The notes under the pieces were generated by a model. That model was not told the DNA's origin. It saw only the letters and a list, made by a program, of their open reading frames with translations, and did no database searches. Shown here piece by piece: positions 1-45,828 of a stretch of DNA of 45,828 bases (positions are counted from its first letter, which is position 1; each line of letters begins with the position of its first letter). The DNA comes from a virus (lineage: Duplodnaviria; Caudoviricetes): the IMG/VR virus record IMGVR_UViG_3300020045_002299, positions 1-45,828 of that record; one strand, 5' to 3'. The position numbers and the translations under genes are program-made.

Positions 1-166
1 CGAGTGCGGCGAAAAAATGATTATCTTAATGCCGCCATGTATGGGCATGACCGGAGCGAGTCCGAAATATCCGCAATTTTGCTCGAGCGAGTGCGCGGAC
101 AAAGCGAAAACCAACACTTTAAAACCCGAAACCGATGGGACAGATTACACCGAGCCAGGAGCATAG
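1..166 (+). CDS. 3' part of a 67-aa hypothetical protein starting at 45791 across the circular join
   Basis: ATG 45791 overlaps the previous stop (ATGA); frame stays open across the join to TAG 164-166: MRAELLNWHRDLVECGEKMIILMPPCMG...FCSSECADK...EPGA. Confidence 0.65.
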   Translation, partial: ECGEKMIILMPPCMGMTGASPKYPQFCSSECADKAKTNTLKPETDGTDYTEPGA

Positions 167-392
167 CGACGCGATCACTCGAGAAGTGAAACGCATCCGG
201 GAGCAGACTTACGCCGATGCAGAGGCCGAGATCCGGAGATATAAAGACGCTCAGGAACACCCGACATTTTTCAACAAAGACAATCTCTCCGAATATAAAA
301 GGGATTACGTCCGTCAAAGGAGGTGCGGCCATTGCAACCGTCAGAACTATTATAAAAATGTAAATTGCACCGAGTGCGGAAATAAGATCTAA
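135..392 (+). CDS. Hypothetical protein with C-terminal zinc ribbon
   Basis: CGHC...CTEC motif; A-rich start context. Confidence 0.75.
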   Translation: MGQITPSQEHSDAITREVKRIREQTYADAEAEIRRYKDAQEHPTFFNKDNLSEYKRDYVRQRRCGHCNRQNYYKNVNCTECGNKI

Positions 393-395
393 ACC

Positions 396-824
396 ATGAG
401 TAAAAAATCATTATCAATAAAAACAGCAATCCGCCGCGAGTGGATTAAGGCAGTTGGTGAGTATAATTGGGATTACATCCGCATTCCGATCCAGCATGCT
501 CTCTCCGGATGGTCGAGGACTGAGGACTGTCCCAACGATGTCAATCCATACGACAAAGACCTTTTCGAGTTGTCTCGAGTGAAAGGTTTTTTTCGACCAA
601 AGACACTCGCCAGGATTGAGTCAAATAATGGCTGGACGTTTATCGAGTCTCCGGAGGATCTGCCGACTGACAGATCAATTTTATATCAGATCCTCAAATC
701 GGATGGAGATCTGATCGATACATTTAACCTCGAGCGTTTCAGTCTCGACAACGTGGTCTCCATGTACTCCAGCAACAGCATCACGCATTATAAACCGCAT
801 ATCGATTATTTACCAATTTATTAA
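396..824 (+). CDS. Hypothetical protein (NNGW..I....LP motif, DUF551-like)
   Basis: Tightly packed ORF; motif shared with 42516-42905. Confidence 0.75.
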   Translation: MSKKSLSIKTAIRREWIKAVGEYNWDYIRIPIQHALSGWSRTEDCPNDVNPYDKDLFELSRVKGFFRPKTLARIESNNGWTFIESPEDLPTDRSILYQILKSDGDLIDTFNLERFSLDNVVSMYSSNSITHYKPHIDYLPIY

Positions 825-841
825 CCAATAACACCAAAAAC

Positions 842-1240
842 ATGAGACAGTTTAAAGCAAAGTATAAACTTATCGTAAAGGATGGAGTCCCGCATTTCGT
901 ACTCCAGTCGCCGAACAGCCGAGTAATCGGAGTTAGCCAAATTTACTCAACGATCCAGCATGCTCTCGATGGCATTAAAGCCGTGCGAGATCTCGTTTGG
1001 GATATTAGCAATTTTTTCCGCATGGAGTCAGCGGATGGACAGCATTATTTCGTCGTCAAAGGTAAAAACGGCGAGGTCGTCCTGACTTCGGAAATGTATA
1101 AAACGTTTGCCGGTATGCGTAACGGGATCAGTTCCGTAATGCGTCACGGTATCACCGAGGAGGTCATCGAAAAGAGAACCGAAACGCGAACAGTTTTTAA
1201 TCCTCCTCATGTCGAGGGAAATAAACACATCGTCGCATAA
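842..1240 (+). CDS. YegP/DUF1508 family protein (two tandem domains)
   Basis: Two repeats of F.L...N...I..S..Y....A..GI..V (HFVLQSPNSRVIGVSQIY; YFVVKGKNGEVVLTSEMY...RNGISSV). Confidence 0.85.
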   Translation: MRQFKAKYKLIVKDGVPHFVLQSPNSRVIGVSQIYSTIQHALDGIKAVRDLVWDISNFFRMESADGQHYFVVKGKNGEVVLTSEMYKTFAGMRNGISSVMRHGITEEVIEKRTETRTVFNPPHVEGNKHIVA

Positions 1241-1786
1241 ATGAACCAAGTAAAAGAATTTCTCGAGTATATTTTCAACGCCTTTAAAATTTGGATTATC
1301 GTCCAACCCTGGGAGCAATGTCTCAGGGTTCGGAGCGGTAAAAAAATAACAAAGCTATCCGGCGGCATTTATTTTAGAATCCCTTATTTAGATAGTTTGT
1401 ACATCCAGGAGACACGACTGCGAGTTGTTGGCTTATCGATCCAAACCCTGACATCGAAAGACTTTAAGACGATCACGCTTAACTCTGCCGTCGGATATTC
1501 GATAACCTCGATCGAGACGCTTTATAATACATTATACCATCCGGAGAGTACTATCCAAAATATGGCAATGAGCGAGATCTCGGAGTTTATTTATAAAAAC
1601 GACCTGGAGGACATCAAACCGCTCGTAATAGAGAAAGCTGTCCTCGAGAAGTTGAACGCCGAAAATTATGGCATAAAGTTCGAGTACTTCAAAATCACAA
1701 ACTTTGCAGTCGTCCGAACTTATCGCATTATCCAGGATCACCAAAGTTGGACGGATAACACTCTCGACATGACTGTTAAGAAATAA
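1241..1786 (+). CDS. SPFH/Band-7 (stomatin-like) domain protein
   Basis: IIVQPWEQCLRVRSGK...GIYFRIPYLD...QTLTSKD signature. Confidence 0.8.
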   Translation: MNQVKEFLEYIFNAFKIWIIVQPWEQCLRVRSGKKITKLSGGIYFRIPYLDSLYIQETRLRVVGLSIQTLTSKDFKTITLNSAVGYSITSIETLYNTLYHPESTIQNMAMSEISEFIYKNDLEDIKPLVIEKAVLEKLNAENYGIKFEYFKITNFAVVRTYRIIQDHQSWTDNTLDMTVKK

Positions 1787-1804
1787 ATCCTCGAGGTAAC
1801 GATA

Positions 1805-1818
1805 TTTTTATACATTTG
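1805..1818 (+). promoter_or_regulatory. Bacteroidota-type -7 promoter element (TTTTTA-TACATTTG)
   Basis: TAnnTTTG at 1811-1818, 30 nt upstream of ATG 1848. Confidence 0.6.
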
Positions 1819-1847
1819 TAATCAATTATTAATTTAAACCAACAACC

Positions 1848-2324
1848 ATGAGAAAATCACTCGCAATTATTGCCCTGGCGTTATGCGCCTCGACCATGTT
1901 CGCCGAACAGTCAAAGACATACGGCAAAGCACCAACGGAGGCCGTAAACCTGACGACAGAGATCGCACTTACATCGACCGACATCGTGTCGCCGATGGTG
2001 TTGTCTGTAACTGAGGTAAACGACATCCTTTTCGCAACTGCTCAGATCTCCGCCGATGGCTATTGCCTTAGCAAGGCCAGCCAAATCACTTTCGGACTGA
2101 GGAACGGCCGACAGGTCATCGTGAACCACATAAACGGAAATTACTGCGACGTGGGTGCGAAATTTGTCTTTAAACTGAGTCCGGAGTCAATCAATAGTCT
2201 GTCAGAGTCGCCGATCTCGTTTATTTACTTCAAAGCCGACGAGGATTTTTATAATCTGCGAAAGATCACCGATAAGGATTTCTTTGTCCGAAATTTCAAG
2301 ATCCGGAAAAATAACAGCGGATAG
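1848..2324 (+). CDS. Exported protein with signal peptide (moron-like)
   Basis: MRKSLAIIALALCASTMFA signal peptide; has its own promoter and terminator. Confidence 0.8.
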   Translation: MRKSLAIIALALCASTMFAEQSKTYGKAPTEAVNLTTEIALTSTDIVSPMVLSVTEVNDILFATAQISADGYCLSKASQITFGLRNGRQVIVNHINGNYCDVGAKFVFKLSPESINSLSESPISFIYFKADEDFYNLRKITDKDFFVRNFKIRKNNSG

Positions 2325-2357
2325 CCATCCGTTTTATATTTGTTTGTTTTAGGGAAG

Positions 2358-2387
2358 AAAACCACGCTCAAAAGGCGTGGTTTTTTT
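2358..2387 (+). terminator. Rho-independent terminator
   Basis: AAAACCACGC-TCAAAAG-GCGTGGTTTTTTT. Confidence 0.85.
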
Positions 2388-2406
2388 GTTTGTGTAAATC
2401 CAAAGG

Positions 2407-2423
2407 TTTTTTATATAACTTTG
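2407..2423 (+). promoter_or_regulatory. Promoter for the virion operon (-7 element TAACTTTG)
   Basis: TAnnTTTG at 2416-2423 preceded by a T-run, upstream of ATG 2481. Confidence 0.65.
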
Positions 2424-2480
2424 CCGTACTGCGAGGGGAAGCAAAACCAACAATATTTTATTAATCTTAAATTTCATCTT

Positions 2481-3083
2481 ATGGATTGTAATTGTCCGGA
2501 GGCAACCTCGCTCGTCGAGATCGTTGCAGAAGCATGCGGGGTAAATCTTAAACAGATCCAACGCCTCGCCGCTCAGAGAGTCCAAACGACTCCAAGTTTT
2601 ACACCTACGACAATTTTGGATCTTTCAGCATGGCAGGACTTAATGTCGGCAACTGACTCGACCAAAATCGTCGTTACACCTTTAATCGCTGGAGATCCAG
2701 TAATCGAGCCAGGCGATAAAATCACGACCGGCGGAGGAGATAACTCGACTCTTAACGGCGTTGAAGAACTCGAGGGCGTAAATCCGTCGAATTTTTCCTG
2801 TCTGTTCAAATCGCTCTCAACAGCTACGGAGGTAGCAATTAAGGCTTTGATCTGCGAAAAAAACCTCACCATTTACCTCATCCTGGAGGGAGGTCGCATC
2901 GCATGCGCGACAGTTTCGGCAACCTGCTCAGGGTTTCAAATCCAGTCGTTTTTCCTCTCTGACAGAGGTAACGCCGGTTTTGGGACGAAAGACTCTTTTA
3001 AATGCTCGTTTGCTTTGCCGTCAGGCTGGTCGGAAAAACTTGCAATTTACAAACCGACCTGGAATCCTTTAACCGACTTGTAA
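2481..3083 (+). CDS. Major virion protein, probable tail tube
   Basis: True start MDCNCP at 2481; QIQRLA.QR, TKIVVTP, GGGDNSTLNGVEE and WNPLTDL motifs recalled from a B40-8/B124-14 major structural protein; tail tube role is inference. Confidence 0.7.
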   Translation: MDCNCPEATSLVEIVAEACGVNLKQIQRLAAQRVQTTPSFTPTTILDLSAWQDLMSATDSTKIVVTPLIAGDPVIEPGDKITTGGGDNSTLNGVEELEGVNPSNFSCLFKSLSTATEVAIKALICEKNLTIYLILEGGRIACATVSATCSGFQIQSFFLSDRGNAGFGTKDSFKCSFALPSGWSEKLAIYKPTWNPLTDL

Positions 3084-3084
3084 C

Positions 3085-3324
3085 ATGGACACAAAAGACA
3101 CGACAACAGCACCGGGGACTCCGGAGATGGTTTTGCTCAAAGCAAAAGACAAAACTGGCGAGGACATCGCGCCGAAAGAGTTCGAGATCTCGAGAGCGAA
3201 CAAACTGTTATCCCTGCATAATTCCCAATGGGAACTCGTTGCAGACAAAGGATATACCTGGAACGGCAAAGACCTCGCTAAAACAGCAGAGAACGCCGAG
3301 GAGACTGCAAAGCCTAAAAAATAG
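3085..3324 (+). CDS. Small hypothetical virion-operon protein
   Basis: Fills the gap between flanking genes; typical codon usage. Confidence 0.75.
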   Translation: MDTKDTTTAPGTPEMVLLKAKDKTGEDIAPKEFEISRANKLLSLHNSQWELVADKGYTWNGKDLAKTAENAEETAKPKK

Positions 3325-3330
3325 CCATTT

Positions 3331-5073
3331 ATGAAACTCACGAAAGAGCAAGCCATCGAGGTAATAAAATCGCCAGCATCAAAAAAACAGATCTCCGCCG
3401 CTAAGGAGCAGGAGTCTCAGTTGCGCGTTTTTACCGAGGATATGGATCTCGACGAGTTGAACGATGAGTTATATTGGCCGAAATTTAAAGCAAGAATGAA
3501 AGCACGTTTAAACAGTAAAAAGTTTAAGCGTGTTTTCGATTTTGCAAGGTATCCGCTCCCGACCATCGAAATCACCGACTCGATCCTCTCGGATTTTTTT
3601 AAGGTATTCGATGGGAAAAACCGAAATTTCCACATCGACGGAGACAGGGACATTTCCCTGCTTAATAAGTGGGTAATCGAAACGAACCTCGAGAAGTGGA
3701 TCGAGGAGCATGCCCGGAGCGTGTTTAAATCGAAACCCTGCTCGTTTGTTGTAATCGACCGGGACAAAAATGGCAAACCTTATCCGTTACTTATCGAGTC
3801 CTCCAGGCTCATCGATGCGAAATTCAAAAGCGCAAAAGGAGATCTCGAGTACATCGTATTTACGCACTCCGTCGTCGATAATGTAACTTATATTTCACTT
3901 TACGACGATGAGACTTATTGGGTATTTTCGACAACCGGCGGCGGAGATTACACTCTCGTCTCGGAAGCAAAACACCAAATCGGATACACGCCAGCGGTCG
4001 CATTTATATCGTCGGCATCAAACAGCAAAAATTACTTTAAGCGTCGCGTCGCTTTTACCAAATCGCTCTCGAAACTCGAGGACTGGACTCAGTTCGACAT
4101 TTACCGCAATTTCGTCGATCACTATGCGCCTTTTCCGGTTACTGAGTCTCCGATCCGCTCATGTCCAAATCCGGACTGTGAGGATGGAGTGATCTCGATC
4201 TCCGAGGTACTCGATCCGTCGAAACCCGAGGAGGAAACGATCAAATACTCGACGTGCGAGATATGCGCCGAACGCAACAGCGACAACGTTGGCCCTGGTA
4301 CTCATATCGGGATAAAGGTAAAACCGGAGAAAGATCAGGACGACGGGCGCGGAGTCTTTAAAATGATTTTCCCGGACGTTGATAAACTCGAGTACACTCC
4401 GAAAAAACTCGACGGCCTGGAGTTGGAGATCAGACACAAAACTGTCGGATTGAATTACATGGACTCGACTAATGAGGCCATGAACGAGATGCAGTTGTCG
4501 GGATCTTTTGCCTCGATGGAGTCGGTGTTGATCCGGACTAAAAACGAGATGGACATTTTATATAAGTGGATGGTCATTACAGCGGCCAGGATCTATTATA
4601 AAGAGATTAACGTCCGAGTCGATGCAAATTTCGGAACTGAGTATTATCTCGTTACCGAGGACGATCTCCAAAAGCGTTACAAAGCCGCGAAAGAGATGGG
4701 ACTCCCACAGGAGGAGCAGTTAATGATTTACCTGCAACTAATCGACACCAAATACAAAGGAAATCCGAACAAAGTCGAACGTCAAAAAATGCTCATCCGC
4801 CTCGATCCTTTGCCGCTTTATGACTTAAAGGATATTATCCAACTGAGGGACAAAATGATAATAGATGCCCAAACTTTATCGTTTAAAGCAAATTTTGTTA
4901 ATTTTGTCGCAAGGTTCGAGAACGAAAACGCACCGATCACGCAATTTGGCCTTAACATTCCGCCGGAGAAACGTCTCCTAAAGATCCGAGAGGAACTCGA
5001 TCGCTATAATGCGGAGTTGATGGCAAAAATAAAGGCAGAGCCAGTAAAACCGCCTGAGCCTGCCAAAGTTTGA
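3331..5073 (+). CDS. Portal protein
   Basis: 580 aa, upstream of scaffold and capsid; internal CxxxxC...CxxC insertion. Confidence 0.75.
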   Translation: MKLTKEQAIEVIKSPASKKQISAAKEQESQLRVFTEDMDLDELNDELYWPKFKARMKARLNSKKFKRVFDFARYPLPTIEITDSILSDFFKVFDGKNRNFHIDGDRDISLLNKWVIETNLEKWIEEHARSVFKSKPCSFVVIDRDKNGKPYPLLIESSRLIDAKFKSAKGDLEYIVFTHSVVDNVTYISLYDDETYWVFSTTGGGDYTLVSEAKHQIGYTPAVAFISSASNSKNYFKRRVAFTKSLSKLEDWTQFDIYRNFVDHYAPFPVTESPIRSCPNPDCEDGVISISEVLDPSKPEEETIKYSTCEICAERNSDNVGPGTHIGIKVKPEKDQDDGRGVFKMIFPDVDKLEYTPKKLDGLELEIRHKTVGLNYMDSTNEAMNEMQLSGSFASMESVLIRTKNEMDILYKWMVITAARIYYKEINVRVDANFGTEYYLVTEDDLQKRYKAAKEMGLPQEEQLMIYLQLIDTKYKGNPNKVERQKMLIRLDPLPLYDLKDIIQLRDKMIIDAQTLSFKANFVNFVARFENENAPITQFGLNIPPEKRLLKIREELDRYNAELMAKIKAEPVKPPEPAKV

Positions 5074-5099
5074 GTAAAAACCATTATTAATAATCTATT

Positions 5100-5789
5100 A
5101 TGAAAGTAGTAAAAAACACCGTAAAAGCCAACAATTTCAAACAGGCTTATGCAGAGTTGGCAGAGATCGACAAAGTCGAGGCCGATAAACTCACCGGAGA
5201 GATCGACGAAAACGATCGCGGCCATAACGTTGTCTTATGTATCCAAAGGATCAACAACGAGGCGAAAAAAAATTATGAGACTCGTCTCAGTATCCAACAA
5301 TTCGACCAGCAATCTTTCGAGAAACTGCAATCGAATTTCCAGTTTTTAGGATTTGACAGCATTATCCTTTTGCACAAAGCCGAGAAAGTGGAAACACCGG
5401 TCGCCGCTCCGGTAACTGCCGCCGCCGCCGCTGTTGAACCTGCCGCCGCCGTAACTGCTCCAGCCGCTCCGGTTGTAGGCAAAACAGAGGAGCAGATCCG
5501 CGAGGAGATGAGACTCGAGTTTGAGAAAAAATACGAGGGTTATGTCCCTGCTCCAGCCGCTCCTCCAGTTTCGGGATCGATCAGCGCGGAGGATCAGGAA
5601 GAACTCGACAAGAAAGCAAAATTACAGGGTTTTGTCGATACTGATCTGTCAAAGATCAAAAGCATCGACGGCCTCGCAAAATTCGCTCAGGATGCCGAGA
5701 TCGACATTACTGGCCTCGCGAAATATGCAGACATCAAAGACGCGCTCGTGGCATGGCAAACCGAGACGGCGGCAGAATTAGCCAAATAA
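5100..5789 (+). CDS. Head-associated hypothetical protein with Ala/Pro-rich linker
   Basis: Between portal and scaffold; PVAAPVTAAAAAVEPAAAVTAPAAP linker. Confidence 0.75.
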   Translation: MKVVKNTVKANNFKQAYAELAEIDKVEADKLTGEIDENDRGHNVVLCIQRINNEAKKNYETRLSIQQFDQQSFEKLQSNFQFLGFDSIILLHKAEKVETPVAAPVTAAAAAVEPAAAVTAPAAPVVGKTEEQIREEMRLEFEKKYEGYVPAPAAPPVSGSISAEDQEELDKKAKLQGFVDTDLSKIKSIDGLAKFAQDAEIDITGLAKYADIKDALVAWQTETAAELAK

Positions 5790-5824
5790 CAAAACACAAT
5801 TTTTAAACCATAAAAAGAGAAGAT

Positions 5825-6799
5825 ATGGACATTCAAGCAATTAAAGACGCTGTTACAGCAAAACCCGAATTACTGGACGGACTCGTCCTATACGTCGCCG
5901 AGACTGACAAAGGAAAGGCGTTAATCGATAACAAAGCGAAAGCACTTTCCGAAGCAAACATCGGCGAGGAGATCAAAAAAGTACATTCTCGTTATGACGA
6001 GGATGTTTTTGCGATTTTAGGCGACAGACCAAAAACTATCGACGGAAAACTGGAGAAAAGTTACGACATGGTAAAGAGACACCTCGAGAACTTAAAAAGG
6101 CTCGCGGCCATCGAAACCAATCTTAATGAGGCCGACGTGGTCAAACAAAAAAATGCCGAAATCGAGAAACTGAAACTCGAGGGAGGCGGCAAAATGTTCC
6201 AGGAGCAACTCGAACAAGCGAAAAAAGACTTTCTCGCCAAAGAGGAGGAGTACAAAACCAAACTGGAGGAGGCACAAAAGGGAGCAACCGACGGCCAGGT
6301 TAAAAACGACATCGCTGTCGCTGTCGCTGGATTAAAATTAAACCCGGATCTTACTCCGACGATGCGAGCCTTAGCCATAGAGAAAGCCGAGGCCGAACTG
6401 TTGAAAAACAGTAAAATCGTTGACGGAAAAGTGGTTTATTTGAAGCCTGACGGGACGACTTTGTTAAATGCAAAATATGAGCCAGCAAGCGCGGCGGAAG
6501 CACTCGCAGGGCTGGAAGTAGTGAAAGAGATCTCACTCAAAGAAACGCCTGGTAAAACAGGCGGCGAAGCACCTCCGGGATCGGGAGGAAACGTGCAAAC
6601 TGTAAAAGTCGAGGGGAAAGACGATGCTAAGAAATTGATATTTGAAACCGGGACGGCGTTCACAAGTAAAACCGATTTTATCGAGAAGTCTGAAAAGGCT
6701 CTCCTCGCGTCGGGATTTACGAGAGGCGACTCAGATTGGGACAAACTCAAAAACGAGGCATACATCGAGCATAAGGTTTCAGAACTGCCAGCAGAATAA
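5825..6799 (+). CDS. Capsid scaffolding protein
   Basis: Charged coiled-coil with Gly-rich segment near the C-terminus; directly upstream of the capsid gene. Confidence 0.7.
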   Translation: MDIQAIKDAVTAKPELLDGLVLYVAETDKGKALIDNKAKALSEANIGEEIKKVHSRYDEDVFAILGDRPKTIDGKLEKSYDMVKRHLENLKRLAAIETNLNEADVVKQKNAEIEKLKLEGGGKMFQEQLEQAKKDFLAKEEEYKTKLEEAQKGATDGQVKNDIAVAVAGLKLNPDLTPTMRALAIEKAEAELLKNSKIVDGKVVYLKPDGTTLLNAKYEPASAAEALAGLEVVKEISLKETPGKTGGEAPPGSGGNVQTVKVEGKDDAKKLIFETGTAFTSKTDFIEKSEKALLASGFTRGDSDWDKLKNEAYIEHKVSELPAE

Positions 6800-6824
6800 T
6801 TAACCTTTTAAATTTTTAGTAAAG

Positions 6825-7871
6825 ATGAGTTTAGCAAAAACCTATTTACAAGACATCCGCGTCGAGTATCCCTCGGAATTAGACCGCGACGAGTTGAGAA
6901 TCACGCAAAACGGCCTTTTGTATGCCGTTATCGAGATGACGAAATCAGTAAGATCGATCGTAAGTTCGGACTTAAAGAAAAAAGCCATTACGTCAAATGG
7001 CCGTAACCTGGACGTACCAGTTATGAAAAAAGGCACGGTTACAATCCTCAACGTGAGGTCGTGTACTATCGCCGGAGGTAACAGCGAGAGCGATTTGGTT
7101 CGTATCGTTTGGAAAACACTCCGCTCCGACATTTTCATGGTTCCGAGTGCCTACGACAAAAACATGATTTCTTACAAAGAGGATCTCGCGAAAAAATTGC
7201 GCGAACTCGTTGAGGCTTTCATGGTTGAAATCGAGGGCGATTTGGATACTGCATTGAACGCGAACAAAACTCAGGTTTATAACTCGACCATCGTTGGCTC
7301 GACTTACACCCTGACAGGAGGAGCGATTCAAGTGCCGGTAGCAAAACAGGATTTCTTTTTCAATGACGTTGCGCCGATCAACTTCGCGGACGACTTCTAT
7401 GCGCCGACGGTTCGTGTTATCGGATCTCACTCGATTATGAGTGTCGTGAGCAAATGGGGCAACCAGGGGACAGGTAACGCGATTAACACGTCGTTCCAAT
7501 TTCCAGGGAAAAACTTCTCTTTCTCGAATCAGATCACGGTCGGAGTCGGAAAACTGGCGACCGGTTACTTTATGGAGGACGGCTCGATCGGAATCCTTAC
7601 TCGTACCGATCCGGATGCGAGGAGAGCGGCCAAAGCGACCGACGGGACGACATGGATGGAGGAAACTCTGCCAGGTTTCCCTTTTGTGGTCGGAATCATG
7701 TACAAATCAAGTTGTAGCGACCAATCGCTCCTCGAGGCTGGCCTCACGCACTTAACGGCGACGTTAACGGAGCATTGGCAGATCTCGATGGATTTCGGTA
7801 TCGTCGTCCCTTACAACAGCGATCCCGTAACCAAAGCCGGAGCGATCCGTAAATTTGAGTTCGTACCGTAA
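6825..7871 (+). CDS. Major capsid protein
   Basis: 348 aa; MSL..T..Q.IR, ALNANKTQV and YNSD motifs recalled from the B40-8-type capsid protein; followed by a terminator. Confidence 0.85.
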   Translation: MSLAKTYLQDIRVEYPSELDRDELRITQNGLLYAVIEMTKSVRSIVSSDLKKKAITSNGRNLDVPVMKKGTVTILNVRSCTIAGGNSESDLVRIVWKTLRSDIFMVPSAYDKNMISYKEDLAKKLRELVEAFMVEIEGDLDTALNANKTQVYNSTIVGSTYTLTGGAIQVPVAKQDFFFNDVAPINFADDFYAPTVRVIGSHSIMSVVSKWGNQGTGNAINTSFQFPGKNFSFSNQITVGVGKLATGYFMEDGSIGILTRTDPDARRAAKATDGTTWMEETLPGFPFVVGIMYKSSCSDQSLLEAGLTHLTATLTEHWQISMDFGIVVPYNSDPVTKAGAIRKFEFVP

Positions 7872-7897
7872 TTTTACGTTATAGAGAAACCAATAAG

Positions 7898-7931
7898 AAC
7901 GCCTTATCTCTCCCGAGGTAGGGCGTTTTTT
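7898..7931 (+). terminator. Rho-independent terminator after the capsid gene
   Basis: AACGCCTTATCTC-TCCC-GAGGTAGGGCGTT followed by a T-run. Confidence 0.85.
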
Positions 7932-7948
7932 AATAAAACAGAGTAATT

Positions 7949-9085
7949 ATGTTTGACATTCCAAAAGTTAAAGCCGCATATAAGAACCTGATCGGATGGA
8001 GGCCGCATTTCGACAACTGCATCACCGTAAACGACAGCAATAAAACCTCAGAGTCCGGAGACTATTATCAGGACAAATTTCCTCCGCTCAGGCTGGATTA
8101 CATCATGGCCTCCCTGACAGACAAACAGGACATAAACAAATATATCGCCGAAAAGGTCGAGGTCGCAACGGTCAACGTCTTTAACGACGTTCTCCAAAAA
8201 CGCCAGGTCGAGGGATACGGAAAGACTCTCCTCGAGCAGGTGCAATTATTAAACCGGCCGAGTTTCCTCAGCGATAAGATCGTAAACCAAAGCCGTTTCG
8301 TCGGCTTTCAGATCAAAGTCAAAGACGTGACCGGTTTGCAGGTGCTAATCGATCAAATCGGTTTGCAGTTGGACGGAGCGCAGGAAACAATAAATATTTA
8401 TTTGTTTCACTCCTCCAGGATCGAGCCGCTCAAAGTTTTCGAGATCTCGACACTTAATTCCGCGTGGGTTTGGAAATCGATCTCGGCCAGCCTGGACTCG
8501 ATGGACAGCGAGAAGTTTTTCGGCGGCGTGTTTATCCTCGGTTATTATCAAAACGATCTGACCAGGATGGCGATCAATTACTCAAATTTTGACTGGAATA
8601 AGGGAGAGTGCCAGGGATGCGGAACGTCTTATTACAGTTTATGGAAATCGGTGCAAAATCATTTCCACATTTATCCGATCTATTGGCCGGAGGGTAATTA
8701 CACCGTCGGGGAGATGCCCGACCTCTCGCTGGCGAGTTACGACAATGCGAAATCCTGGGGACTAAATCTAAAATTGACAGTCCGTTGCGACCTGACGTTT
8801 TTCTTTGTCCAAAACCGTTTCGTATTTAAGAACCTGCTCGGATACCAGGTTGCTTTATTAATACTCAACGACATGCAGTTCTCGACGGAGATCAACTCGA
8901 CGCACGAGCAACTCCGAAACATGATAATCAGGACGCTCGAGGGCGATAAGGAGACCAACGCGCTCAACCTGCCGCAACAGTACTCGAGAGAATTAAAAGC
9001 CGTCAGTTTCAATATTTCCGATATTAACCGGGTTTGTCTCGGTTGCATCGAGGACACTTATCAACCAGTAATCGGAGTCGTGTAA
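7949..9085 (+). CDS. Virion protein (putative head-tail connector/adaptor)
   Basis: Position after the capsid gene; 378 aa with CxxC motifs. Confidence 0.6.
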   Translation: MFDIPKVKAAYKNLIGWRPHFDNCITVNDSNKTSESGDYYQDKFPPLRLDYIMASLTDKQDINKYIAEKVEVATVNVFNDVLQKRQVEGYGKTLLEQVQLLNRPSFLSDKIVNQSRFVGFQIKVKDVTGLQVLIDQIGLQLDGAQETINIYLFHSSRIEPLKVFEISTLNSAWVWKSISASLDSMDSEKFFGGVFILGYYQNDLTRMAINYSNFDWNKGECQGCGTSYYSLWKSVQNHFHIYPIYWPEGNYTVGEMPDLSLASYDNAKSWGLNLKLTVRCDLTFFFVQNRFVFKNLLGYQVALLILNDMQFSTEINSTHEQLRNMIIRTLEGDKETNALNLPQQYSRELKAVSFNISDINRVCLGCIEDTYQPVIGVV

Positions 9086-9528
9086 TGTTTGACAGACAAC
9101 TCGCTTTTATCGATGACATGCCGAACCTGATTAATATCTCGTTCCGACAGGCTATCCACGAGAACGGCGGAGTAATCGAGAGTTACATTACTCAGAGGCA
9201 GTTACCAAAAGGACTCGACGGCAAAGGAGTAAAACTCCGGGAGTATAAGGAGGTTTATAAGCGAGTTCGCGCTTACAAAGGATTACAGACTGAAAACACC
9301 GACTTAAAAGTTACCGGATCGTTTTACGCCAGCGTCGAGGTCGAGTCCGACGATGTCGGTTTCACCGTAAGGAGCGGAGTCAGTTTCGGAAAGTATCTCG
9401 TCGATAAAAGTGAGTCTTATTATGCATACGGTTTCGACATTTTACGACCATCCGCTGAGAATATGAAAGAGTTTTTTGAGACTTACGTGGCATCAGAGAT
9501 AAAAAGACGATCGCACGGCCTCAAATAA
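9085..9528 (+). CDS. Putative neck/tail-completion protein
   Basis: Start MFDRQ at 9085 overlapping TAA; DLKVTGSFYAS motif typical of neck proteins. Confidence 0.6.
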   Translation: MFDRQLAFIDDMPNLINISFRQAIHENGGVIESYITQRQLPKGLDGKGVKLREYKEVYKRVRAYKGLQTENTDLKVTGSFYASVEVESDDVGFTVRSGVSFGKYLVDKSESYYAYGFDILRPSAENMKEFFETYVASEIKRRSHGLK

Positions 9529-9623
9529 TAGCGGTTTTTTAACGATGTCGTGCCTCGTGACAGAGGAGTGTCGAAAATATATAAAAGTGCCTTAAAACGA
9601 ATAATCGCAAAAAATAGCAGACC

Positions 9624-10214
9624 ATGAATATCAGTAATTTAGAAAATAAACAATTTCAAGTCTTAAACCCGGTCGAGATCGATTTGGCCGTGAACAATCT
9701 CCGGGAGCAACTCTCGAAACTTACTTTTATTTCTCACCCGTTCCATATTGCCCAACGTTTTTACAAAAAGGACGAGAAAAATGGAAAGACGTATTATTTT
9801 CCGGAGATCTACATCGCCAGCGGCCAGGACAAAGACGATCGATACATCCGTCTCACGCCCGACAACAAACTCAAAGGATCGTTTTTCTTTGTGGTATCAA
9901 CGGCAAAGGATAACGGAGACGGTTTCCTGATCTATAACATCGGGATCGTGTTTTCCGTAAACCTCGAGTTAATCGATCCGGTCAAATACAAAAATTATCT
10001 TTTCACTCAGGAACTCATCGGCCAGGCGCGTCAGGTTTTAAAGGCCGCAAAGCATGCCGTCGATTTTACGTTCGAGGTAAAGGAGGAGGTCAGGGACACC
10101 CGGGAGGTGTTCAAAGAATACACCATCGACGAGGTCAACGCCAACGTTTTCAACCGCGCACCGATGCAATGTTTTCGCTTTAACATTACGGCGACCATCG
10201 AGATCCCGTGCTAA
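9624..10214 (+). CDS. Putative tail terminator/completion protein
   Basis: Position and size. Confidence 0.5.
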   Translation: MNISNLENKQFQVLNPVEIDLAVNNLREQLSKLTFISHPFHIAQRFYKKDEKNGKTYYFPEIYIASGQDKDDRYIRLTPDNKLKGSFFFVVSTAKDNGDGFLIYNIGIVFSVNLELIDPVKYKNYLFTQELIGQARQVLKAAKHAVDFTFEVKEEVRDTREVFKEYTIDEVNANVFNRAPMQCFRFNITATIEIPC

Positions 10215-10234
10215 TCCATTAAAATCAATTTACC

Positions 10235-10600
10235 ATGTGCAACCAGTACGACATCGAAATCAACAGAGGCGACACTTTCAACGAAAGAGAACTCGAACTC
10301 GTCGAGTATGACGACGAAACCATCCCACACATCGAAACGCCGGTCGATCTGACCGGAGCGAGTATCTTAATGCAGGTTAGGCAGAGTCCGGGATCGACGG
10401 TTTTGCATGAGTTCTCGACCGCAAACGGAAAGATCGAAATCACCAACGCGATCGGCGGACAGTTCCGGATCAAAGAGGAGATTATCAATATCGCCGCCGG
10501 TCTTTACCAGCATGACATCCAAATCACTTTCGGAGACTTAACAGTCCGGACGTATTTCAAAGGCATTTTTAAAGTAAACGACGACATCTCCAGGCCATGA
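10235..10600 (+). CDS. BppU-N-like Ig-fold virion adaptor protein
   Basis: RGDTF...VDLTGA...MQVR...DIQIT...TYFKG.F.V..DISR pattern. Confidence 0.7.
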   Translation: MCNQYDIEINRGDTFNERELELVEYDDETIPHIETPVDLTGASILMQVRQSPGSTVLHEFSTANGKIEITNAIGGQFRIKEEIINIAAGLYQHDIQITFGDLTVRTYFKGIFKVNDDISRP

Positions 10601-12591
10601 GCATAATCCACAAACTAATCATTAACACCGTTGTCAACGAGACCAGCGTTTCGATCACCGAGAACGTCACGAAAGTAATGCTCAAAGACAACAGCGTCCG
10701 AAAGGTTACGATCGTAAAGATCTCAGACAGTAAGGGCATCAAAGGAAATCCCGGACTCAACTCGTTTGAGTTTTGGCTCACGTTGCCAGGAAACGAGGGA
10801 AAGACCATCGACGATTATAACGCCTTTTACAAAGGTGAGCCTGGTGAGGATCTCCACAAAACACTCGAGCAGGTACGCCTCGAGGATAACAGGATCGACG
10901 GAGACATCGACGCAAAAAACCAAAGTACTGTTATAAACATCCGGGACGCTGTCGATGCTCACGAACCGGCCGCACTTCACCAGGTCGAGGAGATGAGGGA
11001 CGAGGCCAAAAGTTACGCCGATACGGTTTCCGCCGATGCCGCCGCCGCCGTTACCCTGGAGCAGACCAGGCAGAACGATAACGAACTCGGAGGAAATATC
11101 GACGCGGCCGGTAATACGATCGACAACCTGCAAAACGCCATCGATCCGCAACAACCGGCAACGCTCGCGCAGATCCAGCAAGTCCTCACCGATGCGAAAA
11201 ATTACACCGATACAAAGACCGTTGACGCTGTCCGTTGGGTTGCTTATTGGGATGCAACAGGCGGCATATATCCGACAGGTTTCCCCGGAGGCCAAAAGCG
11301 CGGCGACGAGTTCGAGGCAAATAATGCGACCGTCGTCCTCATGCCTGACGGACAGGAAGTGCAAAAAGGAGACGTTTTCCGCGCCAGGATAAACGCTCCA
11401 GGTCAAAATCCATTAAACTGGTCGATAAGCGACGGGAACGCGCAACAGGCGACAGAACTAAATCTCGGACTCGTAAAGATCGCACCGCAAACCGAGGCGC
11501 AAAATATCAACTCGACAGATGACAAAACGGCGATTACTCCGTTAAAGCATTGGATCGCGATGGTGTACTTTAAAACTCTCGTCCATGCTTGGGATCTCCG
11601 CCAAATATTCACGACAGGGATCAGACTGCCATCGCTCACAAACGGGCAATATTTGCGCGTGGATGCCAGTAAGGACGTAATCGGACAGACCGGCATCCCT
11701 GCCAGCGATATAACCACGCTCGACGCGACTCATCGCTGGTGGACGGACGCGCTCGCCACGACGCTCTCCGGGAAAGAGAACTCGACCAACAAACAGAACA
11801 GTCTCGCGACAGATGGCACGGGAGCAAAGTTTCCGACGGTCGATGCGACAAACGCCGGTCTCGCGTTAAAACAGGAGGATTTGTGGACATTCCAGCGCAC
11901 AAAAGGGATTTATTTCTTTGAGGACTTTCTCGGAGGAGGCGGAGGCGCGGGTTTCAGTTTTTCCAATACGTTAGGGATTGGATCTCTGACAAGCGGAACA
12001 GGCGCGGGATCGTCTGCCCTGCTCGGGCGTAATAATGGATGGAGGTCGATGTTTACCGGAACAACAGCAACAGGCCAGGGCGGTCTCTCATACGGAGGCG
12101 GCGGAACGTATTACACGGGATCGGGCGCGATGACAGTCGAGTCCCTTATCGAGCCGCTCGCGCTTTCAATATCGACGGACAGGTATTTTTATATAAATGG
12201 ATTTTTGAACGCTACCTCAAATTATGTGAGTCCTGGATCGGGAATTTTCTTTTTATATGACGAGGGTAATGTTTGGGGATTTGGAGCGTCAGGAGGCGGA
12301 TTAAATTGGAAATGCGTCACTCTCAACGGTTCGGGCAGACTCATCACGACGACAGCCGTGCCGGTCGCACTTAATGGTCAGTATAAACTCCGCATCGAGA
12401 TAAACTCAGCAGGCACGAGCGTCGAATTTTACATTAATAATGTTTTAGTCGCCACGCATACGACATTTATCCCGATCGCCGCGACCGGGATCTCATGGCT
12501 TAATATTTTAAACAAATCAGTCGGGACGACCTCGATGTCTTTCGGGATCGACTTTCTCGCTTACCGGCATTTATTCGCCGCAACACGTTAA
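10597..12591 (+). CDS. Fibre/receptor-binding protein with C-terminal lectin-like beta domain
   Basis: Short collagen-like GIKGNPG, duplicated ~57-aa stalk repeat, Gly-rich C-terminal domain with YKLRIE...VEFYINNVLVAT. Confidence 0.7.
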   Translation: MSIIHKLIINTVVNETSVSITENVTKVMLKDNSVRKVTIVKISDSKGIKGNPGLNSFEFWLTLPGNEGKTIDDYNAFYKGEPGEDLHKTLEQVRLEDNRIDGDIDAKNQSTVINIRDAVDAHEPAALHQVEEMRDEAKSYADTVSADAAAAVTLEQTRQNDNELGGNIDAAGNTIDNLQNAIDPQQPATLAQIQQVLTDAKNYTDTKTVDAVRWVAYWDATGGIYPTGFPGGQKRGDEFEANNATVVLMPDGQEVQKGDVFRARINAPGQNPLNWSISDGNAQQATELNLGLVKIAPQTEAQNINSTDDKTAITPLKHWIAMVYFKTLVHAWDLRQIFTTGIRLPSLTNGQYLRVDASKDVIGQTGIPASDITTLDATHRWWTDALATTLSGKENSTNKQNSLATDGTGAKFPTVDATNAGLALKQEDLWTFQRTKGIYFFEDFLGGGGGAGFSFSNTLGIGSLTSGTGAGSSALLGRNNGWRSMFTGTTATGQGGLSYGGGGTYYTGSGAMTVESLIEPLALSISTDRYFYINGFLNATSNYVSPGSGIFFLYDEGNVWGFGASGGGLNWKCVTLNGSGRLITTTAVPVALNGQYKLRIEINSAGTSVEFYINNVLVATHTTFIPIAATGISWLNILNKSVGTTSMSFGIDFLAYRHLFAATR

Positions 12592-12594
12592 ACA

Positions 12595-12861
12595 ATGGAA
12601 AAATATATTATCCTTTTCGGGATCACGCTGTTTTTATATAACCTCGGCTTAAAGCTGGGGTTTTGGTATTTCATGGAGCAACTCTCCGGGCGCATGACGA
12701 TCCGGTTACTCCATCAGCTTTTACAATGTCCCTGGTGCATGATGTTTCATGTGAGTTGGATCTTAACAATAATTTACGGTATATTGTTCGGTTTTGATTA
12801 TTCTCTTTTAACTTTACCGTTTATAAATGCCGGATTACTCACCCTAAAAATGACAAAGTAA
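12595..12861 (+). CDS. Small membrane protein with CPWC motif
   Basis: Two to three hydrophobic segments; QCPWCMMF. Confidence 0.7.
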   Translation: MEKYIILFGITLFLYNLGLKLGFWYFMEQLSGRMTIRLLHQLLQCPWCMMFHVSWILTIIYGILFGFDYSLLTLPFINAGLLTLKMTK

Positions 12862-13352
12862 TGGTTTACCAATTTGGAAAGCACGAAATCGAGATTTACG
12901 ACAGCGTTCAAAATATGCCGATCCTCCGGTTTCAAAAGCTAAATAAATATACCATGATAGACCTGGAGATCGGGAGCGATTTCGCGGATTACGATAAGCG
13001 CACCGAGAAAGCGTTGGCCTTTCTCGCAAAGGGCATGGTCGCCGAGGCATCTCAGGAATTACAGAACCGCCGCCAACTGGTTTACAATGCTTACAATGAG
13101 CAGAGTCCAAAGGGCAAAGCGTTCGCGGTGTTGATCCATCGCATCGATAAGGTCGAGTATAAAAAGTTTGCTCCGGATGACCTGGATCGCATCCTGATCC
13201 ATTTAAACGACATCGGGTTCGATATTTTTACGTCAGTTGAAAAGCTGAGGGAAGTAAAAAAAAACTCGAGACGGAATTGGGCGCATATTTTCCAAAGTAT
13301 TTTCCTAAAAATGCGAACCAGGAGGAGACCGCTCTCAGGCACAAGCGAGTAA
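12861..13352 (+). CDS. Tail assembly chaperone (gpG-like)
   Basis: Upstream of the tape measure gene; contains a slippery A9 run. Confidence 0.75.
   Translation: MVYQFGKHEIEIYDSVQNMPILRFQKLNKYTMIDLEIGSDFADYDKRTEKALAFLAKGMVAEASQELQNRRQLVYNAYNEQSPKGKAFAVLIHRIDKVEYKKFAPDDLDRILIHLNDIGFDIFTSVEKLREVKKNSRRNWAHIFQSIFLKMRTRRRPLSGTSE
13254..13265 (+). other. Programmed -1 ribosomal frameshift site (GTA AAA AAA AAC)
   Basis: X XXY YYZ heptamer; the -1 frame is open through KKLETELGAYFPK... to 13615. Confidence 0.8.
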
Positions 13353-13615
13353 ACACGATCCTCGACTGGATAATCAACGGCGGCGTTACCGATGAGCCTG
13401 CCACATACCAACTCGAGAAAGAGATCCTCGAGAATGACCGGCCGAACAGTTGGAATATTTGGAAAGAGGATAACATGGAGAAAATGCTCGAGGTCGATTT
13501 TCATAAGTTTGCGATAGCCGTAACCCAACACACCGGCCAAAAATTAAAGAACCTCTCAACGTTCTCGTTTTATGCGAGTGTCGCGCTGATCGAGGAGAAA
13601 CACCAACCAAAATAA
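13262..13615 (+). CDS. Frameshifted C-terminal extension of the tail chaperone (gpGT-like)
   Basis: -1 frame ORF with only a weak TTG start, ending 9 nt before the tape measure gene. Confidence 0.75.
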   Translation, partial: KLETELGAYFPKYFPKNANQEETALRHKRVNTILDWIINGGVTDEPATYQLEKEILENDRPNSWNIWKEDNMEKMLEVDFHKFAIAVTQHTGQKLKNLSTFSFYASVALIEEKHQPK

Positions 13616-13624
13616 TATTTTATT

Positions 13625-16600
13625 ATGAGCGATATTGCATTTAAGTACAGCGAGTTTTTTGAGGACGATGGTGGGATGACCAAAGTAAAGACCGATTTTG
13701 TCAAACTCGGGGACGAAATAATCGCCGAGGCAAAGCGTGTAAAAAAGGAGGTAAACGAGTCTTTCTCTTTCGATAATACGGAAGTCCTGGCGCGTCTCGA
13801 GAGCAAAGTCGAGGATCTCGAGAAAACCATGAAAGGATATAAAACCGCAAAAGGAGATCTCGATAAAATCGACAAAGAGCATAATCGGACGCTCGGAGAG
13901 CAGATCGCACTCGACGACCGACTCATTAAGTCAAAAACCAAACTTACCGGAAAGACATCCGAGGAAATCGTCAACCAGCGAGAACTCGCAAAAATGTCGG
14001 ATCTCTATGCTAAAAAACAGAGCAGTCTCCTCCCGATTTACGATAAAGTCGCCGCAAAGCATGCCATCCTCGCCAAAACTTACAAAGAGTTGTTATTGAA
14101 GCAAGAACTCGGGATTAGTTTCACGGCCAGGGAAACCGCTCAACTCGGTTATTTGGAGAAACGTTACGAAAAATACGACTCCGCTCTCCGTAAGGCGGAG
14201 CAGGGAGCAGGCCAATATTTTCGGAGCATCGGGAATTATAAATCGGCTTACGACGGCCTGGGTAATTCGATCAACCAACTCACGCGAGAACTGCCTGCAT
14301 TTACCTACTCGGCGCAAACCGGTATCCTCGCCCTGTCGAATAACATCCCGATCCTGACCGACGAGATCGGCAGGCTCAACAAAGCAAACCAGGAACTCAG
14401 ATCGCAGGGCAAACCGGTCAAATCGGCATTAACGGCCATTTTGGAGGGAGTGTTTTCTTTGCAGACTGCAATGGGTATCGGTATCCTGATCCTGACGCTT
14501 TACGGAAAGGAAATCGCGCAATTTATCGAGGATGCTTTCTCCAACGCAAAAGCACTCCGGGAACAAGCCGAATGGCTAAAACGTACCAACGAATTTTTAA
14601 AGGATCGTAAAAAAGCACTCGAGGAGGGTAGCGAGTTCGAGCGCGAACTCATTAAAAACTTTGAGGCTCAGACAAACCAACTCATCAGGCTCAGGAACGC
14701 GCGAGGCGAAAACGATCAAAAGAACGCGATCGAGGAGAGAAACACCAATCTCCAGCGCGTCAAATTGTACAAAAAGGCAACCGAGACAGAGATCGAATTT
14801 ATCGAGAAACTCGAGGGAGTTCGACAACGTAATTACGTTAAGCAACTCGCCAGGCTCGAACGCCAAAAGAAAAAAGACGAGGAGGTCGCCAGCAGAAACT
14901 CCCGGAGCGTTATGGGCATCGGAAAGACCAACACCGACGGAACGTCTTACGAGGGACTGTCTCCTCGAGACATCCGGGAGCGAGCCGACAAAAGGATCGC
15001 GGAACTAAAACGCGCCGCTTTCAGACAGCAGGAAGTCGCTAAAGAGGAACTCGCTCAAAAGAAAAAAGAGAAAACCGAGTTACTGATCCAGGAGATCAAT
15101 TACACCAAAGAACTCGAGATCTTACAGGAACAGCAGAAAACCGACCGTCTCCGGAATTTACTCGAAATCACCCAGGATCGTAAAGTTACCCAGGCCGAGG
15201 CGCAAAGGTTGCTCCTGGAAAACGAGATCAAAAATAATGAGGAGATCCTTTCGTCTGATAAATACACGGCGGAACAGCGCATCGCGGCTCAGGCTGTTAT
15301 CGTTGACCGTATGCGAAAACTCAACAAACTAAACCGTCAGACCGAACTCCAGGAGTTAAAATACGCTTACGAAAAACAGCACGAGGAGATCAAAAAGAAC
15401 GCGGACGGCACGGTCGTAACACAAAAGTACGTTAACGATTTACTCCTGGAGTTGTACAAAAAATACAATGCCGATCGTCAGATCGTCCAGGAAAATTACA
15501 TCCAGGCCGAGAAAGAGACAGATCTCGCGGCGCGGAAAATATTGCTATTGCAGACGCTCGATTTTCAGATCCAAAAACTCAAAGCCGACCAAAAGTATTA
15601 CTCGACCAGCGCGGCGCAATTTGAGGCGTATTTTAAACAGATCCGAGAAGTCCAGGACAAAATCGATAAGATCACCAACCAAAAGACGATTTTAAACCAG
15701 GCCGACACGATCAACATCAACGACGCGGAACTCGCTCGCCTTACGGAGTTCCAGCAGAGGATAAAAGACAGTTTCGGCGATGTCTTTCCGACGGCTTTGT
15801 CGAAAAAACAACAAAAGCAATACCTCGGAATGGTTAAGGCGTTCGAGAAAGAAACGCTCGACATCGCAGAGGACGCGGACATCCAGCGCAAACTCGCCAG
15901 GCTCAACCAAATCGAGGACGAGAAAAAAACGGCGGAGAGTTCGATCGAGATCCAAAAACTCGAGATCGAAAAACAGGGCATCCTCATTGACTTAAAAAAC
16001 AAAGAGATCAAAAAGTCCCTGGATGGAAATAAAACGATCCTCGACGGATATAAGGATTTTAGCAAAGAGTTGTTTCCGCTATTGGATAAGATCCTCGACC
16101 GGTTGTTGCAAATGAATCAGAAACGGATCGACTCGGAGAAAAATCTGCTCGAGGCGCAAAAAGACTCGGTACAAACCCAGGAGGATCGCGCTCGTCAAGG
16201 TCTCGCCAATACGCTCGCGTTCGAGCAGGCGATGCAGGCCAAACGTGAGGCCGACCTGGTTCGCAGTCAGAAAAAACAGGAGCGTCTCGAGAAAGTTAAG
16301 GCATTATATACCTCATACACCAATTACTCGAACAAAGGCGACAAAAACCCGATACAGAAAGCGTTAAGAGATTTCGCGATCCTGGAGGCGATCTCTGCAT
16401 CGTTCGGAGATGGAGGAGCGGCCGACGACGTGCTTAAAGACAAAATTCCGCACGATGGAAAGGGAATAATCCGAGGACGTTCTCATCGTGGCAGACAGGG
16501 AGGCATCCCGGTACTGATCGAGGGAAAAGAGGGATTTTTCTCAGGCCGCGAGATGGCAAACCTCGGCAAAACCAACTTTTACAAAATGAAAGAGATGGCG

Positions 16601-16861
16601 AGCCTGGGGCGCGTCGATAGCAATTTCTTTACGGCTCAGGGCAGGAACTTCATGCAGGCCGTACCGGTTGCAGTCGGCGGCGGAAACAACCAGGAGATTA
16701 TCGCCGGTCTCGAGGATCTTAAACATGCGATCGAAAATAAACCCGTTAGTAACTGGCGCGTCGATGAGGTCGCCGATGGGATTATGAAAATGACCGAGAC
16801 CATCGAGACGAAAAATAAGACTAAAAGAAATCATTACGTCATCAAAAAAGAGAGATTATAA
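13625..16861 (+). CDS. Tape measure protein
   Basis: 1078 aa, coiled-coil; RSIGNY motif; hydrophobic segment; C-terminal GRSHRG..GGIP..IEGKE. Confidence 0.85.
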   Translation: MSDIAFKYSEFFEDDGGMTKVKTDFVKLGDEIIAEAKRVKKEVNESFSFDNTEVLARLESKVEDLEKTMKGYKTAKGDLDKIDKEHNRTLGEQIALDDRLIKSKTKLTGKTSEEIVNQRELAKMSDLYAKKQSSLLPIYDKVAAKHAILAKTYKELLLKQELGISFTARETAQLGYLEKRYEKYDSALRKAEQGAGQYFRSIGNYKSAYDGLGNSINQLTRELPAFTYSAQTGILALSNNIPILTDEIGRLNKANQELRSQGKPVKSALTAILEGVFSLQTAMGIGILILTLYGKEIAQFIEDAFSNAKALREQAEWLKRTNEFLKDRKKALEEGSEFERELIKNFEAQTNQLIRLRNARGENDQKNAIEERNTNLQRVKLYKKATETEIEFIEKLEGVRQRNYVKQLARLERQKKKDEEVASRNSRSVMGIGKTNTDGTSYEGLSPRDIRERADKRIAELKRAAFRQQEVAKEELAQKKKEKTELLIQEINYTKELEILQEQQKTDRLRNLLEITQDRKVTQAEAQRLLLENEIKNNEEILSSDKYTAEQRIAAQAVIVDRMRKLNKLNRQTELQELKYAYEKQHEEIKKNADGTVVTQKYVNDLLLELYKKYNADRQIVQENYIQAEKETDLAARKILLLQTLDFQIQKLKADQKYYSTSAAQFEAYFKQIREVQDKIDKITNQKTILNQADTININDAELARLTEFQQRIKDSFGDVFPTALSKKQQKQYLGMVKAFEKETLDIAEDADIQRKLARLNQIEDEKKTAESSIEIQKLEIEKQGILIDLKNKEIKKSLDGNKTILDGYKDFSKELFPLLDKILDRLLQMNQKRIDSEKNLLEAQKDSVQTQEDRARQGLANTLAFEQAMQAKREADLVRSQKKQERLEKVKALYTSYTNYSNKGDKNPIQKALRDFAILEAISASFGDGGAADDVLKDKIPHDGKGIIRGRSHRGRQGGIPVLIEGKEGFFSGREMANLGKTNFYKMKEMASLGRVDSNFFTAQGRNFMQAVPVAVGGGNNQEIIAGLEDLKHAIENKPVSNWRVDEVADGIMKMTETIETKNKTKRNHYVIKKERL

Positions 16862-18606
16862 TGGCAGAACTCACTCACATCATGGACGGACAATCTCGAG
16901 GCGTTCCTCGGGATTGGCAGTCTTTAAAGATCTCGGTCGATTGGAAAGACAAAAAGGAATCAGGGGCGATAAACGTCTCTGATTTGTCATTTACCGGAGA
17001 GGCGAACGAGTATATACAGCAATGGATCGCGGACGGGAATATTTTCGAGGGCATCCCGTACCTGATCGCCGTCGGCGACGTAAATAATCCGGCGTTTCAG
17101 TTCAAAGGATACCTCGATCTAACCGATAACCCGATCGTAATCGGAGGCGAGGAGAGTAAATGCTCGCTGAAAAAAGACAAAGGAACGGACTGGCTTAACG
17201 ACACGGCCGACAGTTTCTCGATGGCATACCTTTACTCCATCGGGCGGATCACAAATGCCGACATCGTCCGAGTGCCTTATGTTATAAATTACGTCCCGGA
17301 CGGTATCCAGTTGATTGTAATCGGAATGTCGATTTACATGATGACTCGAGAACTGATCGACGACATCAACCGGACGACAAAATCCATCGCAGACTCGACG
17401 GCCGCATCGACACCGGTTGTCGGAGTCTCTGTCGGAGTTGGAGGCGGAGTCGTTACGGCCTGGAGTATTGGTCTTATCGTTTCGGTTGCTCTTAAAATAA
17501 TCGCGGACATCGTTTTGCGGATCGCCATGTCAATCGCGATGAAAGCGTTAACCGAGGAACTTTTCGAGCAACTGATCCCGAAAAAACGCTATCATTTAGG
17601 TATGACGTTTAATAAAATGATGGAGAGGTCGTGCCAGCACCTCGGACTCGGATACTCGTCGAATCTCATGGCGCAACACGCGAACTGGACTCACATACCG
17701 ACCAAAGACCGAAAAGGCGGAGATAGAGGAGAGTTCGGTTATCCCGACAACAGCAGTCCGATTTATACCTTTGGGGATCTGATCCGGGAGATGAAAAAAA
17801 TGTTTAACGCTGATTACCGTATCGTTAACGGGATCTTTTATTTTGAGGTTCGCGACTCTTTCAAAACTCCGACCATTTACCAAATGCCGCCGGTACTCAA
17901 CAACCAGGATCGTCGTCTCGAGGAGCATACTTACAACACCGACGAAATGATCTCGAATTATAATATTTTATGGGATTATGACGTACAAGATCAGAACACT
18001 CTCGACGATCAGTCGGGCAGGATATTCCAGGCAATCACATCGGCCAGGACAGCGATAAACCCGGAGTACGTTACAATTAAAAACCTGGCTCAAATCGCGA
18101 TCCCTTTTTCGATGGCTAAGGAGAAAACAAAACTTACAGACGTTGAGAAAATCCTCAAAACTCTCGGAAAGCTGGTCGATAATATTACCGGTATTTTTGG
18201 CGGAGGCACGAATTTCGCCGGGCAGATCGAGGACAGGATCGGATCGCTGTTGCTGTCGTCTCATTTTCTTACGACCGGGAAAGTTGTCGTTATGCAGGGA
18301 GGAAAACTCGCCAGCGGCCAAAGAGCATTATTGTCCTCGAGACTCCTTTGGGATAAGTATCATTATAAAAACTCTTTCGCGCCATACAACGGAGAGCATA
18401 ATCAATACAGGCGAATTTTAAACAAGCGCGTCCCGATGTCTCTCGAGGATTTTACACTACTTTTGGAAAATAACGAGGGACTCGACGATGAGGGCAAAGA
18501 AATCGAGATCGAAAAGTTTGAGTATTTTCCGGACGATCAGACCGGAGTTATCGATTACCGGAGAAAGGAACTTTACTCGAGAAACCTTAAAATAACACTT
18601 TTGTAA
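16861..18606 (+). CDS. Tail tip/baseplate protein
   Basis: Follows the tape measure gene; internal hydrophobic segments. Confidence 0.65.
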   Translation: MAELTHIMDGQSRGVPRDWQSLKISVDWKDKKESGAINVSDLSFTGEANEYIQQWIADGNIFEGIPYLIAVGDVNNPAFQFKGYLDLTDNPIVIGGEESKCSLKKDKGTDWLNDTADSFSMAYLYSIGRITNADIVRVPYVINYVPDGIQLIVIGMSIYMMTRELIDDINRTTKSIADSTAASTPVVGVSVGVGGGVVTAWSIGLIVSVALKIIADIVLRIAMSIAMKALTEELFEQLIPKKRYHLGMTFNKMMERSCQHLGLGYSSNLMAQHANWTHIPTKDRKGGDRGEFGYPDNSSPIYTFGDLIREMKKMFNADYRIVNGIFYFEVRDSFKTPTIYQMPPVLNNQDRRLEEHTYNTDEMISNYNILWDYDVQDQNTLDDQSGRIFQAITSARTAINPEYVTIKNLAQIAIPFSMAKEKTKLTDVEKILKTLGKLVDNITGIFGGGTNFAGQIEDRIGSLLLSSHFLTTGKVVVMQGGKLASGQRALLSSRLLWDKYHYKNSFAPYNGEHNQYRRILNKRVPMSLEDFTLLLENNEGLDDEGKEIEIEKFEYFPDDQTGVIDYRRKELYSRNLKITLL

Positions 18607-18863
18607 TGCAGGACAGGTTAAACAAATTATTAGAGACTCAGGCCGAGCAAATGAAGCAACTCGAGAACACCATCAAAGGCATGGATCAGGTTTTCGAGGA
18701 CATGCTCGCACAATCTCCGATCGAGGACAGAGAGGTCGTTCTCGAATTGCAGACAACTTACAAACGCGCCTTACAGTTGGCGAAATCAGGCGACCGTAAC
18801 GGAGCAGAACAATTACTAAAAACTTTTAGAGATGGGCGTAAAAATCACCAGCAGGATATATAA
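18606..18863 (+). CDS. Small helical hypothetical protein
   Basis: Translationally coupled (TAATG). Confidence 0.7.
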   Translation: MQDRLNKLLETQAEQMKQLENTIKGMDQVFEDMLAQSPIEDREVVLELQTTYKRALQLAKSGDRNGAEQLLKTFRDGRKNHQQDI

Positions 18864-21336
18864 AGAACTTTTCACGACCGGCGATACAAATTGGCTTTTA
18901 GGCAACGTCGGAGAGTGGCAAAAACTCACCTTAAACGCTGAGGCCTCGGTCGATTATTTTGCGACCATGTCAGAGCCGATTATCGTTAACCAGGTCGATA
19001 AGTCGCTGACGTTGCAGAATGGGAAAAAATGGTCGGATTATGGTTTCGACATCGGTCAAAGTTGTACGTTTCGTTTTCGGTACACCAACACGATCGGCCT
19101 GGACTTTTATCTCCAGGGAACTTTTACCATAATGAACCTTTACGGAGACAAACTCGAGGCGGACACGTTGATCGCCGGAGGTATCCCTCTCTCAAATGGA
19201 TCGTTTCCGGTCGAGCGAGCCGACGACAAAACGTCCGAGGTTACTGTTACGGCCAATGAAGAACCGGAGGGAGTAACACTCACTTACGGCCATATCGCCA
19301 ATGCAGACTCGGAGAGCGACGAACTCAAAAGCGTAATCGACTCCAGTACGACAAGTTTTGTTTATCCAAATATCAAAGCCGAGGCACTTAACACCGTACA
19401 CGCAATGCAGGCCGTCGGGATACAGTCCGGGATGTCTGTCCGCACCGCAACGGTGAAAAGGCAGGGACTCAAACCAGGATCGACAAATGTCTATTTGTAC
19501 GAAATTGTCATCGAGTACCTGATCTCGTCGTTTTTTGACTCGATAACCGACATCGAGAGCCTCACTCCTCCGGAGTACCTGCAAAACGCCGCATCGTTGA
19601 CCGATAATTTTAAAATTAAGTTTACTCCGAAATGGAATAATCCAAACACTCTCATCCAAAACGATCTCGCAGACACGGCCAGGCTCGGTAATACGGGATG
19701 GTTTAATGAGAATTTTAACGAATTGATAAATGAGTTTCTCGTCGAGTCGCTGAGTTACCTCGATGTAAATGGCAACGCGGTCGATGCCCTGGATTTCGTC
19801 GCTGAGACCAAAGTGGTCGGGATCGTCTCGGGAGTTCCCAACGTTAGCGCACTAACGGAGTGCGGTTTCGGATTTATGTGGATACCGAAAACCGATGCAG
19901 ATTATAAAAACAGACTTACGCCGTTTTACCAAAACACTTTCGTCCAAACTGGCAGACTGACCGACGGATATAATGTCGGGACATTTTACCCAGCCACAAA
20001 CATCGGGGCAGGAGTCGGCGGCGGCATCGACACGAAAAACGTAAAATTTACAGATCTCGGCGGAGGTCGGATCTCGTTCGAGGCGAACTTTATGCCGACG
20101 GCAAACTTTACCAACTTTTTTGACGCACGTCTCGAGGACGATCGAAAATATATAATTTGGATCTCAGTTGCCGATCGAACCCTGGCGAGAAACTTCTCGG
20201 ATCGCGTTTCCCTGCTGGCCGATTTCCGGGACATGATTAAAACCGTGCCGCAAGCCGGAGCGTATCCGCTAATTACGGCCGAGTTCCTGGAGCATCCTGT
20301 CGAGGAGTTACAGCCTGGAGTCGCAAATTATGCAGGTTTCTCTCAGGACGACGTTTTGTGTCGTCTGCCGTTCAAAGTAAATTATCTCACGTCCGATTTA
20401 CAGCGCATCCGTTTCGGTGTCGAGGTTTATAATCCGAGTACGAATGTCCGGAGGATATTGGATAAATTCGACTGCAATATGACTCAGTTTCCGGACGACG
20501 CGAACGGAGTGCCGCAATTCTCGATCAATACGATCAGAGGCTTTAAACTCGAGAACGGAAATAATAAAAACTGGGTAAAAATAAACAGAGAGCCAGCGAT
20601 GGACGCTCCAGGACAGAGCGGTTATCTCGCATATTTTGCCTTTAAAATCCGTTACGAGGATTGGATCGCGCTCGGAGGCATGCCAAACGATTTTTTTGAT
20701 GCGCTCGCGCTCAATCATGGATTTAATAACGAGTGGTTTCACTATCTCAATACTCTCGGATGGCAGGTTGCATTTTTTACCGAGATCCAAACCATCGAAA
20801 ACGGCGGACTGCTGGAGTACCGTAATCGCTGGGATATGACTTTTAAGCATTACGACACAAATACGCTCATCCAAACAACGCATAATTATTACAGGGATGC
20901 GGACGGGACTCTGCTCAACGTTGGGACAGATCCGGACTCCGGTCGTCCGTTGGGCGTTGTTTTGAGCAACGAACCGACCAGGCTCGAGATCTCTTACACG
21001 ATCCAGGACTCCGGTGCATGGGATGGCGCGAACCTTTACGCCGTTACGACAATCGAGATCGACCGAGGCGCAGGATTTAAGGAAATGAGACAACTCTCCT
21101 CGGTTTGGGGTTTCGAGAACGACAATCCGCTCCGTCCGTTACCTGGAGAGGACGGCCTCAAAATACAGGTTTCCGGAGATTTCAAAACGGTTAAAACGTC
21201 GTGCCTCATCGATCCGCAGTTGCTCGACGACGCTCCTCGTTACAGAATTACCGGCCGCGTCGGATGTTTTGACGGCGGACAGCCTCCGATCACGCTCGGC
21301 AAATATGAGGCGAGATATGAGGATCGTTACGAATAG
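18832..21336 (+). CDS. Large tail tip/baseplate protein
   Basis: 834 aa, beta-rich; ends in YEARYEDRYE. Confidence 0.7.
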   Translation: MGVKITSRIYKELFTTGDTNWLLGNVGEWQKLTLNAEASVDYFATMSEPIIVNQVDKSLTLQNGKKWSDYGFDIGQSCTFRFRYTNTIGLDFYLQGTFTIMNLYGDKLEADTLIAGGIPLSNGSFPVERADDKTSEVTVTANEEPEGVTLTYGHIANADSESDELKSVIDSSTTSFVYPNIKAEALNTVHAMQAVGIQSGMSVRTATVKRQGLKPGSTNVYLYEIVIEYLISSFFDSITDIESLTPPEYLQNAASLTDNFKIKFTPKWNNPNTLIQNDLADTARLGNTGWFNENFNELINEFLVESLSYLDVNGNAVDALDFVAETKVVGIVSGVPNVSALTECGFGFMWIPKTDADYKNRLTPFYQNTFVQTGRLTDGYNVGTFYPATNIGAGVGGGIDTKNVKFTDLGGGRISFEANFMPTANFTNFFDARLEDDRKYIIWISVADRTLARNFSDRVSLLADFRDMIKTVPQAGAYPLITAEFLEHPVEELQPGVANYAGFSQDDVLCRLPFKVNYLTSDLQRIRFGVEVYNPSTNVRRILDKFDCNMTQFPDDANGVPQFSINTIRGFKLENGNNKNWVKINREPAMDAPGQSGYLAYFAFKIRYEDWIALGGMPNDFFDALALNHGFNNEWFHYLNTLGWQVAFFTEIQTIENGGLLEYRNRWDMTFKHYDTNTLIQTTHNYYRDADGTLLNVGTDPDSGRPLGVVLSNEPTRLEISYTIQDSGAWDGANLYAVTTIEIDRGAGFKEMRQLSSVWGFENDNPLRPLPGEDGLKIQVSGDFKTVKTSCLIDPQLLDDAPRYRITGRVGCFDGGQPPITLGKYEARYEDRYE

Positions 21337-21369
21337 AAAAATTAATTACATTTACAAAAAATTACAATC

Positions 21370-22482
21370 ATGGCCGATAATCTCGCAATAGTAAAAGAGC
21401 ATTTAGACACCGCAATCGATCCAGCGGCAGATCCGGGACAAATTCTCGCCCAGGAGCATAACGACGTTTTTACCGAGATGCTTTCCAAAGTTGGAAAATA
21501 TACCGGCGGATCGTTTACCGTAAAAGGCGGAGCGGCGACGGTTATGTTACCGGGACAGATTTACATCCTGGCCGCGTTGGTTGCCGCCGATGTCATCCTC
21601 GTAATGAGCCAAACGACAAACGACGGTAATTATACCAGCAATATTTTGTCAAATTGCAACCGGGGCGATGTCCTGCATCTCAAAGATTATAACGGCCGGA
21701 GTTCTTATTTGAAAATATCGGAAATTACCGAGGGCGTGGATACTGTTGAGACTCCGACATTTGTCGTCAGCACGAAACCAATGCCAGGAAATCAAAATTA
21801 CACTTATCAGGTGTCCGACGCGCTGATCTGCATTGTCGAGGTCATTAAGGGACAGGATTTCGACGCTTTGCTTAGTAAGATCGACTTACGCCTCACCTGG
21901 GCAAAGTATGACGGAAAAATCGAAGATCCGGTCGGTGAAGATTTCGACACCTATTTTAAAAATGTAATGTTTACGGGAATATTGCCGGGAGGAATTACAA
22001 CTCCAGGAGTCGTAAAGGTTAAGCAACCGATTATAAAAACGAAAAATTACGACCTCATTGCAGATTACTCTCCAAAGGTTATAATCGAGCGATATTCGCC
22101 TCAAAAATACAAAGGCAAGGAATTAGACACAAATTTGCGTAATTTCCAGAACGCCGGATATAAACGCGACATCGTCAACGCTTTTGGTCGTCCGTCAGAG
22201 TTTGATTTGACGAGTGAGAACTTTATCCAGGATTTATTTGCTGAGTATTATTTCCAGGTCGAAAGTTTCCCAATCCCGAGAGGGATCGGTCGCCGAAATT
22301 TTTCCGGGTTCGATAATCCGAGCGGATTACGTGAAAATCTAAAAGGTTATGTATATTTGCGCTTTAAAATACAAATTACGGTCGATGGCGTGGACTACAT
22401 AAGCGAGCCGAAATGTCCGTTTAAGATAGTGGGAATCGCGACGGATACCTTTAAACTGATTTCGTATGCGTTGAATATATAA
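21370..22482 (+). CDS. Tail-associated protein with a distinct basic/aromatic C-terminal domain
   Basis: N-terminal ILAQEHNDV fibre-anchor-like motif; C-terminal ~200 aa more AT-rich. Confidence 0.7.
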   Translation: MADNLAIVKEHLDTAIDPAADPGQILAQEHNDVFTEMLSKVGKYTGGSFTVKGGAATVMLPGQIYILAALVAADVILVMSQTTNDGNYTSNILSNCNRGDVLHLKDYNGRSSYLKISEITEGVDTVETPTFVVSTKPMPGNQNYTYQVSDALICIVEVIKGQDFDALLSKIDLRLTWAKYDGKIEDPVGEDFDTYFKNVMFTGILPGGITTPGVVKVKQPIIKTKNYDLIADYSPKVIIERYSPQKYKGKELDTNLRNFQNAGYKRDIVNAFGRPSEFDLTSENFIQDLFAEYYFQVESFPIPRGIGRRNFSGFDNPSGLRENLKGYVYLRFKIQITVDGVDYISEPKCPFKIVGIATDTFKLISYALNI

Positions 22483-22485
22483 AGA

Positions 22486-22562
22486 TTTGGTATTTTGTCA
22501 TAGGCAGCCTGTTTTGGCGCTTGTTATACCAGCCTGTTTTTGGCGGGGGTTATATATACCTG
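22486..22562 (+). repeat. Three-unit degenerate tandem array TTTGG-N5/6-GTYATA-N4/5-CCTG (25-26 nt period)
   Basis: Units 22486-22511, 22512-22536 and 22537-22562 read directly from the sequence. Confidence 0.75.
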
Positions 22563-22566
22563 AAAG

Positions 22567-22596
22567 AACATCGTCACCGCGACGATGTTTTTTTTT
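22567..22596 (+). terminator. Rho-independent terminator
   Basis: AACATCGTC-ACCGC-GACGATGTT followed by a T-run. Confidence 0.85.
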
Positions 22597-22605
22597 ATAC
22601 TTTTG
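22592..22605 (+). promoter_or_regulatory. -7 promoter element TACTTTTG overlapping the terminator T-tract
   Basis: TTTTTA-TACTTTTG, 12 nt before ATG 22618. Confidence 0.55.
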
Positions 22606-22617
22606 GTAAAAAATAAT

Positions 22618-24348
22618 ATGTGTGATCCTACAAAAACGCCAATCCTAAACATCAGTTTCATCGCTCCGGGAGACGAGATAAATTGGTTTAACAACACCGC
22701 AAATCCTATCAATATTGAAAACGAAAAACTAATCCTCAGACCGAGCGGACAGGGATCGGTTTTCTCCAGGACACTCGGAGCGGTTTCCGGCGATCGAGAT
22801 CGGTTTCGCATGGTGTTGAACTTTGAGGCATATCGCCCGGCACTCGACGGCGCAAAAGACTCGACGTACATCGTACAGGTGTTGCACGGCGGCAAAGTGA
22901 TCGGTCAATATATCGTCCCGTTTAAATCAATCGCTCCGGGGCAAATTGTAAAATACAGCCTCGACAGGACGATAAAAAACGACGGCCTGTCCGGGAACTT
23001 TTCGTTAAAAATTATGAGTCCGACCGGTTTCGAGAATGAGATCCGGATCTCGAGTATTTTGGCCGAGGAGTTTAATTTTTGCACCGAGAAAGTGAGGAGT
23101 TATTTTATTTTGCAGGATCTTTTCGAGAAAAGCCTCTCCTCTCAGACATCGGCCATCAGACTCAACCGTTTTAAAATTGACGGAATCGAGACGCTGACAA
23201 ATGCGTTTCTCGCTTACAACACGCAGAACCTCGGACACAATCCCGAGGCGGATTGGCTTTTCGGACGTGCAAATCTTGACGGACAGGACAGACAGGAAAC
23301 TTTCGCTTATGCCAACACTTTTAATCCTTTTGTCGCGGAGTTAGGCCTCACCTTTGGAGATGCCGCATATCACGGCGGAAACGCTACCGAGACGACGGAC
23401 GGACAGGATTATGGCTCGGCACTTTTCGCGATTGGAGTCGATAAGCCGGAAATCCTCAACGCTTTGCAACAGGTTCGCAAAGGCGCATTTTATCTCGACA
23501 TCGATTACACGAAAGGCCTGTTTATGGATTTCGATGTCGTCATCAACAACGTATCGGACGAGGTTTTTACAGATCCCGACATTTACCGAAATTATCGTCT
23601 CGTTTGGGACTTCGACAAAAAAAAGACCTCATTTTTTTACATCGACAAAAAGACCGGCGTTAAAGTCGATCAGCTTGCAAACGGTTTCCTCGCAGGAGCA
23701 ACCGGAGAACAACGGCAGATCGACGAACTCGCAATCGGCCAGCGGATCAATTACGGAACAAACGAGAGAGATTTCGATTTTTATTTCGACGTACCGGCAG
23801 GAGAGGGAAACACCGGCATCGAGTTTGACACCGGAGAGATCCCGACAAAAATCGACATCCTGGACGGAAACGACACCTATACGACAAATTACCTCGGAAA
23901 GTCCGAAAACAATCAGTACTTATTAAATGCCTTAGTCCCGGCAAATCTTATCAAAACGACGGCCGACGGAAATGGGAAAGGGAAAATTATATTTTTCAAA
24001 CCGACCGGCGCGAAAACCTTACAGGTAAAAGTCTCGACTCCGGTACTCGGTGCGCTGGGATACTTTAAAACACTTTTCTCGACCGCCTCATCGCTCGAGA
24101 TTGGAGTGGGAGGATGCGCCGATGAGGTCGATTATACCGACAGCGTGTTCATGGCGTTATCAGATCCGGAGGTTTTCGAGATCTCCGACGGCCTCGAATT
24201 ATTCCAGGACGAGGCGTTGTCGATACCGTTCAACGGACATAATCAAACATATAAGGCGAGATTGTACGGAAAAAATGGTTTAATTTACACCGGCGTAAGT
24301 TTCAAAGTCGGCTCGACCGGCATCGTGAGCGAGACAACAACCTGTTAA
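22618..24348 (+). CDS. Tail/baseplate structural protein
   Basis: Start MCDPTK at 22618 (A-rich context); beta-rich; late operon. Confidence 0.65.
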   Translation: MCDPTKTPILNISFIAPGDEINWFNNTANPINIENEKLILRPSGQGSVFSRTLGAVSGDRDRFRMVLNFEAYRPALDGAKDSTYIVQVLHGGKVIGQYIVPFKSIAPGQIVKYSLDRTIKNDGLSGNFSLKIMSPTGFENEIRISSILAEEFNFCTEKVRSYFILQDLFEKSLSSQTSAIRLNRFKIDGIETLTNAFLAYNTQNLGHNPEADWLFGRANLDGQDRQETFAYANTFNPFVAELGLTFGDAAYHGGNATETTDGQDYGSALFAIGVDKPEILNALQQVRKGAFYLDIDYTKGLFMDFDVVINNVSDEVFTDPDIYRNYRLVWDFDKKKTSFFYIDKKTGVKVDQLANGFLAGATGEQRQIDELAIGQRINYGTNERDFDFYFDVPAGEGNTGIEFDTGEIPTKIDILDGNDTYTTNYLGKSENNQYLLNALVPANLIKTTADGNGKGKIIFFKPTGAKTLQVKVSTPVLGALGYFKTLFSTASSLEIGVGGCADEVDYTDSVFMALSDPEVFEISDGLELFQDEALSIPFNGHNQTYKARLYGKNGLIYTGVSFKVGSTGIVSETTTC

Positions 24349-24361
24349 AAAATAATTTCAC

Positions 24362-25315
24362 ATGAAAGACAATAACGACGTTTTGGTTTTAGATCCTGGA
24401 GGCTTTGGTTACGCTGGAGTTAATCCCTGCCCGTATGCGGAGAGATCTCTCAGTTATGCGACCGGGATACAACTGCCGACCATCGGGATCGATCCGGACA
24501 TCATTTTTAAAGAGTGCTGTTATACTCACATAGTCCTCGCGGATCTCGCATCGTCGCTCGATTTTAAAAACGATTACTCCGGATTTTACCATCAGCGGCA
24601 ACTCCCGAACGAGACAGCCGATTTTATACTGTTCCGCTATCAGAACGGACTCGAGTATCCGCTCATCGATGACTCGTTCGGCTCATTTTTCCCGTTCGGT
24701 TATTTTGCAAATAATCCAGGCCTCAAAGGATACCGAGTCGAGTGGAAAAAAGTCCTCACGGCACTCGGAGAGGGCAGTTATAAAATAATTAAGCGACAGA
24801 ATATAAGCGGCCTCCTGTTCGAGACCAACTCGTTTACTTTCACGCTCAGGCAATACTCGAGCCTGTTGGCCGACAAAACCGTCCGCATTGATATTGTAAT
24901 GAATGGCCGAATAGAGCGCGACAAAGTCGAGTTTTATGGAGCAGGATGGAAACACTCGTTACGAGTTCCTGGGTTTTTCGGACGACGTGAGCATCAGTAC
25001 GAGGAGGACAATGTGATCCAAAAGAACCTCGTAAAGCGTCAAATCTCCATGACTCAGTCCAACGAGTACAAGTTCCAAACGAATTTCGTCCCATCCTGCA
25101 TAACCTCGGAGATAATCGACTTTATGCTGTTTGCAAACGACATTTTTTTCAATGACTACAATTTGAATAATCACTCTTACGATTATGCAAAGTTTCCGGT
25201 AAAGTTCTCCTCGAATGAGGGGACAGGTTACTCGGTAACGACCAGGAAAGCGCGGTTAAATTTGGTATTCCAGGACAAAGCGGCCGACGCTATTAAACGA
25301 AATTTTTTACAGTAA
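24362..25315 (+). CDS. Tail structural protein (possible distal tail)
   Basis: Last gene before the lysis cassette. Confidence 0.55.
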   Translation: MKDNNDVLVLDPGGFGYAGVNPCPYAERSLSYATGIQLPTIGIDPDIIFKECCYTHIVLADLASSLDFKNDYSGFYHQRQLPNETADFILFRYQNGLEYPLIDDSFGSFFPFGYFANNPGLKGYRVEWKKVLTALGEGSYKIIKRQNISGLLFETNSFTFTLRQYSSLLADKTVRIDIVMNGRIERDKVEFYGAGWKHSLRVPGFFGRREHQYEEDNVIQKNLVKRQISMTQSNEYKFQTNFVPSCITSEIIDFMLFANDIFFNDYNLNNHSYDYAKFPVKFSSNEGTGYSVTTRKARLNLVFQDKAADAIKRNFLQ

Positions 25316-25316
25316 A

Positions 25317-25847
25317 ATGAAAATGATAAAATTATTTTTTTACCGCCTGATCCTGATCGTGGATAAGAAACCAACCTGGATCGACCGCGTCCGATATTGG
25401 TTTGAGGTAACTCCTTTTTTCAGCGGCTTTTGTTACCTGCTCGACGGGATCGACTTATGGTTCACCACAAATAAACAATTCGTTACGTTTGCCATTATCG
25501 CGGTCGTTATTAACATCGCTTACGGAATGTACTATCACCACAAAACAAATACTTTCGATTACGGGGAACTGCTCCGAAAGGCCTCGAAAATGATTGTAAC
25601 GATAATCGTGTCTTATGTCCTGCTCGATATGCTCAGGGTTACGGCCGGAGACAATATCGCAGGGGAGATTTTTAAAATCCTCATCCAAATAATGACGCTT
25701 TTGTATCCCATATCGAAAACACTTAAACAGGTGTACATCCTGAGTAATAAGGAGTTCCCTCCGGAGTTCATTATGACGAAATTGTACAATTTTGAAAAGA
25801 ACGGAGATTTAACTGAATTTTTTAACACAAAACAAAAACCTGAGTAA
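25317..25847 (+). CDS. Holin
   Basis: Multiple TM segments; directly upstream of the endolysin. Confidence 0.7.
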   Translation: MKMIKLFFYRLILIVDKKPTWIDRVRYWFEVTPFFSGFCYLLDGIDLWFTTNKQFVTFAIIAVVINIAYGMYYHHKTNTFDYGELLRKASKMIVTIIVSYVLLDMLRVTAGDNIAGEIFKILIQIMTLLYPISKTLKQVYILSNKEFPPEFIMTKLYNFEKNGDLTEFFNTKQKPE

Positions 25848-25849
25848 TT

Positions 25850-26341
25850 ATGCCAATCGCAAAAAACATCAAAAAGATCGTGATCCATTGCTCCGCTGGT
25901 TTCGGAGACAAAGCCAGTATTTTAGCATATTGGAAAAACGTTTTAGGATGGAGATCCGTCGGATACCATCGTCTAATCGGTACACTCGGCGAAGTTCACG
26001 AACTCGCCAAATTTGAGGAGTTTACCAACGGAGTCCAGGGACACAATTCCGAGACTCTGCATATCTGCTACATCGGCGGCGTTGAGAAGAAAGCCGGAAA
26101 GTTTGTCGCCAAAGACACCCGGACGGACGCGCAAAAGAAATCGATCGAGTATTGCATCGGAGAGATGCAGAAATGGATCAGGAAAAACGGCGGAGATCCG
26201 TCAAAGGTTCAAATCGTCGGTCATCGCGATTTCAGTCCCGACCAAAACAAAGACGGCGTAATCGCATCCTGGGAACGGATTAAAGAGTGTCCGTCGTTCG
26301 ATGCCATACCTGAGTACAAACATTTAATTCCAACCGCTTAA
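25850..26341 (+). CDS. Endolysin, N-acetylmuramoyl-L-alanine amidase (Amidase_2, T7 lysozyme-like)
   Basis: IVIHCSA, GYH, ICYIGG, GHRDF and KECPSFD zinc-amidase motifs. Confidence 0.92.
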   Translation: MPIAKNIKKIVIHCSAGFGDKASILAYWKNVLGWRSVGYHRLIGTLGEVHELAKFEEFTNGVQGHNSETLHICYIGGVEKKAGKFVAKDTRTDAQKKSIEYCIGEMQKWIRKNGGDPSKVQIVGHRDFSPDQNKDGVIASWERIKECPSFDAIPEYKHLIPTA

Positions 26342-26351
26342 AATTCCAACC

Positions 26352-26831
26352 ATGAAAAAAGCATTTTTATTTTTATTCCTTATCGCCTCGCTAATCTGCC
26401 AGGCGCAAATTACCGGCAGAGTCGTAAAGATCAAAGACGGAGACACCGTCGTCGTTTTGGATGCCAGCAACAAAGAAACGACCGTCCGCCTGGCCGGTAT
26501 CGACTGCCCGGAGAAAAAACAGGATTTCGGGAGCGCGGCGCGAGTCTTTACCTCGATGCAAATCTTTGAATATACCGTCAGAGTGAAAGTCGTAACCGTT
26601 GACCGTTACGGACGGACGATCGGCTGGATTACTTACGGCGAGAAGTTCGAGAAAGACCTCTCTCGCGAGTTACTAAAATCCGGACTCGCCTGGCATTATA
26701 CCGATTACGATAAGTCGAAGTATTTGCAGAGCCTCGAGAATAAGGCGAGAAAGCAAAAAATCGGACTTTGGAGTCTGCCCGATCCAATCCGTCCGAGTGA
26801 ATTTCGGAGCGCAAAAACAGTAAAACGATGA
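26352..26831 (+). CDS. Secreted thermonuclease (SNase family)
   Basis: Signal peptide; DGDT, VRLAGIDCPE, DRYGRT, GLAW and ARKQKIGLW motifs. Confidence 0.92.
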   Translation: MKKAFLFLFLIASLICQAQITGRVVKIKDGDTVVVLDASNKETTVRLAGIDCPEKKQDFGSAARVFTSMQIFEYTVRVKVVTVDRYGRTIGWITYGEKFEKDLSRELLKSGLAWHYTDYDKSKYLQSLENKARKQKIGLWSLPDPIRPSEFRSAKTVKR

Positions 26832-27400
26832 AAAGGGCGTTTTTAGGCATTATCTCGCTGTTACTGATAACATCGTGCGCCTCTGTCAAGAAAAACGAAA
26901 CCAGGGAGGAGAAATCCGCCTCCAGCGTCGAAGTGAACGCGGACTCAATCGCCAAACTCAAAGAGCAGTTAAAAACGGCAAACAAAACGATCGAGGAACT
27001 CAAAACAAAAAAAACGACGACCGAGATCAAATATAAACCGGAGATCGATCCAGCGACCGGCAAAGCAAAGCCTTTCAATTATGAGACAAAGGAGAACGGG
27101 AAACCGAAAACCAGCGTACACGTTGACGGAAACGGCGAGGTAACGATCCGGAGCGAGGAGGAGGAGACTCAGCAGATCCGGGAGCAGTACTCGGACTCGA
27201 TCCGGGACATCACTCACGAATTTAATCGCAGACTCCAGGCTCAGGCATCGACAATCCAATCGCTCGAGAGTCATAAGTCAAAGACCGGCGGCGGATCGTT
27301 TTGGTTGTGGTTTTGGATAATCCTCCTCGCGATCCTGCTGGCCGTTTCAATTTATTTCCATGTCGTTAGGACTGGCATCCCGTTTTTAAATAAAAAATAA
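26828..27400 (+). CDS. Unimolecular spanin (lipoprotein with C-terminal TM helix)
   Basis: Lipobox LITSC near the N-terminus; FWLWFWIILLAILLAVSIYF near the C-terminus; last gene of the lysis cassette. Confidence 0.75.
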   Translation: MKRAFLGIISLLLITSCASVKKNETREEKSASSVEVNADSIAKLKEQLKTANKTIEELKTKKTTTEIKYKPEIDPATGKAKPFNYETKENGKPKTSVHVDGNGEVTIRSEEEETQQIREQYSDSIRDITHEFNRRLQAQASTIQSLESHKSKTGGGSFWLWFWIILLAILLAVSIYFHVVRTGIPFLNKK

Positions 27401-27402
27401 AT

Positions 27403-27489
27403 TATATTTGCCTCGGGTTTGTGTAATAGTGTGGTATTGCATCAAAGTTGTGTTTTGAAAGGAGTCTCCTCAAAAGGGAGACTTTTTTT
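27403..27489 (+). ncRNA. Candidate ~70-nt GU-rich small RNA
   Basis: TATATTTG -7 element at 27403-27410, no ORF, ends in a terminator. Confidence 0.4.
27463..27489 (+). terminator. Rho-independent terminator (end of late operon)
   Basis: AGTCTCC-TCAAAAG-GGAGACT followed by a T-run. Confidence 0.85.
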
Positions 27490-27494
27490 GTGCG

Positions 27495-27543
27495 TAAATA
27501 AATTAAAAAATGTTTTGTAATTAAATTATATTATTTACATTTG
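27495..27543 (+). promoter_or_regulatory. Early promoter, divergent copy of the 50-bp cassette
   Basis: TAAATAAATTAAAAAATGTTTTG...TACATTTG. Confidence 0.75.
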
Positions 27544-27566
27544 CCAAAACAAACACCATTTTCCTC

Positions 27567-27749
27567 ATGCAACCACAAGCGCAAAAAGATCCTGGTTATC
27601 CGAAAATTATCGATATTTCCAGCAGAAAACAACCATTTAAGCACGACCGGAGAGATCCAAATTTCGACAGGCCTCTCGCCGATCTAAAACAAACCTTTCC
27701 AAAACCCGTAACCGGGATATTATTTTTTAAAATCAGGCCACAAAATTAA
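27567..27749 (+). CDS. Small hypothetical early protein
   Basis: First ATG after the promoter. Confidence 0.5.
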   Translation: MQPQAQKDPGYPKIIDISSRKQPFKHDRRDPNFDRPLADLKQTFPKPVTGILFFKIRPQN

Positions 27750-27776
27750 TCCTTAATCAATTAATATTTTTTCATT

Positions 27777-28061
27777 ATGTCAGAGCAACAAACAGAACCA
27801 ACACTCGAAATCGAAAACAAAGAGTACGCTATCGATGTGGATACAATTATCGCCAAATGGAACGCGGCAAACCCGGATAAAAAAGAACTATCCAGGACGC
27901 AACTCGCGAAAGACATGGGAGTCAATCCGCAATTATTCTCGGACTGGAAACACAAAAAGACTCCAAAATGGGTAAAGTGGCTCATGCACCTGGTCGAGAC
28001 CGGAAACTGTGAGATCGGCGAGTTTATCAAAGAGCGCACCGACGACGAACCTAAAAATTAA
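27777..28061 (+). CDS. Cro/XRE-like HTH DNA-binding protein
   Basis: LSRTQLAKDMGVNPQLFSDWK helix-turn-helix. Confidence 0.75.
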   Translation: MSEQQTEPTLEIENKEYAIDVDTIIAKWNAANPDKKELSRTQLAKDMGVNPQLFSDWKHKKTPKWVKWLMHLVETGNCEIGEFIKERTDDEPKN

Positions 28062-28066
28062 TACCC

Positions 28067-29080
28067 ATGTCAACACAAACCCAACCATCAGAACACGAAA
28101 CCGACGAAAACGACATCGTCTCCGTTGTCGAGACAAACACCGAGTTACTTTACTCGCAGGATCGCGCCCTGATCGACATGCAGATCGCAACGGCGAAACA
28201 ATATCCCCGGAACGTTGCCGAGTGCATCGAGGAGGCCATCGCTGTCGCGACAATGGACGCAGAGACAGCCGTTTCGTGTAATTATACAATCCCTCGGGCA
28301 AATAAGATTATAACCGGCGGATCGGTGCATCTCGCAAAGATCCTCGTCCAAACCTGGGGAAACATCAAAGCCGGTGCGCGAGTTGTCGCGACAGACGATA
28401 AGCATGTAATCTCCCAGGCCATTTGTTACGATCTGCAAAAAAACGTCTCGATCACACTCGAGGTAAAACGCTCCATCGTGCAAAACGAGTACAAAAACGG
28501 GCAGAGAACCGGAAACCTGATCCGTATGAGCGACGAAATGATTACGATCACCGGCAACGCCTGCAACTCGATCGCGCTCAGAAACGCCATCTTTTCGGTG
28601 ATCCCAAAGAACGTCGTCGGCAAAGTCTATCAGTCGGCCATCGAAGTAATAACCGGAGACGTATCAACGGACGAGAAGCTGGCGAAACGTCGCGCCGAGG
28701 TGTTCGAGTTTATGCGGACAGCGTTCGGAGTTACAGACTCGGAACTCCTCAAATTTGTTGGAAAGACCGGTTTACGAGGCGTTACGAAAATGGATCTCGT
28801 CGCTCTTTATGGAGTCGCTCAGGCCATCCGAGACAATGAGACGAGCATCGAGACCGCTTTCCGTCCAGGAAAAAAGAGACCGACGGCCAAAGATCCGGAG
28901 GTCGCCAAAGCGTTCCAGGAGACGCAACGCGCCGAGATCAAAAAGGCAGTCGATAAGTTTTCCGAACAAATCAAACCCGACGACCGAGTTTGGATCGACA
29001 AAGTCATCAAAAACAAAACCGTCGGATCTTACACCAAAACACTTTTATTTTTAGAGCAATTCAAAACCCAACTCAAATGA
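28067..29080 (+). CDS. Putative recombination (single-strand annealing) protein
   Basis: AKQYPRN...Y.IPR....TGGSVHLA...WGN phage family; coupled to the exonuclease gene. Confidence 0.55.
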   Translation: MSTQTQPSEHETDENDIVSVVETNTELLYSQDRALIDMQIATAKQYPRNVAECIEEAIAVATMDAETAVSCNYTIPRANKIITGGSVHLAKILVQTWGNIKAGARVVATDDKHVISQAICYDLQKNVSITLEVKRSIVQNEYKNGQRTGNLIRMSDEMITITGNACNSIALRNAIFSVIPKNVVGKVYQSAIEVITGDVSTDEKLAKRRAEVFEFMRTAFGVTDSELLKFVGKTGLRGVTKMDLVALYGVAQAIRDNETSIETAFRPGKKRPTAKDPEVAKAFQETQRAEIKKAVDKFSEQIKPDDRVWIDKVIKNKTVGSYTKTLLFLEQFKTQLK

Positions 29081-29820
29081 TTTTAAATAAAGACAGGATC
29101 GGCCGGCCGACATCAAGTAAGGCCAGCCTATTAGCAAAAAACGGTCGCCAGGCGTTCGGTTTCAGCGATGCCGCGATCACTTACTTAAACAAAAAGAGAG
29201 CCGAACGTTACCTCGGCCGCTCGACGGATACGGGAGGTTATGCAAAGCCGTTATATTGGGGAAAATGCCTCGAGTATATCCTGTTTGAGCAGAAACTCGG
29301 AAACGAGTACGAGATCGTTTCTAAGGAGACAGTCGTGCATCCCGATTACAAGTTTTGGAGTGGATCTCCCGACTTTATCGTCCCGACCGTTAAGGTATCC
29401 GAGGGAAAATGCTTTTATCCTGATAAGTTTTTCCTATACTCTGAGGCATTGCAGAAAGGCGATCTCGAGAACCTAAAGAAAAATTTCGACGAGGAATATT
29501 GGCAAATAGTATCAAATGCCGCAATCCTCGGCCTGGATAACGGAGAGGGCATCGCTTACATGCCGACGCTCGAGGATTTGGAAAAACTCCGTTACAGGAT
29601 CGCCGAGACCGATTTCATCCGCGAGCAGTTCCCAGGCGAGGAGGAGTGGAAATTTAAGTTTATCGCAGACGATCCGATCGAGACTCTGCCCTGGATCGCG
29701 CCCGAGTCAAATTGGCCGGATCTCGTAAAGCATGAGTTTTTTATCCCGAGTGAGGATATTGTTTACCTGACTCAACGATTTAAAAATGCTGAGTTATACA
29801 TTACCGGTCAAAATGGATAA
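29077..29820 (+). CDS. YqaJ/lambda-type exonuclease (PD-(D/E)xK)
   Basis: RIGRPTSS, G..LE, SGSPD and EGKC motifs; ATG 29077 overlaps the upstream TGA. Confidence 0.8.
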   Translation: MILNKDRIGRPTSSKASLLAKNGRQAFGFSDAAITYLNKKRAERYLGRSTDTGGYAKPLYWGKCLEYILFEQKLGNEYEIVSKETVVHPDYKFWSGSPDFIVPTVKVSEGKCFYPDKFFLYSEALQKGDLENLKKNFDEEYWQIVSNAAILGLDNGEGIAYMPTLEDLEKLRYRIAETDFIREQFPGEEEWKFKFIADDPIETLPWIAPESNWPDLVKHEFFIPSEDIVYLTQRFKNAELYITGQNG

Positions 29821-30595
29821 TGCGATAAGGAAAAATTTCACGATCACGCCAAACGAGTTAATCGACGACAACAGCATCTCGATCCAGGCGCGTTTCCTGT
29901 TCGTTTACCTGGCCTCAAAGCCTGACGATTGGAAATTCTACAACTCGGCATTAAACAAGGCGTTAGGGATCTCGGACGACACTCGCCGCAAATACATGAA
30001 CGAACTCGCGTTAAAAGGCTGGATCAGTAAGATCCAAAAGAAACTCGAGACAGGCCAATGGTGCGAGAACGACATCACATTGCATCCGTACCCTAATTTT
30101 TCCGGTACGGTGAAAACACCGCCTCCGAAAATTACCGCACCCGAAAAAAACGGAAGCGGTAAAAGTCCGGAACTTAATAATAATAATGTATTAACAAATA
30201 CTGATTTATTTACTGAAAACGAAATCCCGTTTTTACCGAAAGACATAATTTTGTATTTGAACCAAAAGAAAGGCGGAGCAGGTTTCCGATTGATGGACTC
30301 GAATTACACCGAGATCAAAGCCAGGATAAAGGATAAATTCCAGGCCGAGGATTTCAGAAAGGTAATCGATGCCGCGATTATAAAATGGAAAGACGATCCG
30401 GTTAACAAAAAATTCATTCGACCGGAAACGCTTTTCGGCAAAAAATTTAATTCGTACCTCGTCGAAGCTGACGACATTATAAACGGAACGCAAATAACCA
30501 AAACCAATGAGCCAAAACTTAATAACAACAAACAGTCCTACAAATTTGACGCTCTTTCCATCATCGAGCAACAAACCGATGCTCGCCAAACTTAA
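29813..30595 (+). CDS. Replication initiator protein (N-terminal HTH, conserved phage C-terminal domain)
   Basis: NFTITPNELI...ARFLFVYLASKPDDW; RPETLFGKKFNSYL. Confidence 0.8.
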   Translation: MDNAIRKNFTITPNELIDDNSISIQARFLFVYLASKPDDWKFYNSALNKALGISDDTRRKYMNELALKGWISKIQKKLETGQWCENDITLHPYPNFSGTVKTPPPKITAPEKNGSGKSPELNNNNVLTNTDLFTENEIPFLPKDIILYLNQKKGGAGFRLMDSNYTEIKARIKDKFQAEDFRKVIDAAIIKWKDDPVNKKFIRPETLFGKKFNSYLVEADDIINGTQITKTNEPKLNNNKQSYKFDALSIIEQQTDARQT

Positions 30596-31403
30596 TGAGG
30601 ATTATCCGAAAATTAGAAACATCCAAACGCTCGAGGAGTTAAACGAGTTGGTTAATTTCATGGTTCAGATCTTAAACATTAAAATCTCGACTCCCGAGGA
30701 GAAAAAAGATCTCGATTTCCAAATGGTTTTAGCACTCGACCTCATCCGAAAAAAGTTTGGCGGACTAACAGTCCCGGAGGTAAAGGAGGCCTTTAAAATG
30801 TACGTCTCCCATCAGTTTGATATTAAAGTCTTTCGTCTGTTGGATTGTGTCAGTATCGGCGAGATCCTCAACGCTTACACCGAGTATCGAAATGAGTCTT
30901 TGCGGATCTACACCGACAAAAAGCAAAAGGAGGCCGACAAAGCCGACAAACTGCCTCGGGAGGAGGTGCTGTCGATTATGAAATCCGGGATTATCGACTG
31001 TTATATGGAATTTTTGGAGACCGGCATCGTTGACGACGGAAAGTTTTACATTTTTCAAACCTTATACCAAATCGGCATTTTGCCGAGAATGGAGGACGAA
31101 AGCGAGGAGGATCGTCCAATCGCCAGGGCATACGCGGCGCGGAAAGAGTTGGCAAAGAGTCAAATCCGTACCGAGTTGACAATCGCAAAAACCAAAGAGA
31201 CCGACAAATTTAAAAAGGATGAGTATGTCGCCGAATATCTCAGGGTAAAAAACGACGAGAGTCAGTCGGTAAATAATCGGGCGATGGCGTTGGTGCTGGC
31301 TGGTTATTTCGACAAATTGAAAAATAACCCGAAACTCGAGAACCCGATGTCGGAACTCGAGAGGCTGGTCGATGAGAATATCGAAAAATATATTTATGAG
31401 TAG
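30507..31403 (+). CDS. Hypothetical replication protein (helicase-loader position)
   Basis: Directly follows the initiator. Confidence 0.55.
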   Translation: MSQNLITTNSPTNLTLFPSSSNKPMLAKLNEDYPKIRNIQTLEELNELVNFMVQILNIKISTPEEKKDLDFQMVLALDLIRKKFGGLTVPEVKEAFKMYVSHQFDIKVFRLLDCVSIGEILNAYTEYRNESLRIYTDKKQKEADKADKLPREEVLSIMKSGIIDCYMEFLETGIVDDGKFYIFQTLYQIGILPRMEDESEEDRPIARAYAARKELAKSQIRTELTIAKTKETDKFKKDEYVAEYLRVKNDESQSVNNRAMALVLAGYFDKLKNNPKLENPMSELERLVDENIEKYIYE

Positions 31404-31932
31404 AGCAGTTATCGGAATAGATCCAGGAGCAAACGGCGGAATAGCTGTTTACACGAAAGGCAGGGCGACGGCTGTCCGTATGCCTAAAGACGTTTTCGAG
31501 TTGAACACGTATTTAAAATTTCTTATCGATACATACGAAACGCCGCTGGTATTTATCGAGAAAGTGCAGGCTTTCATCGAGGACGATGCCGCTCCTGGCA
31601 AAAAGTTCGCCATTAACAAAATGCTCGACAATCAATCGCAGATCCACACGATCCTCAAATTAAACGGCATCCCATACGTTGAAGTTTATCCGGTGTCGTG
31701 GCAAAATAACGCTTACATCAAATGTCATCAAAAGGATGCCGCCAAAGGCGACAGAAAAAAACATTACGCTCATATCGCACAAACCACATTCCCGGAGGTA
31801 AAGGTTAACCTCAGCGTCGCCGATGCGCTTTGTCTTATAATTTTCGGGACGGACAAACTCAAAAACGATATTAATTGGGTGATCGATCGAGTGAAAAACA
31901 GTAACAGCATAGACCTCCGGCTGTTTGTATAA
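31396..31932 (+). CDS. RuvC-like Holliday junction resolvase
   Basis: IGIDPG..GGIA, FIEKV, V.P..WQ and ADALC motifs. Confidence 0.8.
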   Translation: MSRAVIGIDPGANGGIAVYTKGRATAVRMPKDVFELNTYLKFLIDTYETPLVFIEKVQAFIEDDAAPGKKFAINKMLDNQSQIHTILKLNGIPYVEVYPVSWQNNAYIKCHQKDAAKGDRKKHYAHIAQTTFPEVKVNLSVADALCLIIFGTDKLKNDINWVIDRVKNSNSIDLRLFV

Positions 31933-31968
31933 TGGAGGCGCAATATTAATTATTTTAAACCCGTAATC

Positions 31969-32589
31969 ATGGCAAAAACACATGAACAACAAAGACAAAG
32001 GAGGCTCGAGTTTCAACACTTCGGACTCAAAAAAATCAAATCGACAAAGGACGGCATCTCCGCGAAGTATTTCGAGTCAGGAGGATCGGTAAACGAGATT
32101 TTGATCGTCGCGCACGGCGAGCCTCATCCTGATTTTACCAAAGCACTTTCCGACCTGGCTCAGTATTACGCACTAAGTCTCGGACTCCTCTCCGGATGGG
32201 ATTTTGCGCGTGAGAACCTGAGAGACAATGGCGAGGCGTTGAAAGAGGCCATAATCGGAAACGATCGCGAGATCGCCCGTTGCATGGTTGTCGGAGTGTC
32301 TTATCTCGGAGACGGAGACACCGCTGGAGCAAAGATCCTCGGATCTCTGAAATGCGACAATAATTGGGTAAAATGCGACACGCCTAAAATCCCGTTCGCA
32401 ACTGATAAACTCGGTTACGAGAAAACTCTCGAGAAGCTGGTCGAAATTGTGAGAGCCGAGTCGTATAATTACATTTTCAACAACAAACGCGCCCAGGAGG
32501 ATCTCGAGAGACAAGCCAACGGAGACGAGGCCAACGACATCAAAACGGCCGATTTGTTCAAAGACTGGCCGGAGGAAAAAAAGGATTAA
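31969..32589 (+). CDS. Hypothetical protein
   Basis: Long ORF with good start context. Confidence 0.75.
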   Translation: MAKTHEQQRQRRLEFQHFGLKKIKSTKDGISAKYFESGGSVNEILIVAHGEPHPDFTKALSDLAQYYALSLGLLSGWDFARENLRDNGEALKEAIIGNDREIARCMVVGVSYLGDGDTAGAKILGSLKCDNNWVKCDTPKIPFATDKLGYEKTLEKLVEIVRAESYNYIFNNKRAQEDLERQANGDEANDIKTADLFKDWPEEKKD

Positions 32590-32592
32590 ACT

Positions 32593-33033
32593 TTGAAGCC
32601 AAAGAAATGTAAAAATCCCGAGTGCGAAGTCGGTCGCTACATACCGGTAAAAAGTCCGGATAGTGGATACTGCTCGCCTCGGTGTTTTTATCAGCACAAA
32701 CCGCCGAAACCTCGATCGGCCATAAATCAAAAATCTAAAAAGCGCAAAGCCGAGGACAAAATTTATACTCCAGGCCGTAAGGAGTTCCTCGCGTTACCGG
32801 AAAACCAATTTTGTTTTATAGATGGTTGCTCCAGGAGAGCAACGACGATCGAGCATATAATGGGACGAAAGGGATACGCTGACGATTGGGCGCGAGACAA
32901 TAAAATCTCGCTTTACATCGATCAAAGATTTTGGAGGCCTTGCTGTTTCCAGCATAACGGCGAACTCGAAAATAATCCGGAACTGTCAAAAACTTATCAA
33001 CTATCGAAAATTCATGGCGGCAAAAAAGAGTAA
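32593..33033 (+). CDS. NinG/HNH-like zinc-binding nuclease
   Basis: CxxxxC...YCSxxC; C...C...EH..GR...CC..H. Confidence 0.55.
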   Translation: MKPKKCKNPECEVGRYIPVKSPDSGYCSPRCFYQHKPPKPRSAINQKSKKRKAEDKIYTPGRKEFLALPENQFCFIDGCSRRATTIEHIMGRKGYADDWARDNKISLYIDQRFWRPCCFQHNGELENNPELSKTYQLSKIHGGKKE

Positions 33034-33214
33034 CACCGATCCGATCGCGCACCTGCTCGATCCAAACACCGTGATCGATGTCTTTAAAATCAAAGGCGAC
33101 CGGATACAGCATAAGCAAATGACGCACGGGCAGGCCATCAAAAACAAAAAAGAGCCTGGATGGAGATACGTCTTTTACCAGGTCGGTTTCAGTTCATTAA
33201 AAGCAACAGAGTAA
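33014..33214 (+). CDS. Small hypothetical protein
   Basis: Fills the gap between flanking genes. Confidence 0.65.
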   Translation: MAAKKSNTDPIAHLLDPNTVIDVFKIKGDRIQHKQMTHGQAIKNKKEPGWRYVFYQVGFSSLKATE

Positions 33215-33216
33215 AA

Positions 33217-33603
33217 ATGGAAATATCAGGAAAAATTAAAGTAATCAATCCGGAGCAACAGGTCTCCGCATCGTTTAGAAAACGAGAACTCGTCGTTACG
33301 ACGGAGGAGCAATATCCTCAGCATATAAGCATCGATTTCACTCAGGATAAATGCGACCTGTTAAACAGTTTTAAACCCGGACAGTTTGTTGTCGTAGCGA
33401 TCAACCTCACAGGTCGAGAATGGGTAAACCCACAGGGAGAGACCAAATATTTTAACACGATCAAAGGCTGGAATATTAAACTTGACTCTCAGCATGCAGG
33501 AAATCAGATCCCTCAGCCAACACCTCAACCGGCCGCAAAAGCGAACGAACCGGAGAAAAACTCCGCTTTCACCGAGGAGGAACACGACGACCTCCCGTTT
33601 TAA
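33217..33603 (+). CDS. DUF3127 family OB-fold protein (SSB-like)
   Basis: MEISGKIK...FRKRELVV...EQYPQ...GREW...YFN.I.GW; acidic DDLPF tail. Confidence 0.88.
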   Translation: MEISGKIKVINPEQQVSASFRKRELVVTTEEQYPQHISIDFTQDKCDLLNSFKPGQFVVVAINLTGREWVNPQGETKYFNTIKGWNIKLDSQHAGNQIPQPTPQPAAKANEPEKNSAFTEEEHDDLPF

Positions 33604-33650
33604 AATAAATTAAATAATGTTTGGAGATTAAATAATTTACTTTATATTTG
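33601..33650 (+). promoter_or_regulatory. Early promoter cassette (TTTG-N19-TATATTTG), identical to 45451-45500
   Basis: Exact 50-bp repeat; Bacteroidota primary-sigma consensus. Confidence 0.88.
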
Positions 33651-33672
33651 CATTACCTAAAACACAATAGTA

Positions 33673-33918
33673 ATGCAAAAGTCAACGAAAGCGATCAAGT
33701 CATCAAACCCAAAAGTCGCCGCGATAAATAAAAACTTTATCATTCGATGGCGCAAACATGGCGAGAAAAAATGGAAACTCGTCTCCGCCGGAAAATATCA
33801 CACCGTCGTCCAGGAGGAGACTCTCGAGAGGCATTTCGAGAAAGTCATGGACGGAACTCAGCAGAATTACACATTTAAAATCCGCGAGCAACTCGAGATC
33901 GTGTTTGTCGCAAAATAA
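33673..33918 (+). CDS. Small basic hypothetical early protein
   Basis: First gene after the promoter. Confidence 0.75.
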   Translation: MQKSTKAIKSSNPKVAAINKNFIIRWRKHGEKKWKLVSAGKYHTVVQEETLERHFEKVMDGTQQNYTFKIREQLEIVFVAK

Positions 33919-33945
33919 TCATTCACTAATTTAATATTTTACCAC

Positions 33946-35457
33946 ATGGCAGAAAATGCAGAAACCCAACCGGAAGAAATCCCAGGAGTCGAGTTGTCGG
34001 TTATCAAACCGGAACAATTAACCATTATCCAGGGACTCGAGAAACGTCAACTCGAGATCGTCGAAAAAAATCCCTTTGTCAAAATTACAGATAAGGCGAC
34101 GTATGAAAAGGCGAAACAGCACCGCACCAATCTCCTAACGGCCAGCACGACCGTCGAGAAAGAGGACGACAATTTCGGGCGCGTTGCTCGAAATTTCATC
34201 GCCCAGGCTCGCGCGAAAATTATCCAATGCGCCAAACTCACTCGAGATCCTTACGAGAAACAACAGGAGGAGGTTAAGCGGCACGAAAAAATATTGCAGG
34301 ACGAGATCGACCGTAAGGCGAAAATCGCCAAAGAGCGCGAGGATAGGATTAAGGCGAGCATCGAGTTTTTGATCCAGGAGTATAACGACATTATCGAGGT
34401 TTTGACTTACGACTCGATCGCGACTCAGACGGAGCATATCACCGAGAGCATCAAAAACCATCGCGGCACTTTTGAGGAGTTCGACATCCTGTTCAACAGG
34501 GACTCGGAAAATGTCCTCACCAGGCTATCGGACAAAACTCAAACTTTGACCTCAGCGTTTGAACAGGCCGAGGAACTCCGCAAAAAAGCGCACACCGATA
34601 AGATCGCCGAGATCGAACTCAAAATTAAAACAATCGTCCTGGATCTTACTCCGGAAAATTTCGAGGCCAAAGAGAAAGAGTTCCAATCCATCGCAAACGG
34701 AGAGTACAATTTCGAGGAGTTCGATGCTGATTACAAGGCCAAACACGAGGAACTCGCGACGCTATTCCTTAACAAATCCAACGAGATCCATAAGGCACTC
34801 GAGTCGGAAAGACAACACGAGGCCGATCAAAAAGAACTCGAGGAACTCCGCGCAAAAAACAGGTACAACGACAGATCCAAAACCCTGATCGAGATCGGGA
34901 TGGCTGTCCAGGAAAACGGAGATTTCGCTGTCCTGGATCTTACTTACTCGAAAGGCGATATAATCGCGGATGAGTTGGAGATTTTCGAGCAGACCGTCGA
35001 GAATATTATCAAATTTATCGAGACCGAGACCAAAAAAGAAAACGAGGAAACTCCAGCGGCCGAAACTGCCGTCGAACCAGCGGCGCAAATTCCGGGAGAG
35101 GTTGCGACTGATTATTCTGCCGCATTTCAACAGCCGCAAAGTCCGGAGGAGATCGCAGAGATCAAAACGACCGGAGAGATCCATGTAAACGGAGATTTGC
35201 AGGCAGGAAACCCGGAGGAGAAACTTTCCGGAGCGATCGAAGTTATCGAAAGCACTATCCCAAAATGGGAGCGCATCGGTTACGTTACAACAGCCGGAGA
35301 GATGCGAGCGGCGTTGGCCGAGTACGGAGATGACGTTCCTCTCGGGTTCGTAAACCAGCCGGTACAAGTTTTATTTAAAATCACCAGCGGCGGCGATGTC
35401 CTGCTCGGTTTCCATAGTGAAGCACCAGCGATCGAGAACGTAATGGAGGGAAAATAA
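33946..35457 (+). CDS. Acidic coiled-coil protein
   Basis: 503 aa, E/K-rich and helical. Confidence 0.8.
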   Translation: MAENAETQPEEIPGVELSVIKPEQLTIIQGLEKRQLEIVEKNPFVKITDKATYEKAKQHRTNLLTASTTVEKEDDNFGRVARNFIAQARAKIIQCAKLTRDPYEKQQEEVKRHEKILQDEIDRKAKIAKEREDRIKASIEFLIQEYNDIIEVLTYDSIATQTEHITESIKNHRGTFEEFDILFNRDSENVLTRLSDKTQTLTSAFEQAEELRKKAHTDKIAEIELKIKTIVLDLTPENFEAKEKEFQSIANGEYNFEEFDADYKAKHEELATLFLNKSNEIHKALESERQHEADQKELEELRAKNRYNDRSKTLIEIGMAVQENGDFAVLDLTYSKGDIIADELEIFEQTVENIIKFIETETKKENEETPAAETAVEPAAQIPGEVATDYSAAFQQPQSPEEIAEIKTTGEIHVNGDLQAGNPEEKLSGAIEVIESTIPKWERIGYVTTAGEMRAALAEYGDDVPLGFVNQPVQVLFKITSGGDVLLGFHSEAPAIENVMEGK

Positions 35458-35579
35458 TGGACGCTTTTTTTACAGCAATAGAAAATCACCGAGGAGCGGC
35501 CTTTGCTGTCGCTCTCTTTGTGGTTATTGTCGTCGCTCTTATTTGTAGTACATTTGAGGCCAAAGACAAACCAAAGTAA
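35457..35579 (+). CDS. 40-aa single-pass membrane protein (below ORF-track cutoff)
   Basis: TAATG coupling; MDAFFTAIENHRGAAFAVALFVVIVVALICSTFEAKDKPK. Confidence 0.65.
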   Translation: MDAFFTAIENHRGAAFAVALFVVIVVALICSTFEAKDKPK

Positions 35580-35604
35580 ATTTTTAACATCAAAATCGAG
35601 AATT

Positions 35605-35925
35605 ATGGAAAGCCATAAGCAAAACAAAAAAAGGGCGACCAAAGAGCAACCGGTCGAAATTACCGCTCCGGAGTTGGCATCGGTCGAGCGCATGAAAATA
35701 ATCGAAAGGTCTCTCATGGATGCGCTGACGGCCTCCTCCAAAGAGGCCAAAGAAAACGGGAAAGGAGAGTTTACGGTTTATGAGATTATGAAAGTCCTCT
35801 CCAAAGTCCAGCATCATTACTCGGGCATAGGTGTCGAGTTCCAATGGGAGGACGCGAACGCCCGGAACACCGAGACGATCGAGTCGGCCAAAACGATCCA
35901 GTTACCCGTCGAAAAACAGAACTAA
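35605..35925 (+). CDS. Hypothetical protein
   Basis: Start MESHKQ at 35605; followed by a terminator. Confidence 0.7.
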   Translation: MESHKQNKKRATKEQPVEITAPELASVERMKIIERSLMDALTASSKEAKENGKGEFTVYEIMKVLSKVQHHYSGIGVEFQWEDANARNTETIESAKTIQLPVEKQN

Positions 35926-35929
35926 AACC

Positions 35930-35958
35930 AAAACCGAGACATCCTCTCGGTTTTTTTT
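35930..35958 (+). terminator. Rho-independent terminator
   Basis: AAAACCGAGA-CATCC-TCTCGGTTTT followed by Ts. Confidence 0.85.
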
Positions 35959-35966
35959 ATGCAATG

Positions 35967-36015
35967 AAAATAAATTAAATAATGTTTGGTAAATAAATAA
36001 TTTACTTTATATTTG
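35967..36015 (+). promoter_or_regulatory. Early promoter cassette (3 mismatches to the 33601 copy)
   Basis: AAAATAAATTAAATAATGTTTGG-taaa-TAAATAATTTACTTTATATTTG. Confidence 0.88.
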
Positions 36016-36045
36016 TCAAAGTAAAAACACCTAAACACAAATATC

Positions 36046-36981
36046 ATGCAGACCAAAACGATCAAAGCAATCATTACAAAAAAACTCGAGGAGTGGCTCG
36101 AGACGATCACCGACGAGCAACTCCGTAAAGAAGTAAAGAAAAACATCCTCCTCAGCGGCGGATCGATTACGGCCATGTTTCTAAATATGCCGGTCAACGA
36201 TTACGACATTTACATCCAGGACATGAACGTCCTGTTACGCCTGGCGAGATATTACTGTCCTAACGACGTTCTCGATGGCCGTCTCCGGGATCAGTACCTC
36301 CAAAACTATTTCGACGAGAACAGCACCTCGAAACAAAAGGCAGATCACCGCATGGCGAACGTGGACGAGGATATGTCCGAGATGGTCGTCAGACTCAAAA
36401 ACCTAAAGCCTGACCAGGTTAAATTAAACATTAACGGAACAGGCGTAAAGATGACACTCCAGGAGGGCGTAAAATACCAGGTCGCTTTCCTTTCTCAAAA
36501 TGCCATCAGTCTCACCGATGACATCCAAATCGTCCTCCGTTTCAGCGGTAACGCCGAGGAGATCCATAAAACTTTCGACTTTATCCATGCGACCAACTAC
36601 TTTACATTTGCGGACGGCCTGGTTACAAACATTAAGGCTCTCGAGTGTACGCTGACAAAGGAGTTAAAATACCAGGGATCTCTTTATCCGCTTACGTCGA
36701 TTATTCGCATGAAAAAATTTATACTCCGAGGCTGGAAAATCAACGCCGGGGAGATCTTAAAAATCATGTTTCAGATCTCGGAACTCAACCTCAAAAATCC
36801 GGAAGTACTCGAGGAGCAACTGATCGGAGTCGATATTGCATACTTTGCAAAGCTGATCGAGATCCTGAGAGGTGTCGAGTCCGACAAAATTTGCTCGACT
36901 TACCTCAACGCCTTAATTGACCGCGTTTTTAACGATCACGTTGAGGATGACGATGTCGAAAACACCAACGATCCTCGATAA
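36046..36981 (+). CDS. Pol-beta-superfamily nucleotidyltransferase (CCA/poly(A) polymerase head-like)
   Basis: LSGGSI...NDYDIY catalytic motif; FDF; R..KF..RGW. Confidence 0.7.
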   Translation: MQTKTIKAIITKKLEEWLETITDEQLRKEVKKNILLSGGSITAMFLNMPVNDYDIYIQDMNVLLRLARYYCPNDVLDGRLRDQYLQNYFDENSTSKQKADHRMANVDEDMSEMVVRLKNLKPDQVKLNINGTGVKMTLQEGVKYQVAFLSQNAISLTDDIQIVLRFSGNAEEIHKTFDFIHATNYFTFADGLVTNIKALECTLTKELKYQGSLYPLTSIIRMKKFILRGWKINAGEILKIMFQISELNLKNPEVLEEQLIGVDIAYFAKLIEILRGVESDKICSTYLNALIDRVFNDHVEDDDVENTNDPR

Positions 36982-37480
36982 GATGCCGAGTGCACAAAGT
37001 AAAAAGGTTTTCGCTGAGACCAAAATCACCAACTTTAAAAGCTGGCTGGCTCAGAACGGAGCGGAGATCCTCCCGAAAACGAACGAGTACGAGGCCGTAA
37101 GGTTCAAAGGAAAAGAGACCGGAGTTTTATATAATTCCGGCCGGTTCTCCGGAGACTATGCGAGAGCAGCCTGGGATGCTTTTACCAAAGGAAAAAAATG
37201 GGACGGCTTTCCGATCAGCACCGGGAGAAAGGCGACGTATAAAGCCGAAAAAAAGAAAATACTCCTCCGAGATGGTTGCGCCTGTTTTTATTGCGCCGAA
37301 CTCATGGGCGAGGACATCACTCTCGAGCATCTCGTCCCTCTCACCGCTGGCGGACAGAATAACCTCAGTAATATGGTGCTGGCGCATGAGGATTGTAATA
37401 ATAAAATGGGTTTCAAACATATCTCCGAAAAGGTTGCGTATGCCGTAAAGATGCGCGTCGAAAAAATCACAAAACAGTAA
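36953..37480 (+). CDS. HNH endonuclease
   Basis: RDG..CFYC...TLEHLVPL..GG.N..SN.VLAH..CNN. Confidence 0.85.
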   Translation: MSKTPTILDKMPSAQSKKVFAETKITNFKSWLAQNGAEILPKTNEYEAVRFKGKETGVLYNSGRFSGDYARAAWDAFTKGKKWDGFPISTGRKATYKAEKKKILLRDGCACFYCAELMGEDITLEHLVPLTAGGQNNLSNMVLAHEDCNNKMGFKHISEKVAYAVKMRVEKITKQ

Positions 37481-37486
37481 TTTATT

Positions 37487-38152
37487 ATGGCAAAAGTTTC
37501 TTATATAAAATTAGCGATTGACACGCCTGATCCTAAAACTTACGAGGTGCATTATCAGGGTAAAAGTGCAAATAGAAAGACAAAATTACCGGGTTTTTAT
37601 GTTAATGGATTACCGAGTGATTTTTGTCGCATCACCGATATAAGGTCGGACGGTTACGATACCGAAGTCGCACTAAGTGACACGATGCACCGGGCAGTAA
37701 ATATTTATAGAGAGTTCCACAAAAATAGTAAACGGGTGATTTTGTTCCGGTGTTCTGCCTCTGCTGAGTTACGCATGGAGAAAGTAAAACAGGGACATTA
37801 TATCGGGCATCGGAAAGGCATCTCTCATAAGATCAGAGGAACGGATTACGGAGCAGATGAGGCGACGATCGGCATCTCCTACATAATAGCCGAAAAGATC
37901 CAGGACTCCGCAAAAACAGAATATTTTCGGACAGATCCAGCAAATGATTATCAGATAAACGGCCGGATCACAAGCGACTTAAATTATACTGTTATCGATT
38001 GGACGGAGGAGAGAGAGGCATTTTTCTCCAGTCTTTACGACTCAATGCGAGTACTACTCGATAAAATGAATTTATTTTTCGGAGAGGATGCAGACAAAGC
38101 GGCTCTTTTCATCGATAATAATCCTTTACTTTTAACCGGAAAAACCAATTAA
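37487..38152 (+). CDS. Hypothetical protein
   Basis: Long ORF in the operon. Confidence 0.75.
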   Translation: MAKVSYIKLAIDTPDPKTYEVHYQGKSANRKTKLPGFYVNGLPSDFCRITDIRSDGYDTEVALSDTMHRAVNIYREFHKNSKRVILFRCSASAELRMEKVKQGHYIGHRKGISHKIRGTDYGADEATIGISYIIAEKIQDSAKTEYFRTDPANDYQINGRITSDLNYTVIDWTEEREAFFSSLYDSMRVLLDKMNLFFGEDADKAALFIDNNPLLLTGKTN

Positions 38153-38157
38153 ACAGC

Positions 38158-38697
38158 ATGGAAAAACAGACACTCATCAACAAATTAAAACCGTTCACCG
38201 GCAACAAACGGACACTCGATACCTCGAGTCTTTGGCTTACTGAGATTAGACACGAAAACGGTTATTTATACGCCTCAAATCGTGAGATCTCAATCAGGGC
38301 GAAAGGCGAACCGGAAACCGAAACGATCCCGATCGGTAAAAGAACGAAACCGCTCTCGTCGTTTTACGAAAATATCGAGGGAGAGTTCCTCGGGACGATC
38401 ACAAAGAAACAACTCCTCGACGCTGTTGCCATAAGCAAAGCCTCCGGAGAGTGGGAGGACGACGATCCGTTCCGCCTAAACCTCATCGAGATCAATGCAA
38501 TATATTTCGATCCGAAATACATCAAAAAGATCTCAACACTCGGCAACCTGTTCCAGGTTTACACTTGTGCCACGTTCCCGCTGATTAACAACGCGCTTTT
38601 TTTAAAAGTCGGAGTTTTCGAGGTTCTGCTGTTGCGCCGCATCACCGACCACATCGAAAAGGTCGAGATCGATAATAAAATCACAATCACAAAATAA
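38158..38697 (+). CDS. Hypothetical protein
   Basis: Long ORF in the operon. Confidence 0.75.
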   Translation: MEKQTLINKLKPFTGNKRTLDTSSLWLTEIRHENGYLYASNREISIRAKGEPETETIPIGKRTKPLSSFYENIEGEFLGTITKKQLLDAVAISKASGEWEDDDPFRLNLIEINAIYFDPKYIKKISTLGNLFQVYTCATFPLINNALFLKVGVFEVLLLRRITDHIEKVEIDNKITITK

Positions 38698-38703
38698 TTT
38701 TAT

Positions 38704-39159
38704 ATGGCACTTTTCAGAAAACCAATCCGGCCACGTCAAGCACTTTGGAACGGCGGCGCGGAGTTCGTAACCTTTGAGTTTTGTAATTATCGCGTCCTGG
38801 AGCATGAGACTCCGACCTGGTGGCCAAACCAGCACATCGGGCAGATCCGGCAGGGCATCGAGATCACCGACAGCACCGGCCACGTTTTCCTCATCGACAA
38901 CCAGCACGGCGAGGGATACCGAAAACTCATCGAGTTTGGAGGCAGTCCCAAAGTCAACCACAAATCCGTCATTAATTACGAGATCGTCGATAAGGATCTC
39001 GACGACAAAGATTGGCATTTCAAATATGACGGCGCGGCAATTAAAGCCGAGTTTGAGGCTCACGAGAATTGGATGCGGGAAAACCATTTCGAGGCGTTCG
39101 AGCGTCTCCGGAAAATGAGAGAGTCGTTTGAGGAGCAACAAAAGAACGGTTTCCGATAA
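38704..39159 (+). CDS. Hypothetical protein
   Basis: ORF in the operon. Confidence 0.75.
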   Translation: MALFRKPIRPRQALWNGGAEFVTFEFCNYRVLEHETPTWWPNQHIGQIRQGIEITDSTGHVFLIDNQHGEGYRKLIEFGGSPKVNHKSVINYEIVDKDLDDKDWHFKYDGAAIKAEFEAHENWMRENHFEAFERLRKMRESFEEQQKNGFR

Positions 39160-39287
39160 TGTCTCCCGACACTAAGTGCATGCTGAAAAATGCAATAATC
39201 ACGATTTTAATTATACTGCTAATATGGATAATAAAATGTTTTTTCCCGGAGATTTACAACTCCTTAAAAGCCGACTCGCCACGTTAG
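39159..39287 (+). CDS. 42-aa membrane peptide (below ORF-track cutoff)
   Basis: TAATG coupling; MSPDTKCMLKNAIITILIILLIWIIKCFFPEIYNSLKADSPR. Confidence 0.55.
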   Translation: MSPDTKCMLKNAIITILIILLIWIIKCFFPEIYNSLKADSPR

Positions 39288-39718
39288 AGCAACGCGAGTC
39301 CGATCGACTCCAGGACGGAGACATCGCTGGATTTTATGAAGTGAGCGCACAAACCAGGCGCGTCCGGTCGTGGATTATGGAGTTATGTTTCATCGTCGTT
39401 GACGATCCGATCTCAGGAGAGGCGATACCGAACGTCGAGGCAATGGATCGATATATAAAAGGATTTTTCGATGTCAAAATTAAGACTGAGGAAAAACCAA
39501 ATTACACCAGGATCGAGGCGAAAACCATCGGAGTCATCGCTGAAACCCGAGACGATTTCGATAATTATGTCCGGGATCGACAGCCGATTTACGTCCATGT
39601 TACCGATGGAGTCGCTTTAACCGGCAGACGCTTCGACGAGATCCTGTTCGGATACAATCACGACAACGTCAGCGATCAAGTCAAAAACGCCGCTCTCACG
39701 CGGATAAAAAAGAGATAA
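39236..39718 (+). CDS. Hypothetical protein
   Basis: Likely start at ATG 39236 (or 39224). Confidence 0.7.
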   Translation: MFFPGDLQLLKSRLATLEQRESDRLQDGDIAGFYEVSAQTRRVRSWIMELCFIVVDDPISGEAIPNVEAMDRYIKGFFDVKIKTEEKPNYTRIEAKTIGVIAETRDDFDNYVRDRQPIYVHVTDGVALTGRRFDEILFGYNHDNVSDQVKNAALTRIKKR

Positions 39719-39720
39719 CG

Positions 39721-40071
39721 ATGGAAACGACACCGAAACCTCATCCGCTCGCACTTACGTCTTACAGGCCGTCCAACGGCTCGGAGGGATGTTACTTCGC
39801 TGAGTTGTTTTGCGATCAATGCGCTCACGAAAAACAGACTCACACCGGCGACGACAACGATCGGGCATGCGAGATAATTATGCTCTCCATGTGTTTTGAC
39901 CAAAACGATCCGGAATATCCGAAAGAGTGGATTTATGACAACGACGGCCATCCGACTTGTACAAAGTTTAAGCGGCACGTTTGGCGCGACAGTTATACCG
40001 GAGACCTGATCGATTACGAACTCCCTGAGCCTCTCGATCCTGCTCAGTTAGATATATTTCAAAACCTTTAA
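39721..40071 (+). CDS. Cys-rich hypothetical protein
   Basis: YRPSNGSEG..F...FC..C...C...CTKF. Confidence 0.75.
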   Translation: METTPKPHPLALTSYRPSNGSEGCYFAELFCDQCAHEKQTHTGDDNDRACEIIMLSMCFDQNDPEYPKEWIYDNDGHPTCTKFKRHVWRDSYTGDLIDYELPEPLDPAQLDIFQNL

Positions 40072-40211
40072 AACCCGACAGCGATAAGCACCCGACGCGA
40101 CCATTACGCTCGATTTGATCCTCGGCCAAACTGCATTAAGAGGATGCAGGAACGCCACACCGGTCAAGGATCACGCTGGAGGAAAAACCAAACAATTTAA
40201 AATTTTATCTT

Positions 40212-40649
40212 ATGAATTTAAACGACGAAATCGTCCGGGCGTTATCCTGGAAAGAGCCATTTGCCTCTGCCATGCTAATCGGGAAAATCGAGACAAGAAC
40301 CTGGGACACAAAATATCGCGGCCTGGTGCTGATATGTGCCAGCCAAAAGAAATACACCGAGGGAGAGATTATCGAGATCTCAGGACAGCACCAGGCGCAG
40401 AGAGTCCTCAACCTCATCAACACAAAGCGCATAATCGAGCGGCCAGGTAAAGCGATCGCCATCGCCCGACTGATCGACTCGCGGCCGATGACTCCGAAAG
40501 ACGAGGACGCATGCCTGGTAAAGTACCGGCCGGGATTGTTCTGCCATGTTTACGCCGAGGTTATCCCGATCAGATGGTTTGACTGGAAAGGATCTCAGGG
40601 ATGGCGAACGCTCACCGAGGATCAAAAACAGTTAATCGATATTGCATGA
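40212..40649 (+). CDS. ASCH domain protein
   Basis: RALSWKEPFA...G.KIETR.W.T.YRG.VLICAS; KG.QG. Confidence 0.85.
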   Translation: MNLNDEIVRALSWKEPFASAMLIGKIETRTWDTKYRGLVLICASQKKYTEGEIIEISGQHQAQRVLNLINTKRIIERPGKAIAIARLIDSRPMTPKDEDACLVKYRPGLFCHVYAEVIPIRWFDWKGSQGWRTLTEDQKQLIDIA

Positions 40650-41035
40650 TAAGAGTGTATTTTCAACCGGAGAACTCAACCGTATGCGGCCAGCACTCCG
40701 TCGCGACTATCGCCGGAATTACTCCGGATCAAAGCATCCGAGTATTTAAAACGACCGCATGCACCAGCACAAAGCAAGTCGTCCAGGCTCTCGAGATCCT
40801 CGGAGTGCCATGCGAAAAGCGGCTCATCAGGACAAACAAAAAGACAACGCTCCCAGATCTCTGCATTTTGCAAATCCGTTACAAAGAAAGGCCAAACGGA
40901 GGCCATTGGGCAGTCTATTACAAAGGGATGGTTTACTGCTCCGGCCTCGGGATTTACGATGTCTCAGCGCACAAAAAAGATCCCTGGTTCGGTCGGATTA
41001 CTTCATATTTAACAATCTATAAAAAATTTGAATAG
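40646..41035 (+). CDS. Peptidase C39-like (papain-fold) protein
   Basis: Q.....CG...VA; GHWAVY. Confidence 0.6.
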   Translation: MIRVYFQPENSTVCGQHSVATIAGITPDQSIRVFKTTACTSTKQVVQALEILGVPCEKRLIRTNKKTTLPDLCILQIRYKERPNGGHWAVYYKGMVYCSGLGIYDVSAHKKDPWFGRITSYLTIYKKFE

Positions 41036-41449
41036 ATGGACGACATATTTACAAAAGTTAAGGATTCTATCGAGTATTATGCCGAAAGCATCGCAAAGGA
41101 GATCCTGGAGAAACAATACCTCGAGACCGGGGACGTAACTCAAACAATAAAAACCCGGATACTGTTTGCGCTCCAGGATATTTTCAAAGGTCAAATTACA
41201 GAGACCGAAAAACGACGACGGGATCTCGCCGATGAGTATCGAAACCAATCGACTCCAAACTGGAGGAAAGAGGATCTTAAACGGATGCTCGGCAGGCTCA
41301 AAACTGAGTCAAAAGACATAAACCGGACATACCATACCGTTAAGCATGTCAACGAATACGAGGAGTTAAAGAGTTTCGTCCGGGAACGTCTCGGAGAGGA
41401 TGCTTTCCGAGAATTTTGCGACAATTATCAAACTCAAAACCCACAATAA
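41036..41449 (+). CDS. Hypothetical helical protein
   Basis: Coupled ORF. Confidence 0.7.
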   Translation: MDDIFTKVKDSIEYYAESIAKEILEKQYLETGDVTQTIKTRILFALQDIFKGQITETEKRRRDLADEYRNQSTPNWRKEDLKRMLGRLKTESKDINRTYHTVKHVNEYEELKSFVRERLGEDAFREFCDNYQTQNPQ

Positions 41450-41461
41450 AAAAGTAAAAAC

Positions 41462-41770
41462 ATGGAAAATCTAAACGTTATCGGGTTAATCTTTACGGAT
41501 GGCTCAAAGTATTGGATCGCCGCTCCATCGATGGAGGCGGCTCGAAAATGGTACGACCTGGAGGGAGATTATGCTCTCGATGGATCTGAGACCTGGAAAC
41601 AACTGTCCGAGGAGGAAATCGACGACTTTAAAGTCTCTCTCGCAAATTTCCAAAGCGAAGCACCTGGAGACGGATGGCCTGACACGATGCCGCTCCGCGA
41701 ATTTATCAAAGACTGCACTCTTTACAACGGAGAGACTCCGGAAATCATTTGCTCGACCGATTACGATTAA
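41462..41770 (+). CDS. Acidic hypothetical protein
   Basis: A-rich start context. Confidence 0.7.
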   Translation: MENLNVIGLIFTDGSKYWIAAPSMEAARKWYDLEGDYALDGSETWKQLSEEEIDDFKVSLANFQSEAPGDGWPDTMPLREFIKDCTLYNGETPEIICSTDYD

Positions 41771-41773
41771 GCC

Positions 41774-42112
41774 ATGAATATAAAGGAAAATGTTACGGTT
41801 TTCGAGTGCGAGCATTGTAAAAAACGGCTTTTCGTCCGTCATGCGATGGCTTTGAGCCGCCTAAATTTAATTTCTAAATATATAATTATGGAATGGGAAA
41901 ACATTATCCAAAATCTAATCCTCATCGCAGGAAAGTCCGGCATCCAGCCAAACAGGATCGTCGTTAATAATTTCACTTATCAACTGATAAGCGAGGAGTT
42001 TGCCCGAAAGGAGATCCTCAAATCGAGCCGAAACTTTCTCGGCCTCCGGGTTCACATCGACGACGATTACTCGGAACTGAATAAAATCGTTATTGAAATC
42101 GATAATTTATAA
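41774..42112 (+). CDS. Hypothetical protein; probably a truncated CxxC gene fused in frame to a gene starting at 41888
   Basis: Internal AT-rich start context before ATG 41888. Confidence 0.55.
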   Translation: MNIKENVTVFECEHCKKRLFVRHAMALSRLNLISKYIIMEWENIIQNLILIAGKSGIQPNRIVVNNFTYQLISEEFARKEILKSSRNFLGLRVHIDDDYSELNKIVIEIDNL

Positions 42113-42115
42113 GCT

Positions 42116-42505
42116 ATGAAAATACACGGGAACTTAGAAAAATTAAACTTCGACAAATCGTTGCAACCTCTTTTCGATGCAATGCTCGCCGGTAAAGTGA
42201 TAACGTCGGTCGTCTGCATGGGAGGATCTGCCAACAAAGACGACCGGAGCGCGGACTTTACGATTACCAACTTTGTCGCCTCCGATTATTGGGTGGCGAT
42301 GTCCTCCAGCGGAGATAAACATTTCGATTACGTCGATCTCTTTCTCTCCGACAATCCTCGAAACTCCTTTTACATGAATTGGGTGTTATCTTATCAAATC
42401 GACGGAAAGCTGATCCACACCTCGAACGTCGCAAACCCGAAAAATTATAACTGCCAGGTTCGGGAGGAGTGCCAGTATCCGAGTTGCGAATGTCACAACT
42501 ATTAA
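42116..42505 (+). CDS. Hypothetical protein
   Basis: ORF in the operon; Cys-rich tail. Confidence 0.7.
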   Translation: MKIHGNLEKLNFDKSLQPLFDAMLAGKVITSVVCMGGSANKDDRSADFTITNFVASDYWVAMSSSGDKHFDYVDLFLSDNPRNSFYMNWVLSYQIDGKLIHTSNVANPKNYNCQVREECQYPSCECHNY

Positions 42506-42515
42506 ATAAAAAATT

Positions 42516-42905
42516 ATGAGAATTAAAATTTACACCGACGACCAACTGGTCGAGGGAATTAAAGAGCGTTGTCGTAACGGCCTCGAGTTCGCCAGGTCGA
42601 GCCATTTCCAAATCGGCGAGTATTTCGTCGTTTGCAATATCGAGGACAAACATCGCGCTCAGGTAATTGTCTCCATGATGACCATCGAGGACTCAGATAA
42701 TAACGGCTGGACGAAAATAAAACCGGACGGGAGTAATTTGCCTGATCCATCAGATCCGGGACTGTTTACCGTCGGAAAGCGAACGAAACGAGAGTTTTAC
42801 GAGTACAAAGGTCGCCTCGAGAGTTGGGGTTTGAAGTCCGAATTTTTACGGAAAGAGATTACTCATTTTCGCCGGTCGATGAAAGACATGCCTCCAAAAG
42901 ACTAA
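42516..42905 (+). CDS. Hypothetical protein (NNGW..I....LP motif)
   Basis: ORF in the operon. Confidence 0.7.
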   Translation: MRIKIYTDDQLVEGIKERCRNGLEFARSSHFQIGEYFVVCNIEDKHRAQVIVSMMTIEDSDNNGWTKIKPDGSNLPDPSDPGLFTVGKRTKREFYEYKGRLESWGLKSEFLRKEITHFRRSMKDMPPKD

Positions 42906-42915
42906 AGATCGTAAA

Positions 42916-43239
42916 ATGAAAGTCGTCCACAAATCAGACACGCCGGTCGATGTCCCGGACTCAGCGATCGATCACCGTATCACCTGGGACAGCAAAAAGG
43001 GAAAGTATGTTTTTAAAACCCACATTTGCGCCGATTGTGGCACGTCGTTCCGATGGGACGAGGATTGTCTCTCCAGGATTGTTTTGCCGTCCTGGAAAGA
43101 CCTCTCCCGGATGAGTATGTCCGAATTAAACCTCATCGACGATAACGAGTTGATTTGCTCGGATTGTAGCGCAAAGATCCCAAAAGATAATATTTCAGAT
43201 CTGCAAAAACCATACGAGCCAAACGAGACTCCTTACTGA
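42916..43239 (+). CDS. Zinc-finger hypothetical protein
   Basis: CADC...CSDC. Confidence 0.7.
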   Translation: MKVVHKSDTPVDVPDSAIDHRITWDSKKGKYVFKTHICADCGTSFRWDEDCLSRIVLPSWKDLSRMSMSELNLIDDNELICSDCSAKIPKDNISDLQKPYEPNETPY

Positions 43240-43417
43240 CAGCGGAGAGAGAAAAACACCAATAGTAAAAACACAATCCGAAAGGAGGGGAGATCCTCTC
43301 CAGCACCCAAAACCGCGAAACAATTACTCACCTAATTGTCAGCGGTTTATGTTTTGGAAATCGCGACGAAACCCGCAAATAGGTTGCTTTTTATCCATAA
43401 CCAAAAAGGCATCGGTT

Positions 43418-43431
43418 TTTTTATACCTTTG
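43418..43431 (+). promoter_or_regulatory. Promoter for the terminase genes (TTTTTA-TACCTTTG)
   Basis: TAnnTTTG at 43424-43431. Confidence 0.65.
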
Positions 43432-43458
43432 AGGCATCACTCAAAACAATAATTTGAA

Positions 43459-43872
43459 ATGGAAAGGGATAAAATTTCAAACGAGAAAATACAAAAGGCA
43501 TTTTTTGACAGTTACGGCATTATAACCGACGCGGCTCGAAAATTACGCATACACCGCAAAACGCTCGAGGGATGGTGTAAAGCCGAACCGATCCTCGAGG
43601 AGTATCGTCAGGACGGACGCGGCCGACTCAAAGATCTCACCGAGGGCGCACTCATCAAAAACATCAAAGCCGGGAAAGAGGCGACGATTATCTTTGTCTC
43701 GAAAACCTTAAACCGGGATCGCGGATACATGGAGCGCATGGAGATCGTCGATAAGAACAAAGCGACCGACGCGCTGGATGACATGAGCGAGGACGAGATC
43801 CTGGCTCACATGGTCAACACAAACCGTCGTCTCTCAGACATCGCCTCCAGGCCGGAAACCAAATCCGAGTAA
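43459..43872 (+). CDS. terS: Terminase small subunit
   Basis: N-terminal HTH (GIITDAARKLRIHRKTL..W), IIF..KT...RGY; adjacent to TerL. Confidence 0.85.
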   Translation: MERDKISNEKIQKAFFDSYGIITDAARKLRIHRKTLEGWCKAEPILEEYRQDGRGRLKDLTEGALIKNIKAGKEATIIFVSKTLNRDRGYMERMEIVDKNKATDALDDMSEDEILAHMVNTNRRLSDIASRPETKSE

Positions 43873-43875
43873 GTA

Positions 43876-45375
43876 ATGGCTCAGACTCGCCGAGAATCAT
43901 TAATCGCGCTCGCAAAGGAGCAACGGAAGCAACACGCGGCACTTGCAAAGCAAAAACTCGCGTACTTTGCAACGTATGTCGATCCGGAGGCCGAGACGGT
44001 TTGGTTTCATAAACTCATATACGACTACCTGGACAAATGGATCGCCAAAGACATCAAAAAGCTGGCGATCTTTATACCTCCTCAGCATGGTAAATCGAGG
44101 ATGTCGTCCGTCATCACTCCGGCAAAGATCCTCGGGAGCATGCCAAAGAGTAAGGTCGTCGTCGCATCCTACTCGGACACCAACGCCTCGAAATTTAACC
44201 GGTCATGTCAGGACATTATCGATAAGCGCGAATTTTCGGAACTGTATCCCGGCGTTTACCTGCCATCGAAAGGAGTCGAGACGACCAACGAACTCCGAAA
44301 TAATACTTACTTTGAGACCGTAAAGCATAAGGGATATTATAAAGCCGTTTCGATCGGTGGATCTCTTACTGGTTTTACAATCGATTTCGGCATTATTGAC
44401 GATCCGATCAAAGACAGAAAGCAAGCGAACTCGAAAGTATATCGCGACTCGATTTGGGACTGGTACGTGGACGTATTTAAGACCAGGTTACACAATGACT
44501 CCTCTCAGCTTATGTTATTCACGAGATGGCACGAGGACGACCTGGCTGGCCGGTTATTTGATCCGAGAAACGAGCATTACAACGCGGACGAGGCCGCTGA
44601 GTGGACAGTTATCGCGATCCCGGCGTTAAAGGAACTCACCAAACCAATCCCGATCGCGATCGACGTGGACGATCCTCGGTCGATCGGCGAGGCTCTTTGG
44701 CCGGACAAACACTCGGCCGAGAAGTACGAGAGGCGAAAACAGACCTCTCCCCAATCGTTCTCGTCCCTGGATCAACAACGGCCGTCCCCGGCCGGAGGTA
44801 ACAAACTTAAAAGGGAATGGTTTCAGGTCATCGATGCGAAAGAGTTGCCATTTAATCCGCTCCTGGTTAAAAAAAACTTTTGGATCGACGGTGCGTTCAC
44901 GGCAAAGATGGAGAACGACGAGTCGGCTCAGATGAGCGAGGTGTTTTACAAAGGCAATTTATATATTTTCAATGCCGCCGGTGTCCGAAAGGAGTTAAAC
45001 GAGTACCTCGAGTTTATCGTCCCCTGGCTCAAAGCTGAGGGATATAAAAGCACGTCTCAGGTAAACATCGAGTTAAAAGCATCAGGTTACGGATTTTATT
45101 CGATGCTCAAACAGCCGCGATATGGCCGCATTAATGTCGTCAAAGTAAATAACAAAGTCGTCGCTTACGGAAAGTTAAACCGCGTCGAGAACGCGCAACC
45201 GACACTCGCGTCCGGAAAGGTCTTTCTCGTGAAAGGAGGATGGAACGCCGCCTTTATCGATCAATGTTGTAACTTTCCGAACGACGTTCACGACGATATG
45301 CTGGATCTGTTATGTTATGCCATCCATCAATATTTCATCACCGACACCGAGGTCATCGTCCGGATCTCAAACTAA
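43876..45375 (+). CDS. terL: Terminase large subunit
   Basis: PPQHGKS Walker A, IIDDP Walker B, TRWHEDDL, C-terminal HDDMLD nuclease motif. Confidence 0.95.
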   Translation: MAQTRRESLIALAKEQRKQHAALAKQKLAYFATYVDPEAETVWFHKLIYDYLDKWIAKDIKKLAIFIPPQHGKSRMSSVITPAKILGSMPKSKVVVASYSDTNASKFNRSCQDIIDKREFSELYPGVYLPSKGVETTNELRNNTYFETVKHKGYYKAVSIGGSLTGFTIDFGIIDDPIKDRKQANSKVYRDSIWDWYVDVFKTRLHNDSSQLMLFTRWHEDDLAGRLFDPRNEHYNADEAAEWTVIAIPALKELTKPIPIAIDVDDPRSIGEALWPDKHSAEKYERRKQTSPQSFSSLDQQRPSPAGGNKLKREWFQVIDAKELPFNPLLVKKNFWIDGAFTAKMENDESAQMSEVFYKGNLYIFNAAGVRKELNEYLEFIVPWLKAEGYKSTSQVNIELKASGYGFYSMLKQPRYGRINVVKVNNKVVAYGKLNRVENAQPTLASGKVFLVKGGWNAAFIDQCCNFPNDVHDDMLDLLCYAIHQYFITDTEVIVRISN

Positions 45376-45405
45376 AGGATCACGACAGTAATGTCGCGAA
45401 CAGCC

Positions 45406-45438
45406 AACGCGGTCTCGATTTGAGTCCGCGTTTTTTTT
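45406..45438 (+). terminator. Rho-independent terminator after terL
   Basis: AACGCGG.CTC-GATTT-GAG.CCGCGTT followed by a T-run. Confidence 0.8.
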
Positions 45439-45450
45439 GTGGCATCACAT

Positions 45451-45500
45451 TAAAATAAATTAAATAATGTTTGGAGATTAAATAATTTACTTTATATTTG
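45451..45500 (+). promoter_or_regulatory. Early promoter cassette identical to 33601-33650
   Basis: Exact 50-bp repeat. Confidence 0.88.
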
Positions 45501-45530
45501 TACTCACATAACAGCAAATAATAAAACAAA

Positions 45531-45794
45531 ATGGCAAGATTATCCCAATTACTCGAACGTCGCGAAAGACTCATCGCTATTAACAACAACCTCGCAAACC
45601 AATATTTCAGGGACGATGCTAAGATCAAAGCCAAAAAGAACAAAGTCCAGGAACTTCTCTCGAAACTCAACGGCGAGCGTTATGCAGTTGAGGCGGCGCA
45701 ATACAAAGCGCACCAGCAAACTCCCGAGCATGCCGCATTAATGGCAACGAAAGGCGCGAGCGGTTTCCAAATCCTTTTACACTCGAGACCATGA
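45531..45794 (+). CDS. Hypothetical early protein
   Basis: First gene after the promoter. Confidence 0.75.
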   Translation: MARLSQLLERRERLIAINNNLANQYFRDDAKIKAKKNKVQELLSKLNGERYAVEAAQYKAHQQTPEHAALMATKGASGFQILLHSRP

Positions 45795-45828
45795 GAGCCG
45801 AGTTACTTAACTGGCATCGTGATCTCGT

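Follow-up and report, generated by a model that had tools for sequence, protein, structure and literature searches.

Why is a phage tail gene followed immediately by three short repeat units and a terminator, and does this array belong with the protein encoded before it? The question is raised by a 45,828-nt stretch of viral DNA (the window; IMG/VR record IMGVR_UViG_3300020045_002299), a complete virus record whose genes resemble those of Flavobacterium phages and whose plus strand carries portal, capsid, tail and lysis genes. A preliminary description of the locus had suggested a module made of a protein and a repeat RNA. We traced both parts through related loci (L numbers) drawn from phage records, IMG/VR, metagenomes and genome samples. 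The protein's C-terminal domain and the predicted RNA element behind its gene apparently form an undescribed module, whose function we infer below; in the open-access full-text literature, a scope that leaves subscription papers largely outside, we found no description of such a pair.

The tail-region protein and its C-terminal domain

The 370-aa open reading frame (21370-22482, plus strand) is flanked by a tape-measure/tail-tip block and by holin and lysis genes. In a profile search the protein matched phrog_12000 (E 5.7e-46, residues 2-355), a family without annotation and of unknown function that was also matched by 33 of 42 members of the domain family described here. Of 32 matching phage records, 30 (the FpV9 group and phage 1/32) contained full-length homologues with 26-30% identity, while the other two (tant8-1) had only residues 3-160 in common with it. 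The N-terminal part is found with different C-termini, and is likely the particle anchor.

21370..21864, plus strand: N-terminal domain of about 165 aa, common to tail-region proteins with other C-termini
21880..22482, plus strand: C-terminal domain (residues ~171-370), predicted RNA binder of an undescribed family (AlphaFold2 pLDDT 83.7)
22618..24348, plus strand: next tail-region gene (phrog_13374)

The next gene likely starts at 22618 and not at 22585, because its homologues open with Met-Cys at the corresponding site and 22585 falls within the terminator. We also considered the array as a decayed N-terminal extension of this gene and rejected the idea, since in FpV9 the corresponding extension consists of the repeat element and terminator. 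The FpV9 coding sequence concerned (ALN97201; L001:7207-7391, KT876725.1) is annotated about 61 codons too early, and its extension is a translated three-hairpin element with terminator.

Residues 171-370 were searched against 1.84 billion representatives, which gave 39 matches at E <= 0.001, one of them (P0009, a repetitive match) dropped as spurious. The domain was C-terminal, on carriers of about 195-1140 aa with unrelated N-termini. Conserved features were a P-x-L-x-I-x-R-Y strand, a K/R-rich loop with G-Y/F-K, an R-P pair, a D-x3-E-x-Y-F motif, and a glycine followed by basic residues; the domain had been called basic and aromatic, and R/K/Y loops are indeed conserved across the family. 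The last 150 aa carried a net positive charge in 33 of 34 loci (median +7.5); the whole domain of the window protein is nearly neutral (27 K/R vs 25 D/E).

The AlphaFold2 model of the domain was mainly beta and confident (pLDDT 83.7). Its core bore a weak likeness to Ig/FnIII sandwiches (80 residues aligned at rmsd 2.6 in the best match, Z 6.0; about 100 insert residues unmatched), and many further FnIII/Ig rows fell at Z 4.6-5.4, the score level of common arrangements. The predicted fold is an Ig/FnIII-like beta-sandwich with long basic inserts. The C-terminal Ig-like domains of PorU and mirolase were among the weak fold matches (Z 5.2 and 4.9), again at the level of common arrangements. By sequence the domain had no match in Pfam, PADLOC (0 of 42 members) or PDB sequences; the 42 members matched six Pfam families in all, with Nop, toxin and nuclease families absent among them. 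ESM Atlas gave no feature match and one unnamed Bacteroidota cluster (TM 0.51), Foldseek with a low-confidence full-length model against the PDB gave nothing at E <= 0.001, and BFVD gave one match, an unnamed 398-aa protein equal in length to the FpV9 homologue. No longer fusions of the domain were found among proteins of 1216-3470 aa, the sole size range searched, which says little. Pattern scans with a single protein or with A3 found no viral loci, and those with A5 none in genome contigs.

The domain occurred in FpV9-like siphophage tails, in crAss-like structural regions (in one locus beside a weak CrAss_Ring_3_4 neighbour), in the operon of a contractile injection system and in DUF2586 tail clusters. 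It also stood alone, as a 194-aa form, in an integrase-bearing element, and was found at the ends of operons for giant Ig-repeat proteins. In overlapping genome samples around a Tenacibaculum genome it was present in 6 of 401 (family), 12 of 401 (order) and 2 of 401 (phylum). Judged by sequence, the C-terminal domain is a swappable module on unrelated N-termini in Flavobacterium phages, crAss-like phages, an injection system and chromosomal operons. In two of the giant-protein operons (L039:2477-16447 and L043:4228-19197) a short domain gene closes an operon of two proteins of more than 2100 aa, one with invasin/Ig repeats, in chromosomal surroundings that do not look phage-like.

The composition of the window gene also bears on the origin of the domain. 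Positions 21870-22482 had a GC of 0.41, among the lowest 3.5% of windows, compared with 0.465 for the genome; TCGAG/CTCGA occurred once in the domain-coding part against a mean of 5.6 (lowest 5%); and two of the three genomic copies of GAAGAT lay in the domain region. The array held the only GGCGCT of the genome and one of two GCAGC, both words that the genome avoids, and one of two genomic copies of CCAGA lay in the domain and array region. The composition claims of the first description thus held in part, for AT-richness, scarce TCGAG and double GAAGAT; plain TCGA is not lost (7 copies in 613 nt). The C-terminus was only half rightly called foreign: composition hints at recent arrival in this genome, yet the same two-domain protein occurs in FpV9-like phages and phage 1/32. 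The composition of domain and array fits a joint recent arrival, or a structural constraint on the RNA.

Several further features of the window were recorded. Restriction-site-like words are strongly avoided, with no copies of CTAG (12 expected), GGATCC (62), GGACC/GGTCC (55 each) or GTCGAC (40), and many other 6-mers are also at zero. Just 5′ of a tape-measure-like gene, two overlapping reading frames (12861-13352 and 13277-13615) match successive halves of phrog_8914 (2-140 and 143-249), an overlap which we take to be a likely programmed frameshift of the tail-chaperone type. A 664-aa protein with an SO2946-like C-terminal domain (10597-12591; PF22237, E 7.6e-8) and a high GC of 0.52 is a separate receptor-binding candidate. 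A staphylococcal-nuclease-like gene with an apparent signal peptide (26352-26831) lies within the lysis cassette, and an SPFH/Band 7 gene at 1241-1786.

The array of the window and its predicted fold

The three units occupy 22486-22511, 22512-22536 and 22537-22562, the first starting 3 nt past the stop at 22482. They are 25-26 nt long with variable parts of 4-6 nt. The pattern TTTGG-N5/6-GTYATA-N4/5-CCTG, which had been fitted to these same three units, matched three times in the window, always at the array, and never in 200 dinucleotide shuffles. The sequences and positions of the units, and the terminator after them, were as first reported. Of the reported layout, the alternation of conserved and variable parts held, while the unit boundaries did not. 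This first register was rejected because its boundaries run through hairpin loops, and its variable segments turned out to be paired arms.

In the register that we adopted, the 3′ arm of each unit pairs with the 5′ arm of the next, and the last unit pairs with the first. The arm that follows linker 1 pairs with the one that precedes linker 2, and the arm that follows linker 2 with the one that precedes linker 3; both helices have a bulged A and matched base changes. The arm behind linker 3 in turn pairs with the one in front of linker 1. This yields a predicted closed three-way junction whose three GUYAUA linkers are equal.

22489..22560, plus strand: predicted three-way-junction RNA; the cyclic pairing is the best of 6 permutations
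22489-22493 with 22556-22560, plus strand: closing helix of the predicted junction (pair probability about 0.3)
22502-22509 with 22516-22522, plus strand: second junction helix, bulged A 22506 (pair probability 0.97)
22529-22534 with 22542-22546, plus strand: third junction helix, bulged A 22531 (pair probability 0.04-0.41)
22497..22502, plus strand: junction linker 1 (GUCAUA)
22523..22528, plus strand: junction linker 2 (GUUAUA)
22549..22554, plus strand: junction linker 3 (GUUAUA)
22562..22594, plus strand: intrinsic-terminator-like hairpin with a 14-pair stem and U run, predicted transcript end
22598..22605, plus strand: TAnnTTTG promoter-like box for the next gene, at the same position in L001, L002, L005, L006, L020 and L022

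The junction is not the minimum-energy fold of the window array (-17.2 vs -21.5 kcal/mol, 4.3 above the minimum). Taken alone, neither this array (z -0.64) nor that of FpV9 (z 0.14) folded better than shuffles, and an ungapped triple-repeat test did not detect the window array (z 0.8). Because the fold is suboptimal and the array alone does no better than shuffles, the case for the junction rests on its relatives. Rfam at gathering score gave no match in the window, FpV9 (L001) or phage 1/32 (L002).

TAnnTTTG, which we take to be the Bacteroidota -7 promoter motif, stands behind the element in seven phage loci including the window, and is likely a separate promoter for the gene that comes next. 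In L032 and L035 the gene behind the element lies on the opposite strand. The position of the boxes in the seven phage loci and the opposite-strand genes argue that the element is not a downstream switch. FpV9 and L005 carry a second promoter-like box between stop and element, from which the element could be made as a separate RNA. The same type of box ends each of four near-identical AT-rich intergenic elements of the window (33604-33672, 35926-36045, 45376-45530 and 27401-27776), which are probably a repeated early promoter with operator.

The element behind other domain genes

Whether homologues of the domain also have arrays downstream was the check that had been proposed for the module. 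Six duplicates were dropped, and the remaining 34 non-redundant domain loci had a non-coding stretch behind the stop, with three clear units in 17. The gap to the next gene was at least 100 nt in 30 of the 31 loci in which it could be measured, and 62 nt by naive ATG calling in the other; three loci had no next same-strand reading frame. Control neighbour genes (n = 111) had a median gap of 6 nt, with at least 80 nt in 22. Eleven genes shared the N-terminus of the window protein: the gap was at least 102 nt in all 6 with the domain and in none of the 5 without it (-4 to 64 nt; Fisher p 0.002). Among tandem paralogues, six that lack the domain had gaps of -4 to 5 nt, and their five domain-bearing neighbours gaps of 62-503 nt with the element. 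L007 was omitted from the control count because its reading frame exceeds the sequence taken. Results showed that the element tracks the domain gene whatever gene comes next, as the idea of a protein plus repeat-RNA module predicted. In three of the five domain-less loci the slot of the element is taken by a reading frame of 157-183 aa without Pfam match; from position alone, these small proteins might be guessed to be chaperones.

The element takes three forms. A closed junction with three linkers occurred in 12 loci including the window, and the cyclic pairing was the best of 6 permutations in 11 of them, L016 being the failure; the closing helix taken alone was best in 7 of 12 (p 0.07). Four related loci gave a consensus with three 7-nt linkers and 92% of cells paired, in which 16 of 33 pairs had changed on both sides, a number equalled in none of 500 shuffles and compared with 1-5 in slid controls. 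Three hairpins formed the element in five loci (FpV9, L005, L006, L037 and L046); in FpV9 the three units measure 27 nt each and carry UUCG loops and an A-A mismatch. The other 17 loci had larger folds with recurring GUARGA words in which three units were not evident (e.g. L002, L008, L017, L020 and L036), and in a chromosomal group of this form 11 of 76 pairs had changed on both sides.

The sense strand had 91 copies of the word GYNRKA, where 39.6 were expected and none of 300 simulations exceeded 58; the opposite strand had 32. The word was absent from 5 of the 34 loci. The linkers and GYNRKA were picked by eye from the same loci, several of which are close kin, so the p-values are overstated. 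Over the first 170 nt, folding reached z <= -2 in 16 of 34 loci, and the triple-repeat test z >= 3 in 14 of 34. Elements of relatives showed G-U exchanges and UUCG, UACG or GAAA loops; between lineages the pairing was conserved and the sequence was not. The domain tree had several deep lineages, and RNA type clustered by lineage (8 changes vs 14.1 shuffled, with near-copies contributing). Terminator-like hairpins also stood behind the elements of FpV9, phage 1/32 and L005.

Two loci differ in copy number. In L044 (15127-15620) a cassette of about 145 nt, made of three A-A-mismatch hairpins and a long terminal hairpin, is present in three tandem copies that follow three paralogous fibre-like genes, of which only the last has the domain. 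L046 has a similar repeat with unit loss.

Proposed role of the RNA and its alternatives

The domain and the element travel together, and it is quite probable that the element is an RNA read by the basic loops of the domain. For its role, we propose, at a probability of roughly 0.4, a three-site scaffold that aligns and locks three domain copies of a fibre predicted to be a trimer. In the window the element would be transcribed as the 3′ end of the mRNA; in FpV9 and L005 it would have a promoter-like box to itself. The domain would bind a linker-plus-helix of the element, the carrier proteins would be trimers, and the RNA would act as an assembly template whose three equal sites gather three chains by their last domain. 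It would sit where the last domain of each chain exits the ribosome and could set the register for trimer folding. The RNA would thus do the job of the foldon or chaperone modules of other fibres, and it may be released afterwards or remain on the particle. Collagen and tail-fibre proteins are trimers that need C-terminal registration. Gathering three chains would be the simplest use of three sites, because the count of three is kept in two topologies and some carriers are collagen or fibre proteins. Among the carriers, 2 of 42 rows were collagen-repeat fibres, one gave a weak match to a YadA head (E 0.007), and others matched tail-fibre PHROGs, had short leaders or belonged to the contractile injection system operon; most have no recognisable trimeric repeat, and some are barely more than the domain (L031, 194 aa). 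A broader proposal, which we hold somewhat more tentatively, is a class of ribonucleoproteins in which one pseudo-three-fold RNA would template a protein trimer via the mRNA 3′ tail or a derived small RNA, and may persist as an RNA-tipped fibre on a tail or injection particle. If true, RNA would match the symmetry of a protein trimer and so take part in building or decorating tail fibres and components of injection systems across Bacteroidota, and the pair would be a small portable tool for templated trimerisation.

Autoregulation, which we regard as unlikely, is the most credible of the rivals. The domain would bind the three sites in its own 3′ UTR, or in a small RNA derived from it, and tune mRNA stability or translation, with free protein limiting its own synthesis, as RNA-phage coat proteins do at operator hairpins. 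The tie of the element to the domain gene, right behind the stop, would suit this, the bulged or A-A-mismatched hairpins look like protein-binding operators, and several sites would make the response cooperative. However, such operators usually overlap gene starts, the box between stop and element in FpV9 and L005 would yield a free RNA, and regulation leaves unexplained both a 200-aa domain on unrelated structural proteins and the closed three-fold shape. The operator hairpins of the MS2 and PP7 coat proteins and lambda boxB are similar in being short bulged hairpins, here too presumably read by a phage protein, and in MS2 and PP7 a structural protein binds its own RNA, as is predicted here. 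They differ in that they come singly or in pairs, at the starts of translation or at nut sites, whereas the present element has three sites in one pseudo-symmetric fold after the stop, with an unrelated Ig-like domain as predicted reader. In the window, FpV9 and L005 the repeats stand immediately 5′ of a terminator-like hairpin, an order that also recalls the control of read-through, for which lambda N at boxB is the model: protein on the repeats would decide whether transcription enters the downstream tail and lysis genes. We give this little credence, since seven phage loci have a separate promoter-like box for the downstream gene, several chromosomal loci have no nearby co-oriented downstream gene, and several crAss-like loci have no evident separate terminator stem after the junction (by eye). 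Under these regulatory rivals too, the locus would hold an undescribed predicted RNA-binding domain with its cognate RNA family.

The RNA might instead work mainly outside the particle or at infection, as a surface binder, decoy or delivered cargo on the fibre tip. The domain does substitute for other variable C-termini on the same anchor, it spans siphophages, crAss-like phages and a contractile injection system, and the arm sequences vary, with much larger folds in some relatives. We nevertheless consider an outward role improbable: the variable arms pair internally and leave little variable surface, and nucleases would presumably reach exposed RNA. Least credible to us is a purely DNA-level element in which the repeats are recombination or cassette-exchange sites that move the domain between fibre genes. 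Avoided words cluster in the module as if it had moved as a unit, it is fused to unrelated N-termini, and the L044 cassette is tandemly triplicated; against this stand pairing conserved without sequence, the G-U exchanges, UNCG/GNRA loops and sense-strand bias that suggest RNA, and a 5′ junction of the domain without the element that exchange would need there. The assembly scaffold also has a counterpart made of protein alone, in that foldons, intramolecular chaperones and Tfa share the C-terminal position on fibre-like proteins; those modules are protein-only.

To a toxin/antitoxin-like or counter-defence pair, in which the domain would harm or inhibit the host and the RNA neutralise it, we give less credence even than to control of read-through; its toxin/antitoxin-like form had been raised in the preliminary description. 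Type III systems such as ToxIN likewise set short tandem RNA repeats next to a terminator and the gene of a protein, and in their triangle three proteins are held by three units of RNA (PMC5086642); L040 has a stand-alone form in an integrase-bearing element. According to the same source, ToxI lies upstream and is processed into monomers with pseudoknots, and its partner protein is an endoribonuclease (PMC5086642). By contrast, the window has the opposite order of gene, repeats and terminator, one closed fold, and a protein without toxin match. The ToxIN/CptIN/TenpIN order, in which the repeats precede the toxin gene and a terminator separates the two, would fit if the element were read as upstream of the next gene, yet it follows the domain gene whichever gene lies beyond. 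The domain matched no ToxN or PADLOC model (0 of 42 members) and no toxin or nuclease Pfam family, and its Ig-like fold has no evident catalytic set. The earlier view that the locus resembles type III systems without matching them was thus borne out, since the repeats are not upstream and the toxin families are missing, whereas the toxin-like reading itself was not. Processing into units of about 25 nt is not suggested either, because the units close into one fold.

The same distinction applies to TIGR-Tas, in which a phage protein gene is followed by an array with two variable segments between the conserved blocks of every unit (PMC12045711). In the account given there, TIGR needs a Nop domain, box C/D, 36-nt units and free 8-12-nt spacers that target DNA (PMC12045711). 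Here the three units have 25-26 nt, the variable parts are mutually paired and covary, and there is no Nop match, so the likeness again proved to fall short of a match, lacking 36-nt box C/D units and free spacers as well. The guide-like reading is not supported either: the variable segments are partners in pairing, and nowhere else in the window was any 11-nt piece of the array found again. The word TGATG(A) occurred only in L018 and L021 and was absent from the window array.

By analogy the module would work most like the pRNA of phi29, but it is not a member of that group. The phi29 pRNA is a phage-encoded non-coding RNA with a three-way junction and a structural part in particle assembly (PMC5066667). 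The present element is proposed to resemble it; its predicted junction is backed by the cyclic pairing and by covariation in relatives, but is suboptimal in the fold of the window array. According to the review, pRNA is a structural RNA in tailed-phage assembly that is unique to phi29-like phages, multimerises into a prohead ring and docks the packaging ATPase (PMC5066667). The present element differs in being one RNA with three equivalent units behind a tail-region gene, tied to one domain and without Rfam match. In the window the terminase is at 43876-45375, and the three-unit element lies instead in the tail block.

The module is directly testable, being carried by the cultured phage 1/32 and the FpV9 group. 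L040 is a good minimal system: it holds a 12-kb integrase-bearing element (1547-13383) that encodes a GH108 lysozyme, an ArdC-like protein and the domain in its stand-alone form of 194 aa, behind which comes a clean junction of three units.
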